Source of the DNA: Desulfurivibrionaceae bacterium
GTDB taxonomy: Bacteria; Desulfobacterota; Desulfobulbia; Desulfobulbales; SURF-16
NCBI GenBank assembly: GCA_046537975.1
Contig: JBKHJR010000003.1
Span: 6,677 to 70,676 of the forward strand
Direction: 5' to 3'
DNA: 64,000 bases
Part shown: piece by piece, positions 1 to 64,000 of the stretch
Layout: each line of letters starts with the position of its first letter
How positions within the stretch are numbered: position 1 is the stretch's first letter
Position numbers and translations under genes: made by a program
Notes under the pieces: model-generated
What the model saw: the letters and a program-made list of their open reading frames with translations, nothing else
The model's database searches: none
Told to the model about the DNA's origin: nothing

Positions 1-275
1 GTTCCGGTCATTTTCTGAATCTCTTTCTCTACTTTTTTGCCCTTGTCAAACATAAACACCGAATCAAGGAAGGTAATAACAGTAGGGATATGAAACTTCT
101 TGGTCTGATCTATGATGTCCCTTTCCGTGACTACCCCTATCAGGCAGTTGTCTTTATCCATCACCGGAACCCCGTTTATCCGGTTTTCAAATAAAACTTC
201 AGCTAATTTTTTGACAGACATGTCATCCTTAACAGAGATAACATCCGTGGTCATAACATCTCTCACCTTCAGCAT
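1..275 (-). CDS. CBS-domain protein, 5' part only (gene continues past the window start)
   Basis: Hand translation of minus strand from ATG at 275: MLKVRDVMTTDVISVKDDMSVKKLAEVLFENRINGVPVMDKDNCLIGVVTERDII..., a typical CBS module. AGGAGG RBS lies 5 nt upstream. Absent from the ORF track because it is truncated by the window edge. Confidence 0.6.
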   Translation of the reverse strand, partial: MLKVRDVMTTDVISVKDDMSVKKLAEVLFENRINGVPVMDKDNCLIGVVTERDIIDQTKKFHIPTVITFLDSVFMFDKGKKVEKEIQKMTG

Positions 276-339
276 ATATCCTCCTATTGGGAATTATGTA
301 TTTTGGTTAATTTCTTTATGTTAATCTAAAAAATATTAA

Positions 340-1908
340 TTAAAAAGTTTTATCCTCTCTGATCTTTTCCAGAGCCAGGGGTAGAAAATCAGCAACCTCG
401 GTAGCCAGAAAACCCCGACTACAGTTCTCAGCCAGCATATCACCGGCCAGGCCGTGGGAGAAAACACCGAGACAGGCGGCCCGCCATGGAAAAAGCCCCT
501 GAGCAAGGAAGCCTCCGATGATGCCGGAAAGCACGTCACCGGTGCCACCGGTAGCCAGGCCGGGATTACCAGTAGAATTAAGGGCAACCTGCCCATCAGG
601 TGCAGCCACCACTGTTGCAGCTCCTTTCAGAATCAAATGGACCTGATTAGACTGTGTAAATTGCCGGGCGATTTCCATCCTGTCCTCCTGCACCTCCCTG
701 GTGGTGAGACCGGCAAGCCTGGCCATTTCTCCGGGATGAGGGGTGAGGATCCTGGGAAATCCCGATTCGTTTTTCAGGGTCATTCCGGACCGGCTGAGAC
801 AGTTCAAACCGTCTGCATCTATCACCAAGGGACACTCAGCCTCGTTATACATTTTACACACCAGGTCGACGGTCCCGGACTCCTGGCCGATACCGGGACC
901 TATGACAACAGCATCTCTGTCCGCCATAGCTTCTTCAACTGCTGAATAATCATCAATCCCGGGGGCTCCATTCTCCAAGCCGTCTACAGGGAGAGACATG
1001 GACTCCAGAAGAGCGGACTCATATATCGTGTTCAACACCGCGCCCCCGCAGAGGCTCACCAGTCCGGCTCCGCTTCTCAGCGCCCCTCTGGCAGTTAAAA
1101 TGGCAGCCCCTGTTTTACCGGTGGAGCCGGCGACAACAAGGAGATGACCATAGCTACCCTTATGTCCCCAGGGATAACGGTCAGGGCACATCCCCCGGAT
1201 AGCAGGCGGATCGAGCAACTCACAGAAAAGCGGACTTTCTTTTACCACTTCCGGAGGGATACCTATATCCACGACTTCCAGCCTGCCGGTGTAGCTGCGG
1301 CCAGGATAACTGAACTGCCCGGGTTTGGCCATTCCATAAGTGGCGGTTAAATCAGCCTCAACACAAGATCCCAGCACAGTCCCCTTATCACTGTCCAGGC
1401 CGGAAGGCATGTCCACAGAAACTACAGGTAAAGGGATACGGTTAATAAGTTCTATTACCTCGGCAAAATGACCCTCCACTTCCCTCTTCAGACCGGTGCC
1501 GAACAAGGCGTCAATCAGCAGATGAGCTCCGCTGATATCCTCATCAGCCACCTCCTGGCCGGAAGAAGCAGTCCTGACCTTAATGGCAAGCTTCTTGACT
1601 ATATTAAGATTGATCAGGGCATCACCCTTGATCTTTTCTTCAGGGGCCAGGAGATAGACCACGATTTCAGCCCCCTGTTGATAAAGATGGCGACCTATTA
1701 CCAGACCGTCACCGCCGTTATTGCCGGGACCGGCGAAAATAACCACTTTTTTGCCCTCTGATATACCATAATGCTTTCTTATCAGGTCTGCAGTACAACG
1801 CCCGGCATTCTCCATCAAAACAACACCGGGAATACCGCAATAATTGATGGCGGTCGAATCAAGGGACTGCATCTGTTCAGCCTTAACTAATCGCATAATT
1901 ACCTCCAA
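340..1908 (-). CDS. nnr: bifunctional NAD(P)H-hydrate repair enzyme (epimerase / ADP-dependent dehydratase), YjeF family
   Basis: 522-aa ORF. N-terminal YjeF_N half (VVIFAGPGNNGGDGLV) and C-terminal carbohydrate-kinase-like half (GTGDVLSGIIGGFLAQG). The likely true start is MRLVK at 1896. Confidence 0.9.
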   Translation of the reverse strand: MEVIMRLVKAEQMQSLDSTAINYCGIPGVVLMENAGRCTADLIRKHYGISEGKKVVIFAGPGNNGGDGLVIGRHLYQQGAEIVVYLLAPEEKIKGDALINLNIVKKLAIKVRTASSGQEVADEDISGAHLLIDALFGTGLKREVEGHFAEVIELINRIPLPVVSVDMPSGLDSDKGTVLGSCVEADLTATYGMAKPGQFSYPGRSYTGRLEVVDIGIPPEVVKESPLFCELLDPPAIRGMCPDRYPWGHKGSYGHLLVVAGSTGKTGAAILTARGALRSGAGLVSLCGGAVLNTIYESALLESMSLPVDGLENGAPGIDDYSAVEEAMADRDAVVIGPGIGQESGTVDLVCKMYNEAECPLVIDADGLNCLSRSGMTLKNESGFPRILTPHPGEMARLAGLTTREVQEDRMEIARQFTQSNQVHLILKGAATVVAAPDGQVALNSTGNPGLATGGTGDVLSGIIGGFLAQGLFPWRAACLGVFSHGLAGDMLAENCSRGFLATEVADFLPLALEKIREDKTF

Positions 1909-1980
1909 TACATGTTCTCCACTTTCTTCTTCATTCTAATGCAATGGCAGAGAACAGCAAACAGAAAAAAATCGGGACGT

Positions 1981-2026
1981 TGATCAACAAATGAACTTGA
2001 CTTTATAATGATATTCTGAATAGTAT
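1981..2026 (+). promoter_or_regulatory. candidate sigma70-type promoter upstream of the EF-G paralog
   Basis: TTGACT (1997-2002), 18-nt spacer, TAGTAT (2021-2026). An alternative perfect TATAAT at 2004-2009 has a poor -35. Sequence pattern only. Confidence 0.3.
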
Positions 2027-2144
2027 GATTTACCGTTTAAGTTTCGAATTACAAATTAGAAATCAGGTATCGGGTGTGCTGGGATGACTATAATTGATAA
2101 TTCGTGCTTCCTGATTTTTAATTAAAAGTAAGGGAGGGGAGTCA

Positions 2145-4220
2145 ATGCAGGATATTGAACTGGTTCGCAACATCGCTTTTTTAGGACACGGCAAAAGTGG
2201 CAAAACATCCCTGGCCGAGGCCATTCTGCATACCTCAGGCAAAACCAAAAAGCTGGGCAGAGTTGATGAAGGAACATCCGTGCTTGATTTTGAACCGGAA
2301 GAAATTGAAAAAAATCACACAATCAACAATGCATTTCACAACTATACCTGGAAAAAGCACCGGGTTTTCCTGATAGACACTCCGGGTGATGACAATTTCA
2401 TCAATGAGACAAAGTTTGCCAGCCGAGTGGCTGACAATGCCGTCTTTGTCGTAGGTGCGGTGCTGGGGGTAAAATATCAGACCCAGAAAATAGCCGGATA
2501 TATCAAGGATAACGGCCTGCCCACCATACTCTGTATCAACAAGATGGACCGGGAAAGGGCCAATTTTGAAAAGACAATTTCCGAGATCAAAGAACAGCTT
2601 CCCATTGAACCGGCGGTCTGCTACTTACCCATAGGAAGCGAGGATAATTTTAAGGGAATAATCGATGTTATCAACAACAAGGCCTATTTCTTCGATGTCG
2701 AGGGAAGCTGCAAGACCGGAGATATCCCGGAAGACATGATGGAAGCAGTGACCAGTGCTCAAGAAGAATTAATGGAACAGGTAGCGGAGACAGATGATGA
2801 ACTCATCGAAAAATTCCTGGAAGATGGCAAACTTAACGACTCCGATCTATTGCAGGGTCTGGCCAAAGCAGTACGTGAAAGCAATCTGTCTCCGGCAGTT
2901 CCCTGCTCTGCTGCAGAAAATTGCGGCTCAGAACTTATCCTGAACGCCATTAACGACTTTTTCCCTTCCCCGGACCAGAGACCCGCCCAGGTAGGGACAG
3001 ACCCCAAAACAGAAGATCTGGTCGAAATCGCGCCCTCCACGGACAGCCCCTTTTCCGCCCTGGTATTCAAGACCACCGAAGATCCCTTTTCCGGTAAGCT
3101 TTCCATCTTCCGCACTTTTTCCGGGGTCATGAGAGGAGATTCACTTTACAACGCCAGTAAGGATAAAACTGAAAAGTGCAGCCAGTTATATATTATGGAA
3201 GGAAAAGAGCTGATCCCGGTGGAAAGCGCCTCGCCTGGAATGATAACCGCTGCAGCCAAACTCAAGGAGACAGCCACCGGCGACACCCTGGCAACGGAAA
3301 AAACACCCGTGGTTTATGAAGGTCTCGATCCCATCCAGCCTACCATGTCCTATTCAGTAAGAGCCGCCAGCCGGGATGAAGAAGACAAGCTTTTCACCTC
3401 CCTGTCCAAAATACTGGCTGAAGATCCCACCCTTAAAGTGGAACGCCAGGAGCAGACCAGGGAAACAGTCCTTTCCGGAGTGGGGCAGCGGCATCTCCAG
3501 ATAATCTGCGACAGGATTAAACGCAAATATAAAGTAGATCTGCATTTAAGTACTCCAAAGGTCCCTTATAAGGAGACAATCAAGGGGACTGCCAGAGTCC
3601 AGGGCAAACACAAGAAACAGTCCGGGGGTCGGGGGCAGTTTGCCGACTCCTGGATAGAAATGGAGCCTCTGCCTCGGGGCGGCGGGTTTGAATTTGAAGA
3701 TCACATCGTGGGTGGAGTCATTCCCAAGCAGTACATTCCAGCCGTGGAACAGGGTATTATCAATGCTGCAAAAGAAGGGGTTCTGGCGGGCTACCCTACT
3801 GTTGATCTGAAAGTTAAGCTGGTGGACGGCTCCTTCCACCCGGTTGATTCTTCGGAAATGGCCTTCCAGATTTCCGGCTCTATAGCTTTTAAAGAAGGAG
3901 CCAAACAGGCCCGCCCTACCCTGCTTGAACCTATTAACAACGTAACCATTTTTGCCCCCAAGGACTGTGTAGGTGATATTGTCGGTGACTTAAACAGCCG
4001 TCGTGGCAAAGTGTTGGGCATGGATTCAGAGAAAAACTCAGAGATTATAAAGGCCCAGGTGCCAATGGCAGAGATTCTGGAATACACCCCGGATCTCACC
4101 TCGATTACTGCGGGCCGGGGATACTTTACCACTGAATTCTCCCATTACGAAGAGGTACCTGCTCATATAATGGAGAAGATCACAACGGAAGGAAAAAATA
4201 AGGAAACAGGACAAAAATGA
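2145..4220 (+). CDS. fusA: elongation factor G paralog (EF-G2-like translational GTPase)
   Basis: 691 aa with a GGGAGGGGAG RBS. G1 GHGKSGKTS, G3 DTPGDDNF, G4 NKMD, and EF-G domains II-V are recognisable. Not next to rpsL/rpsG/tuf, so a second-copy EF-G rather than the str-operon gene. Confidence 0.88.
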   Translation: MQDIELVRNIAFLGHGKSGKTSLAEAILHTSGKTKKLGRVDEGTSVLDFEPEEIEKNHTINNAFHNYTWKKHRVFLIDTPGDDNFINETKFASRVADNAVFVVGAVLGVKYQTQKIAGYIKDNGLPTILCINKMDRERANFEKTISEIKEQLPIEPAVCYLPIGSEDNFKGIIDVINNKAYFFDVEGSCKTGDIPEDMMEAVTSAQEELMEQVAETDDELIEKFLEDGKLNDSDLLQGLAKAVRESNLSPAVPCSAAENCGSELILNAINDFFPSPDQRPAQVGTDPKTEDLVEIAPSTDSPFSALVFKTTEDPFSGKLSIFRTFSGVMRGDSLYNASKDKTEKCSQLYIMEGKELIPVESASPGMITAAAKLKETATGDTLATEKTPVVYEGLDPIQPTMSYSVRAASRDEEDKLFTSLSKILAEDPTLKVERQEQTRETVLSGVGQRHLQIICDRIKRKYKVDLHLSTPKVPYKETIKGTARVQGKHKKQSGGRGQFADSWIEMEPLPRGGGFEFEDHIVGGVIPKQYIPAVEQGIINAAKEGVLAGYPTVDLKVKLVDGSFHPVDSSEMAFQISGSIAFKEGAKQARPTLLEPINNVTIFAPKDCVGDIVGDLNSRRGKVLGMDSEKNSEIIKAQVPMAEILEYTPDLTSITAGRGYFTTEFSHYEEVPAHIMEKITTEGKNKETGQK

Positions 4221-4747
4221 AGCAATCATACCGCTGCGCCGTCCTGACCATAAGTGACAAAGGGGCCGCCGGACAAAGGGTGGATAGCAGTGGTCCCGGG
4301 CTGACGGAAATGCTGAAGAGACAGGAATCCTTTCAGGTGGTTGATTCTTCTGTAGTGGCCGACGATAAAGAAGAAATCAAGGATGTTCTCTGTAAGTGGG
4401 CTGATAAGGAGCGGATCGATCTCATCCTCAGCACAGGGGGAACCGGAGTCAGCCCCAGGGACGTGACCCCGGAGGCCACCAGGGAGATAATTGAAAAGGA
4501 AATCCCCGGCCTCGCTGAAGCCATGCGGCAGACCAGCCTCAGTAAAACCCCCTATGCCATGCTCTCCAGAGCAGTTGCCGGGATCAGAAAAACCACTCTT
4601 ATTATCAATCTGCCGGGCAGTGAAAAGGGAGCAAAAGATAATCTGGAGGCGATTTTGGCAGCTCTGCCCCACGCCGTATACAAAATAAAAGGGGGAACCA
4701 GGGACTGCGGGGACGAGAGATCAGATACCGGAGGTCAGACGGAATAA
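4217..4747 (+). CDS. mog: MogA/MoaB-family molybdenum cofactor biosynthesis protein
   Basis: 176 aa with the motif LILSTGGTGVSPRDVTPEAT typical of the MoaB/MogA fold. Start overlaps the EF-G stop (ATGA). Confidence 0.8.
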   Translation: MKQSYRCAVLTISDKGAAGQRVDSSGPGLTEMLKRQESFQVVDSSVVADDKEEIKDVLCKWADKERIDLILSTGGTGVSPRDVTPEATREIIEKEIPGLAEAMRQTSLSKTPYAMLSRAVAGIRKTTLIINLPGSEKGAKDNLEAILAALPHAVYKIKGGTRDCGDERSDTGGQTE

Positions 4748-4779
4748 ATAGTTGTTTTCTATTTTATTATTAAAGACAA

Positions 4780-5862
4780 TCAGGATATTGAAACCTGTCC
4801 TTCCTCCCCCTTGCGGGGCATAATTTCTCCTATTAAATAAGGCTGTTCTCCCAGAGCACTGAACTGCTGCATAACATCATGGACAATCTTTTTATCCACC
4901 ACGACAGCCAGACCCAGGCCACAGTTAAAGGTCCGGAACATTTCATCTTCAGGGATGTTGCCTTTTGATTGAAGAAAACCGAAGATCGGCTGGACCGGCC
5001 AGCTCCCTTTATGGAGTACGGCCTTACAGGACTTCGGAAGAATTCTCGGAATGTTGTCCACCAGGCCGCCGCCGGTAACATGGACAAAGCCGCGTATCGG
5101 AAAATGCCTGCAGATATTAAGAACAGGCTCAACGTAGATCCGGGTCGGCCGGAGCAGCTCCCGGCCTACAGTATCTTCCAGCTCTTCCGGCTGATCATCA
5201 ACCGAAAGGCCAAGCTCCTCAAAACAGATCTTGCGCACCAAGGAATAACCATTACTGTGTAGACCACTTGAGGCCAGACCTATAATCTTGTCTCCCACCT
5301 TGGTATCGGAACCGTCAATGATCTCACTCCTCTCAACTATGCCTACCACAAAACCGGCTATATCGTATTCCCCGGGGCTATAAAGACCGGGCATTTCCGC
5401 AGTTTCCCCCCCGATCAGGGAACACTGGGCTGTTTTGCAGCCCTCGGATATACCTTTAACCACTTCGGTGGCCACTTCGGTATCAAGTTCTCCCACCGAA
5501 AAATAGTCAAGAAAAAACAAAGGCCTGGCCCCGGATACCACAATGTCGTTTACACACATGGCGACCAGATCGATCCCTATAGTATCATGGCGTCCGCACA
5601 TGGAGGCTATATTAAGTTTGGTTCCCACCCCGTCAGTGGAGGAAACCAGGATCGGATCCTCATAACGGTCCTTCCCCAAAGCAAACAGGCCGCCGAATCC
5701 CCCTATATCAGTAAGGACACCCCGGCGGAATGTGGATGAAACCAGCGGCTTAATATTGCTGACAAAATCATTGGCCTTATCTAAATCAACGCCTGCTTCG
5801 GTATATCTGGAGACTTTATCGTTACTCATGAAATTATAACAGTTTTTAAGCTTGGGATTCAC
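4780..5862 (-). CDS. purM: phosphoribosylformylglycinamidine cyclo-ligase (AIR synthetase)
   Basis: 360-aa ORF with YTEAGVDLDKAN, GGFGGLF, DGVGTKL and GGETAEMPG signatures of PurM. The start is ambiguous: GTG at 5862 or ATG (MSNDKVS) at 5829. Confidence 0.93.
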   Translation of the reverse strand: MNPKLKNCYNFMSNDKVSRYTEAGVDLDKANDFVSNIKPLVSSTFRRGVLTDIGGFGGLFALGKDRYEDPILVSSTDGVGTKLNIASMCGRHDTIGIDLVAMCVNDIVVSGARPLFFLDYFSVGELDTEVATEVVKGISEGCKTAQCSLIGGETAEMPGLYSPGEYDIAGFVVGIVERSEIIDGSDTKVGDKIIGLASSGLHSNGYSLVRKICFEELGLSVDDQPEELEDTVGRELLRPTRIYVEPVLNICRHFPIRGFVHVTGGGLVDNIPRILPKSCKAVLHKGSWPVQPIFGFLQSKGNIPEDEMFRTFNCGLGLAVVVDKKIVHDVMQQFSALGEQPYLIGEIMPRKGEEGQVSIS

Positions 5863-6622
5863 CTTTTGATCCCTGTCATTAACCTGAAAACAGGGGATTG
5901 AATAAACATGGGAGGATGTTATTACCGGTGATGAAAAAAGTCAATCTCTTTCTGTTTAATTATCCTTTTTAGCGGCTCTGTTTTTAAATCAGGCCCCACT
6001 CCTGGCAATGATGACAGTTCAAAGCTATTTCAGTTCTTATTCCGGCTTCCCTGTACAATTGTGCATGGATCGTCTTGATAAATTAACAATCCCGCCTTTG
6101 TTTTCCCTTAGACTCTTCCCGGGCAGGAAGAAGAGCAAGTCCGGCAGGCCACGGCCAAACAAAGGGATATGTATTCCGGCGCTTCTGACTCCTGTAACAG
6201 GACAAATTGTTATCTACTTCACAATGTACCAGGATCCCGGCCAGGATTATAACCCGAAAATCACTTTTATTTAGTGGAGATACGGAACATAATTTTTTGC
6301 TGCTTGTCTGAAATTAAGCTTTGAGTTAAATTGGGATAAATTCTCAAATATATTTCGCCACCGGACAATCCGGAGTAGCTCCAAGTTGGTCTGGTCTGCA
6401 GAGAACAAAAAAGATAAAAATATGGACATTTAACTTAGACAATGAAGAATTCAACGCTCTTAATAATTATTATAATTACCTTCGGGGCGGCTGTTTATTT
6501 TTGGGCCGGGCATGATTATGGTTTTACCTGAAACAGTAATTATGAAGCGCCTCAGGCAGAGGTGCAGCGTCCCTTAACAGGGAACAACCAATAAAAATCA
6601 TACACTACGGAGTAATTATATA

Positions 6623-7282
6623 ATGCTATCAACCAACCAGTGTCTGAAGTACGCAGAAGAAGAACACTTCTGCCCCTATTGCAACAGCCGCTTAACCTGC
6701 TGCCAAACCCCGATAATACCAGTGGGCGACGGTCTGGGCTGGGGATCGGAAGTGATGTTTATATGTCTTAACAATGAATGCCCTCCTTACGTAAAGGGAT
6801 GGCAACATATTGAAGAACAGTACGGCCATTTTGGCTCCTATCGCCACATGCAGCTTCCCGGAGAGAAGAGGGGTGAGATGATGATGGTCGGCAGCAGTGA
6901 GGCCTTTACCGGCTGTGCCCTGGACCCTGAACAGCTGAAGGAAGAAAACCAGCGTTACCAGGAGGAGATAAAAGCAGTCGAAGCTTTAGAAACCTGTCTT
7001 GAAAAACAGGACCTGAGCCCGGTTCTCACCCTCATACTTGATGACAATGCTAATTTCTCCGGACGGGAAAGGGCCTGTGAATTACTGATCCAGCTGGATG
7101 ACTTTGCCTGTATTGACCCGATCCGCAACCATACCTTTACCAACAAGGAAATTGAAGAGAAGGCGGACAAAGCCATATTGACGATCCTGCAAAACCACTA
7201 CAAAAAAGAATGCCCCTACTGTGCGGAGATAATCAAACAGCAGGCTAAAACCTGTATGCATTGCAAGGAAAAACTGGGCTGA
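6623..7282 (+). CDS. hypothetical protein with N- and C-terminal zinc-ribbon-like Cys pairs
   Basis: 219-aa ORF. CPYCNSRLTCC near the N-terminus and CPYCAEIIKQQAKTCMHC at the C-terminus. No family recognised. Confidence 0.5.
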   Translation: MLSTNQCLKYAEEEHFCPYCNSRLTCCQTPIIPVGDGLGWGSEVMFICLNNECPPYVKGWQHIEEQYGHFGSYRHMQLPGEKRGEMMMVGSSEAFTGCALDPEQLKEENQRYQEEIKAVEALETCLEKQDLSPVLTLILDDNANFSGRERACELLIQLDDFACIDPIRNHTFTNKEIEEKADKAILTILQNHYKKECPYCAEIIKQQAKTCMHCKEKLG

Positions 7283-7360
7283 TCACAAGGTTCCTATTTT
7301 TTCTTGCCAATCCAGGCGCAATCTATTATAGATACAGAGATTGCTTGACAAGTATTCAGT

Positions 7361-7438
7361 GGTGAGCGTGGCTCAGTTGGTTAGAGCACCGGGTTGTGGC
7401 CCCGGAGGTCGTGGGTTCAAATCCCATCGCTCACCCCA
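7361..7438 (+). tRNA. tRNA-His (anticodon GTG), with extra 5' G(-1) and encoded CCA
   Basis: Cloverleaf read by eye: acceptor GTGAGCG/CGCTCAC, D-arm GCTCAGTTGGTTAGAGC, anticodon loop TTGTGGC, T-arm GTGGGTTCAAATCCCAT. The additional 5' G is characteristic of tRNA-His. Confidence 0.9.
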
Positions 7439-7446
7439 GACAAGAC

Positions 7447-7487
7447 AAGGGATTGTGGCTTACGGGCCATAATCCCTTTTTATTTTT
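7447..7487 (+). terminator. rho-independent terminator after tRNA-His
   Basis: 13-bp stem AAGGGATTGTGGC / GCCATAATCCCTT, 6-nt loop, followed by TTTTATTTTTT. Confidence 0.7.
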
Positions 7488-7537
7488 TGCCCCAGCTGCA
7501 GGGGATGGTTATCTGAAATCCCGCTTCACAAATAAAC

Positions 7538-7654
7538 AGGGGCAAGATTAAGAGAAAGTTCCGGGGAATTACTTGACATGATCTTCTTTTATCTCAGCAT
7601 ATTAAAGTATGGGTCCTTTGTTTGGTCCACTTGCCCGGATCAGGTGGTCGGAAC
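7538..7654 (+). repeat. dispersed intergenic repeat family, copy A (orientation opposite to copies B-E)
   Basis: Core ...GGGGCAAGATTAAGAGAAAGTTCCGGGGAATTACTTGACATGATCTTCTTTTATCTCAGCATATTAAAGTATGGGTCCTTTGTTTGGTCCACTTGCCCGGATCAGGTGGTC is near-identical to the reverse complement of 10921-11020, 15919-16010 and 45229-45320. Confidence 0.85.
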
Positions 7655-7778
7655 ATTGCAGTCAAAATAACATAACCCGAGACCTTCGTCTCCGGACCAA
7701 TTACTAAAAGAAATTATCTGACAACACCGCTGAATTGCCATCAACTTACCACACTTTTTAACAAGATAGGTTCAACTG

Positions 7779-9008
7779 ATGACTTCCGGTTTTCTTAAGC
7801 TTTTAAAAAATCTTTTTGTCCCCAACGGAATTTTTTTTCTCGCCATCTTTCTTGGCTTTATCTACTCTTCCCTGCCTGAAGTCCTTTGGCCCTACTCCCG
7901 ACTTTACCCATATGTTCTCTATATAACTGCTGCCGCACTTTGCTGGCGATTTCACAGGGACCGCTACATATTCGCCATAATTTGCATAGGAGTCTACGAG
8001 AGAGTCCTGTATTATCTTGTTTCCGGGAACGGGGAATCGATCAAGGCGGAAGGCCTCTCAGACCCCGGAATTATTCTTTTACTACCGATCAACCTGGTTA
8101 TTCTGGAACTGATCAAGGACCGGGGACTTCTGACCTTCTGGGGAATTCTGCGCTGGATTCTGATTGCCGGCGAATTAAGTTTCCTGGGCTTCATGTATCT
8201 GAATCCCGCAAGTCCCCTGACCCTAACAGTCCAAAACTGGTCAGCAGGTCTTACCGCTTATCCGGAAAGCTTTGCCATGGGGCTGGTACCGGTGGTATTT
8301 CTGCTGGCGCTTATAATTTTCGCCCTCCTCTTTCTATTCAGACAGTCCTCCTCGGAAAGCAGCTCTTTCTGGGCCCTTATCATGCTTTATCTGGGTATTC
8401 ATCATTTTGAAAACCCGGAAACCGCTACTTATTTCCTCTCCTGCACTTCATTGATTTTCATCAGCTCCATACTGGAAACATCCTATCGCCTCGCCTATTT
8501 TGACGAACTTACCGGCCTTCCGGGACGGCGGGCCCTGAACGATCAGCTCGTACGGCTGGGAAACAAATATACGATCGCTATGATTGACATAGACCACTTC
8601 AAGAAGTTCAATGACCGATTCGGCCATGATGTCGGGGACCAGGTACTGAAGATGGTGGCCTCAAAACTGAAGGGGGTGCCCGGGGGCGGCAGGCCTTACA
8701 GGTACGGCGGGGAAGAATTTGCCGTTATATTTTCCGGCAAATCACTGGAGCTGACCAAGCCCTGTCTCGAGTCCCTGCGCAACACCGTTGAAAATACAGA
8801 TTTTACCCTGCGGGGATTGGGCCGCTCATTAAAAAAGAAGAGCCCGCCCAGGAAAAAAAGGCGGCCCGGAAAATCAGTCAGGATAACGGTGAGCATCGGG
8901 GTCGCCGAGAAAAACAGCATGCATCCTGATGCCGGTTCTGTTATCAAGGCCGCCGACCAGGCGCTTTACCGGGCTAAAAAGTCGGGGAGAAACAGGGTCA
9001 CCGTCTAA
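7779..9008 (+). CDS. membrane-bound diguanylate cyclase (multi-TM N-terminus + GGDEF domain)
   Basis: 409 aa. About 6 hydrophobic helices, then LTGLPGRRAL, IDIDHFKKFNDRFGHDVGDQVL and an active-site YGGEEFAVIF motif. Confidence 0.88.
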   Translation: MTSGFLKLLKNLFVPNGIFFLAIFLGFIYSSLPEVLWPYSRLYPYVLYITAAALCWRFHRDRYIFAIICIGVYERVLYYLVSGNGESIKAEGLSDPGIILLLPINLVILELIKDRGLLTFWGILRWILIAGELSFLGFMYLNPASPLTLTVQNWSAGLTAYPESFAMGLVPVVFLLALIIFALLFLFRQSSSESSSFWALIMLYLGIHHFENPETATYFLSCTSLIFISSILETSYRLAYFDELTGLPGRRALNDQLVRLGNKYTIAMIDIDHFKKFNDRFGHDVGDQVLKMVASKLKGVPGGGRPYRYGGEEFAVIFSGKSLELTKPCLESLRNTVENTDFTLRGLGRSLKKKSPPRKKRRPGKSVRITVSIGVAEKNSMHPDAGSVIKAADQALYRAKKSGRNRVTV

Positions 9009-9019
9009 TTCAAACCGAT

Positions 9020-10675
9020 CTACAAAACAGGAAAGGTTTCCCTGTCTCCTCTATACTTACAGCCCAGGCTATCTCCCAAGGTCTGACAGACATGCCTGGC
9101 AAAACCCGAGCCGGCCTCGGACAACACATTATAAGCGACATCAGCTCCGGACTCTTTAAGCTCGGCGACCTGATCATCAAAAACGGCGGTTGCGGTTACC
9201 TTGCCCTCGAAACCGGCTCTTTTCAATTCCTGCAGAGCAAACATATTGGCATTATGATTGGGCATGGTGAGCATAACCAGCCTGACCTTTCCCATGGGGA
9301 CCTCGGTCCAGAAATCATAATCTGCCCCATCCCCCCAGATGACATTTCTTCCCATAATCTGATTAGCAGAGACCGTCTCCTTGTTATTATCAACTCCGAG
9401 GACATGGCCCTCATACTGCTGATCAGCGGCATCATAGGCTCCGGAACCAACTCTCCCCATTCCAAAGACAAGCACTTCCGCATCACCAAGATCAATGGGA
9501 AGATCCCCGGGATGACGGCTCATGGTTTCCAGGTGACTGAGAACCTTGGAAAAATAATTATAAAGATTATGAACCCGACTATTTACGAAGGAGCTAAGGA
9601 TAAAGGAAAAAGTTAGAGCCAGGGCCATGATAATAAGCCAGTCAGAATCAAGCATACCCCTGGCACAGGCTATGGAGGTGCAGATAAGACCGAATTCCGA
9701 ATAATTGCTTAAAACCATACTGGAAAGAAAGGATGTTCTGCCCCGTAATTTAAACCTGGTAAGAAGGACAATGAAAAAGACTGACTTGACTACCAGAAGG
9801 CCAAGAAACAGCAGGGCAATCAGGATATGAGTAATCTCCGGGATACCGGTCAGGCCAATACTGAAAAAAAAGCCTATAAGAAAAAGATCCTTGAAAGAAT
9901 AAAGAGACCTGGACAGCTCCGAGGAGCGGGGATGGTGAGAAATAAGGGCACCGATCACCAGGGCGCCGAGATCGGGCTTCAGGCCGACCAGCTCAAAACT
10001 GGTAGCTCCCAGAGCGGTCGCCACAAAAAGACCGCCCAGGGACTGGAGTTCCCCGTGCCCTAACCGGTCCAGAATATACATTAGCAGCGGCCGGATCAGA
10101 AAAAGAAAAACAGGTATCAGCAGGGCCCAGGGAGAAGGCCAGCTCCCTTTGGAGATTGTGATAAAGATAACCGCAAGGATGTCCTGCATAATAAGAATGC
10201 CGATAGCCACCCTGCCGTGAAGGGCATTCATCTCCCCTCTTGCCTCAAGCACTTTAACTGCGAAAACAGTACTGGAAAAACCGGCGGCAAAGCCTACCAA
10301 CAGGACCTCCTCCATAGGCATACCTTCAAAAAAATGAACCGCCCCCAATATTCCGAGTCCGTTTATAATTAGGGCAAAAAAACAAGTGGAGAGGGTAAGG
10401 TGGATTGTGGCTCCGGCCCAGCATACCGGATCAAGAAGGGACTTCAGGTCGAGCTTCAGGCCGATGGTGAAGAGAAGGAGCAGTACTCCTAAATCGGCAA
10501 TCACCCCAAGTGCCAGGGAACCGTTGGTAATCCCCAGATAATTAAGAAAAAATCCGGATAACAGAAAGCCTATCATGGGGGGCAGCCCTGCCTGGCGGGC
10601 ACCGAAACCGAAAATAAAAGCGGCGGTTATCCAGATCACATTGACCAGTTCCGGAGATTCAAAAAACATTTCCAT
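9020..10675 (-). CDS. CPA2-family cation:proton antiporter with C-terminal RCK/TrkA-N domain (Kef-type K+ efflux)
   Basis: 551 aa. About 12 TM helices, then a Rossmann-like VLVFGMGRVGSGAYD NAD-binding motif. Confidence 0.8.
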   Translation of the reverse strand: MEMFFESPELVNVIWITAAFIFGFGARQAGLPPMIGFLLSGFFLNYLGITNGSLALGVIADLGVLLLLFTIGLKLDLKSLLDPVCWAGATIHLTLSTCFFALIINGLGILGAVHFFEGMPMEEVLLVGFAAGFSSTVFAVKVLEARGEMNALHGRVAIGILIMQDILAVIFITISKGSWPSPWALLIPVFLFLIRPLLMYILDRLGHGELQSLGGLFVATALGATSFELVGLKPDLGALVIGALISHHPRSSELSRSLYSFKDLFLIGFFFSIGLTGIPEITHILIALLFLGLLVVKSVFFIVLLTRFKLRGRTSFLSSMVLSNYSEFGLICTSIACARGMLDSDWLIIMALALTFSFILSSFVNSRVHNLYNYFSKVLSHLETMSRHPGDLPIDLGDAEVLVFGMGRVGSGAYDAADQQYEGHVLGVDNNKETVSANQIMGRNVIWGDGADYDFWTEVPMGKVRLVMLTMPNHNANMFALQELKRAGFEGKVTATAVFDDQVAELKESGADVAYNVLSEAGSGFARHVCQTLGDSLGCKYRGDRETFPVL

Positions 10676-10920
10676 ATCATCACCTTATCGTGACTAATCG
10701 CTCCCCGCTCAAGGTCAACCAGCGGTTAAAAAACTCAATACTGGCCCAATCCTGCCAAGAATGAATAACTAAAAATATATCGACTAAAACCAAATTGAAA
10801 GTAATAATAGCGGCTTAATACCGGAAAAAGAAACAGTAAGTCTGGAAGGAAAAGAAGAAATCAAAAATTATACGGCAATGGAGCGAGTACAGTGAACCCC
10901 AAAATAATATCATAACTTCA

Positions 10921-11052
10921 GTCCACCTGATCCCGACAAGTGGACCAAACAAAGGGCCCATACTTTAACATGCTGAGATAAAAGAGAATCATGTCAATTA
11001 ATTCCCCGGAACCCTCTCTTAATCTTGTCCCTTGCCCCTTGTCCCTTGAACC
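10921..11052 (-). repeat. dispersed intergenic repeat family, copy B, with 4 CTTGNNC heptamers (11024-11051)
   Basis: GTCCACCTGATCCCGACAAGTGGACCAAACAAAGGGCCCATACTTTAACATGCTGAGATAAAAGAGAATCATGTCAATTAATTCCCCGGAAC followed by CTTGTCC CTTGCCC CTTGTCC CTTGAAC. Confidence 0.85.
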
Positions 11053-11201
11053 TCAAAATCTCCGGGGACGGGAACTCTGAATATACCTTCAGCAGCACCG
11101 GGACGCTCCACCGGTGATCAGGTAACAGCGATGAAAATATATATCATAATGGGAGCAACTGGCTTGATATCTCTTTCAGCACCCAATCCTCATTTCCTGA
11201 A

Positions 11202-12227
11202 TTACTGTAAGGCCCTGGCCTTCTGCAGCCAATCGTCCCATTTCTGCTGATTGTCCTTGATCCACTCATCCACATGGCGTTCAATGTCAGACTCGGAATC
11301 CTCACCTTTATTCATCTTGTCATTCTGATCGCTTATATCTTTTAAAGGCAGAGTGAAAAGCTGGAAAAACTTCTTTATATCCGGATGACTTTCCACAAAC
11401 TCCTTATTGGCCGCAATTCTTATATCACTTACCACAAAACCGAACTTTACAGGATCAGTCACCGCACCTTTCACTCCGGAAACCGCCATCCTGTCTTCAA
11501 ATCCTTTTTGATTTTCCGAAGGAACAATTTCCGGAACATTGATCCACATAACATCCTTTCCCGGTTTCAGTCTGGCAATGGTCCAGTTAGGCGCCCAGGT
11601 AAAAAAGAAAACCGGCTTATCATTTTTATAATCGGCAATGGCCTGGGCCATCCCTGCCGAATAAGTGGCATCTATAGGATTGATATGCTCTCTGAGGCCA
11701 TAGACGTCGAGATGATGGTTTATGGTATTTGCACATCCCCAGCCCGGTGTACAGGAGACCAGATCAGCCTTACCATCGCCGTTGGAATCAAAAGCCTCCT
11801 TTACTTCCGGTCTCTTAAAATCATTAAGCGATTTTATATCATATTTCTCCACATCCCTCTTGGAGACAAGATAACCCTGCAGGGTGCCGGACTTTAGTAT
11901 ATATCCGTAAGTATCGGCAGTCTCATAAAAATTATCGGGCAGCTGATTGTTATGGAGAGGGAACCAGCCGTTGGCCCAGTAATCCACATCTCCAAGTGCT
12001 ACGGATTGATAGAAAATGGAATTCTGCAGATCCCTGGGTTTCTTTACCTCATAACCGAGCTGAGTAAGCCCCCGCCTGACCAGGGCCTCCTGAAAATAGC
12101 CGGTATTCCAAGTGGCACGGGCCGGCTGGATAACCTCTTTTTTACCGTTATTACCACAGCCTGTAGTAATGCTGAGAGCCAGGACCGCGGCAATCAAAAA
12201 AATCCAGCAGGAATTTAATCTGATCAT
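11202..12227 (-). CDS. proX: glycine betaine/proline ABC transporter substrate-binding lipoprotein
   Basis: 341 aa. Lipobox LSITTGC and a ProX-like body. Last gene of a proV-proW-proX-ordered operon. Confidence 0.85.
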   Translation of the reverse strand: MIRLNSCWIFLIAAVLALSITTGCGNNGKKEVIQPARATWNTGYFQEALVRRGLTQLGYEVKKPRDLQNSIFYQSVALGDVDYWANGWFPLHNNQLPDNFYETADTYGYILKSGTLQGYLVSKRDVEKYDIKSLNDFKRPEVKEAFDSNGDGKADLVSCTPGWGCANTINHHLDVYGLREHINPIDATYSAGMAQAIADYKNDKPVFFFTWAPNWTIARLKPGKDVMWINVPEIVPSENQKGFEDRMAVSGVKGAVTDPVKFGFVVSDIRIAANKEFVESHPDIKKFFQLFTLPLKDISDQNDKMNKGEDSESDIERHVDEWIKDNQQKWDDWLQKARALQ

Positions 12228-12305
12228 TTTCTTCTCCTCTGTCTCTTACGTTTATGGCACTTAAACCACAGGGAAGGTATTTCAGCCTCGCCCTTACAAA
12301 ACCTT

Positions 12306-13157
12306 CTAATTCTGTTTCTTCCCAAGAGCCTGCGTAACCCGATCCAAAACCATGGCCATGAGAACAATACTGATTCCGGCAATAACCGCCAAACCTATAT
12401 CCATGTTGTTAAGTCCCCGGACTACAGGCATGCCCAGGCCGCCGGCCCCGATTAAGGCGGCGATCACCACCATGGACAGCGACATCATGATGGTCTGATT
12501 GAGGCCGGCCATAATGGTAGTTCTGGCTAAAGGGAGTTGTACTTTATAAAGTACCTGCCTTTTTGTGGCTCCGAAGGCCAAAGCCGCTTCCACCAGTTCA
12601 GGATGAACCTGCCTGATTCCCAGAGAGGTCAGACGTATTATGGGCGGCAAAGCAAAAATAATAGTAGCCAGCACCCCGGCGACCGTACCCACACTGAAAA
12701 GCATAACTACCGGAACCAAGTAGACAAAGGGCGGGGTAGTCTGCATGGCATCCAGTATCGGCCTCAGAAAAGATTCAAAGGTATCATTGCGGCCGGCAAA
12801 TATCCCCAGGGGAACACCGATGATTGTACAAAACACCACAGCACAGAGAACCATGGCAAGAGTAGTCATGGTATCTGCCCACATTCCCAGTAATCCAACC
12901 ACAATAAAAGTGATTATAGTAAACAGGCTCAGCTTATATCCGGCAGCCCGCCAGGCTATAACACCTATAATTGCAATGACGATAAGGGGGTGAAGGGAAG
13001 ACAGTCCTGAATTAAGGCCCTCCAGGGTTCTTTCAACCGGCCATTTAATGAGCTGAAAGACTTCACGGTAATTCAGCACCAGCCAGTCAACTGCCTGGTC
13101 CGCCCACTTATCAAGAGGGATTACCTTTTTGTCCAAATCCAAGATACTTAAATCCAT
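12306..13157 (-). CDS. proW: glycine betaine/proline ABC transporter permease
   Basis: 283 aa. Multi-TM BPD-type permease with an EAA-like loop (LVEAALAFGATKRQVLYKVQLPLA). Confidence 0.88.
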   Translation of the reverse strand: MDLSILDLDKKVIPLDKWADQAVDWLVLNYREVFQLIKWPVERTLEGLNSGLSSLHPLIVIAIIGVIAWRAAGYKLSLFTIITFIVVGLLGMWADTMTTLAMVLCAVVFCTIIGVPLGIFAGRNDTFESFLRPILDAMQTTPPFVYLVPVVMLFSVGTVAGVLATIIFALPPIIRLTSLGIRQVHPELVEAALAFGATKRQVLYKVQLPLARTTIMAGLNQTIMMSLSMVVIAALIGAGGLGMPVVRGLNNMDIGLAVIAGISIVLMAMVLDRVTQALGKKQN

Positions 13158-13253
13158 ACCATAGACCTCATTACTGTATTAGCCGGCAGGTTCCGGGCTT
13201 ATATCCGTCTTTCCCGTCAATCAGCCGGCCAGCCGAATTTAAACAAGAATTTT

Positions 13254-14471
13254 CTACTCCTCTCCCCTGTCCCTGTGAAGAGTGTTCAAGAAGATATCTT
13301 TAGAAACCATCCCCTTATAACGGCCCTCCTCATCCAGAACAGGCAGGGGATGGGGATTGGAAGCCACTTCCGGCAGTATCTCCTGCATGGAATCAGTCTC
13401 TTTGACCGAGACCACTCCCCGAAGAAAAGCATCTTCCATTTTTCTTTCTTCATCCGGCTTGTTATCCAACAGATTCTGCAGAGAAGAACGGGAGACGATA
13501 CCGGAGACTCTATTTTCTTGATCAAGCTTACAACCGTAGTACAACCCTTGATCCTTCAGCTTCTTCAGTGCTTCTTCCACTGAAATGTCATCCTGGAGAA
13601 CCACGGCCTCGGGTTTGGCTATGTCCCTGAGCTTAAGGATATGAGTGGGATCAACTCCCCGGAAGAAGGCCCGGACATAATCATTGGCGGGTTTCTGCAA
13701 TATCTCTTCCGGAGTGCCGACCTGAACAATACCGCCGTTCTCCATTATGGCGATCCGGTCGCCGATACGCATGGCCTCATCCAAGTCATGGGAGATAAAG
13801 ATTATTGTTCTGGCGTGCTGATCCTGAATCTTGAGCAATTCATCCTGCATTTCGGTTCTGATCAGAGGATCCAGGGCGGAAAAGGCCTCATCCATGAGCA
13901 TAATCTCCGGATTAACCGCCAACCCCCGGGCCAGCCCCACCCGTTGCTGCTGGCCTCCGGACAACTCAGCCGGGGTTACATCACAGTAGGCAGAGAGCCC
14001 TACCTGTTCCAGAGCTTCCTCAGATCTCTTCAGCCGCTCTTTTTTGGAAAAGCCCCCTATTTCCAGACCAAAGGCAACATTTTCCAGGACACTCAGATGA
14101 GGCATCAAAGCAAAAGACTGGAAAACCATGGCCATATGCCCGCGGCGCAGTTCAACCAGCTGCTTTTCAGTCATGGCAATGACGTCCTCGCCGTTAACCA
14201 TAACACTGCCGCTGGTCGGTACAATAAGCCGGTTCAGCATCCGCACCAGAGTAGACTTCCCTGATCCGGAAAGCCCCATAACCACAAAGATCTCCCCTTC
14301 TCTTACCGAAAAAGTGGCATCCTGAACCCCGACGGTCATTCCGGTCTTTTTCTGGACCTCATCCTTAGTCCCGCCTTCCTTAAGCAGATCCAATCCTTTT
14401 TCCGGTTCAGGCCCGAATATTTTATAGAGTCCCTCCACGTAAATTTTATCAGATATATCAGATTGATCCAT
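13254..14471 (-). CDS. proV: glycine betaine/proline ABC transporter ATP-binding protein with C-terminal CBS pair
   Basis: Walker A GLSGSGKST, signature LSGGQQQRV, Walker B MLMDEAFSALD and a CBS-like tail. ATG at 14471 (MDQSDIS) has a GAGGAA RBS. The longer ORF-track start at 14552 is less likely. Confidence 0.88.
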   Translation of the reverse strand: MDQSDISDKIYVEGLYKIFGPEPEKGLDLLKEGGTKDEVQKKTGMTVGVQDATFSVREGEIFVVMGLSGSGKSTLVRMLNRLIVPTSGSVMVNGEDVIAMTEKQLVELRRGHMAMVFQSFALMPHLSVLENVAFGLEIGGFSKKERLKRSEEALEQVGLSAYCDVTPAELSGGQQQRVGLARGLAVNPEIMLMDEAFSALDPLIRTEMQDELLKIQDQHARTIIFISHDLDEAMRIGDRIAIMENGGIVQVGTPEEILQKPANDYVRAFFRGVDPTHILKLRDIAKPEAVVLQDDISVEEALKKLKDQGLYYGCKLDQENRVSGIVSRSSLQNLLDNKPDEERKMEDAFLRGVVSVKETDSMQEILPEVASNPHPLPVLDEEGRYKGMVSKDIFLNTLHRDRGEE

Positions 14472-14777
14472 ATTTCCTCTACCAGCTGATTTTTTGAGAG
14501 GCCGGGAGCTGTCTGATCCTGACCCGACATTTATAGGAAAATTCAGAGCCAAGGGCCACTTAAAAGCACTTCTATGTTTGTAAACCCACTTAACTTAATC
14601 TTATTTAGAAAAAAGTAAATCGTCAATCTTTTTAGAAAATTAAGGCTTAACCATAATCAATAATCACATCTGCCCCCTTGTCGCATCTGGGTTGCGCCAA
14701 ACTATACTGTAATATATTTTACTTACTGAAATTACGGCATTAATAACCACAAAAGATTAACAGACCGGTTATCCTAT

Positions 14778-14805
14778 TTGACAAAAACAAACAGCTTGAT
14801 AATAT
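14778..14805 (+). promoter_or_regulatory. near-consensus sigma70 promoter for the PfkB-kinase gene
   Basis: TTGACA (14778-14783), 16-nt spacer, TAATAT (14800-14805), about 80 nt upstream of the ATG at 14887. Confidence 0.45.
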
Positions 14806-14886
14806 CGAGGTGATCAGTGAAACCGGATCTCCCATCCTTATCATTAATCACAAACAAAAAACTTACTATCAGGAGCGCAGAATACA

Positions 14887-15816
14887 ATGAATATCTTAAT
14901 ATCAGGTTCAGTGGCCTATGACAGGATCATGGATTTTCCCGGTAAATTTGCCGATCATATCCTGCCTGACAAAATCCATATCTTGAACGTCAGCTTCCTG
15001 CTGGACAGTGTTACGGAAAAATTCGGCGGTACAGCGGGAAACATAGCCTACAGCCTGGCCCTGCTGGAAGAAAGGGCAACGATCCTCGCCACAGTAGGCA
15101 GAGATTTCGGTCCTTATGAGAACTGGATGAGCAAACACGGCATTACCCTGGACGGTATACGCAAAATTGAGGATGAACTGACTGCCTCGGCCTACATTAC
15201 CACCGACAAATCAGACAATCAGATAACCGGCTTCAATCCCGGAGCCATGAAACACCAGGCCTCTTATCAGGTTAAAGACAGGAATCCGGATGACACCATT
15301 GCCATTATTTCCCCGGGCAACATGGAGGACATGCTCAGCTACTGCCGGGCCTATAAAGAAGCGGGGATACCTTTCATCTTTGATCCAGGCCAACAGACCC
15401 CGGTTTTTTCTAAGGATCAGCTGATGGAACTCATAAGCGGCTCCAGTGTAACAATAGCCAATGACTATGAACTGCAATTAATCGAAGGAACTACCAATCT
15501 CTCCGGGGATGAATTGCTGGATTACACCGCTTCCATAATCGTCACCCTTGGGGAGCAGGGCTCAAACATATACAGAAAAAATAAGGATGCTGTAAACATC
15601 CCCTCAGTCCAGGCCAGGGAAGTAAAAGATCCCACCGGTGCCGGTGATTCTTACCGTTCCGGCCTTTTGAAGGGCCTGGTCTCCGGCAGGGAACTCCCGG
15701 ATGCCGCCCGTATGGGAGCCACATGCGCCAGTTTTGCTGTGGAGTGCTATGGAACCCAGGAGCACAGTTTCACTCCGGAGGAATTCCAGGAGCGTCACCA
15801 GGCTAATTTCGGTTAA
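14887..15816 (+). CDS. PfkB-family carbohydrate/nucleoside kinase
   Basis: 309 aa. N-terminal GGTAGNIAY and C-terminal DPTGAGDSYRSG ribokinase-family motifs. Confidence 0.8.
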   Translation: MNILISGSVAYDRIMDFPGKFADHILPDKIHILNVSFLLDSVTEKFGGTAGNIAYSLALLEERATILATVGRDFGPYENWMSKHGITLDGIRKIEDELTASAYITTDKSDNQITGFNPGAMKHQASYQVKDRNPDDTIAIISPGNMEDMLSYCRAYKEAGIPFIFDPGQQTPVFSKDQLMELISGSSVTIANDYELQLIEGTTNLSGDELLDYTASIIVTLGEQGSNIYRKNKDAVNIPSVQAREVKDPTGAGDSYRSGLLKGLVSGRELPDAARMGATCASFAVECYGTQEHSFTPEEFQERHQANFG

Positions 15817-15918
15817 TTGCTCAGGCTGACAGACGGAGGACTCAAGACCCCCTGGACCTGGAAAGGGTCCTCCTTCCTCTCGCCGCCGGCCGCGGCAGGA
15901 ATGGCCGGAATAATTTCA

Positions 15919-16080
15919 GACCACCTGAGCCCGACAAGTTGACCAAACAAAAGGGCCCATACTTTAACATGCTGAGATAAAAGAGAATCATGTTAAGCAA
16001 TTCACCGGAACTTTCTTTTCATCTTGCCCCTTGCCCCTTGCCCCTTGAACCTTGTCCCTTGTCCCTTGAGCCTTGAACCT
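15919..16080 (-). repeat. dispersed intergenic repeat family, copy C, with 8 tandem CTTGNNC heptamers (16023-16078)
   Basis: GACCACCTGAGCCCGACAAGTTGACCAAACAAAAGGGCCCATACTTTAACATGCTGAGATAAAAGAGAATCATGTTAAGCAATTCACCGGAAC, then CTTGCCC x3, CTTGAAC, CTTGTCC x2, CTTGAGC, CTTGAAC. Confidence 0.9.
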
Positions 16081-16391
16081 GTATTAACCAGTCGGCGGCG
16101 GCGTCCGGGTTTTGCCGGTATAGGCCCTTTGTTAATCGTGGTTCCGGGACTTGTGGAACTTATAGCTATAACTTCAGGCGTACCAGTGCCATACCCTCAA
16201 TTGACAATTATAATCAATTAAGATAAATCAGACACTACCTCGATATGAGTTCGGCGAACATGTAAGTTCGAAAAGAGAACCACGGCCTGGTGAACAAAAA
16301 GTGCAAAATAAAATTCAATGGCCTATCCGGAGTATCTTTAAATGTACATAATCCTTAATCAGCATTACGACCAGAACGGTCAATAAAACCA

Positions 16392-18140
16392 ATGAGACGG
16401 GAAAAGACGTTCACACACTTAAAGTGCCGGCTCTCAACCCGACGGAGAAGCTTGGCTTCATTCAACAGTAAGAAAAACATGAGAAAAAACAACCTGGCGT
16501 CGATTACTGAACACGGCTTGCAGGAAATAGTAGAAAACCTCGAGTCCAAAGACATTATCAAAGCGAAACTGGTACTGGATCATTTCCCGGATTTTCCCTA
16601 CGAGCAACAGTGTCATATAATTGAGCATCTCAAACAAACCGACAAGACTCTCGCCCTGCCCTTGTTGGTCCATGTCTTGGTAATCCATGAGAAGGCAGCC
16701 ACCGACCATCCTTCACTGCCGGAAATCATCTTTACCATGGCCCTGCAGAATCCCGGACTTGTGATTTCAGAAATAAGAAAGCCCACAACAGCCCAGAAGT
16801 ACCTGTTACAACTGGCCATTGACTTCCAGTTCAATGAAGCGGTGCCGGTCCTGATTGACATTCTCCAGGAATCAAAAGAAGAGGAAATAATTATTACAGC
16901 CATCTACGGCCTGGGGGTTCTTGCGGATCCCCTTGCGGTGGATCCGGTTTCGGAATTCCTCTACGCCTCAGATGAGTACTCTGATCTGCAGGTAGAAGCA
17001 ATCAAGGCCCTGGGCCAGATTGCCACCCCCACCGCCCTGCAGAGGCTTGAGGAATCAATGGGCAGAGGTGCGGATAGAGACAAAGAGATTATTGAGGTAT
17101 TTGCCGGCCTCCAGGATGAAGAATCTTTAAAGAAGCTTAACACCTGCCTACAGTCAAGTAACGCCCATATCCGCAATCATGCCAAGGTCAAATTAACAGA
17201 ACTGGGACCCAAGGCTATACCCATTCTGATCGCCAACCTGTCTAATCCTGATCCCGATCTCCAGATCCACTCTTTAAATATTCTCCAAGAAACCGATGAT
17301 CAGAGTGTAACTAAGGCTGTCCGGAAACTGCTGCACAGCCATCCCCGCGACAGTAATGTCCGGTTTGCCGCTTATGAAGCGCTGTCTTCACTACCGGTCC
17401 GCAAAGGCGACTATCTTCTGGCCTCCGGTCTCACCGATCCGGAAGATAATGTCCGACTCGCTGCGGCCAGAGCCATAAACCACAATCTTGACGAACTGCT
17501 CATAAGCGGTTTAAAGAATATGATCCAGGTTGCCGATCAGGAGTCCAGGAAGATGGTCAGAGCCATAATCGATGCCCAGGCTGAGGATTTATTTATGGCC
17601 CTGGTAGAGGAAACAGCTTTTCAGGAACAGGCGGTCTCTTACCTGGCAGGGGCTCACCCGGAACTGCGCACCTGGTTCGTGAATTACCTCATCCGCTCTC
17701 GAAAAACAGGCCTGGCCAATCTGATTATCCGCCAGAACAAAACAGAGGAGAAAAAATACACAGGTAAAGTCTGTGCAGTAGATGACTCCAGGATGATCTT
17801 AAACGTCTACCGCAGCATTTTAACTGAACTGGGCTACGAGCCCCTTCTTTTTCAGTATCCGGCTGAAGCTGTTGACTGGCTGGTCTCCAATAAACCGGAC
17901 TTTGTCTGTACGGATCTCAATATGCCCGGAATAAACGGACTCGAACTGATCAAAAAGGTTCGGGAAAAATACAGTAAAGAAGAACTGCCTATTGTGATGG
18001 TCACCACCCAGAATGAAGTTCAGGATAACAATTCAGCAAAAGAAGCAGGGGTTAATGACATAATTTATAAACCCTTTGATGCTGAAAGCCTCGGCCGGGT
18101 TCTGTATAAGGTAAAGAGCGGCGGGAGAAGAATTTTGTAA
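16392..18140 (+). CDS. HEAT-repeat protein with C-terminal CheY-like receiver domain
   Basis: 582 aa. Repeated helical HEAT/PBS-lyase-like units (e.g. DPDLQIHSLNIL, NVRFAAYEAL, NVRLAAARAI). C-terminal REC: VCAVDDS...FVCTDLNMPGINGLEL...VMVTTQ...YKPF. The start may be the internal ATG at 16479. Confidence 0.75.
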   Translation: MRREKTFTHLKCRLSTRRRSLASFNSKKNMRKNNLASITEHGLQEIVENLESKDIIKAKLVLDHFPDFPYEQQCHIIEHLKQTDKTLALPLLVHVLVIHEKAATDHPSLPEIIFTMALQNPGLVISEIRKPTTAQKYLLQLAIDFQFNEAVPVLIDILQESKEEEIIITAIYGLGVLADPLAVDPVSEFLYASDEYSDLQVEAIKALGQIATPTALQRLEESMGRGADRDKEIIEVFAGLQDEESLKKLNTCLQSSNAHIRNHAKVKLTELGPKAIPILIANLSNPDPDLQIHSLNILQETDDQSVTKAVRKLLHSHPRDSNVRFAAYEALSSLPVRKGDYLLASGLTDPEDNVRLAAARAINHNLDELLISGLKNMIQVADQESRKMVRAIIDAQAEDLFMALVEETAFQEQAVSYLAGAHPELRTWFVNYLIRSRKTGLANLIIRQNKTEEKKYTGKVCAVDDSRMILNVYRSILTELGYEPLLFQYPAEAVDWLVSNKPDFVCTDLNMPGINGLELIKKVREKYSKEELPIVMVTTQNEVQDNNSAKEAGVNDIIYKPFDAESLGRVLYKVKSGGRRIL

Positions 18141-18275
18141 ATAACATTGAAGTTTTATCTGCAAACTGTAAGTTTACATCTTTGACAAAGCTGCTGTAAG
18201 TAGGCAACTTGACTATTTTATATCCCGGAATTAGCCATTGACAGGACTGCCGTAAATTAACCGGAGAGAACAACA

Positions 18276-21200
18276 ATGGATGATGAAACCCTGCAAATAT
18301 ACGTGGAAGAATCCAAAGAGCATCTGGAAACCATAGAGGCCGATCTGCTGGAGATTGAACGCGGCGGTACTGATATTGATGAAGATCTGGTAAACAAGGT
18401 ATTCAGAGCTGCTCACTCCATTAAAGGCGGCGGCGGATTTCTGGGGCTTGACAACATCAAGGAACTGGCCCATAAGATTGAAAATATCCTGGATCTGATC
18501 CGCAGTTATCAGATGACTCCAACTCCGGAGGTGGTCAACACCCTGCTCACCTCTTTCGACCGGCTCGGTGAACTCCTGGATAATGTTGCCGGCAGCAACG
18601 AGGAAAACATAGAGGCAAACCTCGCCGAACTTAAAGCCCTGACCAGCGGAGAACAAGGAGATAAGGCCGTAGTTGCGGAACAAGAAGGTGAAGTAAAACC
18701 CGCCATTGAGGAGGAAGACAGCTCGGCCGGCCCCTGTTTTACAGTCAGTGAAGATGACATAAGCCAGGCCAGAGCAGGTGGCAAGGAACTTTATATCCTG
18801 GAATATGATCTCAAGGATGATGTCCATCTTCAAAACAAAACGGTACGGGACATCCTCGCCAATCTGGAAGAAGCCGGAGAGGTAATCCGGGTTCAGCCCT
18901 CTCCGGAAGAAATAGGGGATCAGGTAGAACTTGACCCTGAAAGCAAAACTCCCATGTATGTGCTCTTTGCCTCTATCATCGAACCGGATCTGATCGGCTC
19001 TTTGCTGGAGATTTCCGACGACCGGATAACCGTCATTGAACAGGATAAGGAACAAGAGTATCCCGCCCTTAACTTCTCCGCTGAAGCAACCGGATCTGCA
19101 GAACCGGCGCAGGAAGAAGCCCCGTCTTCTGAAAGCAAAGAAGAAAAAAACGCCGACCGGGAGGCTGAAGGTATGGTTCCGGTCCCGGCGGCCAAAGAAG
19201 GAAAAAACAAAAAGGAAGAATCAAAAAAATCTTCGGGAGCCGGCCACGCTGAATCTCTCAGGGTACCGGTCTCGGTACTTGACCAATTAATGAACCGGGC
19301 CGGAGAACTGGTCCTGTCCAGAAACGCCCTGCTTCAGGCCATAAGTACCGGCGGAACGAAAGAGGTAAGCGCCGCCGCCCAACGAGTGGACATGGTTACC
19401 TCTGAACTCCAGGAAGCCATTATGCTCACCCGGATGCAGCCGGTTGCCAATATCTTCAACAAGTACACCAGAGTGGTAAGGGATATGGCCCGGGATCTGG
19501 AAAAAGAGATAGAGATCACCCTGGAAGGGAAAGACGTGGAGCTGGATAAGACCATTATAGAGGGGCTGGGCGATCCCCTGACTCATCTGGTCAGAAACTC
19601 CTGCGATCATGGGATTGAATCCCCCGCTGACAGGAAGAGGAAAGGAAAGCCCGAATGCGGCCAGATCTATCTTCGAGCCTTTCATGAATCCGGCCAGGTC
19701 CTCATAGAGATCGAGGACGACGGCAAGGGGCTTGACCCGGAAAAGCTGGAAGCCAAGGCAATAGAAAAAGGTCTGGTCACTGCAGAACAGGCAGCCGGCA
19801 TGTCCGCCAAAGAAAAGGCCAACCTGATCATGAAGGCTGGTTTTTCTACATCCGAAGAAATAAGTGATGTTTCCGGCCGGGGTGTGGGCATGGATGTAGT
19901 AAAAAGCAACCTGGATAAGATGGGGGGCCAGGTCGAGCTGATTTCCGAGGTCGATAAAGGGACCACGGTTCGCATAAAACTTCCCCTCACCCTGGCCATT
20001 ATTCCCAGCATTCTGGTTTCAAGTGGCGAAGAACGTTTTGCCCTCCCCCAGGTCAATGTAGCGGAACTCCTGCGTATCCCTGCCGCCGAGGTCAGGGACC
20101 AGGTTGAAAAGGTGGGCAGTGCCGATATCCTCTATCTAAGAGGAGAACTGATTCCTCTCCTCCAGCTGGGCAACATCATGAACCTCCGCGCCACCTACTA
20201 TGACCCCAACATCGGGGAATTCAGGCCGGACAGACGGAGCGGTCTGGCTGATCACCGCCTCCTGTCTTCTGAACAACAGGAAGATAAGGCCGGATCCCGG
20301 AGCGGAGAAGAAAGTACACCAGAGGAAAGGAGAAAGAGTGCCAAATCAGATATAAATATCGTGGTTCTTCAGGCAGGGACTTTTCGCTACGGACTGGTGG
20401 TTGACGCGGTTCATGATACCGTGGAAATCGTGGTTAAACCCTTGGGACGTCATCTAAAGAATTCCGAGGTCTATGCCGGTGCCACTATAATGGGAGACGG
20501 TCATGTCGCCCTTATCCTGGACGCCGCCGGCCTGGCCAGAGTCGCAGAGCTGAGAGCGGTGGCGGAAGAGGCCAAATCCAAGAAAACCAGAGAGCAGGAG
20601 GAAACCGGAGAAGGTATGACCCGCCAGACCCTGCTGACCTTTCATAACGGCCCGGACGAATACTGTGCCGTGCCCCTCCATCTGGTTCTCAGAGTGGAAC
20701 AGGTCAAGGCCGATGAAATTGAGTTCCGGGGGGGCAAAAAGGTTATCCGTTATCGGGACGGCTCTCTTCCGGTATATGCCCTGGAGGAGGCTGCCAACGT
20801 TGACAGTCTGGAGGAAAGAGAAGAAATAGCCGTTATCCTTTTCCGGGTCGCCGGCCGGGAAATAGGTATTCTGGCCATACCGCCGCTGGAGATAATAGAA
20901 GAAAACATAATGTTGGACGAAGTAACCCTCAAACAAACCGGGATCAGCGGCTCCGCCGTCATCAGGGACCACACCACACTTATGGTGGATATCTTCAGAT
21001 TGATGGAAGCCTTAAATCCCGAATGGTTCAGCGACCGGCAATCCAAGAGCGACCGACAATTAAAAAATGCTGAGACCGGTTCGGAGGAAGAACAGACCCC
21101 GGGTTCACCACCAGGCAGAAAAATCCTTCTGGCTGAGGATTCCAGCTTTTTCCGGGCCCAGGTCAAGAGCTTCATTGTCTCGGAAGGCTATGAAATAATC

Positions 21201-21482
21201 GAGGCCCCGGACGGTCTGGAAGCCTGGAACTATCTGGAGGAAAACCCCGGGGAAATCGCTCTGGTCGTAACCGATATCGAGATGCCCAACCTGAACGGTT
21301 TTGAACTGACCCGTAATATAAAAAGCGATGAACGCTTCAGCCGGCTGCCGGTCATTGCCCTTACCTCTCTTGCCGGAGAGGAGGACGTGGCCAAGGGTCG
21401 GGAAGTAGGGATTGATGACTATCAGGTGAAACTGGATAAAGAGCAGCTTCTTCAGAAGATTTATGAATATCTCAACAAGTAG
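18276..21482 (+). CDS. cheA: hybrid chemotaxis histidine kinase CheA with C-terminal receiver domain
   Basis: 1068 aa. Hpt (FRAAHSIKGGGGFLG), dimerisation/HATPase (HLVRNSCDHGIE, DDGKGLD, GRGVGMDVV), CheW-like domains and REC (ILLAEDS...VVTDIEMPNLNGFEL). Confidence 0.92.
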   Translation: MDDETLQIYVEESKEHLETIEADLLEIERGGTDIDEDLVNKVFRAAHSIKGGGGFLGLDNIKELAHKIENILDLIRSYQMTPTPEVVNTLLTSFDRLGELLDNVAGSNEENIEANLAELKALTSGEQGDKAVVAEQEGEVKPAIEEEDSSAGPCFTVSEDDISQARAGGKELYILEYDLKDDVHLQNKTVRDILANLEEAGEVIRVQPSPEEIGDQVELDPESKTPMYVLFASIIEPDLIGSLLEISDDRITVIEQDKEQEYPALNFSAEATGSAEPAQEEAPSSESKEEKNADREAEGMVPVPAAKEGKNKKEESKKSSGAGHAESLRVPVSVLDQLMNRAGELVLSRNALLQAISTGGTKEVSAAAQRVDMVTSELQEAIMLTRMQPVANIFNKYTRVVRDMARDLEKEIEITLEGKDVELDKTIIEGLGDPLTHLVRNSCDHGIESPADRKRKGKPECGQIYLRAFHESGQVLIEIEDDGKGLDPEKLEAKAIEKGLVTAEQAAGMSAKEKANLIMKAGFSTSEEISDVSGRGVGMDVVKSNLDKMGGQVELISEVDKGTTVRIKLPLTLAIIPSILVSSGEERFALPQVNVAELLRIPAAEVRDQVEKVGSADILYLRGELIPLLQLGNIMNLRATYYDPNIGEFRPDRRSGLADHRLLSSEQQEDKAGSRSGEESTPEERRKSAKSDINIVVLQAGTFRYGLVVDAVHDTVEIVVKPLGRHLKNSEVYAGATIMGDGHVALILDAAGLARVAELRAVAEEAKSKKTREQEETGEGMTRQTLLTFHNGPDEYCAVPLHLVLRVEQVKADEIEFRGGKKVIRYRDGSLPVYALEEAANVDSLEEREEIAVILFRVAGREIGILAIPPLEIIEENIMLDEVTLKQTGISGSAVIRDHTTLMVDIFRLMEALNPEWFSDRQSKSDRQLKNAETGSEEEQTPGSPPGRKILLAEDSSFFRAQVKSFIVSEGYEIIEAPDGLEAWNYLEENPGEIALVVTDIEMPNLNGFELTRNIKSDERFSRLPVIALTSLAGEEDVAKGREVGIDDYQVKLDKEQLLQKIYEYLNK

Positions 21483-21534
21483 CTCGAAATCCATCCAAAT
21501 CTGCCATTAACCAGAAACGAATACAAGGAACTAC

Positions 21535-23541
21535 ATGAGACTAAATCTATTCCAGAAACTGACAATTGTTTTTCTCGATTTTCTTTCTATCCCGGTGGTA
21601 ATGCTTATAGCCCTCCTGGTTGTTACTGGTATGCAGGAAGACAAAAACCTGGCAATCAACCTGACTGACCGCCAAAGCATGCTGACTCAGAAGCTGACCA
21701 AGGAGGCCATGACTTATCTCCACCAGAAAGAGAACGGTTCGAAAGCAGCTGCCGCCGAGACTGCTGAAGATATGAAAACGACGATGAAAGTCTTCGATGC
21801 CACTCTCGGCGCCCTGCTTAATTCCGGCAAAGCACCCCTGACATTAGATCCTTCCGGCAGACAGGCGGTACTCCCCGGGGCCGAAGGCAAAGCGGAAGAG
21901 CAGCTAAACAAGACCGTAAGCCTCTGGGAACCTTTTAAAAAAAACATAGAGGATATTATAAACGGCAGATCAGCTGAAAAACCCGTAGACTACATCCTGA
22001 AAAACAATCCAGCCCTTTTTTCCAGCACGAACAAGGCAGTGGGATTTTTCCAGCAGCAATACAAAAAAATAACCAGTATCCTTCTTATCATAGAAGTGAT
22101 CTGTTTAGTCTGGGCCCTGGTGGTATTTGCCGCCTTCACCTACCTAATCAGAACCAAGATCACCTCACCTTTTCAGAAAATAGTCTCTTTCAGCGGTGCC
22201 CTGGCCCGGGGCAATCTGAGAGAATCTCTGGATATAAAACAGCAAGACGAGATCGGCGAAGTGGCTGGCTCCCTTAACAGCATGGCTGAAAATCTCAAAC
22301 AGACCTTCAAGGATATCAACAAAAATATGAATCTCCTGGTCGAGGCTAACTCTGAGAGCAATGACCGGCTGTTTGAAGTCAATGAAAGCACCGAGGACAC
22401 AGCTAACCGGGCCGCCGCTGTGGCCTCGGCTGCCGAGCAGATGAGTAACAATATGGATTCAGTGGCTGCAGCCATGGAAGAGACCACTTCCAATGTAAAT
22501 ACCGTGGCCTCGGCAGCTGAAGAGATGAGCACCAATATTTCCGAGATCTCCCAGAATGCCGAAGGAGCCAGCCACAATACCCATGAGGCAGTGGAAAAAG
22601 CCCGCGAGGCCAGTGAAACCATCAACCAGCTCGGTACCGCAGCCGCGGAAATCGGCACGGTAACCGAGACTATTACTGCTATTTCTGACAAGACCAACCT
22701 CCTGGCCTTAAACGCCACCATCGAGGCGGCCCGGGCAGGTGAGGCCGGCAAGGGCTTTGCGGTGGTTGCCAATGAAATAAAGGACCTGGCCCAGCAGACC
22801 GCCGAGGCCACCGACGATATCTCTCAAAAGCTCAAGGCCATCCAGAGCTCCACTAATTCTTCGGTCCAGGGTATTGAAGAGATCTCCTCTTCCATCCAGG
22901 AGGTGGACGATACGGTGAGCTCCATCTCCTACGCCATGGAAGAGCAAAACAAGGCCACCATTGAGATTACCAAAAACATCAACCAGGCCTCCAGCGGCCT
23001 GAACGAAGTAACGGAAAATATCTCCCAGGCTTCCCAGGCCTCCCGCCAAGTAGCCCAGGATATCAGCGGCATCAACGAGGCAGCCGGCTCCATCCAGGAT
23101 GCCAACAAGGAGCTTTCCCGGAAATCAGGCAATCTAACTGAAGTGGCAACTACTGTAACGGAAAAGATCTCCCTATTTACATATCGAAGGCTTCCCTTTT
23201 CTGCCGCCGCTGTCAAGACAGCCCATATCAAATGGAAAAAGAGGCTGGCAGATATGCTGGCCGGCCTGGAGGAAATGGACACTCACAAGCTTCCGGATCA
23301 TAACAACTGCGGTTTCGGCAAGTGGTATAACTCTGAGGGCAGGAAAAACTTCTCCCATCTCTCCGCTTTCAAGGAGATCGAGGCTCCCCATCAGAAAATC
23401 CATGAAACCGGTCTCAAGATCGCCAGGCTATACAGTCAGAATAAAAAAACCGAGGCCAATCAGATGTACATCGACGAGATGGAAAAAGCAGGCAGTCTTG
23501 TCTTTGAAAAGCTTGACCAGCTGGAGAGAGAATGTGAATAA
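21535..23541 (+). CDS. methyl-accepting chemotaxis protein with PilJ-type N-terminal sensor and C-terminal CZB zinc-binding domain
   Basis: 668 aa. N-terminal [16 protein letters not shown] (PilJ/NarX-like P-box), HAMP, MCP signalling hairpin ([31 protein letters not shown]). The C-terminus has HIKW...CGFGKWY...HQKIH. Confidence 0.88.
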
Positions 23542-23600
23542 TAGAGTAAGGAGTTCTGACCGCCGGATCCTGAACTATAAACCCCGAACCCTAAAAAGCC

Positions 23601-24062
23601 ATGGATAAAGATCAGATTACAGATACCCCGGAAAAAGAGGAGTACCTGCAGTTCACCTCATTTTACCTGCACGACACCCTGTGCGGAATTGATATCTCCC
23701 AGGTTCAGGAGATCAACGCCGACCTGGACATAACCAGGGTCCCCCTGGCTCCGGAATACGTAATGGGAATAAAAAACCTCCGGGGCCAGATTGTCACGGT
23801 AATCAACCAGAGTCTGAAAATCGGTTATGCCCCTTCCGAAATAGGTAAAAACAGCAGAATTATAATTGTCAATTCAGATGAAGAATATGTGGGTCTGCTG
23901 GCTGACAGGCTAAACGATGTAATAACCGCCCCCAGAAGTGACATTTCAGCCCCACCCTCCAACATTAAAGGGGCCCAGGGTAATTTTTTTTCCGGTATCC
24001 TCAAAAGCAAAGGCAGGGAGTTGATGGCCATCCTCAACCTTAACGAAGTACTGGCAATTTAG
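23601..24062 (+). CDS. cheW: chemotaxis coupling protein CheW
   Basis: 153 aa, typical CheW-like fold sequence (GIKNLRGQIVTVI...VGLLADRLNDV). Confidence 0.88.
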   Translation: MDKDQITDTPEKEEYLQFTSFYLHDTLCGIDISQVQEINADLDITRVPLAPEYVMGIKNLRGQIVTVINQSLKIGYAPSEIGKNSRIIIVNSDEEYVGLLADRLNDVITAPRSDISAPPSNIKGAQGNFFSGILKSKGRELMAILNLNEVLAI

Positions 24063-24099
24063 AAATTGCTACACCCTGAATCTTAGACCTCTTAATTTC

Positions 24100-25179
24100 A
24101 TGTCCATAAAAGTTATGGTGGTGGATGACACCATCTTTTACAGAAAGATAGTCGGCGATCTCCTGGCGGAAATAGACGGTGTCGAGATGGTGGGTACCGC
24201 CAACAACGGCAAAATCGCCCTTAACAAAATCCGCAGCCTGAAACCGGATCTCCTGACCCTTGATGTAGAAATGCCCATCATGTCTGGTCTGGAACTCATG
24301 GAAGAGATCAACAGACAGGATCTGGACGTGGGCTGCATTATGCTGAGCGCTAAGACCCAGAAGGGCAGCGAAGCCACCATGCGGGCCCTGGAGCTGGGCG
24401 CCTTTGATTTCATCTCCAAACCTGACAACGATTCGGCTGAAGAAAACATCAAGGCCATTAAAACTGAACTGGACAAACTTATAAAAGGCTTTATCCGCCA
24501 CCGCCGGCTCAGGGGTGAGCCTGGAGAAAAGCCCGCCGTACCTAAAAAGCCGGCTGTTACCCCCCGACCGGCAAAACCACTAAAACGTACGGAAAAATCA
24601 CTGGTGGTAGCCCTTGGCATATCCACCGGAGGGCCCAACTCCCTTCTTCAGGTGCTGCCCGAACTCCCCGGCGATATAGGAGTTCCCATTCTTCTGGTCC
24701 AGCATATGCCTCCGATCTTCACCGCCTCTCTTGCCCAGAGCCTGGATCGCAAATGCGCTCTGAAAGTAAAAGAAGCAGAAGACCAGGAAAAGGTTGAAGC
24801 CAATACAGTATATATCGCCCCCGGAGGCAAACAGATGAAAGTTGCGTCAGGGGCCGGCGGCCTGCACAGGATGATCAGGATCACTGACGACCCTCCGGAA
24901 AATAATTGCAGACCCTCAGTAGACTATCTCTTCCGCTCCGTGGCCCGGGAATACGGCTCCAAGGCCACCTGCGTGATTATGACCGGAATGGGGTCGGACG
25001 GCAAGCAGGGTATGTCCGTGGTCAAGGCTGCCGGTTCCGTAGGGATAGCCCAGGATGAGACTTCTTCCGTTGTTTATGGTATGCCCAAGGCTGTAGTTGA
25101 CGCCGGCCTGGTTGATATCGTGGCCTCCCTTGACTCTATGTCCCAGGAAATTAGCAAGACACTGCAATGGCACGAATAA
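24100..25179 (+). CDS. cheB: protein-glutamate methylesterase/glutaminase CheB (REC + methylesterase)
   Basis: 359 aa. REC (VMVVDD...LTLDVEMPIMSGLE) and catalytic domain (GISTGGPNSL, VQHMPPIFT, MTGMGSDG). Confidence 0.92.
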   Translation: MSIKVMVVDDTIFYRKIVGDLLAEIDGVEMVGTANNGKIALNKIRSLKPDLLTLDVEMPIMSGLELMEEINRQDLDVGCIMLSAKTQKGSEATMRALELGAFDFISKPDNDSAEENIKAIKTELDKLIKGFIRHRRLRGEPGEKPAVPKKPAVTPRPAKPLKRTEKSLVVALGISTGGPNSLLQVLPELPGDIGVPILLVQHMPPIFTASLAQSLDRKCALKVKEAEDQEKVEANTVYIAPGGKQMKVASGAGGLHRMIRITDDPPENNCRPSVDYLFRSVAREYGSKATCVIMTGMGSDGKQGMSVVKAAGSVGIAQDETSSVVYGMPKAVVDAGLVDIVASLDSMSQEISKTLQWHE

Positions 25180-26450
25180 CCCCTGATGAAATAAGCCTTT
25201 TCGCCGACTATATCTTTGATATATCCGGAATACACATAGGCAAGGACAAAGGCTATCTTCTGGAGACCAGGCTGGGGCCTCTCCTGGACCTGACCGGCTC
25301 CAGGAGCTTTACCGAACTTTACTATAAGACCAAAAACCAGCCCAGCGGTGATCTGGAAAAAACCCTGATAGATGCCATCTCCACCAACGAGACCTTTTTC
25401 TTCCGGGATAACACTCCATTTGAATTAATGAAAAACAAGATTATTCCGGACCTGATCGACCGGCGCTCCAGGCAGTTCCCCAACGGCCCAATCCCCTTGC
25501 GGATCTGGAGTGCGGCTTGCTCAACCGGCCAGGAGGTATACTCTATTGCCATAACCCTGCTGGAGATGCTTACCAATCTGAACCGCTACGACATCTCCAT
25601 TCTGGGAACCGACATCTCCAACAAGGCCTTGGCCCAGGCGAGCTACGGCCAGTATAATCCTTTCGAAGTGGGACGGGGCATGCCGGAAAATTTATTGAAA
25701 AAATATTTTCACAAAACCGGCTCCAGCTATCGTATAAACGATAATGTGCGGGTGCTCGCCAAATTTAAACAACTCAACCTGATGGAGGATTTCGGCCACA
25801 TAGGCAGATTTGACGTTATATTCTGCCGCAATGTTGCCATTTATTTCAACCAGGCCAATAAAATCGGGCTCTTCAAAAAGCTGGCCCACAACCTGGCTCC
25901 GGACGGAGCCCTGATTGTGGGTGGTTCTGAGACACTGCGCGGTTACAGCCATGATTTCGAGGACAAACAGTATCTAAAAGGGATCTTCTACCAGCTCAAG
26001 GGAGAGGAAAAGGAACAAGCAGCCCGGGACATAAAGGAACCAAGTACCCGGGCCGCAAAATCCGGAAGTCCGGTTCACCCCTCTGCCGAACCCAAGAAGA
26101 AAAAAACTGCTCCCAAGGCCCGGCCTCAGGCCCGGAAAAAAACGGCGAAAACAAAGACGGATTCTGCCGCCGCCGAAAAACAGCCGGAATCACCTCCAAA
26201 CCGGAAGGTCAAGCCGGACCGGCCTACTCCGGTCCAAGAAAAAACAGAGAAGCCGGAGAGTATCAAGAGGTCCAAAATGCTCTCTGACTCCATCAAAAAT
26301 GGCCGTAATTCAGGGAAAAAGCCCTCTCTTCTGGCCACCAGAGTTATGAAAAAAAGTTCCGGAAACTCTCTGCTGGCTGAAGGAAAAAACAAAAAACAGG
26401 GTAAGAAAGGATCCCTGCTGGACAAAATCAATTTCAGGAAAAAGAAATAA
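25167..26450 (+). CDS. cheR: chemotaxis protein methyltransferase CheR with ~150-aa Lys/Pro-rich C-terminal tail
   Basis: 427 aa. CheR N-domain (TNETFFFRD) and SAM-binding domain (RIWSAACSTGQEVYSIA, FCRNVAIYF). A low-complexity basic tail starts at about residue 275. Confidence 0.9.
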   Translation: MARITPDEISLFADYIFDISGIHIGKDKGYLLETRLGPLLDLTGSRSFTELYYKTKNQPSGDLEKTLIDAISTNETFFFRDNTPFELMKNKIIPDLIDRRSRQFPNGPIPLRIWSAACSTGQEVYSIAITLLEMLTNLNRYDISILGTDISNKALAQASYGQYNPFEVGRGMPENLLKKYFHKTGSSYRINDNVRVLAKFKQLNLMEDFGHIGRFDVIFCRNVAIYFNQANKIGLFKKLAHNLAPDGALIVGGSETLRGYSHDFEDKQYLKGIFYQLKGEEKEQAARDIKEPSTRAAKSGSPVHPSAEPKKKKTAPKARPQARKKTAKTKTDSAAAEKQPESPPNRKVKPDRPTPVQEKTEKPESIKRSKMLSDSIKNGRNSGKKPSLLATRVMKKSSGNSLLAEGKNKKQGKKGSLLDKINFRKKK

Positions 26451-26474
26451 AGTCAGCCCCTACTGCCAAATATT

Positions 26475-27239
26475 ATGAAATATCATCAACCAAGCACCAT
26501 GGCCCGTCTTTTTCTGATCCTGACTGTCAGCCTGGCTATTTCCGGCTGTAGCGCCCCCGGACTGGATCTCTCCCTGAAAGACTCTTCTTTCACCGGGGAA
26601 AAAGCTCCGGCCCAAGAGGCCATGGCCGTTTCTATCGGGGTTGAAACTTTTATCGACCTGCGCCCCCAGATCCGGGGCAGTGATAATCAGAAGTGGCTCG
26701 GTTATATTCCGGGAGTTCTCTGGGTTGATATCGCCTCCGAGATTCCGGAAATCTACACCGCCTATTCACCCTATAACTCAAGACCGATGAAGGACACCAT
26801 CACCGAGGCTGTCACCGCCGGCCTCAGAGAAGCCGGTGCATTCGGTCAGGTCAGTTATCTGCCCCGGGATCCCTATAAGGAACCGGATTACCATCTGGAA
26901 GGAATTCTGCAGAAATCCTATGTAAAAGAAAGGGGCTACTACTACGGTTCCTCAATCTATGCCTGGCTGCTGAGGATACTGGGGCTGCCCTACGTTTCTT
27001 ATGAGGTGGTCCTGGAAACCGACCTGCGCCTGCGGGACATGGCTACCCGGGACATCATCTGGCAGGGAAAAATCAAAGGCCGGAGGACAGACAGGTATAA
27101 CAATGTCTATCAAATAACTCAGGGCAGAAACGGCAAACATCTCATCGCCTATAACTTCACCCTTATACTCCAGGACCAGCTGCCCGGCCTTATTAAGGAC
27201 ATGGTTAGGGCTCTTGAAAAGTCCAGAAATAAGAAGTAA
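26475..27239 (+). CDS. hypothetical lipoprotein
   Basis: 254 aa. Signal peptide plus lipobox (LAISGCS). No family recognised. Confidence 0.55.
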   Translation: MKYHQPSTMARLFLILTVSLAISGCSAPGLDLSLKDSSFTGEKAPAQEAMAVSIGVETFIDLRPQIRGSDNQKWLGYIPGVLWVDIASEIPEIYTAYSPYNSRPMKDTITEAVTAGLREAGAFGQVSYLPRDPYKEPDYHLEGILQKSYVKERGYYYGSSIYAWLLRILGLPYVSYEVVLETDLRLRDMATRDIIWQGKIKGRRTDRYNNVYQITQGRNGKHLIAYNFTLILQDQLPGLIKDMVRALEKSRNKK

Positions 27240-27248
27240 AAAAAGGAA

Positions 27249-27794
27249 ATGCACCCTGGATACAAATACCTGACACAGGATCAGCCTTCTCCTGAAATCA
27301 TGGCTATACTGGGCAAAATGCCAGACCGGTGGGGGCGTATGGATCAGATCAGCCGGCTTGTACTGGTGGAAGTGGGCCGGACCCTGAAAGAATACGGCCT
27401 GCTGGACAGTAATAGCAGATCCCTGCCCCCCTCCCAAACAGTGGGCCTGGTGGCAGGGACCCGTCGGGGATCCCTCACTACAGACCTTGCCTACTGCGCT
27501 TCCCTGCAAAAAGGGATAAATCATGCCAGCCCCGCCCTCTTCAGCTACACCCTGGCCAATATCTCCCTGGCCGAAGCCGCGGTCCATTACAGTCTGACCG
27601 GCCCGGTTTACGCCCTTTTCAGCAAACAGCCGTACGAAGACGCCCTGCAGGAAGCAAAGCGCTGGCTCAATACCGTTAATTATCCTTTGCAGATAGTTGC
27701 CGGTCAAGTGGATGTTTTCCCGGACATAACATCCCCGCTTTTATCTCATAAGATGGAAGAATACCAAACAGGGGCCAGATTTGTAGTGCTATAA
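27249..27794 (+). CDS. truncated ketosynthase-like protein (KS N-terminal half only; Gln at the active-site Cys position)
   Basis: 181 aa. Aligns by eye with ORF 34521-35273 and with the KS active-site region: GPVYALFSKQ versus GPAAVITNAC (KS 33283) and GPAYTLTNYC (34521). No His-His half. Confidence 0.6.
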   Translation: MHPGYKYLTQDQPSPEIMAILGKMPDRWGRMDQISRLVLVEVGRTLKEYGLLDSNSRSLPPSQTVGLVAGTRRGSLTTDLAYCASLQKGINHASPALFSYTLANISLAEAAVHYSLTGPVYALFSKQPYEDALQEAKRWLNTVNYPLQIVAGQVDVFPDITSPLLSHKMEEYQTGARFVVL

Positions 27795-27877
27795 ATTTTC
27801 AGCGGTTGCCCCCACCTTCCGGAAAGATATTGCATTTCTGATCTGAGGGTATAATATTTCCGGTATAATTCAGGATC

Positions 27878-27925
27878 CCGGAATTTCAGACTACCCGATC
27901 CCGACAAGTTGACTAAAAAAGGGTC
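27878..27925 (-). repeat. dispersed intergenic repeat family, truncated copy D
   Basis: CCGGAATTTCAGACTACCCGATCCCGACAAGTTGACTAAAAAAGGG matches the left end of copy C (CCGGAATAATTTCAGACCACCTGAGCCCGACAAGTTGACCAAACAAAAGGG). The rest has diverged. Confidence 0.6.
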
Positions 27926-27994
27926 AACGATCCTCTCATTTTGTGAAGAAATGAACTCCACTAACAAAGTCTAACATTCAAATTTTTAAAATTT

Positions 27995-29281
27995 ATGCCC
28001 CATATAACCATAATTTATCCGGAATGGACCAAGATACCGGAACAGACCGAATTCCATCTCCCCCCTCACGCTCCGGTATGTCTGGCCGCCGAGATCCCGG
28101 AAGACTATGAGGTCTCTTTCATCGATGAAAACATGGACCCTGTCGACCCGGACAACCGGACCGATCTGATCCTGCTCTCCATGATGCTAACCTGCCAGAT
28201 CCCCAGGGGGCTGGAAATTGCCGCTGCTTACCGGAATAGAGGGATCAAGGTGATCGCCGGGGGAATTGCCACCATGCTTCATGCCGAAGAGGTGGCTGAA
28301 CATGTGGACTCTGTCTTTCTGGGCGAGGTGGAAGGCGGCCGTCTGACCAGGGTTCTGGAACACTGGCGGGAAAACAACCTGAAGCCGCTCTATAACTACT
28401 TCCGGGATTTTCCGGAAACAGAGGAGATTGGTCCGGCCCGCCGCGACATTCTCAACTACGATCACTACGTCTACCGGGGGATGCCCATGGTTGATCTGGT
28501 CCATGCCTCCCGGGGCTGCAAGTTCAACTGTTTTCCCTGCGCCACCGCCTATCTGGGAGGGCGCACCTTCAGACCCCGGCCCATGGCCAGGGTTGCCGAA
28601 GAACTGGAAGGAATTGACAATAATCGCCTGTTCCTGGTGGACAACTCCCTGGCCCAGGATCGGGACTGGGTACTGGAACTGTTTTCCGTCCTGGAGTCAT
28701 TAGGGAAAAAATGGATCAGTCACCCGATTCTGGACGAAGAAAAAGTAATTGCCCGGGCAGCCAAGGCAGGATGCTGGTTTGTTTATCAGGCTGTTTTTGA
28801 CACCTCGGAGGTGATACGCAACCGGGTAAAAAGGCTCAAAGATCATGGTATAGGAGTGGAAGCCGCAGTTCTCCTGGGACCTGACAATCAGGACGCCGAC
28901 TACATAAAAAGACTTATCGATTTTCTCCTGGAAATTGATGTGGACATGGCGGAATTCTCCATACTGACTCCCTTCCCTCACACCCCGATGACAAAACAGT
29001 TCAAAAAGGAAGGCCGAATACTGCATAACGACTGGCGAAAATATACCACCAGTGAGGTCTGCTTTCAGCCTAAACACATGACTCCGGATGAACTTCAGGA
29101 GATGTATCATTATGCCTGGCAGGCCTTTTATCAGGAAAAAAGTCAATCCCTGCGCATGGCCCGGCTCTTCCATAAGGTGGTAAAAAAAGAAATAGCAGAC
29201 AACAGCTGGCGCTCTCCCATCGACCTTTCCCAGAAACGCCGGAAATGGCAAGAAACCAGGGGAACCGGCAATGGGGATTAA
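27995..29281 (+). CDS. B12-binding-domain radical SAM enzyme (class B) #1
   Basis: 428 aa. N-terminal Rossmann-like B12-type domain (DLILLSMM...KVIAGGI...FLGEVEG) and a CxxxCxxC motif (RGCKFNCFPC). Confidence 0.85.
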   Translation: MPHITIIYPEWTKIPEQTEFHLPPHAPVCLAAEIPEDYEVSFIDENMDPVDPDNRTDLILLSMMLTCQIPRGLEIAAAYRNRGIKVIAGGIATMLHAEEVAEHVDSVFLGEVEGGRLTRVLEHWRENNLKPLYNYFRDFPETEEIGPARRDILNYDHYVYRGMPMVDLVHASRGCKFNCFPCATAYLGGRTFRPRPMARVAEELEGIDNNRLFLVDNSLAQDRDWVLELFSVLESLGKKWISHPILDEEKVIARAAKAGCWFVYQAVFDTSEVIRNRVKRLKDHGIGVEAAVLLGPDNQDADYIKRLIDFLLEIDVDMAEFSILTPFPHTPMTKQFKKEGRILHNDWRKYTTSEVCFQPKHMTPDELQEMYHYAWQAFYQEKSQSLRMARLFHKVVKKEIADNSWRSPIDLSQKRRKWQETRGTGNGD

Positions 29282-30605
29282 CTGCCTGCTTATCTCAACA
29301 AACCAGGTGGAAGAACCCTACCCTGTCTATCCCCTGGGAGTTGCCCATCTGATGGGAGCTTTGGAGGCCGGTGGTCACAGCAGTAAACATTTTGACCTTC
29401 TGGCCGGGGGAGGCACCGAAGCCCTTGCCGGTTTTCTGCAGGACTCCTCTTTTGACCTCATCTGCCTCTCTATCCGTAATATAGACACCATGGACTGTAA
29501 CTGTCCCCACCATCTTCTGGGAGACACTCAAAAAACCATGGCGATTATCAGGAGGTCATCGGGTGCCCCGGTGGTGGTGGGAGGGCCTGCCTTCTCCATC
29601 ATGCCGGAAGAAATAATGGAATTAATCCAGGCAGACTACGGGGTGGTTGGCGAAGGGGAAAGCGCCCTTGTCCGGCTGGCCGACAGCATGGAGAGGGGGA
29701 CGGCCATTGCAAAAGGGATCATCCATCCCCGCCCCCGAAAATACCCCTGGAGACAGACCGCCTATCAAAAGGAAAACATGGCTTACTACCTCCGGAATGG
29801 CGGGATGCTGAACATTCAGACCAAGAGGGGCTGCCCCTACCGGTGCGCCTACTGTTCCTATCCCAATCTGGAAGGAAGGCATTACCGCTTCCGGGACCCG
29901 GAAGAGGTGGCGGACGAAGTACGAAGGTTGAACCTGGAGCTGGGGGCGGACTATATCTTTTTTTCCGACTCCACCTTTAATGACAATCAGGACCACTTTC
30001 TCCAAGTCGCTGAGGCCCTGATCAAAAATGACAACCATGTCCCCTGGTGCGCCTTTTTCCGGCCCCGGAACCTCTCAGCCGGGGCCTTGGCCCTGATGAA
30101 AAAAGCAGGGCTGGCCGCCATGGAGATGGGGACCGACGCCGCCTGCGACCGCACCCTGGAGGGCCTGGGTAAAGGCTTCACGTTCGGCGAGGTGATCGAT
30201 AATCACGAATTAACAGTGGCCCAGAACATCCCATGCGCCCATTTCATTATTTTCGGCGGCCCCGGGGAAGACCGGGACACCATTAAAGAAGGGCTGGCCA
30301 ATCTCGACCGCCTGCGCAACACCGTGGTCTTTGCCGGAGCCGGAATCAGAATACTTCCCGGTACTGAAATATATAAGAAAGCTCTGGCCGAGGGACTTGT
30401 TGGTCAAAATCAGTCCCTGCTGGATCCGCTCTTTTATTTCTCTCCCGGGATCAGCCGCGAGGAAGTGGATCAGGAACTGAAAAACGCCTGGCAAAAGAGA
30501 TTTGACCGGGTATACCCCTTTATGGGAATGCAGCAAAGGATCAACCACCTGCACAAAAAAGGCTATAAAGGCCCGGTCTGGGATAATCTGCTGGTAAGAA
30601 GATAA
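29271..30605 (+). CDS. B12-binding-domain radical SAM enzyme (class B) #2
   Basis: 444 aa. B12-type domain (DLICLSIRNIDT...VVVGGPAFS...VVGEGE) and CxxxCxxC (RGCPYRCAYC). Overlaps the previous gene by 11 nt. Confidence 0.85.
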   Translation: MGINCLLISTNQVEEPYPVYPLGVAHLMGALEAGGHSSKHFDLLAGGGTEALAGFLQDSSFDLICLSIRNIDTMDCNCPHHLLGDTQKTMAIIRRSSGAPVVVGGPAFSIMPEEIMELIQADYGVVGEGESALVRLADSMERGTAIAKGIIHPRPRKYPWRQTAYQKENMAYYLRNGGMLNIQTKRGCPYRCAYCSYPNLEGRHYRFRDPEEVADEVRRLNLELGADYIFFSDSTFNDNQDHFLQVAEALIKNDNHVPWCAFFRPRNLSAGALALMKKAGLAAMEMGTDAACDRTLEGLGKGFTFGEVIDNHELTVAQNIPCAHFIIFGGPGEDRDTIKEGLANLDRLRNTVVFAGAGIRILPGTEIYKKALAEGLVGQNQSLLDPLFYFSPGISREEVDQELKNAWQKRFDRVYPFMGMQQRINHLHKKGYKGPVWDNLLVRR

Positions 30606-30658
30606 TTCAAGATTTACTCCTGACCGGAAATTGTTTTTCCGGATCGGCAAGAACATCC

Positions 30659-31885
30659 ATGAAATATCAAAGAAACTGTGCTCCGCCATACGCTTCCCAC
30701 CGGACTTCACCGCTGAACCCCCTGATAGTTATCCCGGTATATAACCATGCCGCCACCCTGCCGGAAGTGGTCAACAGGTCCCTGGAGACCGGTTTCCCGG
30801 TTCTGGTGGTAGATGACGGCAGTACCGATCAGGGGACGGAACAACTCCGGAATCCGGGCTGCCGGATCTTAAAACTCGGCATCAACCGGGGCAAGGGGGC
30901 GGCCATCCTCGCCGGGGCCCGAAAGGCCTCGGAACAGGGTCATGATGCTGTAATTACCGTGGATGCCGACGGCCAGCATGACCCGGCTGAAACCTGCCTT
31001 CTGGTCCGGGAGGCGGAAAAGAACTGGCCTCTCATGGTCATCGGCTGCCGGGATATGTCCGGAGAAACAGTACCCCGCTCCAGCAGGTTCGGCCGGCTTT
31101 TCTCCAACTTCTGGGTGAGGCTGGAATGCGGCCGCGATCTTCCTGATACCCAGAGCGGCTTCCGCCTTTATCCTGTCCCGGAAATACTGGACTTAAATAT
31201 TGCCGGAAGCCGCTACGATTTCGAAGTAGAGGTTTTGACCAGGGCGGCCTGGGCCGGCCTTCCTATTAAATCCGTGCCGATTTCAGTCCATTACCCGGAG
31301 ATTGGAACCAGGATCTCCCATTTCAATCAGGTAAAGGATAATCTGCGCCTGACTTTCCTGCACAGCCGCCTGATCTGCCGGGCCCTGCTTCCCTGGCCCC
31401 ATAAAAAAATCATCGCTGAAAATCCGGCCGCCATTCAGGAACCGGAAAAACAGTCAATTTTTCATCCGGTAAAGCTCCTGAAAAGACTGTGCCTGGAACA
31501 CACCACCAGCCTTCAGCTGGCGGTGGCGGTCTGGGTGGGTATTTTTCTGGGGGCCCTGCCCCTGATAGCTGTTCATACAGTGGTAATTATCTATGTCTGC
31601 CACCGGCTCCACTTAAATAAACCGGCGGCGGTTGCTGCCAGCCAGATCTGCGCCCCGCCGCTACTGCCGGTAATATGTATCGAGACCGGCTATTTTTTGA
31701 GAAACGGGACCTGGCTGACCGAGGTTTCCTATGATATTCTTGTCCTGCAGATTCACCAGAGACTGTGGGAATGGCTGCTGGGCTCTCTTATCGTAGGACC
31801 GCTGCTGGGCCTGGTTGTCGCTTTTTCCGCCTATTTGGTTATCAGGTATCTACGCACTCTGGGCAAATCTTGTGTGAGAAAATGA
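30659..31885 (+). CDS. family-2 glycosyltransferase fused to a C-terminal membrane (DUF2062-like) domain
   Basis: 408 aa. GT2 motifs (VIPVYNH, VLVVDDGSTD, VDADGQHD), then 3-4 TM helices. Confidence 0.8.
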   Translation: MKYQRNCAPPYASHRTSPLNPLIVIPVYNHAATLPEVVNRSLETGFPVLVVDDGSTDQGTEQLRNPGCRILKLGINRGKGAAILAGARKASEQGHDAVITVDADGQHDPAETCLLVREAEKNWPLMVIGCRDMSGETVPRSSRFGRLFSNFWVRLECGRDLPDTQSGFRLYPVPEILDLNIAGSRYDFEVEVLTRAAWAGLPIKSVPISVHYPEIGTRISHFNQVKDNLRLTFLHSRLICRALLPWPHKKIIAENPAAIQEPEKQSIFHPVKLLKRLCLEHTTSLQLAVAVWVGIFLGALPLIAVHTVVIIYVCHRLHLNKPAAVAASQICAPPLLPVICIETGYFLRNGTWLTEVSYDILVLQIHQRLWEWLLGSLIVGPLLGLVVAFSAYLVIRYLRTLGKSCVRK

Positions 31886-32775
31886 TTGGTGGCATCCGAT
31901 TGGCCCAACGATTAGAGGCCCTGGGGCACTACATCTTTTATACGGTGATTATCCTGAGCGGCCAGCCCGGCGCCTATATTCTGCTGGCCCTGGTGATCTT
32001 TTCCTACACCCTGTTCAGCAGAAATATTCACAGAAAAACAGATTATTACCTGAGCCGCCGTTTTCCGGATAAATCCTGGGTCCGGCGCCGGCTGGACACT
32101 TTCAGGCTGGTCTACTCTTTTGGAAAGGTGCTGGTGGACAGGGCCTGGCTGGGTTTAAGGAAAAAAGCGGCCTTGGAAGGGAATTTCCCCGATCAATCCC
32201 TGCTTCTCCGGACCATAGAGGAAGGAAAGGGGGTTATCCTGCTTACCGCCCATGTAGGCAACTGGCAGACTGCTCTGGCCAATCTCACTGAACTTCCGGT
32301 GGCGGTTCACTCCCTCATGGAGTATGATCAGGAGGCTGTGGCCAAGCACTATTTCGATCTCAAGGACGGGCAGCGCCCCTTCCGGATCATCGCCAGTGAC
32401 GGTTTCCTGGGCGGCATGATCGAATCAACGGCAGCCCTGCAGCGCGGCGAAATCGTAACCATCATGGGAGACCGCTATGCCGGCGGGCCGGAGGTGGAAG
32501 TCGATTTTCTGGGCAGCCCGGTAAGGCTCCCGGCCACCCCTTATCAACTGGCGGCCTCGACCTCTGCGCCGATCGTGGTTCTCTTTGCCGCCAAAGAGGG
32601 GCAAAAAAAGTACTCCCTGAAAATCTGGGATATTTTCAGACCGGAGGCTGTAAACCGGCAAAACCGAGAGCGGGAGATCACCAAATGGGGACAGCGCTTT
32701 GCCTCTTCCCTGGAAAATTATCTGGCCCAACACCCTTACCAGTGGTACAATTTCTCCGATTTCTGGAAACAGTAA
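31882..32775 (+). CDS. LpxL/HtrB-type (lipid A biosynthesis-like) lysophospholipid acyltransferase
   Basis: ATG at 31882 overlaps the GT2 stop (ATGA). N-terminal TM helix and an HVGNWQ motif resembling the HxGNWE of LpxL-family acyltransferases. The ORF-track start at 31765 lies inside the GT2 gene. Confidence 0.75.
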   Translation: MIGGIRLAQRLEALGHYIFYTVIILSGQPGAYILLALVIFSYTLFSRNIHRKTDYYLSRRFPDKSWVRRRLDTFRLVYSFGKVLVDRAWLGLRKKAALEGNFPDQSLLLRTIEEGKGVILLTAHVGNWQTALANLTELPVAVHSLMEYDQEAVAKHYFDLKDGQRPFRIIASDGFLGGMIESTAALQRGEIVTIMGDRYAGGPEVEVDFLGSPVRLPATPYQLAASTSAPIVVLFAAKEGQKKYSLKIWDIFRPEAVNRQNREREITKWGQRFASSLENYLAQHPYQWYNFSDFWKQ

Positions 32776-32850
32776 GAAAAGGGCCATATCAAGACCTAAG
32801 ACCCTGCACCTGGAACTTAACCCCTCTCAATCAAGAGATCTAAGCTAATT

Positions 32851-33111
32851 ATGGATGACTTAAAAAGACAATTAAAAGGAATTATTGTAAAAGACCTCAA
32901 ATTAACCGGCATAACTCCTGAAGAGATAAAGGATGATGACTCTTTATTCGAAGAAGGACTCGGGCTCGACTCCCTTGATGCCGTGGAACTGGTGGTTCTT
33001 ATCCAGAAAAATTTCGGAGTGCAGATCGAGGACATGGATGAGGGGAATCAGGCCTTTGCCTCCATAAATTCCCTGGCCCGGTTCATTCAGGATAGACAGA
33101 AACAGGAATAA
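32851..33111 (+). CDS. acyl carrier protein #1
   Basis: 86 aa, phosphopantetheine site GLDSLDAVELV. Confidence 0.88.
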   Translation: MDDLKRQLKGIIVKDLKLTGITPEEIKDDDSLFEEGLGLDSLDAVELVVLIQKNFGVQIEDMDEGNQAFASINSLARFIQDRQKQE

Positions 33112-33282
33112 CTACAGCCGGTTTCTGCCTGATTAGCTGGTAAAATCTCTCTTCCGCGCACAGGGAACAGAAAGGACAGGGTTTTCCCTGAATGACAAAA
33201 CCAATTTTTGGCGCCCTATTCTTTGCAAGCAATTATAACTTATTACGAAAACAGCAAGACTTGTTGAAAGAAAATATTCTGA

Positions 33283-34524
33283 ATGAATAAAAAGCTGCAC
33301 AACAGAGTCGCCGTCTCCGGGACAGGCTGTATATCCGGGGCAGGGCGAGATGTCAGGGCCCACTGGGACAGTCTCTGTAACAGAAGGATAAATTGCGGCC
33401 CTGTTCCGGAATGGCTGTTTGCAACCGACCTTCCCTACCCGGTTTTTACGGCTCCGGCGGAATGCAGTCATCCTGAACAGGACCTTTATTTCCCTTATCT
33501 TCCCCCCCGCCCGGAAAACGAGATCAACCGGACAATACTTCTGGTGATTAACGCGGCTGTACAGGCCCTGCTGCAAACCGGTTTGTCTTTAGAGGAATTA
33601 AAGATGAAAAATGTAGGCATGGTGTTCGGCACCACCGTGGGCTGCACTTTTAATAACGAAGATTACTACTCCGCCTGGCGCCGGGGGGAAAAACCCGATC
33701 CGGAGCCGGTAAATCGCTATCTCGCCGGCAACCTGGCCTCTGCCCTCCAGTCTTTTTCCGGAATCAAGGGGCCGGCAGCGGTGATCACCAATGCCTGCGC
33801 CTCAGGAACTGATGCCATCGGCCTGGCCCGCAACTGGATCCTTTCCGGCCTTTGCGATCTGGTTATTGCCGGAGGGGGGGATGAACTCTCCAGAATTGCC
33901 TACAACGGTTTCACCAGCCTGCAGCTGACTTCAAAATCTCCCTGCCGCCCTTTTGACCGGGACCGGGACGGATTGAATCTGGGGGAAGGGGCGGCGGTCC
34001 TGATCCTGGAACCGGAAAGCAGGTGCCGTGAGCGGGGGAGTTCTACCCTGGGCTGGCTTCGGGGTTACGGTGCGGCAAATGATGCCTATCATCCCACTGC
34101 CCCCCATCCACAGGGCCGTGGCCTGAAAGCGTCTTTGGATATGGCCCTGGAGCAGATTGAGGGAGAGCGAAAAATCTCCTATCTAAACAGCCATGGAACA
34201 GGGACTCCGAGCAATGACCCGGCTGAGATGAAGGGCCTGCAATCTTCTTCTGCATACATAGAGAATGCGGCAATCGTTTCAAGCAAGGGTCTCACCGGTC
34301 ACACCCTGGGGGCGGCCGGGGCCTTGGAGGCAATTTTCACCCTGCTCTCCCTGAATGAAGGTTTTACCCCCGGTTCAGCCGGCTGCAGTCATCCCGACCC
34401 GGAACTTGCCCTATCTCCCCTGACCCGGGGAGAAAACCGGGAACTGGCCGGCAGCCTGGGACTGAGTACCTCGCTGGCCTTTGGCGGCGGCAATAGTGCC
34501 CTGATACTGGAGAGAGCCAAATGA
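33283..34524 (+). CDS. beta-ketoacyl-ACP synthase (KS I/II type) #1
   Basis: 413 aa. Active Cys ITNACASGTDA, His motifs SHGTGTPSND and GHTLGAAG. Confidence 0.9.
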   Translation: MNKKLHNRVAVSGTGCISGAGRDVRAHWDSLCNRRINCGPVPEWLFATDLPYPVFTAPAECSHPEQDLYFPYLPPRPENEINRTILLVINAAVQALLQTGLSLEELKMKNVGMVFGTTVGCTFNNEDYYSAWRRGEKPDPEPVNRYLAGNLASALQSFSGIKGPAAVITNACASGTDAIGLARNWILSGLCDLVIAGGGDELSRIAYNGFTSLQLTSKSPCRPFDRDRDGLNLGEGAAVLILEPESRCRERGSSTLGWLRGYGAANDAYHPTAPHPQGRGLKASLDMALEQIEGERKISYLNSHGTGTPSNDPAEMKGLQSSSAYIENAAIVSSKGLTGHTLGAAGALEAIFTLLSLNEGFTPGSAGCSHPDPELALSPLTRGENRELAGSLGLSTSLAFGGGNSALILERAK

Positions 34525-35273
34525 GCAGGATCCAGATATCCTCCATAGCTCTAAACGAAAATCAAAACCCGCAGACTTCATTTGCCCGGGAACTGAGGCG
34601 GGCTGACGGTTTCACAAGCCTGGCCGTTACAGTCGCCGAACAGGCTCTTGCCGGACTCAACCCCCATGATGACAGGGGGGAGACCGGGATATTTATCGGC
34701 ACAGCTTTCGGTCCCCTGGCTACCAATTTTGCCGCCCTTGATACCCTGCTCGATGACGGGGAAGGGCAGATGTCCCCTACCCTGTTTTCCCATTCGGTTT
34801 TCAATACCGCCGCCGGTTATATAAGCCGGCTCTTTAAACTCCGGGGACCGGCCTATACCCTGACCAACTACTGCTGGCCTTTCTTCCTGGCCCTGCGGGA
34901 AGGAAAGACCGCAGTGGAACACGGGATAATCAGGAGGGCGGTGGTACTGGAAGTGGAAATATACAGCCGGATCCTGACCGAGGCCGGACAACGGTCAAAG
35001 GGGGAAGACTTCCCCGTCCTTGTACCCGGCGCAGTCGCCTGGATACTCGAGGACGAAACTGACACCGGCAATGAGCCTGTAGGTCTTCTTGATTCCCTGG
35101 AATTCGAGGAATACGATGTCGCCCCGGAAGAATTCCTTTCCCCTCGCCCTCTGGAGCATTCATTTGCTGTCAGCCGCACCGCCCGGCAGTTAAAAAAACT
35201 CCCCGGCCAAAAAGAGTCATGGTGTGCTGAAGAGCTGTTCGGCAAGGCCCGGGTTGACCTGCAGTCTCCTTGA
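34521..35273 (+). CDS. truncated ketosynthase-like partner protein (chain-length-factor-like, N-terminal half only)
   Basis: 250 aa. ATGA overlap with the KS gene. GPAYTLTNYC aligns with the KS active site, but the His-His C-terminal half is missing. Confidence 0.7.
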   Translation: MSRIQISSIALNENQNPQTSFARELRRADGFTSLAVTVAEQALAGLNPHDDRGETGIFIGTAFGPLATNFAALDTLLDDGEGQMSPTLFSHSVFNTAAGYISRLFKLRGPAYTLTNYCWPFFLALREGKTAVEHGIIRRAVVLEVEIYSRILTEAGQRSKGEDFPVLVPGAVAWILEDETDTGNEPVGLLDSLEFEEYDVAPEEFLSPRPLEHSFAVSRTARQLKKLPGQKESWCAEELFGKARVDLQSP

Positions 35274-35536
35274 CCGGAGACAACCGGAAGTGGAAAGTCG
35301 GAAGTAGAAAATTGCAATGCCGTCATTATTATGGTATTTCTGCAAGATTAGATTTTCTTATACCTTGAACCGGGAATACCCTGTGATCCCGGGATATCAA
35401 TCGTCCCTGAAGGTGTATCATGGTAAAGTTCGTGACGAAAACAGTCTATTATGAAAACAAAATAAGGAATCTTCAGGATCGAACAGATGAACTCTCTGAT
35501 TGAATGCCACCAATCAAATAATAATACGGTGAAGAC

Positions 35537-36772
35537 GTGCCGACAAAAAGGGTAGTTATTACCGGACGGGGAGCGGTATCTCCTTATGGTCTGGGAGTTA
35601 AGCTCCTTACAGAAAAGGTCTGGCAGAACTGTTCAGGGATACGGCTGATGCCGGAATGGCAGGAGATAAAAGGCCTTGAATCCCATCTTGCCGCTCCGGT
35701 TCCCGCCATTGATAGCTCCCAACATCTGCCCCGCTCCCTGCGTCGTACCATGGGTGATATGGCTCTGTACGCTGTGCTGGCCTCCCGGGAAGCTGCGGGG
35801 GAAGCCGGGCTTGAGGAAGAAACCCTGACAGGCGGCAGCACCGGAGTTGCCATCGGTTCCACCACCGGTTCTCCCAGTGTCTTAGAAGAATTTTATCAAA
35901 ACTACATCCCGGGAAAAAGTATCGAAGAGGTCAGATCCGGGATGTTTTTCAAAATAATGGGACACAGCTGTGCAGCCAATGTATGCCTGGCTCTGGGGAT
36001 CAAAGGGGAACAATGGTCACCTGCGAGTGCCTGCACCTCTGCAGCCCAGGCTATCGGTATGGGTTATCTGCTGATCAAAAGCGGCCGCCAGGAAATAATG
36101 CTCTGCGGCGGTGCTGATGAGGCCCATCCCACCGTCACCATGATCTTCGATGTAGTCAAGGCAGCCTCCAGATATGCCGGGGACCCCATTCTGGCTCCCA
36201 GACCTTTTGACAGCCGGAGGGACGGCGTGGTCTGCGGCGGCGGCAGCGGTATCCTGGTTCTGGAAAGCCTGGAATCAGCCCAAAAACGGGGGGCTGACAT
36301 TCTCGGCGAGATAAAAGGCTTCGGCCTGGTCAATGACAGTCAGCACATTGCCAATCCCAGCAGGGAGTCCATAGCAAGGGCTATGAACGGAGCAATGACT
36401 GAGGCCGGCATCAATTACCGGGAAATAGATTATGTCAATGCCCATGCCACCGGAACCGTACTGGGCGATATCGCTGAAGGGACAGCCATCCGGGAAAATC
36501 TCAAAGAAACCACCCCGGCAAGTTCATTTAAAGGCCATCTGGGCCATACCCTGGGAGCAGCCGGTTCCCTTGAGGCTATAATTCTTCTGGAGATGCTGGC
36601 CCGGCAGGAAATCGTCCCCACTCTTCACCTCGAAGAGGCCGACCCTGAACTAAAAGGCATGGATCTGGTCCGGGAAATCCGGCCCCAGCGGATGAATTGT
36701 GTCCTTAAAAACAATTTTGCCCTTGGCGGAGTGAACACCGCTCTGCTCTTGAAACAGTGGACAGGTAGATAA
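35537..36772 (+). CDS. beta-ketoacyl-ACP synthase II-like (FabF-like) #2
   Basis: 411 aa with a GTG start. Active Cys SPASACTSAAQA, AHATGTVLGD and GHLGHTLGAAG. Confidence 0.9.
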   Translation: MPTKRVVITGRGAVSPYGLGVKLLTEKVWQNCSGIRLMPEWQEIKGLESHLAAPVPAIDSSQHLPRSLRRTMGDMALYAVLASREAAGEAGLEEETLTGGSTGVAIGSTTGSPSVLEEFYQNYIPGKSIEEVRSGMFFKIMGHSCAANVCLALGIKGEQWSPASACTSAAQAIGMGYLLIKSGRQEIMLCGGADEAHPTVTMIFDVVKAASRYAGDPILAPRPFDSRRDGVVCGGGSGILVLESLESAQKRGADILGEIKGFGLVNDSQHIANPSRESIARAMNGAMTEAGINYREIDYVNAHATGTVLGDIAEGTAIRENLKETTPASSFKGHLGHTLGAAGSLEAIILLEMLARQEIVPTLHLEEADPELKGMDLVREIRPQRMNCVLKNNFALGGVNTALLLKQWTGR

Positions 36773-37056
36773 TGACGGAAGAAGAGATCAAAAAAAGGGT
36801 TAGAAAAGTCCTTGCCCATGAATTTGAACTTGAAGAGGCGGAGCTTAAACCCGAGGTCAGCCTGTATGAAGATCTGGAACTGGACAGTCTTGACGCCGTG
36901 GATATGGTAGTGGCCCTGGAAAAAGCCTTTGCCATGAAAATGACCGATCAGGAAGCCCTGCGTGAAGTGGCAACTATTCAGGATCTTTTTGATTTCTTGA
37001 TTGAGATGGCCCATGAAACCAACAATGAAATTAGGGAAGACTCTGGTACGGGATAA
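36772..37056 (+). CDS. acyl carrier protein #2
   Basis: 94 aa, LELDSLDAVDMVV. The start overlaps the KS stop by 1 nt (TAATG). Confidence 0.88.
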   Translation: MTEEEIKKRVRKVLAHEFELEEAELKPEVSLYEDLELDSLDAVDMVVALEKAFAMKMTDQEALREVATIQDLFDFLIEMAHETNNEIREDSGTG

Positions 37057-37816
37057 CGATATCCTACAATATATTAAAGACGGTTTTAGAAAACTCTTTT
37101 TCAATATTTACTTCTGGCCTCTCTTTGTCCTGATTACCCTGATCAGCTTTTTCTGCATTCCCCTGATAACAGCCGCCAACTTTTTCTTTCATTTTTGGGC
37201 GCAGGACAAAGCCTTTCGGAACGGGATCAGGATCTACGGCCAGGTAATAATAAAAATTGCCTCCGTCATGGCCCCGGTAGAGGTCGAAGACAGATCAGGG
37301 GGATTATCCCTGCCCGCTATATTTGTTGCTAATCACAACTCCTCTGCCGATCCTTTTCTTTTCGGGGCCCTGCCTTTTGAAAACAGTTTCGTCACCAGCT
37401 GGCCCTTCAGGATTCCGTTTTACCGCTGGGCGATGAAACAGGCCGGTTATATTGATGCCAATAAAGGCTGGGAAAACCTGGTGCGCGAGGGGTGCAGACT
37501 CTTTAACCGGGGAAGTTCCCTGATTATCTGGCCGGAAGGACATCGCAGTCCGGAAGCGGAATTGCAGAGATTCCGCAGCGGAGCTTTCAGACTGGCGCTG
37601 GAAACTGGCCGTCCCATTGTCCCGGTCTGTATCCTGGGTTCGGGCGATTTGCTTCCTCCGGGCAGAAGACTGCTGAATCCGGTGCCGGTAAAACTTATCA
37701 TTTATCCGGAAATTCCCCCGGAGAGATATGCCAACGCTTCCCAAGCCCACAAGATGTTGGGTGAAGAAGTCAGAGATATTATTCAAAAAGAAATAAGGGG
37801 TGCCGGTGAACTTTGA
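37001..37816 (+). CDS. PlsC-family 1-acyl-sn-glycerol-3-phosphate-type acyltransferase
   Basis: 271 aa. N-terminal TM helices, an HX4D motif (NHNSSADP) and a PEGHRS motif. The true start may be ATG at 37013 or 37025. Every option overlaps the ACP 3' end. Confidence 0.8.
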   Translation: MRWPMKPTMKLGKTLVRDNDILQYIKDGFRKLFFNIYFWPLFVLITLISFFCIPLITAANFFFHFWAQDKAFRNGIRIYGQVIIKIASVMAPVEVEDRSGGLSLPAIFVANHNSSADPFLFGALPFENSFVTSWPFRIPFYRWAMKQAGYIDANKGWENLVREGCRLFNRGSSLIIWPEGHRSPEAELQRFRSGAFRLALETGRPIVPVCILGSGDLLPPGRRLLNPVPVKLIIYPEIPPERYANASQAHKMLGEEVRDIIQKEIRGAGEL

Positions 37817-37866
37817 CAATATCTTCGGATTGGTAATTTCCAATTATTTTAAACTGCACCGACTCT

Positions 37867-39162
37867 ATGGACTACTCACTCAATAAGGCCCTGAAATGGC
37901 GGCAAAGCGATCCCGATGAGATCAGGCACCATCAGGACCAGCTCTTACAAGATCATTTCCGGCAGGCCTCCGGGAGTACTTACTATCAGGAATTGTTCAG
38001 GAAGCTGACTCTGGATCCGGCTGAGATCACCCTGTCTGATCTGGATCAGGTCCCCCTTACTTCCAGACAGGACCTGGAGGAAAACCCCGGAGCTTTTACC
38101 GCGGTTTCAGAAGAGGCACAGGTGGATATGGCCCTGACCTCCGGGACCACCGGCAGCCCCGTCCCCGTGCCCTATACCGCCTCGGACCTGACCAGACTCG
38201 CCTTCAACGAAGAACTCTGTTTCCGGGGAGCGGGTCTCAAGGCAAGTGACCGGATTCTGCTCTGTGTCACCCTGGACAAGAATTTTATCGCCGGCCTGGC
38301 CTATTACAGCGGCGCAGTCCGCCTGGGGGCCTCGGTCATCCGCAGCGGCCCGGGACAGCCGGCCAGGCAATGGGAGATCATAAGACAACTCCGCCCTAAC
38401 GTAATAGTAGGAGTTCCATCCTTTCTGCTGAATCTGGCCCAATGGGGAGGAAAGGAAGGCCTGAAACCCGAGCAGGCCGGCATAAAATCCCTGATCACCA
38501 TCGGAGAACCCATCAGACAGCCTGATTACAGCTTTACCCCCCTGGGCCGGCAGCTTTCCGATATCTGGCAGGCCCGGCTTTTTTCATCCTACGGAGCAAC
38601 GGAACTGGAAACCGCCTGCTGTGAATGCCCGGCCGGCAAAGGCGGCCATATTCATCCCGAATTGATGATCGCCGAAATAATAGATGACCAAGGCAATAAA
38701 CTGCCGGCAGGTGAACCGGGAGAACTGGTTATAACCACCCTGGGAGTTGAAGGTTTTCCCTTGATCAGATTCAAAACAGGTGATATAGCAACCATCGAGG
38801 ATGCTCCCTGTGAGTGCGGCTGGAGAACATCCAGGCTGGGGCCTCTTCAGGGACGTCTGGCCCAGCGCCTGAAATACAAGGGAACCACCCTGTACCCGGA
38901 AATGATTTACTACCTTCTTCAGGATATCGAAGGAATAAAGGCCTACTACCTGGAAGTCCGGTCCTCTTATGATCTCTCCGATGACATCACCGTGACAGTA
39001 GGAGGAGATGATCCCTCCCTGTCGGCGGACAGAATTGCAGATCTTCTCCAGGCCGGTCTCCGGGTCCGGCCGCCGGTGAAAATAAAGGAAACCGAAGAGG
39101 TTCTGGCCATGATGAATCAGGGAAGCGGCAGCAAGACAAAACGTTTTTTTGATTACAGGTGA
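37867..39162 (+). CDS. PaaK / coenzyme F390 synthetase-like adenylate-forming enzyme
   Basis: 431 aa. AMP-binding motif TSGTTGSPVPVPYT and YGATE. Confidence 0.8.
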   Translation: MDYSLNKALKWRQSDPDEIRHHQDQLLQDHFRQASGSTYYQELFRKLTLDPAEITLSDLDQVPLTSRQDLEENPGAFTAVSEEAQVDMALTSGTTGSPVPVPYTASDLTRLAFNEELCFRGAGLKASDRILLCVTLDKNFIAGLAYYSGAVRLGASVIRSGPGQPARQWEIIRQLRPNVIVGVPSFLLNLAQWGGKEGLKPEQAGIKSLITIGEPIRQPDYSFTPLGRQLSDIWQARLFSSYGATELETACCECPAGKGGHIHPELMIAEIIDDQGNKLPAGEPGELVITTLGVEGFPLIRFKTGDIATIEDAPCECGWRTSRLGPLQGRLAQRLKYKGTTLYPEMIYYLLQDIEGIKAYYLEVRSSYDLSDDITVTVGGDDPSLSADRIADLLQAGLRVRPPVKIKETEEVLAMMNQGSGSKTKRFFDYR

Positions 39163-39268
39163 CATACCCACCTGGTTTCAGGTGTTATAGATAAAGTGAT
39201 CGGCACTTATCCATTCAAGCCAATTAAGTTGTGTCCGGTTTTGCCGGGCGAATCCATAAGGTTTTAAG

Positions 39269-40324
39269 ATGAAATGTTTTGGTGAACACTGGGGACTGGA
39301 ATTCAGTCCGGAAGAAATTGCCGCAGCCAGGGCGGAAAACGGTCTGTTATCCATGGAACTGGAGCTCTCCAGGGCCTGCAACCTGCGCTGCATTTACTGC
39401 TACGCCTCTTCCGGACTCCCCCTGGACCAGGAACTGAGCCTGGAAGAGATATACAATGTCGTGGACCAGGCGGTTGACCTCGGGGCCCAAAAAATCATTA
39501 TCCTGGGAGGCGGTGAACCCCTGCTTTACAGCGACCTGTTTGCGGTAATTGATTACCTTAAAAGCAAAGAGGTGACTGTCGACCTCTTCACCAACGGCAC
39601 ACTGATAACCGAAAAGACCGCGACCATGCTTTTTGAGCGCGGGGTCTCGGTGGTGGTCAAGTTGAACAGCCTGAATCCGGAGATCCAGGACCACCTGGCC
39701 GGTAAACCGGGAACCTCTGAAGAAATCATGACCGGTCTGAATCTCCTCCGGGAGGCCGGTTATCCTGATGCCCAACATCCCCTGGGCATTGAGACCGTAA
39801 TCTGCCGGCAGAACTACGACGAACTGCCGGACCTCTGGGCCTGGGCCCGCCGCCGGGGGATTATCCCCTATATGGAGATGATGACCATGCAGGGCAGAGC
39901 CACTAAGCACCCTGAACTGGAAGTCGAATCCGGAAAAGTCAGAGAGATGTTTGAACGCTTGTCCGAACTGGACCGGAAGGAATTTGACCACCACTGGTCC
40001 CCCCACCCCCCTCTGGCTGGTTCCCAGTGCGCCCGCCACGAGTACTCCTGCACAGTTACTGCCAACGGAGAAATATATCCCTGTCCGGGTGTAAGTGTGG
40101 CCGCGGGAAATATAAGGCAGTCCAGGCTGGCCGACATCCTGAAAAACGGAACACCTTTTATCCACTTAAGAGACATACGCCGAAATATCAAAGGGCGTTG
40201 CGCCAGATGCAGTTTAAGCCGGGTCTGTTACGGCTGCCGGGGCCATGCCTATCAGGTTACCGGAGATTACCTGGCGGAAGACCCCTTATGCTGGTTTTCC
40301 GAAGAAGAGTTGACCGGAAAATGA
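39269..40324 (+). CDS. radical SAM enzyme with C-terminal SPASM domain
   Basis: 351 aa. CxxxCxxC (RACNLRCIYC). SPASM pattern CTVTANGEIYPC (CX5GX4C), then CARCSLSRVCYGC and a final Cys (PLCW). Confidence 0.85.
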   Translation: MKCFGEHWGLEFSPEEIAAARAENGLLSMELELSRACNLRCIYCYASSGLPLDQELSLEEIYNVVDQAVDLGAQKIIILGGGEPLLYSDLFAVIDYLKSKEVTVDLFTNGTLITEKTATMLFERGVSVVVKLNSLNPEIQDHLAGKPGTSEEIMTGLNLLREAGYPDAQHPLGIETVICRQNYDELPDLWAWARRRGIIPYMEMMTMQGRATKHPELEVESGKVREMFERLSELDRKEFDHHWSPHPPLAGSQCARHEYSCTVTANGEIYPCPGVSVAAGNIRQSRLADILKNGTPFIHLRDIRRNIKGRCARCSLSRVCYGCRGHAYQVTGDYLAEDPLCWFSEEELTGK

Positions 40325-41616
40325 AGGTGCTGCTGATAAATCCGCCCAACTGCGGCCGGAGTATACCGGAAGAAAAATACGGCATCGACTCCCTGAAACA
40401 GATCTTCCGGGGCGAACCCCTGGCCCTGGAAGAACTGGCCGGCAACCTTCCGGCTCACGAGGTCAAAATTGTTGATCTCAAGGCGGACTCCCGGGACCTG
40501 TCGGAGGTTCTGGACTCTTTCCCCCCGGATATAGCCGGAATTACCGGGGTGACCTGCGAAGCCAACACCATGCTTAAGCTGGCCGGACAGGTGAAGGAGA
40601 CCTGCGGTTCAGTCGTGGTGGTGGGAGGAATCCACGCCAGCTGCGACCCCTGTTTTTTTAACCGGCCCCCGGTGGACTACATCGTCACCGGCCTGGGTAA
40701 AAAGACCTTTGCCGAACTGGCTGCCGCCTTAAAAGAGGGAAGGACAACCACCAATATCCCCGGAGTCGCCGCAGTTACCCCGGGCCGGGAACCGTACTTC
40801 CCGCCCCACCCTTGCAGCCCGGCGGACCTAAGGGATGACCGGCCCCCGGCCTATGACCTGGTCAAGGATTACCGGCAACACTACTATCTGCCCAAACTGG
40901 CTATGAATATGGGTTTCGTGAGCACGGCCTTCGGCTGTCCCTTCAACTGCTCCTTCTGCTGCCTGGGAGCCCAGACCGGGGGCAGATACCTGACCAGATC
41001 CGGGGAGGCGGTTGTCCGGGACATAGAGCTATTGGAGGATATTCCGGTCATAAGGCTCCTGGATGCCAACACCTTTGCCGATCCGGAGCACAGCCTCAAC
41101 CTGTGCACAGCCCTGCAGGAAGCAGGAATAAAAAGACAGTATCTGGCAGACGCCCGCTCCGATTCGGTGGTCAACAACCCGGATCTTTTCCGGCAATGGC
41201 ATGAAGCAGGCCTGCGGGCGGTAATCATCGGCTTTGAGGAAATCGACGATCTGCGCCTTAAGGCCATGAACAAGGCCAATAAGACGGCGGTCAACAACCA
41301 GGCTATTGACATCCTCCACCATACAGGGCTTACTATTGTCGGCGACTTTATTATTTCCCCGGAATACCGGGATGAAGATTTTGACCGTCTTCAAGAATAT
41401 ATAGAAACCAAAAAAATCGACCTGCCCATGGTGACGGTCATGACCCCCCTGCCCGGCACCAGACTTTATCAGGAAGAAAAAGACAGGATCAGCAACCACG
41501 ATCTGGACTACTACACCCTGACCAATGCCGTGCTCCCCACCGGGATGCCGGAAAAAAGGTTCTACCGGAGGTATGCCGATCTGCTCAGGGAAACCCATGC
41601 CGCAGCCCGGGTGTAA
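40321..41616 (+). CDS. B12-binding-domain radical SAM enzyme (class B) #3
   Basis: ATG at 40321 (MKVLLINPP) overlaps the SPASM gene stop (ATGA). B12-type domain (DIAGITGVT...VVVVGGIH) and CxxxCxxC (FGCPFNCSFC). The ORF-track start at 40027 lies inside the previous gene. Confidence 0.85.
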   Translation: MKVLLINPPNCGRSIPEEKYGIDSLKQIFRGEPLALEELAGNLPAHEVKIVDLKADSRDLSEVLDSFPPDIAGITGVTCEANTMLKLAGQVKETCGSVVVVGGIHASCDPCFFNRPPVDYIVTGLGKKTFAELAAALKEGRTTTNIPGVAAVTPGREPYFPPHPCSPADLRDDRPPAYDLVKDYRQHYYLPKLAMNMGFVSTAFGCPFNCSFCCLGAQTGGRYLTRSGEAVVRDIELLEDIPVIRLLDANTFADPEHSLNLCTALQEAGIKRQYLADARSDSVVNNPDLFRQWHEAGLRAVIIGFEEIDDLRLKAMNKANKTAVNNQAIDILHHTGLTIVGDFIISPEYRDEDFDRLQEYIETKKIDLPMVTVMTPLPGTRLYQEEKDRISNHDLDYYTLTNAVLPTGMPEKRFYRRYADLLRETHAAARV

Positions 41617-41644
41617 AGACAAACAAGAACTATTCAGCACCACG

Positions 41645-42799
41645 ATGAACAATGTCTATATAACAGATATCGCCGCCTTCCTGCCCAATAAGCCGGTAAA
41701 TAATGACGACATCGAAAAACTCCTGGGCTTAGGCAACTCCCTGCCCTCCCGGACCAAAAAGATAATCCTTAAAAATAACGGCATAGAAACCAGGCATTAT
41801 GCCATTGATCCGGAAACCAGGGAACTAACCCACACCAACGCCCAACTCGCCGCGGAAGCGGTAGCCAAGCTCAAGCCCTATGCCAATTTCAGCCCGGAGG
41901 ATATCTCCTGCCTGTGCTGCGGCTCTTCCACTCCGGATCAGTTCATGCCCGGTCATGCCTCCATGGTCCATGGCGAATTAAAGGGTTCAAGCTGTGAAAT
42001 CGTCAGCACCGCAGGTGTCTGCCTCTCCGGAATAACCGCCCTCAAGTACGCCTATCTGAACGTGGGAGCCGGACTCACTCCCAATGCCGTGGCCACAGGC
42101 TCGGAACTGGCATCTTCTTATCTCCGGGCCGAATTCCTGGAAAAGGGACCGGACCGGGAAAAAATAGACAAACTGGAGCAAAAGCCGGCCTTGAGTTTTG
42201 AGGCCGACTTCCTGCGCTGGATGCTCTCGGACGGAGCAGGAGCCGCTTTCCTTGGTACAGAACCCCGACCGGACGGGAAAAGCCTCAGAATAGACTGGAT
42301 CGACATTGTCTCCCATGCCCACCGCTATGAACCCTGTATGTATGCCGGAGCCAACAAAGACAAAAACGGCGAGCTCAGAGGCTGGCGGGAGTGCGACTCC
42401 CTCCCCGAAGCCCTGAACCGGGAATTCTTCCCCATAAAACAGGATGCCAGGCTCTTAAACCGCCGGATTCTGACCGCAGTGGTGGATGAAAGCCTGCCCG
42501 GAATAATCAAGGCCCGCAACCTGGAGCCGGACAATATATCCTGGTTCCTGCCCCACTACTCCTCGGAATACTTCCGCATTCCGGTCTTTAATCACCTGAC
42601 GGAAATAGGTTTCACCATTCCCTTGGAGCGCTGGTTTACCAATCTGGCCACCAAAGGCAATACCGGCTCCGCCTCCATCTACATAATCATGGAAGAGCTC
42701 ATGAAAACAGGCCGCCTCAGCCGGGGAGAAACCCTCCTCTGTTTCATTCCGGAAAGCGGCAGGTTCTCCACAGCCTATATGCACCTTACGGTGGTTTAA
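41645..42799 (+). CDS. KAS III-like (FabH/DarB-like) condensing enzyme
   Basis: 384 aa from MNNVYITD. Cys in STAGVCLSG, His in LPHYSS, Asn in GNTGSASI (C-H-N triad). Longer than canonical FabH. Confidence 0.8.
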   Translation: MNNVYITDIAAFLPNKPVNNDDIEKLLGLGNSLPSRTKKIILKNNGIETRHYAIDPETRELTHTNAQLAAEAVAKLKPYANFSPEDISCLCCGSSTPDQFMPGHASMVHGELKGSSCEIVSTAGVCLSGITALKYAYLNVGAGLTPNAVATGSELASSYLRAEFLEKGPDREKIDKLEQKPALSFEADFLRWMLSDGAGAAFLGTEPRPDGKSLRIDWIDIVSHAHRYEPCMYAGANKDKNGELRGWRECDSLPEALNREFFPIKQDARLLNRRILTAVVDESLPGIIKARNLEPDNISWFLPHYSSEYFRIPVFNHLTEIGFTIPLERWFTNLATKGNTGSASIYIIMEELMKTGRLSRGETLLCFIPESGRFSTAYMHLTVV

Positions 42800-43178
42800 G
42801 GCCCTGTAAAAGCCGGATAATGGCAGGGCTGATATCACAAAAAAGGCCAGATGTATTCTAAACATCAATAATTATCGCCGGAAAGACCCTGATATTAAAA
42901 AGTTATCCTGAACAAGGGGAATGGGAAAAGAATTATATTTTTTATAGTCAAAAATTTGTGCTATACTGGAAGGTATATTTTTTGCACCGTTTTCAAATGA
43001 AGATGGGGAAGTAATCTCTTCAGGATGAACTTTGTTCGCCTCTTTCTTATACCAAGACAGACTCTATCAGATCTTTTTTGGGTGCAAAATTTCGAATCAG
43101 GTCGGGATCTGATGTAAACTTATTTGAGGACCGTAAAGAAAAATAATTTCATTTCCAGGCAAAAGTGAGGCTGGATTC

Positions 43179-44558
43179 ATGAAAAGATTCTTGAAATTGA
43201 CCCTGGAAGAGAAAATGGTCCTGGGGAATCTGCCGATTATTCTGGTGATTGTCTTAATCGCGGCCGTTTCCTTACAAGGGATCCAGGAACTCGACAAAAT
43301 TAACAAAGATATACTCGAAAACGATACTGTCCTGCAGCAGGTCACCGACAGGATGGCTGACAACCTCCTGGCCCAGGAGGCTTATGGCCGCCGCTCTCTC
43401 ATTCTGCAGAGCCGGGAGATGCGGGAGATGTTTCATCAGAGGGGAGAAGATTTCAAGGCCCTTGTCAAGCGGCTCCATGATCTGCCGGACAAACAGAATA
43501 TACCTGTTGCCCAGCTTGCCTCTCTGCATGACGAATTCCAGGCACTCTACAAGAATAAATTTTCCAGAGAAGAACCGCTTTCCCCCGGCCAGGCCGAAGA
43601 AGTCGATCAGGTCATGACCGAAAAGCTCGACAGCATCCTGGCTCTTATCCGGAAAATGGAGACTAAGGCGACAGAAAACAAGAGTGACAAGATGCTCTTG
43701 TTCGGAAATACCAGTCTCAGAATCTTCCGTACCACTATCCTTCTCTCCGGGCTCGGCCTGCTTATCGGCCTGGCTGCCATCGTCACCATAACCAGGAGCG
43801 CCAGCCGCTCAATCCGCCAATTAAAGCAGGCCACCGAGGAAATATCCCAGGGCAGATTCACTCATTTGACGGAAATTTCTTCAGATGATGAACTGGGTAA
43901 GCTGGCCAAGTCCTTCAACACCATGGCGGGACGGCTGGGGCGCCTGGAAGAAATGTATATAGATTCCAATCCGTTGACCAGATTACCCGGTGGGGTGACT
44001 ATCGAAAATGTTCTGCAAAATAAACTGGAATCGGGTAAATATCTTGCCTTTTGCATGTTGGATCTGGACAACTTCAAATCCTATAATGACAGCTACGGCT
44101 ATGCCAAAGGAAACGAAATTATCAGGGCTACTGCCAATATTATCGTTGCGGCAGTGGATAGGCACGGGTCCAAAGATAATTTTGTCGGTCATATCGGCGG
44201 AGACGACTTTGCCATTATAGTCAAGCTTTCACAGTATAAATCCATCTGTGAAGCCATCATCCGGGACTTCAACCAGATGGTTCCGACCTTTTACAGCACC
44301 CGGGACAGGAGAAAAGGATACATCATCGGCCATACCCGGCAGGGCGTGGAAGTACACATTCCATTGATGTCCATTTCCATTGCCGTGGTTACCAATGAGT
44401 ATAAAAAAGACATGAGTCATATTGAAGTATCGGAAATTGCAGCGGAACTTAAAGAACACGCCAAATCTCAACCAGGCAGCGTCTATTTGAAGAACCAGAG
44501 GGGTGAGGTAACCGGGGATACCGACAACCACCTTTTTACTCCCCGGGTAGTTAAGTAG
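43179..44558 (+). CDS. membrane HAMP-domain protein with variant GGDEF-like domain (GGDDF)
   Basis: 459 aa. One N-terminal TM helix, a periplasmic/coiled region, a second TM helix and HAMP (SDDELGKLAKSFNTMAGRL). The GGDEF-like domain has LTRLPGG, LDLDNFKSYNDSYGYAKGNEII and HIGGDDFAII. Confidence 0.75.
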   Translation: MKRFLKLTLEEKMVLGNLPIILVIVLIAAVSLQGIQELDKINKDILENDTVLQQVTDRMADNLLAQEAYGRRSLILQSREMREMFHQRGEDFKALVKRLHDLPDKQNIPVAQLASLHDEFQALYKNKFSREEPLSPGQAEEVDQVMTEKLDSILALIRKMETKATENKSDKMLLFGNTSLRIFRTTILLSGLGLLIGLAAIVTITRSASRSIRQLKQATEEISQGRFTHLTEISSDDELGKLAKSFNTMAGRLGRLEEMYIDSNPLTRLPGGVTIENVLQNKLESGKYLAFCMLDLDNFKSYNDSYGYAKGNEIIRATANIIVAAVDRHGSKDNFVGHIGGDDFAIIVKLSQYKSICEAIIRDFNQMVPTFYSTRDRRKGYIIGHTRQGVEVHIPLMSISIAVVTNEYKKDMSHIEVSEIAAELKEHAKSQPGSVYLKNQRGEVTGDTDNHLFTPRVVK

Positions 44559-44589
44559 TCTACTCTACTCAAGAAAACATTTACCCAAA

Positions 44590-45183
44590 ATGCGTCTTTC
44601 CCTCAGAGAAATATTTCTTCTGGCCTGTATTGTTTTTTCCACTTTCGGGTGTGCGCAGCAACATCTCTTCTGTGATATTCCGGAACATTATCTGGCAATG
44701 CCGGCTGATCAGATCAAGGAGGAAATTTCCCTTCTGGAAAAAAGAATTGCCGCAGGTCCGGGCAGTAGCACCCAGGAGAAGTTACTCCCTGAAGATTATT
44801 ACAACCTGGCCCTTCTCTACTCTCATCATAACAACGCCTCCCCTGATTACAGCAAGGCACTCAAGGCCCTTGACCGCTACACCCGGAATATACCGCCGCA
44901 CAGGAAAGAGTATGACGTTATCTATCTGGAGAATCTCCTGAAGGATCTGGAAGGCTTAGTCCAGATCAAAAAAGGATACGTCCAGCTTCAAGGGGAACAC
45001 ATCGAACTTGAAGAAAATTATGCCGAGCTGCGCCGGCTGTTGGATGAACTGATTCAAGAGTATGATAACCTGATGCAGGAGCATGGCAACCTGATTCAGG
45101 AGCACCGGGACACCAAAGAAACCCTCGAGCAGCTCAAGAGGCTCGATATATGGCTGGAACAGAAAAAGCGGGAAATCAAGTAG
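44590..45183 (+). CDS. hypothetical lipoprotein with C-terminal coiled-coil repeats
   Basis: 197 aa. Lipobox FSTFGC. C-terminal repeats LIQEYDNLMQEHGNLIQEH. Confidence 0.55.
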   Translation: MRLSLREIFLLACIVFSTFGCAQQHLFCDIPEHYLAMPADQIKEEISLLEKRIAAGPGSSTQEKLLPEDYYNLALLYSHHNNASPDYSKALKALDRYTRNIPPHRKEYDVIYLENLLKDLEGLVQIKKGYVQLQGEHIELEENYAELRRLLDELIQEYDNLMQEHGNLIQEHRDTKETLEQLKRLDIWLEQKKREIK

Positions 45184-45228
45184 TAGACGTGGTCATCCCG
45201 CAATCAGAGATGGTATCTCCTAAATTGA

Positions 45229-45472
45229 GACCACCTGATCCCGACAAGCCGGCTAAACAAAGGGCCCATATTTTCAGATACTGAGATAAAAGAGAATCAT
45301 GTCCAATAATTCACCGGAACTTTAAGTTTCAATCTTCGGTACAGGATTCCGGCATGATACTATCACCGTGGAAGTCATATCTCTCTCGGGGACGCGGAGC
45401 AAAGTTTTTGACTTTTTAACCTTGCCCCTTGTCTCTTGGACCTGATTTTCCCCTTGCCCCTGTCTCCTTGAC
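45229..45472 (-). repeat. dispersed intergenic repeat family, copy E (core 45229-45320, ~95-bp insertion, degenerate heptamer tract 45419-45472)
   Basis: GACCACCTGATCCCGACAAGCCGGCTAAACAAAGGGCCCATATTTTCAGATACTGAGATAAAAGAGAATCATGTCCAATAATTCACCGGAAC. Later CCTTGCCCCTTGTCTCTTGG...CCCCTTGCCCCTGTCTCCTTGACC. Confidence 0.8.
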
Positions 45473-45506
45473 CATGGACTTATTCTTTCAGGGCAATCGA
45501 TCTTTA

Positions 45507-45743
45507 TTATTGCTGCATCTCCTCTCCGGCGTCCTCAATACTTTCACCGGTTTTGTCAATGGTTTCATCCACTTCCTCACCGGTGTCCTCCATCATTTCC
45601 CGGGTCTTATCCTGGGTCTTTTCGATTGATTCATCAACTTTTTCCCCGGTTTTTTCCGCAGGTCCCTCCTGGTCGCAGGCAGTAAAGCAGGCAATAAGTA
45701 ATAATCCGCCCAACAACGAAATGACTTTTTTCCATGTCTTCAT
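45507..45743 (-). CDS. small acidic repeat lipoprotein
   Basis: ATG at 45743 (MKTWKKVISLLGGLLLIACFTAC) with a GAGGAA RBS. The mature part consists of acidic repeats (GEKVDESIEKT, GEEVDETIDKT, GESIEDAGEE). Confidence 0.6.
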   Translation of the reverse strand: MKTWKKVISLLGGLLLIACFTACDQEGPAEKTGEKVDESIEKTQDKTREMMEDTGEEVDETIDKTGESIEDAGEEMQQ

Positions 45744-45839
45744 GATCCGGTTCCTCTTTTTTTTATTTTCTATCAATTTGGTGGTTATATAAATTATTAT
45801 ACAACAAAAGTTACGGCAGTAAAATCAATAACGGGATAT

Positions 45840-46097
45840 CTAACCTGAAGCCCTAATAAACTCAGCCAGGCTGGAAAGGCTGGCCAGAACCTGGCGGCTG
45901 TTTTCCTCTGAGCCTATGTGGACATTGTACATTTTCTGAACCGCCACCACAATTTCCACGGCATCCAGGGAATCTATTCCCAGGGGGGATTCGGGTCCGA
46001 TCAGGGGGGCATCCAGGTCATAATCTTCCGGAACCTCCCCCGGCAGGTTGCAGATTTCATATATCATCTCCAGGAGTACCCTCTCCAGTTTTTCCAT
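45840..46097 (-). CDS. acyl carrier protein #3
   Basis: 85 aa, LGIDSLDAVEIVV phosphopantetheine site. Confidence 0.85.
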   Translation of the reverse strand: MEKLERVLLEMIYEICNLPGEVPEDYDLDAPLIGPESPLGIDSLDAVEIVVAVQKMYNVHIGSEENSRQVLASLSSLAEFIRASG

Positions 46098-46176
46098 GCT
46101 TCAGACCTCAACGGACTTTGATTTTCGCCGCCCCGTTATCGGGGCTTAAACAACCAATTTTAAGAACTTATCCCTC

Positions 46177-47481
46177 TTATCTGCGGGCAAACAGGGCGGA
46201 CAGGGCCAGCAGCAGGGTAACGGCAAAAAAAGAGAAAAGCAGAGCCAGTTCCCGGCCAATAGAGACCAGACCGGTCTGCCGGACCAATATATCGTGAAAA
46301 GCGGCCAGGCTCCAGCCCAAGGGTGAGATTACACTGATATCCTGCATGAAATCAGGCATGGCGTAAACCGGAACCATGACTCCTCCTATTGCCGCAGCCA
46401 GGACCACGGCGATGGCTCCCAGCATGGAGGCCTGTTCAAAACTGCGGCAGACCGCACCCAGCAGGATCCCGAAGCCTATGGCTGCCAGGGAGCTGCCCAG
46501 GACAATGAGAATAACGGCAAGGGCCTGTCCCGGCTCAATTATAAAAGGGGTGGTTCCCAGCCAGGGCAGCAGAAAACGGCCCAGAATAACGATCAGACCG
46601 AACTGGCAGAAACAGATGATCAGGTAAGCAAACACCTTACCGCCCATAAAGGTAAAAGGGGAAACAGGCAGACTCAAAAGCCTGATCCAGACCCCTGAAC
46701 CCCTTTCCCTCAGCAGGGAACCGGCCAGAGGCACCACCACAAAAAACATACCGAATAGAGCCCAGGCCGGAACATTCTGCTGGACTGCATCGGGGATCTG
46801 CAGGACCCCCCGGCCTGAGGCGGCCCTGCCCTCCAGTCTGATCAGGGGCTCGGCCCCCCAGTCCGGTTCAGCGGAGGTCATTTCCTTCATGGTGTCGGGG
46901 ACGGGATAACCGGCCTCCTGAAAACCGGCCTGCAGTGCAGCGGAAAAGGCCTTTATCTTTTCCTCCACTTCGTACTCCAACAAGACAAGGCGGAAGACAG
47001 TCAGCATGTTCCGGCGAAAGCCCGGAGAAACCGTGGGATCAAAATAGACCGGAAGCTCCGGCAGAGCGGCGGTCTCAATTCTACCCCCTTTATTCATTAC
47101 GCTCTGGACCTGTCTCTTCGCTTGCCGGCTCACGGTCCGGCTTGTTCCCTCTGGTATCAAAAGACAGAGCTGATAACGGCCTTCAGCCACCATCTTTAAG
47201 GCCTTCTTTTTTTCCAGGTCCTGGTTATCCGAACCGCTGATCATCCGGACCCGGCTGTTTTCCTCCAGACGATTTTTAAGCCGTTCCCCCAGTCCCCGGC
47301 GCTCCTGATCAACAAGAAGGACCGAAGTGCTGCTCTCTCCCATTATCTTCAGGACATTCTGCTGAACCAGGGTAATCACCACCACCAGGACCGCGGGCAT
47401 CAGAAAAAGAACCAGCAGCCCGGCCCGGTCCCGCCGGAGCAGAAGGATTTCCTTCCAGATTGTTGTCCCTAACCTAATCAT
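46177..47481 (-). CDS. ABC-2-type transporter permease
   Basis: About 434 aa from MIRLGTTIWKE. N-terminal TM helix, a large extracytoplasmic loop and 5 C-terminal TM helices, as in the ABC-2 family. The start overlaps the ATPase stop by 8 nt. Confidence 0.8.
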   Translation of the reverse strand: MIRLGTTIWKEILLLRRDRAGLLVLFLMPAVLVVVITLVQQNVLKIMGESSTSVLLVDQERRGLGERLKNRLEENSRVRMISGSDNQDLEKKKALKMVAEGRYQLCLLIPEGTSRTVSRQAKRQVQSVMNKGGRIETAALPELPVYFDPTVSPGFRRNMLTVFRLVLLEYEVEEKIKAFSAALQAGFQEAGYPVPDTMKEMTSAEPDWGAEPLIRLEGRAASGRGVLQIPDAVQQNVPAWALFGMFFVVVPLAGSLLRERGSGVWIRLLSLPVSPFTFMGGKVFAYLIICFCQFGLIVILGRFLLPWLGTTPFIIEPGQALAVILIVLGSSLAAIGFGILLGAVCRSFEQASMLGAIAVVLAAAIGGVMVPVYAMPDFMQDISVISPLGWSLAAFHDILVRQTGLVSIGRELALLFSFFAVTLLLALSALFARR

Positions 47482-48229
47482 CGCGGAGTTTCCTGCCGGT
47501 AAAATGGAAAAAAAGTTCACTCAGATCGGCACAGCCGGCCTGCTTTTCCAGTTCAGCCGGAGGGCCGGTGGCTATTATCCTGCCCTGGTCGATAACCGCT
47601 ACCCGGTCACAGTTCTGTTCCGCCTCTTCCATGTAATGGGTGGTATAGATCAGGGTGGTCCCGGTCCGGCGCAGATCCACCAGACGGTCCAGGATCAGCT
47701 GCCTGGACTGGGCGTCGATCCCCACCGTGGGTTCATCCAGGATAAGGAGGCGGGGGCTGTGCAGGAGGGCGGCGGCAAGGTTCAACCTTCTTTTCATGCC
47801 ACCGGAAAAGGAATCCACGGTACGCTCCGCCTGGCCGCTCAGACCGGTGAGCTCAAGACAATCCGCAATCCTGTTATCAAGGTTCCGGCCCTTCAGGCCC
47901 TGGAGCCTGCCGAAAAAGGTCAGGTTTTCCCTGCCGGTCATCTCGGCATAAAGGGCGATGTCCTGGGGAACCAGACCGATATCCTTCTTGAACTTTCCGG
48001 ACTTGCCGGAAAGCCGATTCCCCAGCAGGTTAACTTCTCCGCGGTCCGGCCGCAAGACCCCGGCCAGGATGGAGATCGCCGTGGTCTTGCCCGCGCCGTT
48101 GGGCCCCAGGAGGCCGAAACACTCCCCGGACCTGACGGTCAGATCAATATCGTTTAAGGCCGGCCGGCTGCTCCGGGGATACTGTTTGCTTAAGGATCGG
48201 GCCTCAACTACGTTTTCCTTTTGCTCCAT
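47474..48229 (-). CDS. ABC transporter ATP-binding protein (ABC-2 exporter partner)
   Basis: ATG at 48229 (MEQKENVVEAR). Walker A GPNGAGKTT, signature FSGGMKRRL, Walker B LLILDEPT. The upstream extension to 48373 overlaps the preceding gene. Confidence 0.88.
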   Translation of the reverse strand: MEQKENVVEARSLSKQYPRSSRPALNDIDLTVRSGECFGLLGPNGAGKTTAISILAGVLRPDRGEVNLLGNRLSGKSGKFKKDIGLVPQDIALYAEMTGRENLTFFGRLQGLKGRNLDNRIADCLELTGLSGQAERTVDSFSGGMKRRLNLAAALLHSPRLLILDEPTVGIDAQSRQLILDRLVDLRRTGTTLIYTTHYMEEAEQNCDRVAVIDQGRIIATGPPAELEKQAGCADLSELFFHFTGRKLRDD

Positions 48230-48245
48230 GGATGCCGACTCCGCT

Positions 48246-49265
48246 CTAACCGGTAAAGGAAAGAAGTTCCTGATAGACCCCGGCTTCCCGGCGGGCGCAG
48301 TCTTCCAGGATGTCGGCCATCCTGTCATAGCTGTCTTCCTCCCCTGCCCTGCCCTTGCAGATACGGGCGGCAATCACGGCGAATTCCCGCCAGCGGTCTC
48401 CCGCTTCAGTCAGCCGGCGGGAGCATTGGAGCAGTTTATCATCGGAGTAGATCTCCGCCGCCTCCTGCAAAAAAGCGGCATAAATGAAACGAAAACCCCC
48501 GCCTCCGGTGCCGATCTCCTCCTGCATCCTGACCACCTGCCCCAGGATAAGGGCTGCTTTTTCCCGGCCCGAACGCCGGGGCCATTTTCTCATCCTGGAG
48601 GCCAGGAACCTGATACCCCTCACCCCTATCAAAGGAACAGGGGCCTTCACCATCATTTTGCAGACATGCCTGATCCCGTCCGCCACACCCCTGCTGTATT
48701 CGGCACAGGAAGGTACCCGGTCCGGGAAATACATCCTCCCTTTGGGGGCCAGAGGCCCTTTGGCAAAACGGGCCCTTGCCAGATCCTCTGCGGAGCAGAC
48801 CACCGGGGATGGAAAAACCGGGTCGCTTATGAGATAGTCGCTGCCCCGCCTGCCATACACCACCAGATTGTGGGCATTGAAGTGAAACCGGAAAGAACGG
48901 GGAAAATAGGGGAGCCAGAACACCCCGGTCTGCAGGCCCACCGGTATGTTGGCGGCAAGGGCCCGGTCCAGGGCGGCCATTGCTTTTCCGGGACTGGAAA
49001 ACTTCTCTTCTCTGACCCTGAATCCCACATTGCGGGCAACTCTCTTCAGGATGCTGCCGGCGGCACTGCGATAGGTAATAAGAGGTAGTCCGTTTATATA
49101 AATAAAGGGGAAGTAGCCGAAAAAAAGCCCTCCCCCCATACCGAAGACCATGGCCTCGGAAACGGGAAGTCCCTGATGCTGCATCAGGTTGGCGACCACC
49201 CCGCTCTCGCAGTGGGCGGTCTGCCGGTGATGAAAATCTATGGTTATGTCACCATCCTCACTCAA
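48246..49265 (-). CDS. BtrH_N/DUF4872-like papain-fold protein (putative ACP-dependent acyl transferase)
   Basis: 339 aa. N-terminus HHRQTAHCESGVVANLMQHQGLPVSEAMVFGMGGGLFFGY matches my recollection of the butirosin BtrH N-terminal domain with its catalytic Cys. Confidence 0.6.
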   Translation of the reverse strand: MSEDGDITIDFHHRQTAHCESGVVANLMQHQGLPVSEAMVFGMGGGLFFGYFPFIYINGLPLITYRSAAGSILKRVARNVGFRVREEKFSSPGKAMAALDRALAANIPVGLQTGVFWLPYFPRSFRFHFNAHNLVVYGRRGSDYLISDPVFPSPVVCSAEDLARARFAKGPLAPKGRMYFPDRVPSCAEYSRGVADGIRHVCKMMVKAPVPLIGVRGIRFLASRMRKWPRRSGREKAALILGQVVRMQEEIGTGGGGFRFIYAAFLQEAAEIYSDDKLLQCSRRLTEAGDRWREFAVIAARICKGRAGEEDSYDRMADILEDCARREAGVYQELLSFTG

Positions 49266-49678
49266 TTATCATATACCCCTTTGAGCAGTTCCCAGTTGGC
49301 CAGTTGCTCCGTTGTGACGGAAAAAACAGCGGCATAGCGCTTAAGAATCCCGGGTTTAAGCCTATTGAAAAAAGCCGGCCGCAGATGAAGCTTTACCCGC
49401 CAGCGGGAAAGACCGCAATAACGGGCCAGCAGGGTTGTATCCATCTGATTGACCGCCATGTAATAAAGCAGGGGGCTGGCCCGGCCCTTTTCCACTTTCT
49501 CCCGGGCCCGGGCACTCTCCTTCTCAATAGCCTCCCAGGCCTGGCGGTTCACCACATTCACCGCCTCCCAGCCTTTACTGGGTGTTAATTCATAAGAACC
49601 GTTATCATTGACCGCATAACGTATTTCACTAACCCCTTCGGTAATGCCGGTTTCCTGGGGGACTTCCTCTTTTTTCAT
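49262..49678 (-). CDS. hypothetical protein
   Basis: 138-aa ORF, coupled to its neighbours (4-nt overlap downstream, 2-nt gap upstream). No family recognised. Confidence 0.5.
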   Translation of the reverse strand: MKKEEVPQETGITEGVSEIRYAVNDNGSYELTPSKGWEAVNVVNRQAWEAIEKESARAREKVEKGRASPLLYYMAVNQMDTTLLARYCGLSRWRVKLHLRPAFFNRLKPGILKRYAAVFSVTTEQLANWELLKGVYDN

Positions 49679-49680
49679 TA

Positions 49681-50271
49681 TCAGTCCCGGATTTCCCTCA
49701 CCTTGTCATCATCATTGAAGCGGACTTCAATGGTATCAAACCGGTTCTTCCAGAATTTCCAGACGTCGGAGTCAAGGGAACTGGTTCCGGTTTCCGGCGG
49801 GTGTCCCCAGCTGACCAGGACCGCTTCCCTGGACATGCCCAATACCACGTCCCCTGTTTTGATGGCCTCTTTCTCTTTACCGGTCATGCCTTGGGTCATC
49901 TCCTCAAAACTCCGGGAAGTGAGAAGCCGGTCCATGTAATCCTGGGCGCTTATCCCGGGATGATGCTTGGGATTAAAATAGGCATAGTACGTCTGGTTAT
50001 CCTCCACTCCGGTAAAGGACACCACCGGATAACCGCTTTTCTTGCCCAGCTTGATATTCTTGACCCTGGTCCCCGCCGGGATAAGACGCCCCACCTGGTA
50101 ACCGGTGGACCAGATCTCCCCGTTCTCTATCCAGACATTATGGGCCAGATATTTCCGGGTGTCGGCGGACAGTTCCTTGGTCCACTTCGCCTTTCCGCAC
50201 CCCTGATTGCCCAGGATTAACAGAAATGCTGCGGCCACCAGAATGAGATTTGCTAAAAGTTTACTTTTCAT
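49681..50271 (-). CDS. hypothetical lipoprotein (C-terminal SmpA/OmlA-like segment)
   Basis: 196 aa. Lipobox LGNQGC. C-terminal GDVVLGMSREAVLVSWGHP resembles BamE/SmpA-type lipoproteins. Confidence 0.55.
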   Translation of the reverse strand: MKSKLLANLILVAAAFLLILGNQGCGKAKWTKELSADTRKYLAHNVWIENGEIWSTGYQVGRLIPAGTRVKNIKLGKKSGYPVVSFTGVEDNQTYYAYFNPKHHPGISAQDYMDRLLTSRSFEEMTQGMTGKEKEAIKTGDVVLGMSREAVLVSWGHPPETGTSSLDSDVWKFWKNRFDTIEVRFNDDDKVREIRD

Positions 50272-50355
50272 AATTACCTCCTCAACTGTTTTTGTTCAGA
50301 GTCATATCTCTCATACAGTTTATAGTTCAAGGAGTACAATTTCCAGTCCAAATAC

Positions 50356-51843
50356 TCAGGGCTTATCTCTGCCGGGCTCACTATTAAGCTCCGGGGCCCG
50401 GGAGCCCAGTCTCCTGTTGCTCCTGGCAAATTTCAGGAAATCCAGGCCGTTTTTCAGAAACCGCCGCCAGCTGTCCGGGGAGTGATAAAGCATGGCCGCA
50501 TACCCCAGGAGAACCCGGGGCCTCTTGAAGTGCTTTCTGTAAAAATCAATGAACAGTTCATCCAGACGCTCGCGGCTCAAGCCTTCAGGAATAAAGAGAA
50601 AACTCATACAGTCCATGCCCTGCCAGTCTTCGGTAAACTCCCCCAGTTCATGGATCTTATTATACAAGGGGGAGCCGGGAAAAGGAGTGAACTTGGCCAG
50701 GTTAAAATCATCGATGGGCAGGGAAAAGACATAATCCATGCTCTTTTTTATGCTCTCCTCGGTTTCCCCGGGCAGTCCCATCATCAAAAGTCCTTTGGTG
50801 CGGATACCGTGTTTCTTGATGAGCCGGATCTTTTCGGCCAGCATTCCCAGGTCGGCATTCTGCCGGTGCCTGGCCAGGAGATTCTCATCTCCGGTTTCAA
50901 TCCCCAGACTGATCATCCAGCAGCCCCCCTTCTTCATCAGGGCCAGCAGCTCAGAATCGATGTGTTCCGCCCTGACCGCGCAGTTAAAGGTCATGCCCAG
51001 GGGGTGCTCGATCAACTTGGTCATGAGCTCTTCCACCCGTTCCCGTTTGAAAGTGAACTGGTCATCGTAGAAGTTGATATGTTTGATATTGAAGCGCTGC
51101 TTCAGATGCAGCATGTGTTGATAAAGATATTCGGCGGAGTTGTAGCGGAAAGTGCGGCGGAAAACCGAACGGTCGCAGTAGCTGCAGGCATAAGGACAGC
51201 CCCGGCTGGAGGTACAGCTGGTGTTGGGGGTCCGGGGGTAGTTGAAGATGGGCAGGGTGTAGGTCTCCGGATAACCGGCCAGCTTCTCATAGGCCGGAAA
51301 GGGCAAAGAGTCCAGATCCAGCTGGGGCTCCCGGTAGCCGCTAAAGAATGGTTCCCCCTCCCTGCGGAAGATGATCCCCGGGATCTTTTCCAATTCTCCG
51401 CCCTCGCTTCTTATGAGTTCCCTGAGGGTCTCCTCCCCCTCACCGGCAACGATAACATCCACCTCCGGATAGTCGGTCAGAAGCTGCTCCCTGAGAGCGG
51501 AGACATGGGGTCCCCCGAAAACCGTCTTGATTCCGGGCATTATTCCGCGGGCCATTGCCGCCAGCCTGACCCCGTCCAGGAAACTGGAGGTGGTGCAGCT
51601 GAAACCGATAAAGGCGGGCTTATGGGAGACAAGGTACTCCCTGATAAGCCTGTCGCTCTCCGGCCTGGCATAACAGTCGATTATATCAGCCCTGATTCCT
51701 TCCTGTTCCAGGTAAGAGGCAATGCCGGCCAGCCCCAGAGGAGGCATGATATTTGCCATCCGGGAAATATCATGCCCGGCGGCTGCAGCCTGATAACCCA
51801 GGGGGTGGACCAGCAGTATCCGGCGGTAATCCAGTTTATTCAT
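50356..51843 (-). CDS. B12-binding-domain radical SAM enzyme (class B) #4
   Basis: 495 aa. B12-type domain (FIGFSCTTSS...TVFGGPHVS) and CxxxCxxC (RGCPYACSYC). Confidence 0.85.
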   Translation of the reverse strand: MNKLDYRRILLVHPLGYQAAAAGHDISRMANIMPPLGLAGIASYLEQEGIRADIIDCYARPESDRLIREYLVSHKPAFIGFSCTTSSFLDGVRLAAMARGIMPGIKTVFGGPHVSALREQLLTDYPEVDVIVAGEGEETLRELIRSEGGELEKIPGIIFRREGEPFFSGYREPQLDLDSLPFPAYEKLAGYPETYTLPIFNYPRTPNTSCTSSRGCPYACSYCDRSVFRRTFRYNSAEYLYQHMLHLKQRFNIKHINFYDDQFTFKRERVEELMTKLIEHPLGMTFNCAVRAEHIDSELLALMKKGGCWMISLGIETGDENLLARHRQNADLGMLAEKIRLIKKHGIRTKGLLMMGLPGETEESIKKSMDYVFSLPIDDFNLAKFTPFPGSPLYNKIHELGEFTEDWQGMDCMSFLFIPEGLSRERLDELFIDFYRKHFKRPRVLLGYAAMLYHSPDSWRRFLKNGLDFLKFARSNRRLGSRAPELNSEPGRDKP

Positions 51844-51899
51844 GTCCGATTATACTCTTCCTGTCTTTTTATAAGTTTTTTTATCCCCGAAACCTGCGG

Positions 51900-52985
51900 C
51901 TATCCATCTGTCCCGGCCTCGATTAACAGGGCTGCATTTATACCGCCAAAACCGGAGTTGCAGGTCAGGATAGAAGGATATTGAAGGGCCTGTTCCCTTA
52001 CTCCGGAAACCGGCCAATGCTCTTTTTCCGGAACAGCCAGTCCCGCAGTGGGCGGAATCTTTCCCTCCCGGAGGGCCTTAACCGCCAGAGCTGCTTCAAT
52101 AACCCCGGCCGCTCCCAGGGTGTGGCCGATACTTCCCTTGACTGAATGAATCGGGACTCCTCCCTCAAACAGGCTATCCATAGCCACCATTTCCATGGCA
52201 TCATTATAAACCGTCCCGGTACCATGGGCATTGACCGCCCCCACTTTTCGGCTGCCATACTCAATTGCCTGCTCGACGGAACTAATCAGGCCCCCGGCCT
52301 CCCGGCAGGGAGCGGTAATATGCCGGGCATCGCAGGCAGCCCCCCAGCCCTGCAACAGAGGGGAGGAGCTATCCCCTGCAGTCAGGAGAAGATAACCGGC
52401 CCCTTCCCCCAGGGACAAACCGTCCCGATCCCGGTCAAAAGGCCGGGCCCCCTCCCGGGACAGGGCATGCAGCCTGGAAAAACCGGCCTGAACAAATCTG
52501 CCTGCCAGATCAAGGCCCACCACCAAAACAGACTGGGCCTCCCCGCTTTTGATCTGCTGGGCCGCGTTTATAACAGCCAGGGTCCCTGAGGCGCAGGCGG
52601 CACTGACCGTGAGCGGCCGGCCCACGGTACCCGCCTTCCCGGCGATGATCCCGCCCAGATCCCAGGGCTGGCCCTCCCAATGGTCCGGTTCCGGAGCAAG
52701 GAGCTCATCAGAGGCACCTTTGGTGGTGGCTGCAACCAGACCGGTATTTTCAGGGAGAACGGGCAGATCAGCCATAAGCCGGTTCAACAGGTGGTCCAAC
52801 CTCTCCCCGCTACCCGGACTCCCCTCCAGATCAGGGATCAAGGCAGCCGGCCAACGGGCCAGATCCTCATCCAGACCCTTCCGGGTAATGGCGGATCGCC
52901 CCTGCCTAAGTCCCTGCCAGGTGCTTTCCAGATCCCCCAGCGCCGTCACCACACCGGCAGCCTCAATCGTTATCTTACCAGTCAT
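51900..52985 (-). CDS. beta-ketoacyl-ACP synthase #3 (short, 361 aa)
   Basis: Active Cys VSAACASGTLA, AHGTGTVYND and GSIGHTLGAAG. First gene of the minus-strand arm. Confidence 0.88.
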   Translation of the reverse strand: MTGKITIEAAGVVTALGDLESTWQGLRQGRSAITRKGLDEDLARWPAALIPDLEGSPGSGERLDHLLNRLMADLPVLPENTGLVAATTKGASDELLAPEPDHWEGQPWDLGGIIAGKAGTVGRPLTVSAACASGTLAVINAAQQIKSGEAQSVLVVGLDLAGRFVQAGFSRLHALSREGARPFDRDRDGLSLGEGAGYLLLTAGDSSSPLLQGWGAACDARHITAPCREAGGLISSVEQAIEYGSRKVGAVNAHGTGTVYNDAMEMVAMDSLFEGGVPIHSVKGSIGHTLGAAGVIEAALAVKALREGKIPPTAGLAVPEKEHWPVSGVREQALQYPSILTCNSGFGGINAALLIEAGTDG

Positions 52986-53042
52986 CCCCCAGCTCCCTGC
53001 ATCGAATTACCATTAATTCCGAGCACCGCCATTCATACCTGC

Positions 53043-53091
53043 TCAATTAATCTCCAAGAACATCTTTGTCAATTAATGTTGCAATTAATGT
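53043..53091. promoter_or_regulatory. three CAATTAAT(G/C)T repeats in the divergent KS / gap intergenic region (candidate operator)
   Basis: TCAATTAATCT (53043), TCAATTAATGT (53069), GCAATTAATGT (53081), located 60-105 bp upstream of the minus-strand KS start. Confidence 0.35.
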
Positions 53092-53323
53092 CAGTTTTTC
53101 TTGCTTACCACCTCAGCATTCATTAAATTCACTTCTCAATCTTATCTTGACAGGGTCAGTTAAATTGCTCAAAAATAATATCAAAGATCAATTTTAGGGA
53201 TCTGTCGCTATTCAAAATTCTCGATCAGATATATTTGCGCAAAAACTCGGACAAATGGTTGGATATCCGGCGTGAGCCGGCTTAGGGATACCACCAGTAA
53301 TTAAATGGAGGAGCAGGACAGTC

Positions 53324-54538
53324 ATGAAATTAGGGATTAACGGACTGGGAAGAATCGGCAAACTCTCTCTCTGGCACCACGTGGCCAGGAAATATTTTTC
53401 CGAAATCATAGTCAATACCGGACGGGAAGTGGGACAGAGCCTGGAAGACATCGCCTCTGTTATAGAAAAAGACAGTACCTACGGCAAACTGGGCAACTAT
53501 TTATACGGTTACAAGGGAGGCCGGATGGTGGAAAATCTGGACGAATCCTCCGGCTCCATGACCGTCGACGGTCTGCCGGTAAAGATTCTCCGGGAGGCAA
53601 GAAATCCCAAGGATATTAAGTGGCAGGAAAACGGGGTAAAGCTGGTTCTGGAAACCACCGGGGTTTTTAATGACCCCACTGCCGACAGTGAAATCAAAGG
53701 AGGGGCCTTAAGGGGACATCTTAATGCCGGCGCGGAAAAGGCCATTCTCTCCGCACCCTTCAAGATCAAGGAAAAGGGAAGTTCCATGCCCGACGATGCC
53801 GTAACTACCGTAATGGGCATCAACGAGGAAGACTACATCCCAACCCAGCACCATCTTGTCTCGGCAGCTTCATGCACCACTACCTGTCTGGCCTTTATGA
53901 TCAAACCCCTTCTCGATCAGATCGGGGTGGAAAATTTTCTGAGTGCTTCAATGGTCACTGTTCATGCCGCTACCGGAAGCCAGAAAGTGATTGATGCAGT
54001 ACCCAAAAGAGGCGCTACCGACCTGAGGAAAAACCGCAGTATCCTTAACAACATAATTTTGACCACCACCGGGGCCGCCAAAGCCCTCCGCCTGGTTATC
54101 CCGGAGATGAAGAACGTGGGTTTCATGGCGGAATCCGTGCGTATCCCCACCTCCACCGGCTCTCTGATTATTCTGGTTCTCGACCTGCACGACGATACAG
54201 ACGACCCGATCAGAAGAGATAGAATCAACGAAATCTACCGCAATTTCGACGAACACTCTCCCTATCTGGAATACACGGATAAACAGAACGTCTCTTCCGA
54301 CATCATAGGGACACCTTCTGCAGCCACAGTTATAGAGGGAAGCGAGACCCACACCAGGACCGCTTCCATCTCCCTTAATCTCAATAAAATCCAGAAATGC
54401 GCCCCTACCGGGGAGGATCAGATTCTGGAAGTACCGGTAACCCAGGCTGTTATATATGGCTGGTACGACAACGAACTGGGCAGTTATACCAATATGCTGG
54501 GAGACCGGACCGTGTCCATAGCTGAACAGATGATTTAA
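53324..54538 (+). CDS. gap: glyceraldehyde-3-phosphate dehydrogenase (atypically long, 404 aa)
   Basis: N-terminal LGINGLGRIGK and an active site SAASCTTTCLA (canonical SCTTNC). Heads a gap-pgk-tpiA operon. Confidence 0.85.
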   Translation: MKLGINGLGRIGKLSLWHHVARKYFSEIIVNTGREVGQSLEDIASVIEKDSTYGKLGNYLYGYKGGRMVENLDESSGSMTVDGLPVKILREARNPKDIKWQENGVKLVLETTGVFNDPTADSEIKGGALRGHLNAGAEKAILSAPFKIKEKGSSMPDDAVTTVMGINEEDYIPTQHHLVSAASCTTTCLAFMIKPLLDQIGVENFLSASMVTVHAATGSQKVIDAVPKRGATDLRKNRSILNNIILTTTGAAKALRLVIPEMKNVGFMAESVRIPTSTGSLIILVLDLHDDTDDPIRRDRINEIYRNFDEHSPYLEYTDKQNVSSDIIGTPSAATVIEGSETHTRTASISLNLNKIQKCAPTGEDQILEVPVTQAVIYGWYDNELGSYTNMLGDRTVSIAEQMI

Positions 54539-54563
54539 AGTTTTAAGTTAAGGTGAGAAAAAA

Positions 54564-55739
54564 ATGAAGAACATCAGGGATCTTGACATTAAAGGCAAAA
54601 GACTCCTCATCCGGGTCGATTTCAATGTTCCCTTAGACCAGGTCGGCAAGGTAGCTGATGACACCAGGATCCGGGAAGCCCTGCCCACCATCAGGCATGC
54701 CCTCCGGGAAGGGGCCAAAGTAATCATCTGTTCCCATCTTGGCCGCCCCAAGGGCGAACGGAAACCGGAGTTTTCCATGTCTCCGGCAGCTCAGAGGCTG
54801 TCCCAACTCCTGGACAGGGAGGTCAAACTGGCCCCCGACTGCCTCGGGGAAGAGGTGGAAAAGATGGTCTCGGCCCTGGAGGACGGCGGAATAATCCTTC
54901 TGGAAAACCTGCGCTTTTACAAGGAAGAGACCGGCAATGATCCGGAATTTGCCAAGTCCCTGGCCGGACTGACCGATATCTACATAAACGATGCCTTTGC
55001 AGTTTCTCACCGGGCCCATGCCTCGGTGGAAGGGATAACCCATCACGTCCGGGAAGCAGCCGCCGGCTTTCTGCTTCAGAAAGAGATGGATTTCTTCCAT
55101 CGTTCGGTCAGCAATCCGACTCGCCCCCTGACCGCGGTAATCGGCGGCGCCAAGGTTTCAGGCAAACTCGAGGCCCTGAAAAACATGCTGGGGATGGTCG
55201 ATTCCATGATCATCGGCGGAGCCATGGCCAACACCTTCCTTAAAAGCCGGGGGATCGAGGTAGGCAAGTCCCTGGTGGAGGATGATCTCCTGGACACCGC
55301 AGCCTCACTGCTTAAAGAGGCAAAAGAAAAGAAAATCAACCTTTATCTGCCGGTGGACTGTGTGGCGGCGGAACGCTTCGAAGAAGGCTGCGTAAGCAGG
55401 GTCGTTCCGGTGCAGGAAATTCCCCGGGACTGGCTGGCCCTGGATATAGGTCCCGCCACCACCACCCTGTTCTGCAGGGCCCTTGACTCAGCCAGAACCA
55501 TTATCTGGAACGGCCCCATGGGAGCTTTTGAGATGGATGCCTACTCCCGGGGCACCATGGCCCTGGCCCAGCAGACAGCAACTTCCCATGCCCTGAGCGT
55601 GGTGGGAGGCGGAGATACGGTAAGTGCCGTCTATAAGGCGGGCTGGAATGAAGAAATGTCCTACATTTCCACCGGCGGCGGCGCCTTTCTGATGCTGATG
55701 GAGGGCAAAGAGCTGCCGGGAGTGACCGCCCTGAAATAA
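54564..55739 (+). CDS. pgk: phosphoglycerate kinase
   Basis: 391 aa. RVDFNVP, SHLGRPKG and GGGDT motifs. Confidence 0.95.
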   Translation: MKNIRDLDIKGKRLLIRVDFNVPLDQVGKVADDTRIREALPTIRHALREGAKVIICSHLGRPKGERKPEFSMSPAAQRLSQLLDREVKLAPDCLGEEVEKMVSALEDGGIILLENLRFYKEETGNDPEFAKSLAGLTDIYINDAFAVSHRAHASVEGITHHVREAAAGFLLQKEMDFFHRSVSNPTRPLTAVIGGAKVSGKLEALKNMLGMVDSMIIGGAMANTFLKSRGIEVGKSLVEDDLLDTAASLLKEAKEKKINLYLPVDCVAAERFEEGCVSRVVPVQEIPRDWLALDIGPATTTLFCRALDSARTIIWNGPMGAFEMDAYSRGTMALAQQTATSHALSVVGGGDTVSAVYKAGWNEEMSYISTGGGAFLMLMEGKELPGVTALK

Positions 55740-55828
55740 AGCCAGGCCTTCGGGCTGCCGGGCTGAAACTTATACCTCCATCCTGATCCGACAATCTACA
55801 GCCATAATCCCTGAATAAGGAGACCCCC

Positions 55829-56584
55829 ATGAAGCGCAGACCACTCATTGCCGGCAACTGGAAGATGAACACCAGCCTCGAGGAGGCGGAGAAGCTGTGC
55901 AAAAGCATCGTTAAACCCGGAATCCCCGAGGACCGGGATGTCATGCTGGCCCCCCCCTTCACCCACTTAACCACGGTGGCCTTCTGTATTTCCGGATCCC
56001 CTCTTCTGTTGGCCGGGCAGAATGTCTGCTGGGAGGAAAGCGGGGCCTACACCGGAGAGATCTCTCCGCCCATGCTCAAGGAAACCGGCTGCCGGATGGC
56101 CATCGTGGGGCACTCCGAAAGGAGGCAGTTGTTTGGGGAAGACAACGCCATGATAAACAAAAGACTTAAAGGCGCCCTGGCCCATGGCCTGATTCCCATC
56201 CTCTGCGTAGGCGAGACCCTGGAGGAACGGGAAGGAGGAACCACTTTCAAGGTCCTGAAAAAACAGATCCGGGAAGGTCTCCGGGAGGCGGAACCGGCAA
56301 GCGGCGAGGAAATCGTCCTGGCCTACGAGCCGGTCTGGGCCATAGGCACGGGCAGAACGGCAACCGTGGAACAGGCCGGGGAAGTACATACTTTCATTCG
56401 CAAACTCCTGGCCGAGATATACGAGAAAAATATTGCCGACAAAATAAGAATATTGTATGGTGGTTCAGTTAAGCCTGACAACATTAACGAACTGATGTCC
56501 TTTGAAGAAATAGACGGAGCGCTGGTAGGGGGAGCATCCCTGAAAAGCGAAACATTCAACCGGATCATAAATTTTCAATACTAA
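55829..56584 (+). CDS. tpiA: triosephosphate isomerase
   Basis: 251 aa. AGNWKMN, VGHSERR, AYEPVWAIGTG and GGASL motifs. Confidence 0.95.
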   Translation: MKRRPLIAGNWKMNTSLEEAEKLCKSIVKPGIPEDRDVMLAPPFTHLTTVAFCISGSPLLLAGQNVCWEESGAYTGEISPPMLKETGCRMAIVGHSERRQLFGEDNAMINKRLKGALAHGLIPILCVGETLEEREGGTTFKVLKKQIREGLREAEPASGEEIVLAYEPVWAIGTGRTATVEQAGEVHTFIRKLLAEIYEKNIADKIRILYGGSVKPDNINELMSFEEIDGALVGGASLKSETFNRIINFQY

Positions 56585-56989
56585 ATGACAACCATACTCG
56601 TAATAATACATATTATAGTCAGCCTCTTCCTGGTGGGAATCGTTCTTCTGCAGCAGGGAAAAGGGGCCAGTGTCGGAGCCACCCTGGGCGGCGCCGGAGG
56701 CAGCCAGACCATGTTCGGCTCGGAAGGTCCCATGCCTTTGATGAACAAAATAACCACCGGTGCAGCCATAATCTTCATGGCAACTTCCATATCCCTGGCC
56801 TACATCTCCGCCCATAAAAGCGGCTCTTCCGTGATGCAGGATGTGGAAAAAGAGCAGGGGGCCGGGCCCACCATAGAGAGAGGACTGGAAACAGTCCCCG
56901 AAGAATCATCTGAATCTGCAGATCCGGCTAAGGATGAAGCCGATCAGGAAGACTCATCGTCCGTTCCGGATTTCCCCCTTGACAATTAG
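56585..56989 (+). CDS. secG: preprotein translocase subunit SecG with acidic C-terminal extension
   Basis: 134 aa. N-terminus VSLFLVGIVLLQQGKGASVGATLGGAGGSQTMFG is typical SecG. Conserved tpiA-secG-tRNA-Leu synteny. Confidence 0.88.
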   Translation: MTTILVIIHIIVSLFLVGIVLLQQGKGASVGATLGGAGGSQTMFGSEGPMPLMNKITTGAAIIFMATSISLAYISAHKSGSSVMQDVEKEQGAGPTIERGLETVPEESSESADPAKDEADQEDSSSVPDFPLDN

Positions 56990-57040
56990 CCCGGACACAG
57001 GAAAAACAGACACCGCATAAAAGATCACAAGTTCAAGGTT

Positions 57041-57125
57041 GCCGAAGTGGTGGAATTGGTAGACACGCTGTCTTGAGGGGGCAGTGGGGAAACCCGTGCC
57101 GGTTCAAATCCGGCCTTCGGCACCA
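57041..57125 (+). tRNA. tRNA-Leu (anticodon GAG), long variable arm, encoded CCA
   Basis: GCCGAAGTGGTGGAATTGGTAGACAC... with anticodon stem-loop CTGTC-TTGAGGG-GGCAG, a variable arm and T-arm CCGGTTCAAATCCGG. Confidence 0.88.
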
Positions 57126-57456
57126 AAAATACATCCGGGAACTTCCACAAAGTTCCAGCAAGCCCGCATCCGGCAACGGACAGTGGGCTTTTTCTTTTCC
57201 CCTGCCTTCCAGTAAATTCCATTGACATCCGGGTATAAAAGCGGGTATAAAATAGGGTACGTGGTTAAGGACACGAATACCCGCTAAGGATTTCAACTTC
57301 ACCATCCTTTAATTTACCTTTTTCAAGCTGTTATCCGATAATTTATTCTTCCAGGATAATGGTGAAGAACGATACATCCTCAACTCTCAAGAGGTTCATT
57401 ATCAATGAAGCGGGTATAAATAAGAGGAACCTAATACCCACTATGGAGGACATTAA

Positions 57457-58692
57457 ATGTCCAAGCTCACTGCCGCCCACATCCGCAACGCAAAAACCCA
57501 GGATAAGAACTATAAGCTTTCGGACGGTCACGGGCTATACTTCCATGTTGCCAAATCCGGCAAGAAGACCTGGAGGTATCGCTTCAAGATAAGCGGCAAG
57601 GAGTCCACTTTTAATCTTGGGGAATATCCTCAGATGTCCCTTGAGCAGGCCAGGGCCGCCCGCATGGAGGCCAGAGAACTTGTCAAACAGGGAATTAACC
57701 CTTCTCAGAAACGCAGAGAGGAAAAACAGACTCTCATTGAAGAGGAACAGGCAAACCGGGAAAACAAGAAAAACACCTTCGCCTTTATCGCCATGGAATG
57801 GATCGGCCAGCAGCAGGAACGGTGGAGCCGGGACCATGCCAACGCTGTCCTGGCCACCCTGAAAGCCGACGCCTTCCCTCTTATTGGCCACCATCCTGTT
57901 GACACCATAAGCCCACCCATGGTCCTGAATGTCCTCAGGCGCATTGAGAACAGAGGAGCCCTGGAGATCGCCTCCAAGGTGCTGCAAAGGATGAACGCTG
58001 TTTTCCGTTACTCCGTCCAGACCGGCCGGGCGACCTATAACCCGGCTGCCGACATGCGGGGAGTGCTCAAAAAGCGCAAGGTCAACCACCGGCCTGCCAT
58101 TTCCAGAGAGGATTTACCTCAGTTCCTGAAAGACCTTTCCCAGGGGGACATCCACACCACCACCAAGCTTGCCCTCCAGTTTGTTATACTGACAGCCACC
58201 AGAAGCGGAGAGGTCCGGGGAGCTACCTGGGACGAAATAAACCTGAAAGAAAAGACCTGGAAAATTCCTGCCGACCGGATGAAGATGGAAACCCCGCATA
58301 CTGTACCCTTGTCACGGCAAACCTCAGCAATTCTTGAACGAGTTGGTCGTCTTTACGGCCAAAAGGGTTACCTCTTCCCCGGTATCAGTGATCATGACAA
58401 GCCCCTGTCGGAAAATACAATGCTGTATGCCATGTACCGGATAGGTTATCACGGCAAGGGGACGGTTCACGGCTTCCGGGCCACTTTTTCCACCATTGCC
58501 AATGAGTCAGGTTTTAACAGTGACGTGATTGAAAAGGCCCTTGCCCATGAAGAGAGAAACAGGGTCCGGGCCGCCTATCACCGAAGCGAATACCTGGAGC
58601 AGCGCCGGGAACTGATGCAATGGTGGGCAGATCTGCTGGATCAGCTTGAGCATGGCGCTGAAATTGTCCCTATTAGAGAACAAATTAATTAA
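57457..58692 (+). CDS. int: P4-type tyrosine integrase (DUF4102 N-terminal arm-binding domain)
   Basis: 411 aa. N-terminus LTAAHIRNAKTQDKNYKLSDGHGLYFHVAKSGKKTWRYRF. Catalytic residues in TATRSGE, HGFRATF and AYHRSEY. Confidence 0.92.
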   Translation: MSKLTAAHIRNAKTQDKNYKLSDGHGLYFHVAKSGKKTWRYRFKISGKESTFNLGEYPQMSLEQARAARMEARELVKQGINPSQKRREEKQTLIEEEQANRENKKNTFAFIAMEWIGQQQERWSRDHANAVLATLKADAFPLIGHHPVDTISPPMVLNVLRRIENRGALEIASKVLQRMNAVFRYSVQTGRATYNPAADMRGVLKKRKVNHRPAISREDLPQFLKDLSQGDIHTTTKLALQFVILTATRSGEVRGATWDEINLKEKTWKIPADRMKMETPHTVPLSRQTSAILERVGRLYGQKGYLFPGISDHDKPLSENTMLYAMYRIGYHGKGTVHGFRATFSTIANESGFNSDVIEKALAHEERNRVRAAYHRSEYLEQRRELMQWWADLLDQLEHGAEIVPIREQIN

Positions 58693-58740
58693 ATAGAGTT
58701 CACCAAGAAGAATAGCTTTTTTGCCAATAAGGAAAATAGT

Positions 58741-59409
58741 ATGCAGGATGAATACATACCTCTTGAAGAGGCTGCAAAGATGACAGGCCGGGATGAACAG
58801 CAGTTGCTCCGAGGCGCACTGAATGACAACTATAATTTATATCAATTTCAAGATTCACTTACTCTTACCTCTTGTGGCTGGATAAAGGTCCCTTTAAAAG
58901 GAATTGCGAAGATTTATACAGGAGCTTGGGAAGCAAAAGCCCCTGTATATACAAAAGATTCAGAAGGTAACTTTGTTATGGATTATGAGTTGGTTGAATT
59001 GGAATACCCTCATATATCCGATGAATCTCCTTATAAAGAAACAGATATTACCTGGAATAGGAGATCACTGCACCTTAACCTGGAAGATATAAAAAGAATC
59101 AAGAGAGAAACTTTGATGGATGGTCTTCACTCTTCCAGATCAGAATCACAGACGGACAATACCCCGCCTGTTTCTATAAATTATGAACTTATGAAGGTCC
59201 ATGTATATGAACCAGAGGAGTTGATAATCGGTGTAGAGGCTTGGAATGCACTATATGGAGACGAGCATCCAGATGGTGTGAAAATTAGAAAACCCGACAT
59301 AAGTAAATGGTTGCATAATAACTATCCTCATTTAGGTAATGAAACTGTTAAGAGAATAGCGACTGTTGTCAATCCCTTTAAGAAGGGAGGTGCAACCCGT
59401 TCCGACTAA
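58741..59409 (+). CDS. hypothetical island protein (possible N-terminal HTH)
   Basis: 222-aa ORF in an AT-rich segment. N-terminal IPLEEAAKMTGRDEQQLL resembles an excisionase/MerR-type HTH. No family recognised. Confidence 0.5.
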   Translation: MQDEYIPLEEAAKMTGRDEQQLLRGALNDNYNLYQFQDSLTLTSCGWIKVPLKGIAKIYTGAWEAKAPVYTKDSEGNFVMDYELVELEYPHISDESPYKETDITWNRRSLHLNLEDIKRIKRETLMDGLHSSRSESQTDNTPPVSINYELMKVHVYEPEELIIGVEAWNALYGDEHPDGVKIRKPDISKWLHNNYPHLGNETVKRIATVVNPFKKGGATRSD

Positions 59410-59586
59410 TTTTTTGAAATCAAACTCACCCACCAATTAACTGATTAATATAACAATAAAAAATAACAACCACCCCACCGGTTCCAAAAACCGTTTTCTG
59501 AACCTACCTACCTATTTTTTCTAAATTTTTATTTTTATAGTCCCTCCAGATCCACGGCAAACCTTAACCGTTCATGGAGGCAATGT

Positions 59587-59808
59587 ATGACTAAGAAATA
59601 TAACAACACCGATAGCAGACTAATAAGGCTGCCTGAAGTCGAACACAAGATTGGTTACAAAAAGTCAAAAATTTACAATATGATCAAACAAGGACTCTTT
59701 CCTTCTCCCGTTGAAATAGGTCCAAGAGCCCGTGCCTGGATTGAGGCAGAGGTGGTGGAATGGATAAACACTCGCCCCCGAGCCGGGAAAGTTGAGGAAG
59801 TGAGGTAA
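59587..59808 (+). CDS. alpA: AlpA-family phage transcriptional regulator / excisionase
   Basis: 73 aa. RLIRLPEVEHKIGYKKSKIYNMIKQGLFPSPVEIGPRARAWIEAEVVEWI is a typical AlpA/Phage_AlpA HTH. Confidence 0.88.
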   Translation: MTKKYNNTDSRLIRLPEVEHKIGYKKSKIYNMIKQGLFPSPVEIGPRARAWIEAEVVEWINTRPRAGKVEEVR

Positions 59809-59854
59809 TGTTTGAGATCAACAAAGAAGGCCGCGATCCGGGCAGGGAGGGATC

Positions 59855-61624
59855 ATGGAATTGAGTAAGGAAACCCCGGCAGCGAGCGGCAAACCGGGGC
59901 AGGACAAAAATATATCTACTTATTATTTTAACCCCTTCGACCCTGCAAGTCAAGCGCAGACCATCCATTCAGCACTTGGCGGCAGGAAAAACCAGGACGG
60001 ATCTTTTCATTGTCATTGCCCGGCACATGCCGACCGGAACCCCTCCCTGCACGTCTCCATCAAAGGCGATAAGCTGCTTGTGAATTGCCTGGCAGGTTGC
60101 AACCAGGAGGCCGTTATCCGGGCCCTCAAAGACCGCAATTTGTGGCCGACAGGCGATAACCGGGCCAATAGCTCTGACTCCTCCCCTCTTCCTCCCGGAC
60201 CTCCCGGAATACCTCAAAAGTGGTACAAAGCCCAATACGTAGCACACTGGACCTACCGTGACAAACAAGGGCAAGTAATAGGGCATGTTGTCCGGTTTGA
60301 AGACCCGGACGGTAAGCAGGTCATTCCATTTTTTAAACAGGACAGCGGCGGCAAATGGAAGGCTGGAGCAGCAGAGCAGCCCAGGCCGCTTTATGGGCTT
60401 CACAAGCTGGCGGGAAGCTCAATCGACATGCCTGTGCTAATTGTTGAAGGCGAAAAGGTCGCCGATGCCGCTGCGCGGCTCCTGCCGGATTATGTATGTA
60501 TAACCTGGCCAGGCGGCTCAAAAGCAGCCAGTAAGGCTGATTGGAGCTCCCTGCAGCAAAGAGACAAAATTTATATCTGTCCCGATGCTGATGACCCCGG
60601 GCTCAAGGTAGCCCGGGAAATCTCACAACTTTGCTTTAACCAACAAAAAGAACGAAAGTACGATCTCAAGACGATAAAACCGCCCAGGGTGATAAAGCCA
60701 CCCGAAAACGTGGCGGAAGGCTGGGACCTGGCCGACGCAAAGACGGAAGGCTGGACCGGGGATCAGGTCAAGGAGTTGATCGGACAAGCCGGAGCGGGCG
60801 GGAAGGAATCATCTATCCCAGCCGGGATTACCGGGTCGGAGCTTCTGCAAAAAGAATTTCCCGAGCCACGATGGGCGGTAAAGGGAATCCTACCAGAAGG
60901 CTTAAATATCCTCGCGGGCAAACCGAAACAGGGTAAATCAATAATATCAGCCAATCTTGCTATCGCTATCACTCTTGGAGGAAAATCCCTGGGAAGTATC
61001 CCAGTTGACCAGGGAGCAGTCGTTTACCTGGCCCTGGAGGATACCCCAAGGCGTCTTAAGTCACGTATACAACAGATGATGACGTATAGCGAAGGGAGGT
61101 TGGACGGCCTCACCTTATTCACGGAATGGCCGCGTATGGGAAATGGCGGCGTATCAGCCCTGGATAATCTCATTCAAAAGACCGATAACCTCCGGCTTGT
61201 CATCATAGATACTTTGGCCCTGTTTAAGCCGGTATCCGGTAATGGTAACAGTAATTTGTACGCGGATGATTACGCGGTTGTAAGCCGGATTAAGAAACTG
61301 GCCGATAAACATGGTATCTCCATTCTATTGATACACCACCTTAGAAAAATGGCCTCTGACGACGTATTCGATACGTTCAGTGGAACCTTAGGCTTGACCG
61401 GGGCGGCAGACGGCTTGCTTGCTCTCACCAAGAAGGGAACCCATTCAGTATTGCATATCACTGGCCGAGATGTCGAACCGGCAGAGATGGCCCTTGAGTT
61501 CAATACCAAATTGTTATCCTGGCGGTTGCTGGGTGATGCCGGGGAAGTACAGACGACCAAAAATAAACAGTTGATATTCGATGCCCTCAAAGCAGCAGAA
61601 GGCCCCTCGGTCCGAAGGAAATAA
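59855..61624 (+). CDS. primase-helicase-type replication protein (Zn-finger/toprim-like N-terminus + RepA/AAA_25-like ATPase); 3' end apparently frameshifted
   Basis: 589 aa. CHCPAHADRNPSLHV zinc motif, VLIVEGEKVADAA (toprim-like), Walker A GKPKQGKS, Walker B-like LVIIDTL. The ORF ends at 61624, but a wHTH-like continuation lies in the -1 frame. Confidence 0.8.
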   Translation: MELSKETPAASGKPGQDKNISTYYFNPFDPASQAQTIHSALGGRKNQDGSFHCHCPAHADRNPSLHVSIKGDKLLVNCLAGCNQEAVIRALKDRNLWPTGDNRANSSDSSPLPPGPPGIPQKWYKAQYVAHWTYRDKQGQVIGHVVRFEDPDGKQVIPFFKQDSGGKWKAGAAEQPRPLYGLHKLAGSSIDMPVLIVEGEKVADAAARLLPDYVCITWPGGSKAASKADWSSLQQRDKIYICPDADDPGLKVAREISQLCFNQQKERKYDLKTIKPPRVIKPPENVAEGWDLADAKTEGWTGDQVKELIGQAGAGGKESSIPAGITGSELLQKEFPEPRWAVKGILPEGLNILAGKPKQGKSIISANLAIAITLGGKSLGSIPVDQGAVVYLALEDTPRRLKSRIQQMMTYSEGRLDGLTLFTEWPRMGNGGVSALDNLIQKTDNLRLVIIDTLALFKPVSGNGNSNLYADDYAVVSRIKKLADKHGISILLIHHLRKMASDDVFDTFSGTLGLTGAADGLLALTKKGTHSVLHITGRDVEPAEMALEFNTKLLSWRLLGDAGEVQTTKNKQLIFDALKAAEGPSVRRK

Positions 61625-61941
61625 CTGAGATTACAGGACTGAAAAGCGGGTACATACGAAAGACACTACCATACCTTGCCAAGGAAGGGAGTATCAGGAA
61701 GGAAGACCGGGGTAAGTATACATATAGTGGGAACAATGGGAACATTGGGTACAAAGAGAACAACGGGAACAATGGGTACAACAGCCAAGAAAAAAGAGAT
61801 TGTTCCCATAACCTGGCAGATGTTCCCTTGGATGGGTACAACCGTGAGGCCAGTCATGGCAAGGATTCAGGGGTATTTGTACCCAATGTACCCGATGTTC
61901 CCAATGAGGAAGAAGAAGAATACACGGAGATTATAATATGA
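61567..61941 (+). pseudogene. -1-frame continuation of the primase-helicase gene (wHTH-like segment + Asn/Gly-rich tail), no own start codon
   Basis: Hand translation of the frame with codon starts at 61567+3n: ...PLGPKEITEITGLKSGYIRKTLPYLAKEGSIRKEDRGKYTYSGNNGNIGYKENNGNNGYN...VPNVPDVPNEEEEEYTEIII*. That is 124 stop-free codons. Its TGA (61939-61941) overlaps the ATG of the next gene (ATGA). The junction is at a C4 run, 61603-61606. Confidence 0.55.
61729..61902. repeat. iteron-like array: six tandem 9-mers GGGWACAAN, dispersed and tandem inverted copies TGTWCCC
   Basis: GGGAACAAT GGGAACATT GGGTACAAA GAGAACAAC GGGAACAAT GGGTACAAC (61729-61782). TGTTCCC at 61801 and 61821, GGGTACA at 61834. 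TGTACCCAA TGTACCCGA TGTTCCCAA at 61878-61904. Confidence 0.8.
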
Positions 61942-62279
61942 CCCCGGCGGAAGTTATCGAAGAAGCCAAGAAGGATAAAGTTTTGATTACCTTGGCTGAT
62001 GGAGGGATAAAACTTGCCGGGCCGACAGCCAAAGTTAAACAGTGGAGTCAGGTTATTGCGGAGCATAAGGCTGAGATTGTCTCACTGTTATCTGATGAGG
62101 TGGAGGTAGTGGAACAAGTTGTGCCACGACCTGCGGAGATCCCTGGTTGGTGCAACCCGAATTGTTCCTGCTTTGAAGAAATAGTAGGAATTGGTCCCGG
62201 TTGCGTTCAGGATCATGGCGATATGGAGCAATGGCGGCGGCTGGATCTCTTGCCCAGCTGCCTGGAGGTGAAACGATGA
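61938..62279 (+). CDS. hypothetical island protein (TubC_N-like N-terminal segment, Cys-rich C-terminus)
   Basis: 113 aa. MTPAEVIEEAKKDKVLITLADGGIKLAGPTAKVKQWSQVIAEHKAEIVSLL resembles the small docking-type domain common in phage/island proteins. CNPNCSCF...GPGC cysteine cluster. Confidence 0.55.
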   Translation: MTPAEVIEEAKKDKVLITLADGGIKLAGPTAKVKQWSQVIAEHKAEIVSLLSDEVEVVEQVVPRPAEIPGWCNPNCSCFEEIVGIGPGCVQDHGDMEQWRRLDLLPSCLEVKR

Positions 62280-62470
62280 CCTTGGCCGACCTCAGAATTA
62301 CTACCAAAGATCGCCCAAAGAAAGTTTTAAAATGTTGGGATTATGTTGGGATTATGTTGGGATTTTTTTTAGTTAAAAAATTAATCAAAAAAGATTACTT
62401 TAGTCTACTTGCTACAAAGATTAAATTAGTTATATCAATAACTTACCTCCTGCAAATAGGAAAGGGGTAA
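62276..62470 (+). CDS. possible small ORF (64 aa), doubtful
   Basis: ATG at 62276 overlaps the previous stop (ATGA). Most of the ORF runs through the 11-mer repeat array and AT-rich DNA. Confidence 0.2.
   Translation: MTLADLRITTKDRPKKVLKCWDYVGIMLGFFLVKKLIKKDYFSLLATKIKLVISITYLLQIGKG
62332..62364 (+). repeat. three perfect tandem 11-mers ATGTTGGGATT, plus an inverted near-copy at 62499-62510
   Basis: ATGTTGGGATT x3 at 62332, 62343 and 62354, followed by a T8 run. AATTCCCAACAT at 62499-62510 is the reverse complement of ATGTTGGGAATT. Confidence 0.8.
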
Positions 62471-62815
62471 ACTCGCCCCTTGGTATAAAATTACTAAGAA
62501 TTCCCAACATTTCGAGTTACTCGCTGGTGAGTTTAAACGCATGTATGTCAATATGGCCATTGAGAACCGATCCAGTTCTCCACGCGCGTAGAAGGATGTC
62601 AGGCGATGTCGGATACCTTTTCTTTACCCAGCGCCTTCTTCCCATCAACAACAATAATTCCTTCCATCAAAAATGATCGTCATTAAAGCAATTTTGCTTG
62701 CATTCTCAATAAACTATGTTTCTACCAGGAGCCCCGAATTTTCGTTCAGTTTAGTGAGAAAAATTCTTGCATAGACTGTCAGATGGTGTAAGTCTTTATA
62801 TTAAAAGAGTTTATT

Positions 62816-63430
62816 ATGTCAGACACTAAAAAGATACCACGACACCCTAATTTCGAGCCCGTCTTTCGGGCAGTAAGAGCTGGACAATTACCCATTACAG
62901 CTATTTCCAGACAGCACAATGTCTCCCGTGATACCGTTCACCGCTGGATTAAAGAGTATGGACTGAAACGGGATCTCAGTGATCATGTAAAATCTGCCAT
63001 CAATGCCGAGGTTACCAACGCCATTCAGATAACCGATGGTCAACCGTCGGATCAATCTCAACAGGGCCTACAGCAACAGGAAAGATTGGCAATAAAAGAG
63101 GCTGCCGAGCTGGGGATGCAAGTTATTCTCTCCCACCGTAAGGACATAAGGAAAGCCAGGAACATGACCGAGCTACTCCTGTCCCAGCTCCATGAAGCAG
63201 CTCTTTACCGGGGCGAGATCGAAGCGGATATCGAAGAGACCGCCGATGACAAGCGCAGATACAACCGCATGATGAAGGCCGTCTCTCTTCCAGGACATTC
63301 CGGGGTGCTTCGGGATCTGTCCATGGCCCTCAAAAATCTCATACCTCTTGAAAGACAGGCGTTCGGCCTGGAAGAAACTCCGGAGCCGGATGAACCAGAT
63401 GCCATAATAATAGTAGATCAGAGTTGTTGA
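62816..63430 (+). CDS. HTH-domain island protein (small-terminase-like or regulator)
   Basis: 204 aa. N-terminal HTH (LPITAISRQHNVSRDTVHRWIKEYGLKRDL), then a coiled/acidic region. The resemblance to phage small terminase subunits is from memory only. Confidence 0.4.
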   Translation: MSDTKKIPRHPNFEPVFRAVRAGQLPITAISRQHNVSRDTVHRWIKEYGLKRDLSDHVKSAINAEVTNAIQITDGQPSDQSQQGLQQQERLAIKEAAELGMQVILSHRKDIRKARNMTELLLSQLHEAALYRGEIEADIEETADDKRRYNRMMKAVSLPGHSGVLRDLSMALKNLIPLERQAFGLEETPEPDEPDAIIIVDQSC

Positions 63431-63860
63431 TCCGATCAACGTTATGCTGAGAAACAGAACCTGCTTTACTCAACACCCTCTTGCAAGACACATTGATAGT
63501 AATTTGAAATTTATGAGAAAATAGAAGGGTAGGCAGCTTTTTAACAAATCTAAGTAGTCGATCCTGAAAAATCCAATTTTCAGTCTGTCATAACAGGTTC
63601 CCATGACGGGATAACCTGAAAGTTTTGCCGTAAAAAATTGCGTATGAGTAAAAGGGAATAAGAAAGGGTCTATCCGGATTTCCCAAAATATTAATTGATG
63701 GCACCTAAACCTGCACAGATTCCGGCAAAAATTCGTGCATTATAAAATTGCAGTCAATAGTCTATGCCATGAGGACTCCTGGCCTGCCAGCTATTTGGGA
63801 GTTTCGGATATAGCCAAACAAATTATATACTTCTACTGTGTCAAATAATTGGAGAACAAA

Positions 63861-64000
63861 ATGCCCCAGTCTGGAGGTCCGGCGGCTATAAATGGTTTCC
63901 TGTATCAGATCCTGAATCATTTAGCTTGGCTGGCCAATATTCAAGTTACTGGTTCTTTAACAGAATTAGATGATCCGGAGGATCTTTGTATTATCCTTGA
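63861..64000 (+). CDS. 5' end of an island cargo gene (DUF4297/Cap4-nuclease-like N-terminus?), truncated by the window
   Basis: GGAGA RBS at 63851, ATG at 63861. MPQSGGPAAINGFLYQILNHLAWLANIQVTGSLTELDDPEDLCIILE. The GG-x-A-x-x-GF-x-YQ start resembles the N-terminus of DUF4297-type dsDNA nuclease domains. Confidence 0.4.
   Translation, partial: MPQSGGPAAINGFLYQILNHLAWLANIQVTGSLTELDDPEDLCIIL

Follow-up and report, generated by a model that had tools for sequence, protein, structure and literature searches.

A SPASM-type radical SAM enzyme encoded within an aryl-polyene-like ("ladderane-type") lipid gene cluster of a Desulfurivibrionaceae bacterium

The SPASM gene and its neighbors

The window analyzed here, a 64,000-nucleotide stretch of one contig from a Desulfurivibrionaceae bacterium, encodes on its plus strand a 351-residue protein (39269..40324, ATG start) with Pfam Radical_SAM (PF04055; 98.9 bits, 4.6e-28, cut-off 29.5) and SPASM (PF13186; 36.1 bits, 8.1e-9, cut-off 21.5) domains. 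The product is a member of the radical SAM superfamily, SPASM subfamily. An earlier sequence-only reading had assigned it there from motifs; all strings quoted in that reading are found in the translation, and the profile search that it suggested places the SPASM domain above the cut-off. The CxxxCxxC motif, SRACNLRCIYCY, provides C37/C41/C44. Auxiliary cysteines lie in a first block, CARHEYSCTVTANGEIYPC (C254/C261/C272), and a second block, CARCSLSRVCYGC (C311/C314/C320/C323), and the last is C341. SPASM domains are recognized by a seven-cysteine pattern, CX9-15GX4C ... CX2CX5CX2-3C ... C, which is present as C254-X12-G267-X4-C272, C311-X2-C314-X5-C320-X2-C323 and C341, all invariant. In an alignment of 39 orthologs ten cysteines, including C37/C41/C44, are invariant, and C261, which is extra to the pattern and is one of eight auxiliary cysteines, is conserved in at least 90%. 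The gene is under purifying selection (dN/dS 0.19 against the same-genus ortholog), and positions 39220-41000 are identical in a contig from a second sample of the same study.

Four genes of the same strand precede the SPASM gene. The first encodes KS2 (35537..36772), a beta-ketoacyl-ACP synthase of the PRK09116 type with Pfam ketoacyl-synt and Ketoacyl-synt_C domains and an NCBIfam NF006587 match of 390.6 bits, under the cut-off of 470. It is followed by ACP2 (36772..37056; PF00550, 1.8e-10; NCBIfam NF003757, 70.2 bits, cut-off 65), whose DSLD motif has a Ser39 that is invariant in 17 orthologs, and by a PlsC/LPLAT-type acyltransferase (37001..37816; PF01553, 3.4e-18) with an uncertain start, in-frame ATGs also lying at 37013 and 37025. 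The fourth encodes a FlxY/PaaK-like adenylating enzyme (37867..39162), hereafter the ligase, which is the counterpart of ApeH; it has a Pfam AMP-binding domain and an NCBIfam FlxY match of 430.7 bits, under the cut-off of 520. A gap of 106 nt (39163..39268) with a Shine-Dalgarno AAGG at 39258-39261 separates the ligase and SPASM genes. A consensus scan of 38900-39400 gave no promoter-like or terminator-like sites, and Rfam found only two tRNAs in the whole window, and thus no riboswitch.

Downstream is a class-B (B12-binding) radical SAM enzyme (40321..41616, plus strand; B12-binding 3.6e-12, Radical_SAM 1.3e-11), so that the SPASM gene lies between adenylating enzyme and B12 enzyme as first described. 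The 40321-41616 product has class-B architecture and is HpnR-like, yet it is no HpnR equivalog, because it scores 183 bits against NCBIfam HpnR with a cut-off of 650; its gene has a dN/dS of 0.15. Next is a StlD/DarB-family ketosynthase (41645..42799, plus strand; NCBIfam NF005293, 554.4 bits, cut-off 450). The DarB ORF opens at 41525, the NF005293 match begins at residue 44 of this long ORF and the ortholog in the same genus has 384 aa; the ATG at 41645 is the probable start. Further upstream on the plus strand is a pair of class-B-type radical SAM genes (27995..30605), the second of which (29271-30605) matches TIGR04072, 'lipid biosynthesis B12-binding/radical SAM protein', at 578.9 bits (cut-off 360) and marks the cluster type. 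The other two of the three ACPs claimed previously were also located: ACP1 (32851..33111, plus strand; PF00550, 1.3e-12; NF006617, 72 bits, cut-off 70) and, in the minus-strand arm, ACP3 (45840..46097; PF00550, 5.9e-5, 23.7 bits, cut-off 20.8).

Conserved gene order across related loci

Of 20 high-identity loci, 19 have the ligase gene directly 5' of the SPASM gene, as do 68 of 72 named loci; in 11 of the 20 the ligase stop codon overlaps the start of the SPASM gene or lies next to it (gap of -4 to +5 nt). An ortholog of KS2, the first gene of the module, is upstream in 17 of the 20. ACP2 is likewise found in 17 and is the carrier protein that travels with the SPASM gene, while the PlsC-type acyltransferase is found in 19, the remaining locus ending at a contig end. 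A Sumerlaeota record without the B12 enzyme has the order KS-PDH-KS-ACP-acyltransferase-ligase-SPASM-double dehydratase-thioesterase. A lipid-type operon surrounds the SPASM gene in all loci examined. The conserved partner of the SPASM gene is the upstream KS-ACP-acyltransferase-ligase module, the ligase foremost, and members of the SPASM family are constant components of aryl-polyene-like ("ladderane-type") clusters, which build lipids or pigments in anaerobic sulfur bacteria, and come mainly from Desulfobulbales.

The translational coupling of the SPASM gene to the B12 enzyme had been given weight in the sequence-only reading. The ATGA overlap exists, with the stop TGA at 40322-40324 and the ATG at 40321-40323, but the B12 gene is 3' of the SPASM gene in just 8 of the 20 and 20 of the 72 orthologous loci. 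B12 enzymes of the 40321 type instead adjoin DarB, in 13 of 15 and 18 of 22 loci. With DarB the B12 enzyme makes up a module of two genes, and it is not the conserved partner of the SPASM gene, because it is tied to DarB and is beside the SPASM gene in a minority of loci.

Similar clusters have been described. Kuenenia stuttgartiensis and Desulfotalea psychrophila have 'ladderane-type' FASII clusters in which a radical SAM gene (Kuste3343/DP1855) stands beside a phenylacetyl-CoA-ligase-like gene (PMC2649909; PMC4790861), and the order given for K. stuttgartiensis is ligase (kuste3344), SAM radical enzyme (kuste3343), SAM radical enzyme (kuste3342) (Rattray 2009, PMC2649909; Javidpour 2016, PMC4790861). 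The clusters are also alike in their FabF paralogs, ACPs, phytoene-desaturase-like enzyme and glycosyltransferase. In the window, a PaaK/FlxY-like ligase directly precedes the SPASM gene, and the surrounding KS/ACP cluster includes a TIGR04072 member; a Desulfotalea sp. record contains a 61%-identical ortholog in the order ligase-SPASM-KS fragment. Judged by gene order, the SPASM family corresponds to the Kuste3343/DP1855 "ladderane candidate" kind. Unlike those clusters, that of the window's genus is rearranged, with the DarB module after the SPASM gene and without desaturase and dehydratase genes. The literature has mentioned the gene family since 2009, and the window is one more, somewhat trimmed, example of the cluster. 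According to the accounts of the two clusters, these proteins were not detected when expressed in E. coli (PMC2649909; PMC4790861). No characterized member of the family and no reaction were found in Rattray 2009, Javidpour 2016, Dietl 2023, a 2026 FabF-pair preprint and a 2026 review, a search outside of which subscription-only papers fell.

The aryl polyene (APE) pathway of E. coli and Xenorhabdus has counterparts of the window's ligase, ACPs, KS/CLF, PlsC-type acyltransferase and GT2-DUF2062 protein. The described APE parts include the ApeH ligase, the ApeE/F ACPs, the ApeD acyltransferase and the ApeI:ApeP dehydratase (Johnston 2021, PMC8253772), and no radical SAM enzyme is among the gene products described there. 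The anaerobes' version of the APE pathway seems to have gained the SPASM and B12 enzymes.

Peptide, protein and tetrapyrrole substrates

Peptide maturases are the best-known members of the SPASM family, and the enzyme has sub-threshold NCBIfam matches to MftC (124 bits, cut-off 265), StsB, WgkB and PqqE. It could in principle be an ordinary RiPP maturase with a precursor that is short, divergent or encoded elsewhere. A search of 1913 small ORFs from 41 related stretches, of the kind the earlier reading had proposed, yielded one genuinely conserved family, the ACPs (34 of 41); the remaining clusters that recurred consist of frames shadowing ACP genes. The statement that the gap at 39163-39268 holds no small ORF requires amendment, since a 23-aa GTG ORF is present at 39196-39267. 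In a same-genus genome a 21-nt deletion takes away the first part of this ORF, and most of what remains is altered. Given that the ORF is disrupted there while the Shine-Dalgarno/start block, AAGGTTTTAA-ATG, is retained, it is read as a chance ORF. In 11 of the 20 loci an upstream gap of no more than 5 nt argues further against a precursor gene at that position.

The enzyme itself also lacks features of a peptide maturase. No RRE domain was found in it; its radical SAM core begins after just ~25 residues, while the alignment of CteB starts at residue 91 of that protein. The window's own genome, which is 95.6% complete, has no match to PqqD (PF05402). Together with the lipid-type operon at every examined locus, these results largely refute the precursor-peptide alternative: the SPASM enzyme is not a RiPP maturase, and we give that alternative only the slightest chance.

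The predicted structure bears on the same question. The AlphaFold2 model (pLDDT 88.7) has Foldseek TM-scores of up to 0.72, and VIA Z-scores of 26.6 with SuiB, 25.4 with CteB, 24.3 with anSMEcpe (model residues 25-347 superposed on chain residues 2-355), 23.0 with PqqE and 19.5 with GDGT-MAS. The closest solved structures are SuiB, CteB, SkfB and anSMEcpe, which share the fold across the whole radical SAM and SPASM unit (VIA Z 24-27, rmsd 3.0-3.4 Å over 286-310 residues, sequence identity 17-26%); SkfB is closest by sequence (2.8e-21). These enzymes act on peptides or proteins. The N-terminal peptide-recognition domain of SuiB and CteB has no counterpart in the window's enzyme.

Alternatively, an ACP itself might be modified at a residue, as a sulfatase is by anSME. 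The closest folds belonging to enzymes of peptides and proteins, and the proximity of ACP2, are in line with this proposal. We know of no precedent for modification of an ACP residue by such an enzyme. Moreover, the invariant residues of ACP2 outside the phosphopantetheine serine motif are ordinary carrier-protein positions, and the dehydratase fusions described below point to the acyl chain rather than to the protein. Modification of the ACP, which the sequence-only reading had also raised, gained no support and is considered very unlikely.

The best curated matches of the SPASM enzyme are to AhbD (176.2 bits, cut-off 500), TIGR04053, NirJ2 (149.3, cut-off 500) and NirJ (137.2, cut-off 515). 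AhbD and NirJ act on tetrapyrroles, and members of the AhbD/NirJ/TIGR04053 group act on small molecules rather than peptides and carry out oxidative chemistry. Like the window's enzyme, they combine radical SAM and SPASM domains at a similar length and have no RRE. The sequence-only reading had noted that SPASM enzymes usually act on ribosomal peptides or proteins. No peptide partner was found, but with AhbD and NirJ as the best curated matches this is not unusual in itself.

These matches raise the alternative that the product is an AhbD/NirJ-type enzyme that modifies tetrapyrroles, or one that matures sulfatases anaerobically, and that its gene is simply located in the cluster. The scores are only about a third of the cut-offs, however, and the context is lipid, not heme. 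A separate AhbD-like gene on another contig of the own genome scores much better, at 418 bits, while the halves of the SPASM gene reach 97.8 and 76 bits. A nearby cognate sulfatase had been named as a finding that would speak for sulfatase maturation; the own genome has no PF00884 match, in a search that was positive in 10 of 14 control genomes. Among the nearest representatives scanned, 101 of 104 have no NCBIfam match at E <= 1e-65, and the other three match through a second fused half. The family of the SPASM enzyme is large and uncurated. The tetrapyrrole or sulfatase alternative is largely refuted by context and is highly improbable. The Protein Atlas placed the enzyme in generic radical SAM/SPASM clusters only (Thermodesulfobacteriota, Nitrospirota) and gave no functional lead. 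An AhbD-like decarboxylation yielding the C31:8/C31:9 hydrocarbons of D. psychrophila was also considered, and no evidence for it was found.

Dehydratase fusions and a proposed role in lipid tailoring

Relatives of the SPASM enzyme carry additional domains. A C-terminal extension of ~150 aa, which always opens with an LP...IPHxxPM-type stretch, is present in 15 aligned proteins (471-516 aa) among the best 150 of the 50%-identity representatives. Pfam ApeP-like is found in eight of the 15 extensions, with most of these matches under the gathering score (P0127 at 29.3 bits exceeds the cut-off of 27, and the other seven score 12.9-25.5) and with the fused forms being mostly single-member clusters from metagenomes. 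FabA-like matches above the cut-off of 23 occur in two longer fusions, P0158 (26.7 bits) and P0196 (25.4 bits). In the AlphaFold2 model of P0121 a long helix (407-427) is wrapped by strands (436-490), with a pLDDT of 85-96 in most of the region. Free-standing homologs of the fused domain are found in the same clusters, with E values from 1.6e-11 to 1.3e-35 in 22 rows of related loci; the two locus sets share some of the records. In other lineages the nearest relatives carry an ApeP/FabA-type hotdog dehydratase as a fusion, and the fused domain matches the Pfam ApeP-like or ApeI-like families of the APE pathway. In a FastTree tree with SH-like support, which is unrooted because a coverage filter removed the intended outgroup, the own-genome AhbD-like paralog, the window's clade of 22 rows (support 99) lies inside a group of 60 rows (support 88). 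Of these 60, 21 are high-identity, 19 C-extended, 17 low-identity and 3 plain.

From the sequence it had been suggested that the substrate is not a peptide but is bound to an ACP or is a lipid. This suggestion is supported, indirectly, by the lack of a precursor, RRE, PqqD and sulfatase in the searches above, by the fixed KS/ACP/acyltransferase/ligase operon and by the ApeP/FabA-type fusions. Because relatives are fused to one half of an acyl-ACP dehydratase, we infer an ACP-tethered acyl substrate. The slightly favored conclusion is that the SPASM enzyme performs a tailoring step in an aryl-polyene-like ("ladderane-type") type II lipid pathway, with an ACP-bound chain as substrate. The candidate substrate class can be named as 3-hydroxyacyl-, enoyl- or aryl-acyl-ACP, given that there is no peptide partner, that the gene is tied to the KS-ACP-acyltransferase-ligase module and that dehydratase halves are fused in sister lineages.

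The alternative that the substrate is a finished or membrane-anchored lipid, after release from the carrier as the product of the PlsC-type and LpxL-type acyltransferases, would resemble the archaeal lipid radical SAM enzymes. Tes and Gms are SPASM-type radical SAM enzymes that act on lipids (review PMC13459092), and they share with the window's enzyme the radical SAM and SPASM-type auxiliary clusters, theirs forming C-C bonds on lipid chains without oxygen (PMC13459092). The near-constant PlsC-type neighbor would fit this alternative, as would the relative P0125, which is fused to a LolA lipid-carrier domain (60.3 bits), and the lipid-acting Tes/GDGT-MAS is among the fold matches. However, the archaeal enzymes are far more distant, GDGT-MAS aligning over 252 residues with a score exceeded by SuiB, CteB and anSME; their substrates are isoprenoid lipids, and an ACP-based pathway is found only on the window's side. 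The recurrent fusion partner is an acyl-ACP dehydratase half, not a lipid-binding domain. In the AlphaFold2 model of the SPASM enzyme no membrane segment was noticed. A finished lipid as substrate is considered rather unlikely.

For the preferred ACP-bound substrate, the following mechanism is proposed. The SPASM domain of this stand-alone enzyme is complete, which implies three [4Fe-4S] clusters in all, and the enzyme would work with the ketosynthase, ACP2, the PlsC-type acyltransferase and a FlxY/ApeH-like ligase that would prime the carrier. SAM would be reductively cleaved at the C37/C41/C44 cluster to a 5'-deoxyadenosyl radical, which would take a hydrogen from the acyl or aryl-acyl chain on the phosphopantetheine arm of the ACP, most likely from a 3-hydroxyacyl or enoyl intermediate at the dehydratase step. 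The substrate radical may then be oxidized via the two fully cysteine-ligated auxiliary clusters, a net two-electron oxidation (desaturation or dehydrogenation), or alternatively be quenched through a new C-C bond. These two reaction types are favored; oxidation is suggested because both auxiliary clusters appear fully ligated. Fully ligated auxiliary clusters are tied to oxidation in anSME, BtrN, AhbD and MftC. The tightest coupling is with the ligase, however, so the role could instead be on the starter unit.

It is tentatively proposed that this would be the first SPASM enzyme to act on an ACP-tethered chain, either desaturating it without oxygen or closing a ring by C-C coupling, next to the dehydratase step. 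If so, it would provide a missing radical step common to 'ladderane-type' and anaerobic aryl-polyene-like lipid clusters. Since 2006-2009 the radical SAM enzymes of "ladderane-type" clusters have been regarded as candidates for catalyzing unusual lipid chemistry in anaerobes, and not one of them has been characterized. The own genome has no good homolog of the fused dehydratase domain (best matches 1.9e-7 and 1e-4), and the CrtI-like desaturase of relatives is absent from it. The pathway of this genome is therefore a trimmed one, and the enzyme's substrate here may not be that of its relatives.

Finally, the analysis separates the SPASM enzyme from the adjoining B12 enzyme. The downstream B12-radical SAM protein would be a separate tailoring enzyme, probably a C-methylase, of the DarB (dialkylresorcinol) module, which in the window's genus would merely adjoin the SPASM gene. 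Fusions of SPASM and B12 enzymes were considered as support for a complex with the 40321 product and rejected, since neither fused B12 half resembles the HpnR-like neighbor: P0126 has one of the TIGR04072 type (423.8 bits), and P0203 has one like the minus-strand B12 enzyme.

Conservation and predicted fold of the SPASM enzyme

The plus-strand gene at 39269-40324 encodes a 351-residue radical SAM/SPASM enzyme. Pfam assigns the product Radical_SAM (4.6e-28) and SPASM (8.1e-9; 36.1 bits, cut-off 21.5), and the CxxxCxxC motif and SPASM cysteine strings quoted in the sequence-only reading all occur in the translation. C37, C41, C44, C254, C272, C311, C314, C320, C323 and C341 are invariant among 39 aligned orthologues, and C261 is retained in at least 90%. 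The radical SAM site is intact and the auxiliary set is full; by the SPASM ligand pattern, the eight auxiliary cysteines would suffice for full ligation of two auxiliary clusters. The region 39220-41000 is identical in a contig that the study obtained from a second sample. The gene is maintained, since its dN/dS against the same-genus orthologue (0.19) is similar to that of its neighbours (0.12-0.19).

AlphaFold models the protein with confidence (pLDDT 88.7, pTM 0.89). Superposed over its whole length, the model matches SuiB (Z 26.6), SkfB (26.2), CteB (25.4), anSMEcpe (24.3), ChlB (23.9) and PqqE (23.0), and Foldseek TM-scores against solved structures reach 0.72. Sequence identity to the matched solved SPASM enzymes is only 17-26%, the closest solved chain by sequence search being SkfB (2.8e-21). 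Only about 25 residues lie ahead of the radical SAM core, and the alignment to CteB begins at CteB residue 91; the N-terminal peptide-recognition domain of CteB therefore has no counterpart here.

A word-index search with the enzyme scored 8000 candidates, of which 3962 matched at E <= 1e-10. The best 120 of the 8000 are 60-83% identical, 318-392 residues long, carry both Pfam domains and, where named, come from Desulfobulbales-type bacteria. An even sample of the class gave matches at E <= 1e-40 in 103 of 201 genomes, falling into two groups (59-81% and 45-51% identity), and none of the 201 holds one match from each. Only 15 of 301 genomes in a phylum-wide sample match at E <= 1e-60, and the full library contains 420 representative clusters at E <= 1e-30. 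An NCBIfam match at E <= 1e-65 is absent in 101 of the 104 nearest representatives scanned; the three exceptions owe theirs to a second, fused half. These counts and the near-absence of NCBIfam matches indicate a large and unnamed family.

A literature search returned no paper assigning a reaction to the family. Passages of Rattray et al. 2009 (PMC2649909) describe clusters of kindred type in Kuenenia and Desulfotalea psychrophila and name the shared enzymes of radical SAM type, Kuste3343/DP1855 and Kuste3342/DP1853. In the relevant passages of Javidpour et al. 2016 (PMC4790861), kuste3344 is listed as a phenylacetyl-CoA ligase, with kuste3343 and kuste3342 as SAM radical enzymes; neither of these last two proteins could be detected in E. 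coli. The window's order of ligase, SPASM gene and second radical SAM gene fits Kuenenia kuste3344-3343-3342 at the level of gene order. A Desulfotalea sp. record contains an orthologue that is 61% identical. The SPASM gene is a member of a known, uncharacterised kind, to which the window itself contributes little new; the family's biochemistry is now easier to test.

Improbable peptide, tetrapyrrole and sulfatase roles

Small ORFs were surveyed in the window and 40 related loci of at most 20 kb each (1913 ORFs of 12-110 residues, mostly outside long ORFs) and compared by blastp-short at E <= 1e-3, a comparison that a very short hypervariable peptide could escape. This search across homologous loci, proposed in the sequence-only reading, yielded ACPs as the sole real family in common (34 of 41 stretches). 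The remaining recurrent clusters overlie ACP genes in another frame or on the opposite strand, and no small ORF recurs beside the SPASM gene in the 41 stretches at that threshold. That an ACP is itself the protein substrate is very improbable. A precursor gene has no room in 11 of the 20 high-identity loci, where the junction between the upstream gene and the SPASM start ranges from a 4-nt overlap to a 5-nt gap. The earlier statement that the 106-nt gap ahead of the window's gene holds no small ORF needs amendment, as a 23-residue GTG ORF (39196-39267, plus strand) ends just ahead of the start. In the same-genus genome a 21-nt deletion takes in the first part of this ORF, and the remainder is largely altered; the Shine-Dalgarno/start block of the SPASM gene is conserved there. 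The ORF is treated as chance. A hidden peptide as the substrate is given almost no credence.

The profile search places the enzyme in the Pfam SPASM family and in no NCBIfam subfamily, zero models reaching their cut-offs. The best scores below cut-off are AhbD (176 bits; cut-off 500) and TIGR04053 (153; 395), followed by NirJ2 and NirJ; MftC scores 124 (265). A tetrapyrrole or sulfatase role is scarcely credible. No sulfatase and no PqqD/RRE match was found in the genome's own assembly (95.6% complete). The gene is not the genome's AhbD; a separate and better AhbD-like gene (418 bits) lies on another contig.

The carrier protein operon and its variants

The surrounding cluster contains a member of TIGR04072, "lipid biosynthesis B12-binding/radical SAM protein" (578.9 bits; cut-off 360), together with KS/CLF pairs, three ACPs, a GT2-DUF2062 protein, LpxL-type and PlsC-type acyltransferases, an FlxY-like ligase and a DarB-type ketosynthase. 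Genes for CheW, CheB and CheR (23601-26450) lie just upstream of the cluster, and a HAMP-GGDEF protein (43179-44558) is encoded between the plus-strand and minus-strand arms.

Gene content ahead of the SPASM gene is constant in 20 high-identity loci. The ligase (37867-39162 in the window) is present in 19 of them and PlsC (37001-37816) in 19, the 20th being cut by a contig end; 17 list ACP2 (36772-37056) and 17 list KS2 (35537-36772). Of 72 named loci (identity >=53%), 68 have the ligase immediately upstream; this set has genomes in common with the 20 and is not independent of it. Despite the acyltransferases of the cluster, action on a finished lipid is considered unlikely.

Downstream, both sets are variable. 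The sequence-only reading gave weight to coupling with the B12-binding radical SAM gene (40321-41616), and the ATGA overlap (40321-40324) is present. That weight is not borne out, as the HpnR-like B12 enzyme and DarB (41645-42799) follow the SPASM gene in only 8 of 20 and 20 of 72 loci. A KS fragment/B12-like/TIGR04072 operon takes this place in 12 of 20 and in 40 of 72; in the larger set, 10 more loci are truncated by an end and 2 differ. The B12 enzyme and DarB are same-strand neighbours in 13 of 15 and 18 of 22 loci, with the exceptions mostly at locus edges; the B12 enzyme belongs to the DarB module. This pair (window 40321-42799; L035-L154 among related loci) is a two-gene unit placed variably relative to the SPASM gene.

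The halves of the cluster are also swapped between loci. The window (26475-42799) and its same-genus relative have unk254-KSfrag-B12like-TIGR04072-GT2-LpxL-ACP1-KS1-CLF, then KS2-ACP2-PlsC-ligase-SPASM; in 12 of 20 relatives (loci L042-L052 among them) the first half is placed after the SPASM gene. Some relatives have a PagL (lipid A 3-O-deacylase) domain gene directly after it (5e-19; L044:8733-9617, minus strand).

The operon of the 45-51% identity group has GT2, LpxL-type acyltransferase, ACP, KS, PlsC and a BchE-like B12 enzyme, then SPASM, and also a 4-coumarate-ligase-like enzyme and a DAK2/DegV fusion. In locus L060 the 4-coumarate-CoA-ligase-like enzyme adjoins the fusion, a 571-residue DAK2 (FakA-like)::DegV (FakB-like fatty-acid-binding) protein (2187-3902, plus strand). 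A Sumerlaeota record reads KS, CrtI-like oxidase, KS, ACP, PlsC, ligase, SPASM, double hotdog (ApeP-like and FabA), 4HBT thioesterase, KS and CLF, with no B12 enzyme in the record.

Dehydratase fusions and the proposed reaction

Fifteen of the best 150 representatives are 471-516 residues long, the SPASM unit being extended by about 150 residues, and all 15 extensions begin with an LP...IPHxxPM-type stretch. Pfam ApeP-like exceeds its cut-off of 27 in P0127 (29.3 bits) and covers most of the profile at 12.9-25.5 bits in seven further extensions. Three longer forms have FabA or ApeI-like domains (FabA in P0158, 26.7 bits, and P0196, 25.4 bits; cut-off 23), and in the model of P0121 (pLDDT 86.2) the extension shows a long helix wrapped by sheet. 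Most fusions are single-member metagenome clusters, and single cases could be gene-calling artefacts; the architecture nevertheless recurs across numerous divergent sequences. A 166-row FastTree tree puts the window's clade (22 rows, support 99) inside a 60-row group (support 88) that includes 19 C-extended forms; nested among 15 of these is the low-identity clade of Desulfobulbales (support 98).

A non-peptide substrate, ACP-bound or lipid, as the sequence-only reading suggested, is supported indirectly by the gene's fixed place in an ACP-based operon, the lack of a precursor peptide and the repeated fusions with an acyl-ACP dehydratase half. On balance, an ACP-tethered, non-peptide substrate is slightly more likely than not; given such a substrate, a two-electron oxidation is at best about an even bet. 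The substrate would be an acyl or aryl-acyl chain attached to a carrier protein, probably in the 3-hydroxyacyl/enoyl state, from which the 5'-deoxyadenosyl radical would take hydrogen. An electron could then leave via the two auxiliary clusters, by analogy with the oxidising SPASM/twitch enzymes anSME, BtrN, AhbD and MftC. The outcome would be desaturation or dehydrogenation, or the radical might close a C-C bond.

The fused-domain HMM matches stand-alone ORFs in 22 related-locus rows (E 1.6e-11 to 1.3e-35); where the loci are full-length, these ORFs come after CLF and are separated from the SPASM gene by about 9-10 kb. The window's own genome (95.6% complete) gives only 1.9e-7 and 1e-4 with this HMM; the ApeP-like dehydratase of relatives' clusters was not found in it, nor was their CrtI-like oxidase with the query used. 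The window's cluster is a trimmed version. Its remaining genes still show dN/dS of 0.12-0.19 despite the two genes not found.

Other fusion partners are LolA (P0125), a TIGR04072 enzyme (P0126) and a B12 enzyme resembling that on the minus strand of the window (P0203). Family members are further fused to YbaK-type tRNA_edit (P0153), an ABC ATPase (P0259) and DIT1_PvcA (P0226), and P0230 and P0234 have an N-terminal 2Fe-2S ferredoxin domain, P0234 with DUF3050 as well. P0218 (1135 residues; TIR and GAF) and P0260 (1322 residues; GAF) carry SPASM relatives (32-34% identity) at the C-terminus, a domain architecture more reminiscent of signalling or defence than of lipid synthesis.

Follow-up and report, generated by a model that had tools for sequence, protein, structure and literature searches.

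The eight-gene minus-strand arm described here, located in a 64-kb window (the whole stretch of DNA that was analysed), is probably, at about 60%, the accessory module that accompanies the enzymes of dialkylresorcinol (DAR) synthesis in flexirubin- and arcuflavin-type aryl-polyene pigment-lipid clusters, an estimate that includes the chemistry proposed for its DarH protein and export of the product. The combination of DarG, DarH, ABC transporter, ACP and ketosynthase (KS) is already catalogued rather than undescribed, and is here present in an anaerobic sulfate-reducer relative. The first-pass annotation knew of no lipid pathway with an enzyme of the BtrH family. This is out of date, as the same block occurs in the arcuflavin cluster of Azoarcus (PMC3949708) and in flexirubin clusters (PMC12968099), and NCBIfam has models for both DarG and DarH.

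Operon layout and gene products

All eight genes appear in the ORF listing of the window, mostly translationally coupled, in the order KS, B12-radical SAM enzyme (rSAM4), lipoprotein, DarG, DarH, ABC ATPase, ABC-2 permease and ACP (Table 1); the order proposed in the first-pass annotation is thus borne out by the ORF listing and by Pfam. A gap of 2 nt separates the lipoprotein gene from the DarG gene, which overlaps the DarH gene by 4 nt (ATGA), the two being translationally coupled. Judged from the sequence, the ATPase most likely starts at the ATG at 48229, 16 nt past the DarH stop, with the TTG at 48373 disfavoured, and the permease most likely at the ATG at 47480 (a 7-nt overlap with the ATPase stop), with the GTG at 47520 disfavoured. 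Two long plus-strand ORFs across the operon (47958–49088 and 50482–51984) are antisense reading frames without support. The host, an uncultured bacterium of saline microbial mats, is Desulfobia-like and belongs to the Thermodesulfobacteriota.

Table 1. Genes of the minus-strand arm and the DarB-family ketosynthase of the plus-strand arm
Feature	Coordinates	Strand	Family evidence
Short FabF-type ketosynthase, 361 aa, operon head	51900..52985	-	Pfam ketoacyl-synt N + C
Class-B (B12-binding) radical SAM enzyme (rSAM4)	50356..51843	-	Pfam B12-binding + Radical_SAM
Secreted/lipoprotein-like protein, 196 aa	49681..50271	-	N-terminal signal sequence
DarG-family protein, 138 aa	49262..49678	-	NCBIfam NF053536
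DarH, putative carrier-protein-dependent acyltransferase	48246..49265	-	NF053550; BtrH_N + DUF4872
ABC ATP-binding subunit (DrrA/NodI-like)	47474..48229	-	Pfam ABC_tran
ABC-2 type permease (exporter membrane subunit)	46177..47480	-	ABC2_membrane_3, ABC2_membrane
Stand-alone ACP, 85 aa, DarC position	45840..46097	-	Pfam PP-binding; DSL site
StlD/DarB-family ketosynthase, end of convergent plus-strand arm	41525..42799	+	NF005293

The KS at the operon head has AmcF and PRK09185 as its best NCBIfam matches, both under cut-off, and conserves Cys131, His222, His254, Lys283 and His288. It is around 30% identical to the KS located 3' of the permease in Bacteroidota loci, and is the counterpart of Azoarcus darJ and flexirubin "D", which elsewhere trails the module. 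The ACP (Pfam PP-binding, 5.9e-05) contains the motif GIDSLDAVE, and Desulfobacterota loci have an ACP at the same position, 58–62% identical. The ATPase matches ABC_tran (1e-33) and reaches 247 bits, under cut-off, with TIGR01188 drrA, while the permease matches ABC2_membrane_3 (3.5e-31) and ABC2_membrane (6.8e-20) in Pfam.

rSAM4 matches the Pfam B12-binding (1.5e-24) and Radical_SAM (1.2e-23) domains and passes no NCBIfam model (HpnJ, 187 against a cut-off of 578). It has 4545 homologues, is about 70% identical across Desulfobacterota and sits inside the aryl-polyene-like clusters of Geomonas paludis and Desulfuromonas carbonis. It is probably a tailoring enzyme conserved in the Desulfobacterota form of these clusters, placed in the DarGH arm by happenstance. 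The lipoprotein, whose signal sequence ends in LGNQGC, matches no Pfam or NCBIfam family. A search of 5.8 billion proteins found only four homologues besides the window's own copy, each 69% identical or more, and among 80 loci the lipoprotein is present only in that of the closest relative (L001), suggestive of a recent lineage-specific addition.

The 138-residue protein, previously listed as unknown, belongs to the DarG family (NF053536, 148.5 bits against a cut-off of 70), although it stays under the cut-off of the flexirubin_DarG model (141.6 against 170). Its AF2 model (pLDDT 82) combines a Cro/C1-like bundle of helices with a beta-hairpin and one long helix; Foldseek returned weak matches to the helix-turn-helix (HTH) domains of SinR and Cro and no likeness to the partner proteins known from the CtaG, CcbD and AziU3 systems, and Pfam HTH_26 gave an E-value of 0.059. 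DarG is probably an obligate small partner, and would act either as an HTH-fold regulator or as a structural subunit.

The DarH protein and its predicted fold

HMM searches agree with the earlier domain assignment, with strong Pfam matches of DarH to BtrH_N (2.7e-49, residues 18–149) and DUF4872 (6.2e-58, residues 160–334). The protein also passes the NCBIfam equivalog NF053550 (DarH_acyl, "BtrH-related acyltransferase DarH") with 479.6 bits against a cut-off of 300, a model matched by each of the 25 homologues in the alignment (Desulfobacterota, Myxococcota and Bacteroidota), and is 50–52% identical to flavobacterial proteins. The HCESG motif, whose cysteine had been proposed as the nucleophile, spans residues 18–22; His18, Cys19 and Glu20 are invariant in 25 of 25 homologues, in keeping with that proposal. 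His132, Asp148 and an EEIGTGGGGFR motif are likewise invariant in this alignment, and Cys19, His132 and Asp148 form the putative catalytic triad. Its geometry, taken from the alignment and residue spacing rather than from coordinates, resembles that of CtaG: Cys19 and His132 are 113 residues apart and His132 and Asp148 16, compared with 117 (Cys11 to His128) and 16 (His128 to Asp144) in CtaG.

In the AF2 model of DarH (pLDDT 90, pTM 0.89), a papain-fold amino-terminal domain is followed by a helical carboxy-terminal domain. Over the full length, Foldseek matches are to AziU3 (2.6e-12), CtaG (1.7e-10, TM 0.67/0.73) and CcbD (3.8e-9, the CcbD-PCP complex included). A sequence-level search did not match DarH to these three proteins, to which it is 13–17% identical. 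The C39-like peptidase 3erv is matched by the amino-terminal domain only (E 1.3e-4), and BtrH_N falls in a papain-like clan near the often transporter-linked C39 and C70 peptidases (PMC10318531), so DarH could be imagined as a C39-like cysteine peptidase maturing a secreted peptide for the adjoining ABC exporter. This appears highly improbable: the top structural matches are full-length two-domain ligases, the exporter is of the ABC-2 type rather than a bacteriocin exporter fused to a peptidase, there is no evident gene for a precursor peptide and the context is invariably polyketide or lipid. Biochemical or genetic characterisation of DarH or DarG was not found in the literature searched.

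Genomic context and the proposed acceptor

A DarH relative is encoded in the genomes of 437 species, and the gene order of the module is kept across three phyla. Synteny was counted in the 55 loci flanked on each side by 6 kb or more. DarG is always adjacent to DarH there, the ATPase follows DarH in 50 loci, and the permease (49), KS (47) and DarA (44) are also present. The distance from DarH to DarB is at most 10 kb in 50 of these loci; the other five have the module without DarB in that range. The expected synteny with KS and rSAM genes therefore holds for the KS, while rSAM is restricted to a Desulfobacterota subset, where rSAM4 is located between KS and DarG (L001, L002 and L006) or elsewhere in the same cluster (L008, L012 and L083). 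In L001 the plus-arm genes of the window do not follow the operon. Two Chitinophaga-labelled contigs (L044 and L072) have the arrangement DarB-DarG-DarH-ABC, and in Desulfuromonas carbonis (L083) the whole set, containing DarG, DarH, ABC, ACP and DarB, is codirectional, with TAL, ApeI/ApeP-like dehydratases, LolA and MMPL.

In the window, the DarB-family KS is located 3 kb from the operon. It passes NF005293 (554.4 bits, cut-off 450) and stays under the resorcinol_DarB cut-off (457.9 against 550); the DarB-type KS is the enzyme normally accompanied by the DarG/DarH module. Also encoded are a FlxY-like aryl-CoA ligase (430.7 bits), a TIGR04072 rSAM, a GT2-DUF2062 glycosyltransferase, and LpxL-type and PlsC-type acyltransferases. 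DarA was not found within the 64 kb, so the head group here may not be resorcinol.

Acyl transfer by DarH from a carrier protein to an acceptor, followed by export, is a reasonable mechanism, given that the predicted fold matches CtaG, CcbD and AziU3 and that the three putative catalytic residues are invariant with CtaG-like spacing. This idea, already put forward in the first-pass annotation, also fits the conserved ACP and ABC-2 exporter. DarH would act by a ping-pong reaction, in which the acyl group passes from the phosphopantetheine arm of the ACP to Cys19 and then to the nucleophile of a free acceptor, and the transporter would carry the hydrophobic product from the cytoplasmic membrane toward the outer membrane. 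As acceptor, our tentative first choice, at clearly less than even odds, is a hydroxyl group on the ring of the DarB product (dialkylresorcinol or cyclohexanedione); acylation there would give the ester bond that defines flexirubins. It counts against DarH as the coupling enzyme that the only published proposal for this bond names another protein, FlxW (PMC3992019).

The module accompanies darAB also at loci that are not linked to the polyene genes, as in L044, L072 and Azoarcus, whose dar locus (azo0283–0293) lies apart from the arc loci (PMC3949708). Its own KS and ACP suggest building or handling of the DarB substrate, and the fold of DarH allows any thioester-to-nucleophile transfer, water included. 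These observations speak for a role within DAR assembly instead of final coupling, which we nevertheless regard as rather doubtful: DarH would shuttle fatty acyl or beta-ketoacyl chains between a housekeeping carrier (FAS ACP or CoA) and DarC, the dedicated ACP feeding DarB, or hydrolytically free an ACP-bound intermediate, with the exporter moving free DAR or cyclohexanedione. Known members of the fold pass the acyl group to a second substrate and not from carrier to carrier, CtaG being a partial exception in that both of its substrates are carrier-bound. To our knowledge, the darABC clusters of Pseudomonas have no BtrH-like gene. DAR is made in E. coli by darA and darB alone (PMC3992019), and the two observations together indicate that DAR synthesis does not need DarH.

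An amine acceptor, as envisaged in the first-pass annotation, is possible, but is favoured by nothing in the gene context. DarH would then act like BtrH, CcbD, AsbE and CtaG, which acylate amines, and would N-acylate the amine of a head group or of an envelope component (an amino-sugar lipid, for example) before export. We know of no amide in flexirubin or arcuflavin, nor of a BtrH-like gene in the ape clusters of Xenorhabdus and E. coli, which make amino-sugar lipids. In the 55 loci the association is with DarB and DarA, makers of a phenolic, nitrogen-free head group, and the operon has no amine-forming enzyme (ATP-grasp ligase or aminotransferase) among its Pfam and NCBIfam matches. N-acylation is thus unlikely, even though the characterised acyltransferases of the BtrH/CtaG fold all form amides, not esters (PMC12865890; PMC10318531), the aryl-polyene lipids of Xenorhabdus have a galactosamine-phosphate-glycerol head group (bioRxiv 10.1101/2020.12.19.423268) and the GT2-DUF2062 glycosyltransferase is encoded in the plus arm.

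Comparison with known systems

The closest likeness in gene families and order is to the dar-flexirubin modules of Azoarcus, Flavobacteriia and Chitinophaga. In the arcuflavin dar cluster of Azoarcus sp. BH72, darD/darE ("BtrH-like peptidase")/darF/darI/darC/darJ comprise a conserved hypothetical protein, the BtrH-like peptidase, ABC ATPase, permease, ACP and KS beside darAB (PMC3949708), and flexirubin genes G, H, I, J, C and D carry the same annotations (PMC12968099). The shared families score above the NCBIfam cut-offs (NF053536, NF053550), the order DarG-DarH-ATPase-permease-ACP is the same and the cluster also encodes a FlxY-like ligase and a KS of the DarB family. However, in the window the KS heads the operon, where in those modules it comes after the ACP, the rSAM gene and the lineage-specific lipoprotein gene are inserted 5' of DarG, DarA was not found, and DarG and DarB pass subfamily models only, under the flexirubin- and DAR-specific equivalog cut-offs. 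The host is an anaerobe, and its cluster has four B12-rSAM paralogues.

With BtrH, the butirosin ACP:aminoglycoside acyltransferase of Bacillus circulans, DarH shares the BtrH_N + DUF4872 architecture, a cysteine nucleophile (putative in DarH) near the amino-terminus and a dedicated stand-alone carrier protein, a similarity visible at the domain-model level only. The window cluster is not an aminoglycoside cluster and lacks both a BtrJ-type ATP-grasp ligase and a BtrG-type partner in the vicinity of DarH, and the favoured candidate for the DarH acceptor is a lipid phenol or enol instead of a sugar amine. CtaG, BtrH and AsbE combine a papain-like amino-terminal domain, a helical carboxy-terminal domain and a Cys-His-Asp triad with carrier-protein-bound donors (PMC12865890). 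The predicted full-length bipartite fold of DarH resembles CtaG (closthioamide), CcbD (celesticetin/lincosamide; crystallised with its PCP donor) and AziU3 (azinomycin) with TM 0.61–0.73, and it shares the Cys-His-Asp positions and spacing of this solved-structure class. In contrast to the DarH context, CtaG and CcbD are amide-forming enzymes of peptide or amino-sugar pathways, while AziU3 is not an acyltransferase, but takes part in aziridine formation with AziU2.

The plus arm and the operon rSAM belong with the "ladderane-like" aryl-polyene lipid clusters of Desulfobacterota that contain TIGR04072 B12-rSAM, and the gene set of the window recurs in the aryl-polyene cluster of Desulfuromonas carbonis. 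The window differs from these clusters in being arranged as two convergent arms with a GGDEF gene between them, and in the relocation of rSAM4 into the DarGH arm.

Operon layout and surroundings

The minus-strand operon (45840–52985) is made up of eight genes, in the order KS (ketosynthase), B12-binding radical SAM enzyme, lipoprotein, DarG, DarH, ABC ATPase, ABC-2 permease and ACP. This order, already described in the first-pass annotation, is borne out by the open reading frame (ORF) listing and by Pfam. From the lipoprotein gene through the permease, the genes are spaced by 2 nt, -4 nt (ATGA), 16 nt (between the DarH stop and the probable ATPase start) and -7 nt (the probable permease start overlapping the ATPase stop), which makes translational coupling likely.

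Genes of the minus-strand operon, with the last gene of the convergent plus-strand arm
Feature	Position	Strand	Basis
KS	51900-52985	-	ORF listing, Pfam
B12-binding radical SAM enzyme	50356-51843	-	ORF listing, Pfam
196-aa protein, N-terminal signal/lipoprotein-like sequence	49681-50271	-	ORF listing
138-aa protein, DarG family	49262-49678	-	NCBIfam
BtrH-like protein, DarH	48246-49265	-	Pfam, NCBIfam
ABC ATPase, between DarH and permease	probable start ATG 48229	-	Pfam
ABC-2 permease, between ATPase and ACP	probable start ATG 47480	-	Pfam
ACP, DSL site	45840-46097	-	ORF listing, Pfam
StlD/DarB-family ketosynthase, last in convergent arm	41525-42799	+	NF005293, 554.4 bits (cut-off 450)

Upstream, in divergent orientation, the operon is neighboured by gap-pgk-tpi-secG, while a small acidic lipoprotein gene and a GGDEF gene are located at its 3' side. 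The former (45507-45776, minus strand) is an 89-residue lipoprotein-like ORF directly past the ACP gene, with a lipobox (...IACFTAC) and E/D-rich repeated segments. It has a promoter-like site of its own (TTTACT-16-TATAAT, 45823-45796) and probably does not belong to the operon. Further along the window, after a tRNA-Leu(GAG) gene (57041-57125), come genes for a tyrosine integrase (57457-58692), for a Toprim/AAA_25 primase-helicase-like protein (59855-61624) and for an HTH protein. The GC content falls to about 0.44-0.45 over positions 57041-64000, a stretch that is probably a mobile element integrated at the tRNA. The sequencing runs that contain the sequence are exclusively metagenomic DNA, sampled from saline microbial mats and a hypersaline lake, with no RNA run among them.

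The convergent plus-strand arm encodes, besides its DarB-family ketosynthase, a FlxY-like aryl-CoA ligase, pairs of a KS and a half-KS, a GT2-DUF2062 protein, LpxL-type and PlsC-type acyltransferases and a TIGR04072 "lipid biosynthesis B12-binding/radical SAM protein". Taken together, these genes identify the region as a Desulfobacterota version of a flexirubin/aryl-polyene-type cluster. The radical SAM enzyme of the operon belongs to the same version: its homologues across Desulfobacterota, at around 70% identity, number in the thousands, and in Geomonas paludis and Desulfuromonas carbonis its homologue is found within clusters that also hold a tyrosine ammonia-lyase, ApeI/ApeP-like dehydratases, LolA, MMPL and KS/CLF. 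The D. carbonis cluster additionally contains a 141-aa protein, a BtrH_N/DUF4872 protein, an ABC-2 transporter, an ACP and a DarB-like gene.

The aromatase DarA was not found in the 64-kb window by tblastn with a flavobacterial DarA query (best E 0.61); the same query has matches in 53 of the 80 related loci retrieved. Among the DarB-containing loci, 51 have DarA only, four (L006, L007, L008 and L012) have only an HpnR-like B12-binding radical SAM enzyme beside DarB, none has both and eight have neither, a mutual exclusion that is a lead rather than a result, given the small and phylogenetically clustered set of loci. The window (39269-42799) is a fifth case with the radical SAM enzyme only, encoded next to DarB at 40027-41616. 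This enzyme may be an anaerobic stand-in for the DarA aromatase step, or it may perform a different ring modification. The B12-radical SAM enzymes of the Desulfobacterota version, together with a window in which DarA was not found, are a hint of an anaerobic form of this chemistry.

A module of dialkylresorcinol and flexirubin clusters

The first-pass annotation took the minus-strand block to be without a described counterpart, but it has been catalogued already. In Azoarcus sp. BH72, Schöner et al. described darA and darB adjoined by darD (conserved hypothetical), darE ("BtrH-like peptidase"), darF (ABC ATPase), darI (ABC permease), darC (ACP) and darJ (KS) (PMC3949708). A 2026 taxonomic paper gives the flexirubin gene letters as G (hypothetical), H (BtrH N-terminal domain protein), I (ABC ATPase), J (ABC permease), C (ACP) and D (KS) (PMC12968099). 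The block is thus a further member of a standard accessory module with putative chemistry, and the names DarG and DarH themselves originate from dialkylresorcinol (DAR) and flexirubin gene clusters. As the module is ordinary for such clusters, it reveals no new type of pathway; its value is that of a pointer.

With one genome searched per species, 437 DarH relatives were detected, and the DarG/DarH pair is conserved in these species-level genomes across the sampled phyla. The closest relative (84%) is from a Desulfobia sp. metagenome-assembled genome (MAG), followed by other Thermodesulfobacteriota (54-61%) and then by Myxococcota and many Bacteroidota (49-53%). When the window proteins are mapped onto the 80 loci and those 55 flanked on each side by 6 kb or more are counted, DarG is located directly upstream of DarH in every one. 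Near DarH, an ABC ATPase is present in 50 of the 55, an ABC-2 permease in 49, a DarB-family ketosynthase in 50, DarA in 44 and a KS related to the operon KS in 47. The genomic context of the DarH family NF053550, with DarG before, the ABC-2 transporter after and DarB nearby, is also that of the window.

In three Myxococcota MAG loci (L053, L055 and L065), a homologue of the first radical SAM enzyme of the window (55-56% identity) comes after DarG-DarH-ABC-ACP-KS. L055 and L065, which have full flanks, contain no DarB within 10 kb, so the module can occur without an adjacent DarB; ORF calling in the high-GC DNA of the L065 flanks gave zero Pfam matches beyond the module.

Its radical SAM enzyme between KS and DarG is a position that the window shares with L001, L002 and L006 only. 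The lipoprotein was considered as a conserved component of the pathway and rejected: with four close homologues only, and presence in one related locus, it is a recent lineage-specific insertion. The locus of the closest relative, L001, has the gap gene and the operon from KS to ACP in common with the window and nothing else, so that the arm behaves like a unit that can be separated. In L001, about 5 kb are inserted between gap and KS (807-6062, versus 53106-53319 in the window), and the DNA past its ACP gene is unrelated to that of the window; conservation thus covers the operon but neither of its junctions.

Fold and putative catalytic residues of DarH

The BtrH_N and DUF4872 domains named in the first-pass annotation are both confirmed by HMM search, with residues 18-149 of DarH matching BtrH_N (PF14399, E 2.7e-49) and residues 160-334 matching DUF4872 (PF16169, E 6.2e-58). 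Residues 10-334 align to profile positions 1-324 of 325 of NCBIfam NF053550 ("BtrH-related acyltransferase DarH") with 479.6 bits, against a curated cut-off of 300 bits, and the same family is matched by 25 of 25 aligned homologues; the term "acyltransferase" was given on the basis of homology to BtrH. A literature search found no experimental studies of DarG, DarH or the transporter, none on mutants in the flexirubin G/H/I/J genes (queried by locus tag) and none on the function of DUF4872 or BtrH-like proteins from pigment clusters.

The AlphaFold2 model of DarH, calculated with the 25 homologues as input, has a pLDDT of 90 and a pTM of 0.89. When it is compared to the PDB with Foldseek, full-length matches are obtained to three proteins only (E 1e-8 to 1e-12, TM 0.61-0.73), the matched entries including 9qvj, 7yn1 and 8gs1_B: to AziU3 with E 2.6e-12, to CtaG of closthioamide biosynthesis with E 1.7e-10 (TM 0.67/0.73) and to CcbD of lincosamide biosynthesis, including the CcbD-PCP complex, with E 3.8e-9. 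Neither phmmer nor a 25-sequence profile gives a relevant PDB match, and the kinship of the modelled DarH to CtaG and CcbD is visible solely at the level of the fold. The CtaG structure paper describes a papain-like N domain, a helical C domain and a Cys-His-Asp triad, with a ping-pong mechanism and carrier-protein-bound donors, and counts BtrH and AsbE among the enzymes of this class (PMC12865890). The DarH model has this bipartite fold.

Cys19, His132 and Asp148 of DarH are invariant in 25 of 25 aligned sequences and form a putative Cys-His-Asp triad, with spacings of 113 and 16 residues, compared to 117 and 16 in CtaG (Cys11/His128/Asp144, taken from the names of deposited variants). Equally conserved, in all 25 sequences, is an EEIGTGGGGFR motif (residues 249-259) in the helical DUF4872 domain, which may be a site for the phosphopantetheine arm or for the acceptor. 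Through this predicted fold, the DarG/DarH pair can be linked with confidence, at the structural level, to carrier-protein-dependent Cys-His-Asp ligases.

That DarH is instead a C39-like peptidase is very unlikely: its best structural matches are ligases, the transporter is of the ABC-2 type (DrrAB/NodIJ-like) and not a bacteriocin exporter, and no gene for a double-glycine precursor peptide is evident.

The 138-aa protein passes the DarG family model NF053536 (148.5 bits, cut-off 70) but stays under the threshold of the flexirubin DarG equivalog NF053545 (141.6 versus 170), and is thus of the DarG family but not a flexirubin orthologue. Its predicted structure (pLDDT 82) combines a Cro/C1-like helical bundle with a long helix and a beta-hairpin, and there is a weak Pfam match to HTH_26. 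Foldseek gives zero matches at E<=0.001 for this model, the best ones (E 0.001-0.1) being NGO0477 and Cro/C1 HTH proteins. Judging from the model, the role of DarG could be regulatory or that of a structural partner. An AziU2-like partnership with DarH, considered since the AziU2-U3 complex is the top structural match of DarH, was rejected, as AziU2 is not among the Foldseek matches of the DarG model.

Proposed acyl transfer and comparison with known systems

The fold match to CtaG and CcbD and the invariant Cys-His-Asp residues make acyl transfer from the ACP to an acceptor, as suggested in the first reading of the sequence, a well-founded proposal. The operon has a conserved ACP of its own, with a DSL site, and a carrier-protein thioester is circumstantially indicated as the donor. 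The acyl-ACP would acylate Cys19 of DarH, the acyl group would then pass from Cys19 to the acceptor, and the DrrAB/NodIJ-like ABC-2 transporter would extract the product from the inner membrane. We tentatively propose, with a probability of roughly one in three, that DarH forms a flexirubin-type ester before this extraction. The DAR ring is our guess for the acceptor because the module accompanies DAR-ring enzymes, and flexirubins and arcuflavin are defined by the ester that joins such a ring to an aryl-polyene acid. The sole published proposal for the flexirubin coupling enzyme is a different one, FlxW (PMC3992019).

The main rival places DarH in the assembly or release of the DAR itself; it is rather unlikely in our estimate, and it draws on the fact that the module stays with darAB where the polyene genes sit elsewhere in the genome. 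An amine acceptor would agree with the amides made by all known family members, but seems quite improbable here. The ester-forming reading can be extended, doubtfully, to DarH being the long-missing flexirubin ester enzyme and the first O-acylating, lipid-building ligase of the CtaG/BtrH class. In the window its substrates would be a radical-SAM-tailored polyketide acyl-ACP and a DarB ring finished without DarA, possibly by the B12-radical SAM enzyme beside DarB, and their coupling would give an undescribed envelope lipid of relatives of sulfate reducers.

When DarH is compared to CcbD, the nucleophile of the latter and the putative nucleophile of the former are both Cys19. With BtrH, the butirosin ACP:aminoglycoside acyltransferase, DarH shares the BtrH_N domain and an N-terminal cysteine. 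However, the BtrI ACP is loaded by the ATP-grasp ligase BtrJ and the acceptor is an amino sugar, while DarH has no aminoglycoside context: no ATP-grasp or aminoglycoside genes are present among the annotated ORFs at 27-57 kb of the window, and DarH is surrounded by KS, radical SAM, ABC-2 exporter and DarB/aryl-polyene genes. The window also departs from the flexirubin/DAR module found elsewhere. Its DarG and DarB pass the subfamily models but not the flexirubin/DAR-specific equivalogs; DarB reaches 457.9 bits with the DarB-specific model, whose cut-off is 550. A radical SAM enzyme and a lipoprotein precede DarG, and the KS, which elsewhere comes after the ACP, heads the operon.
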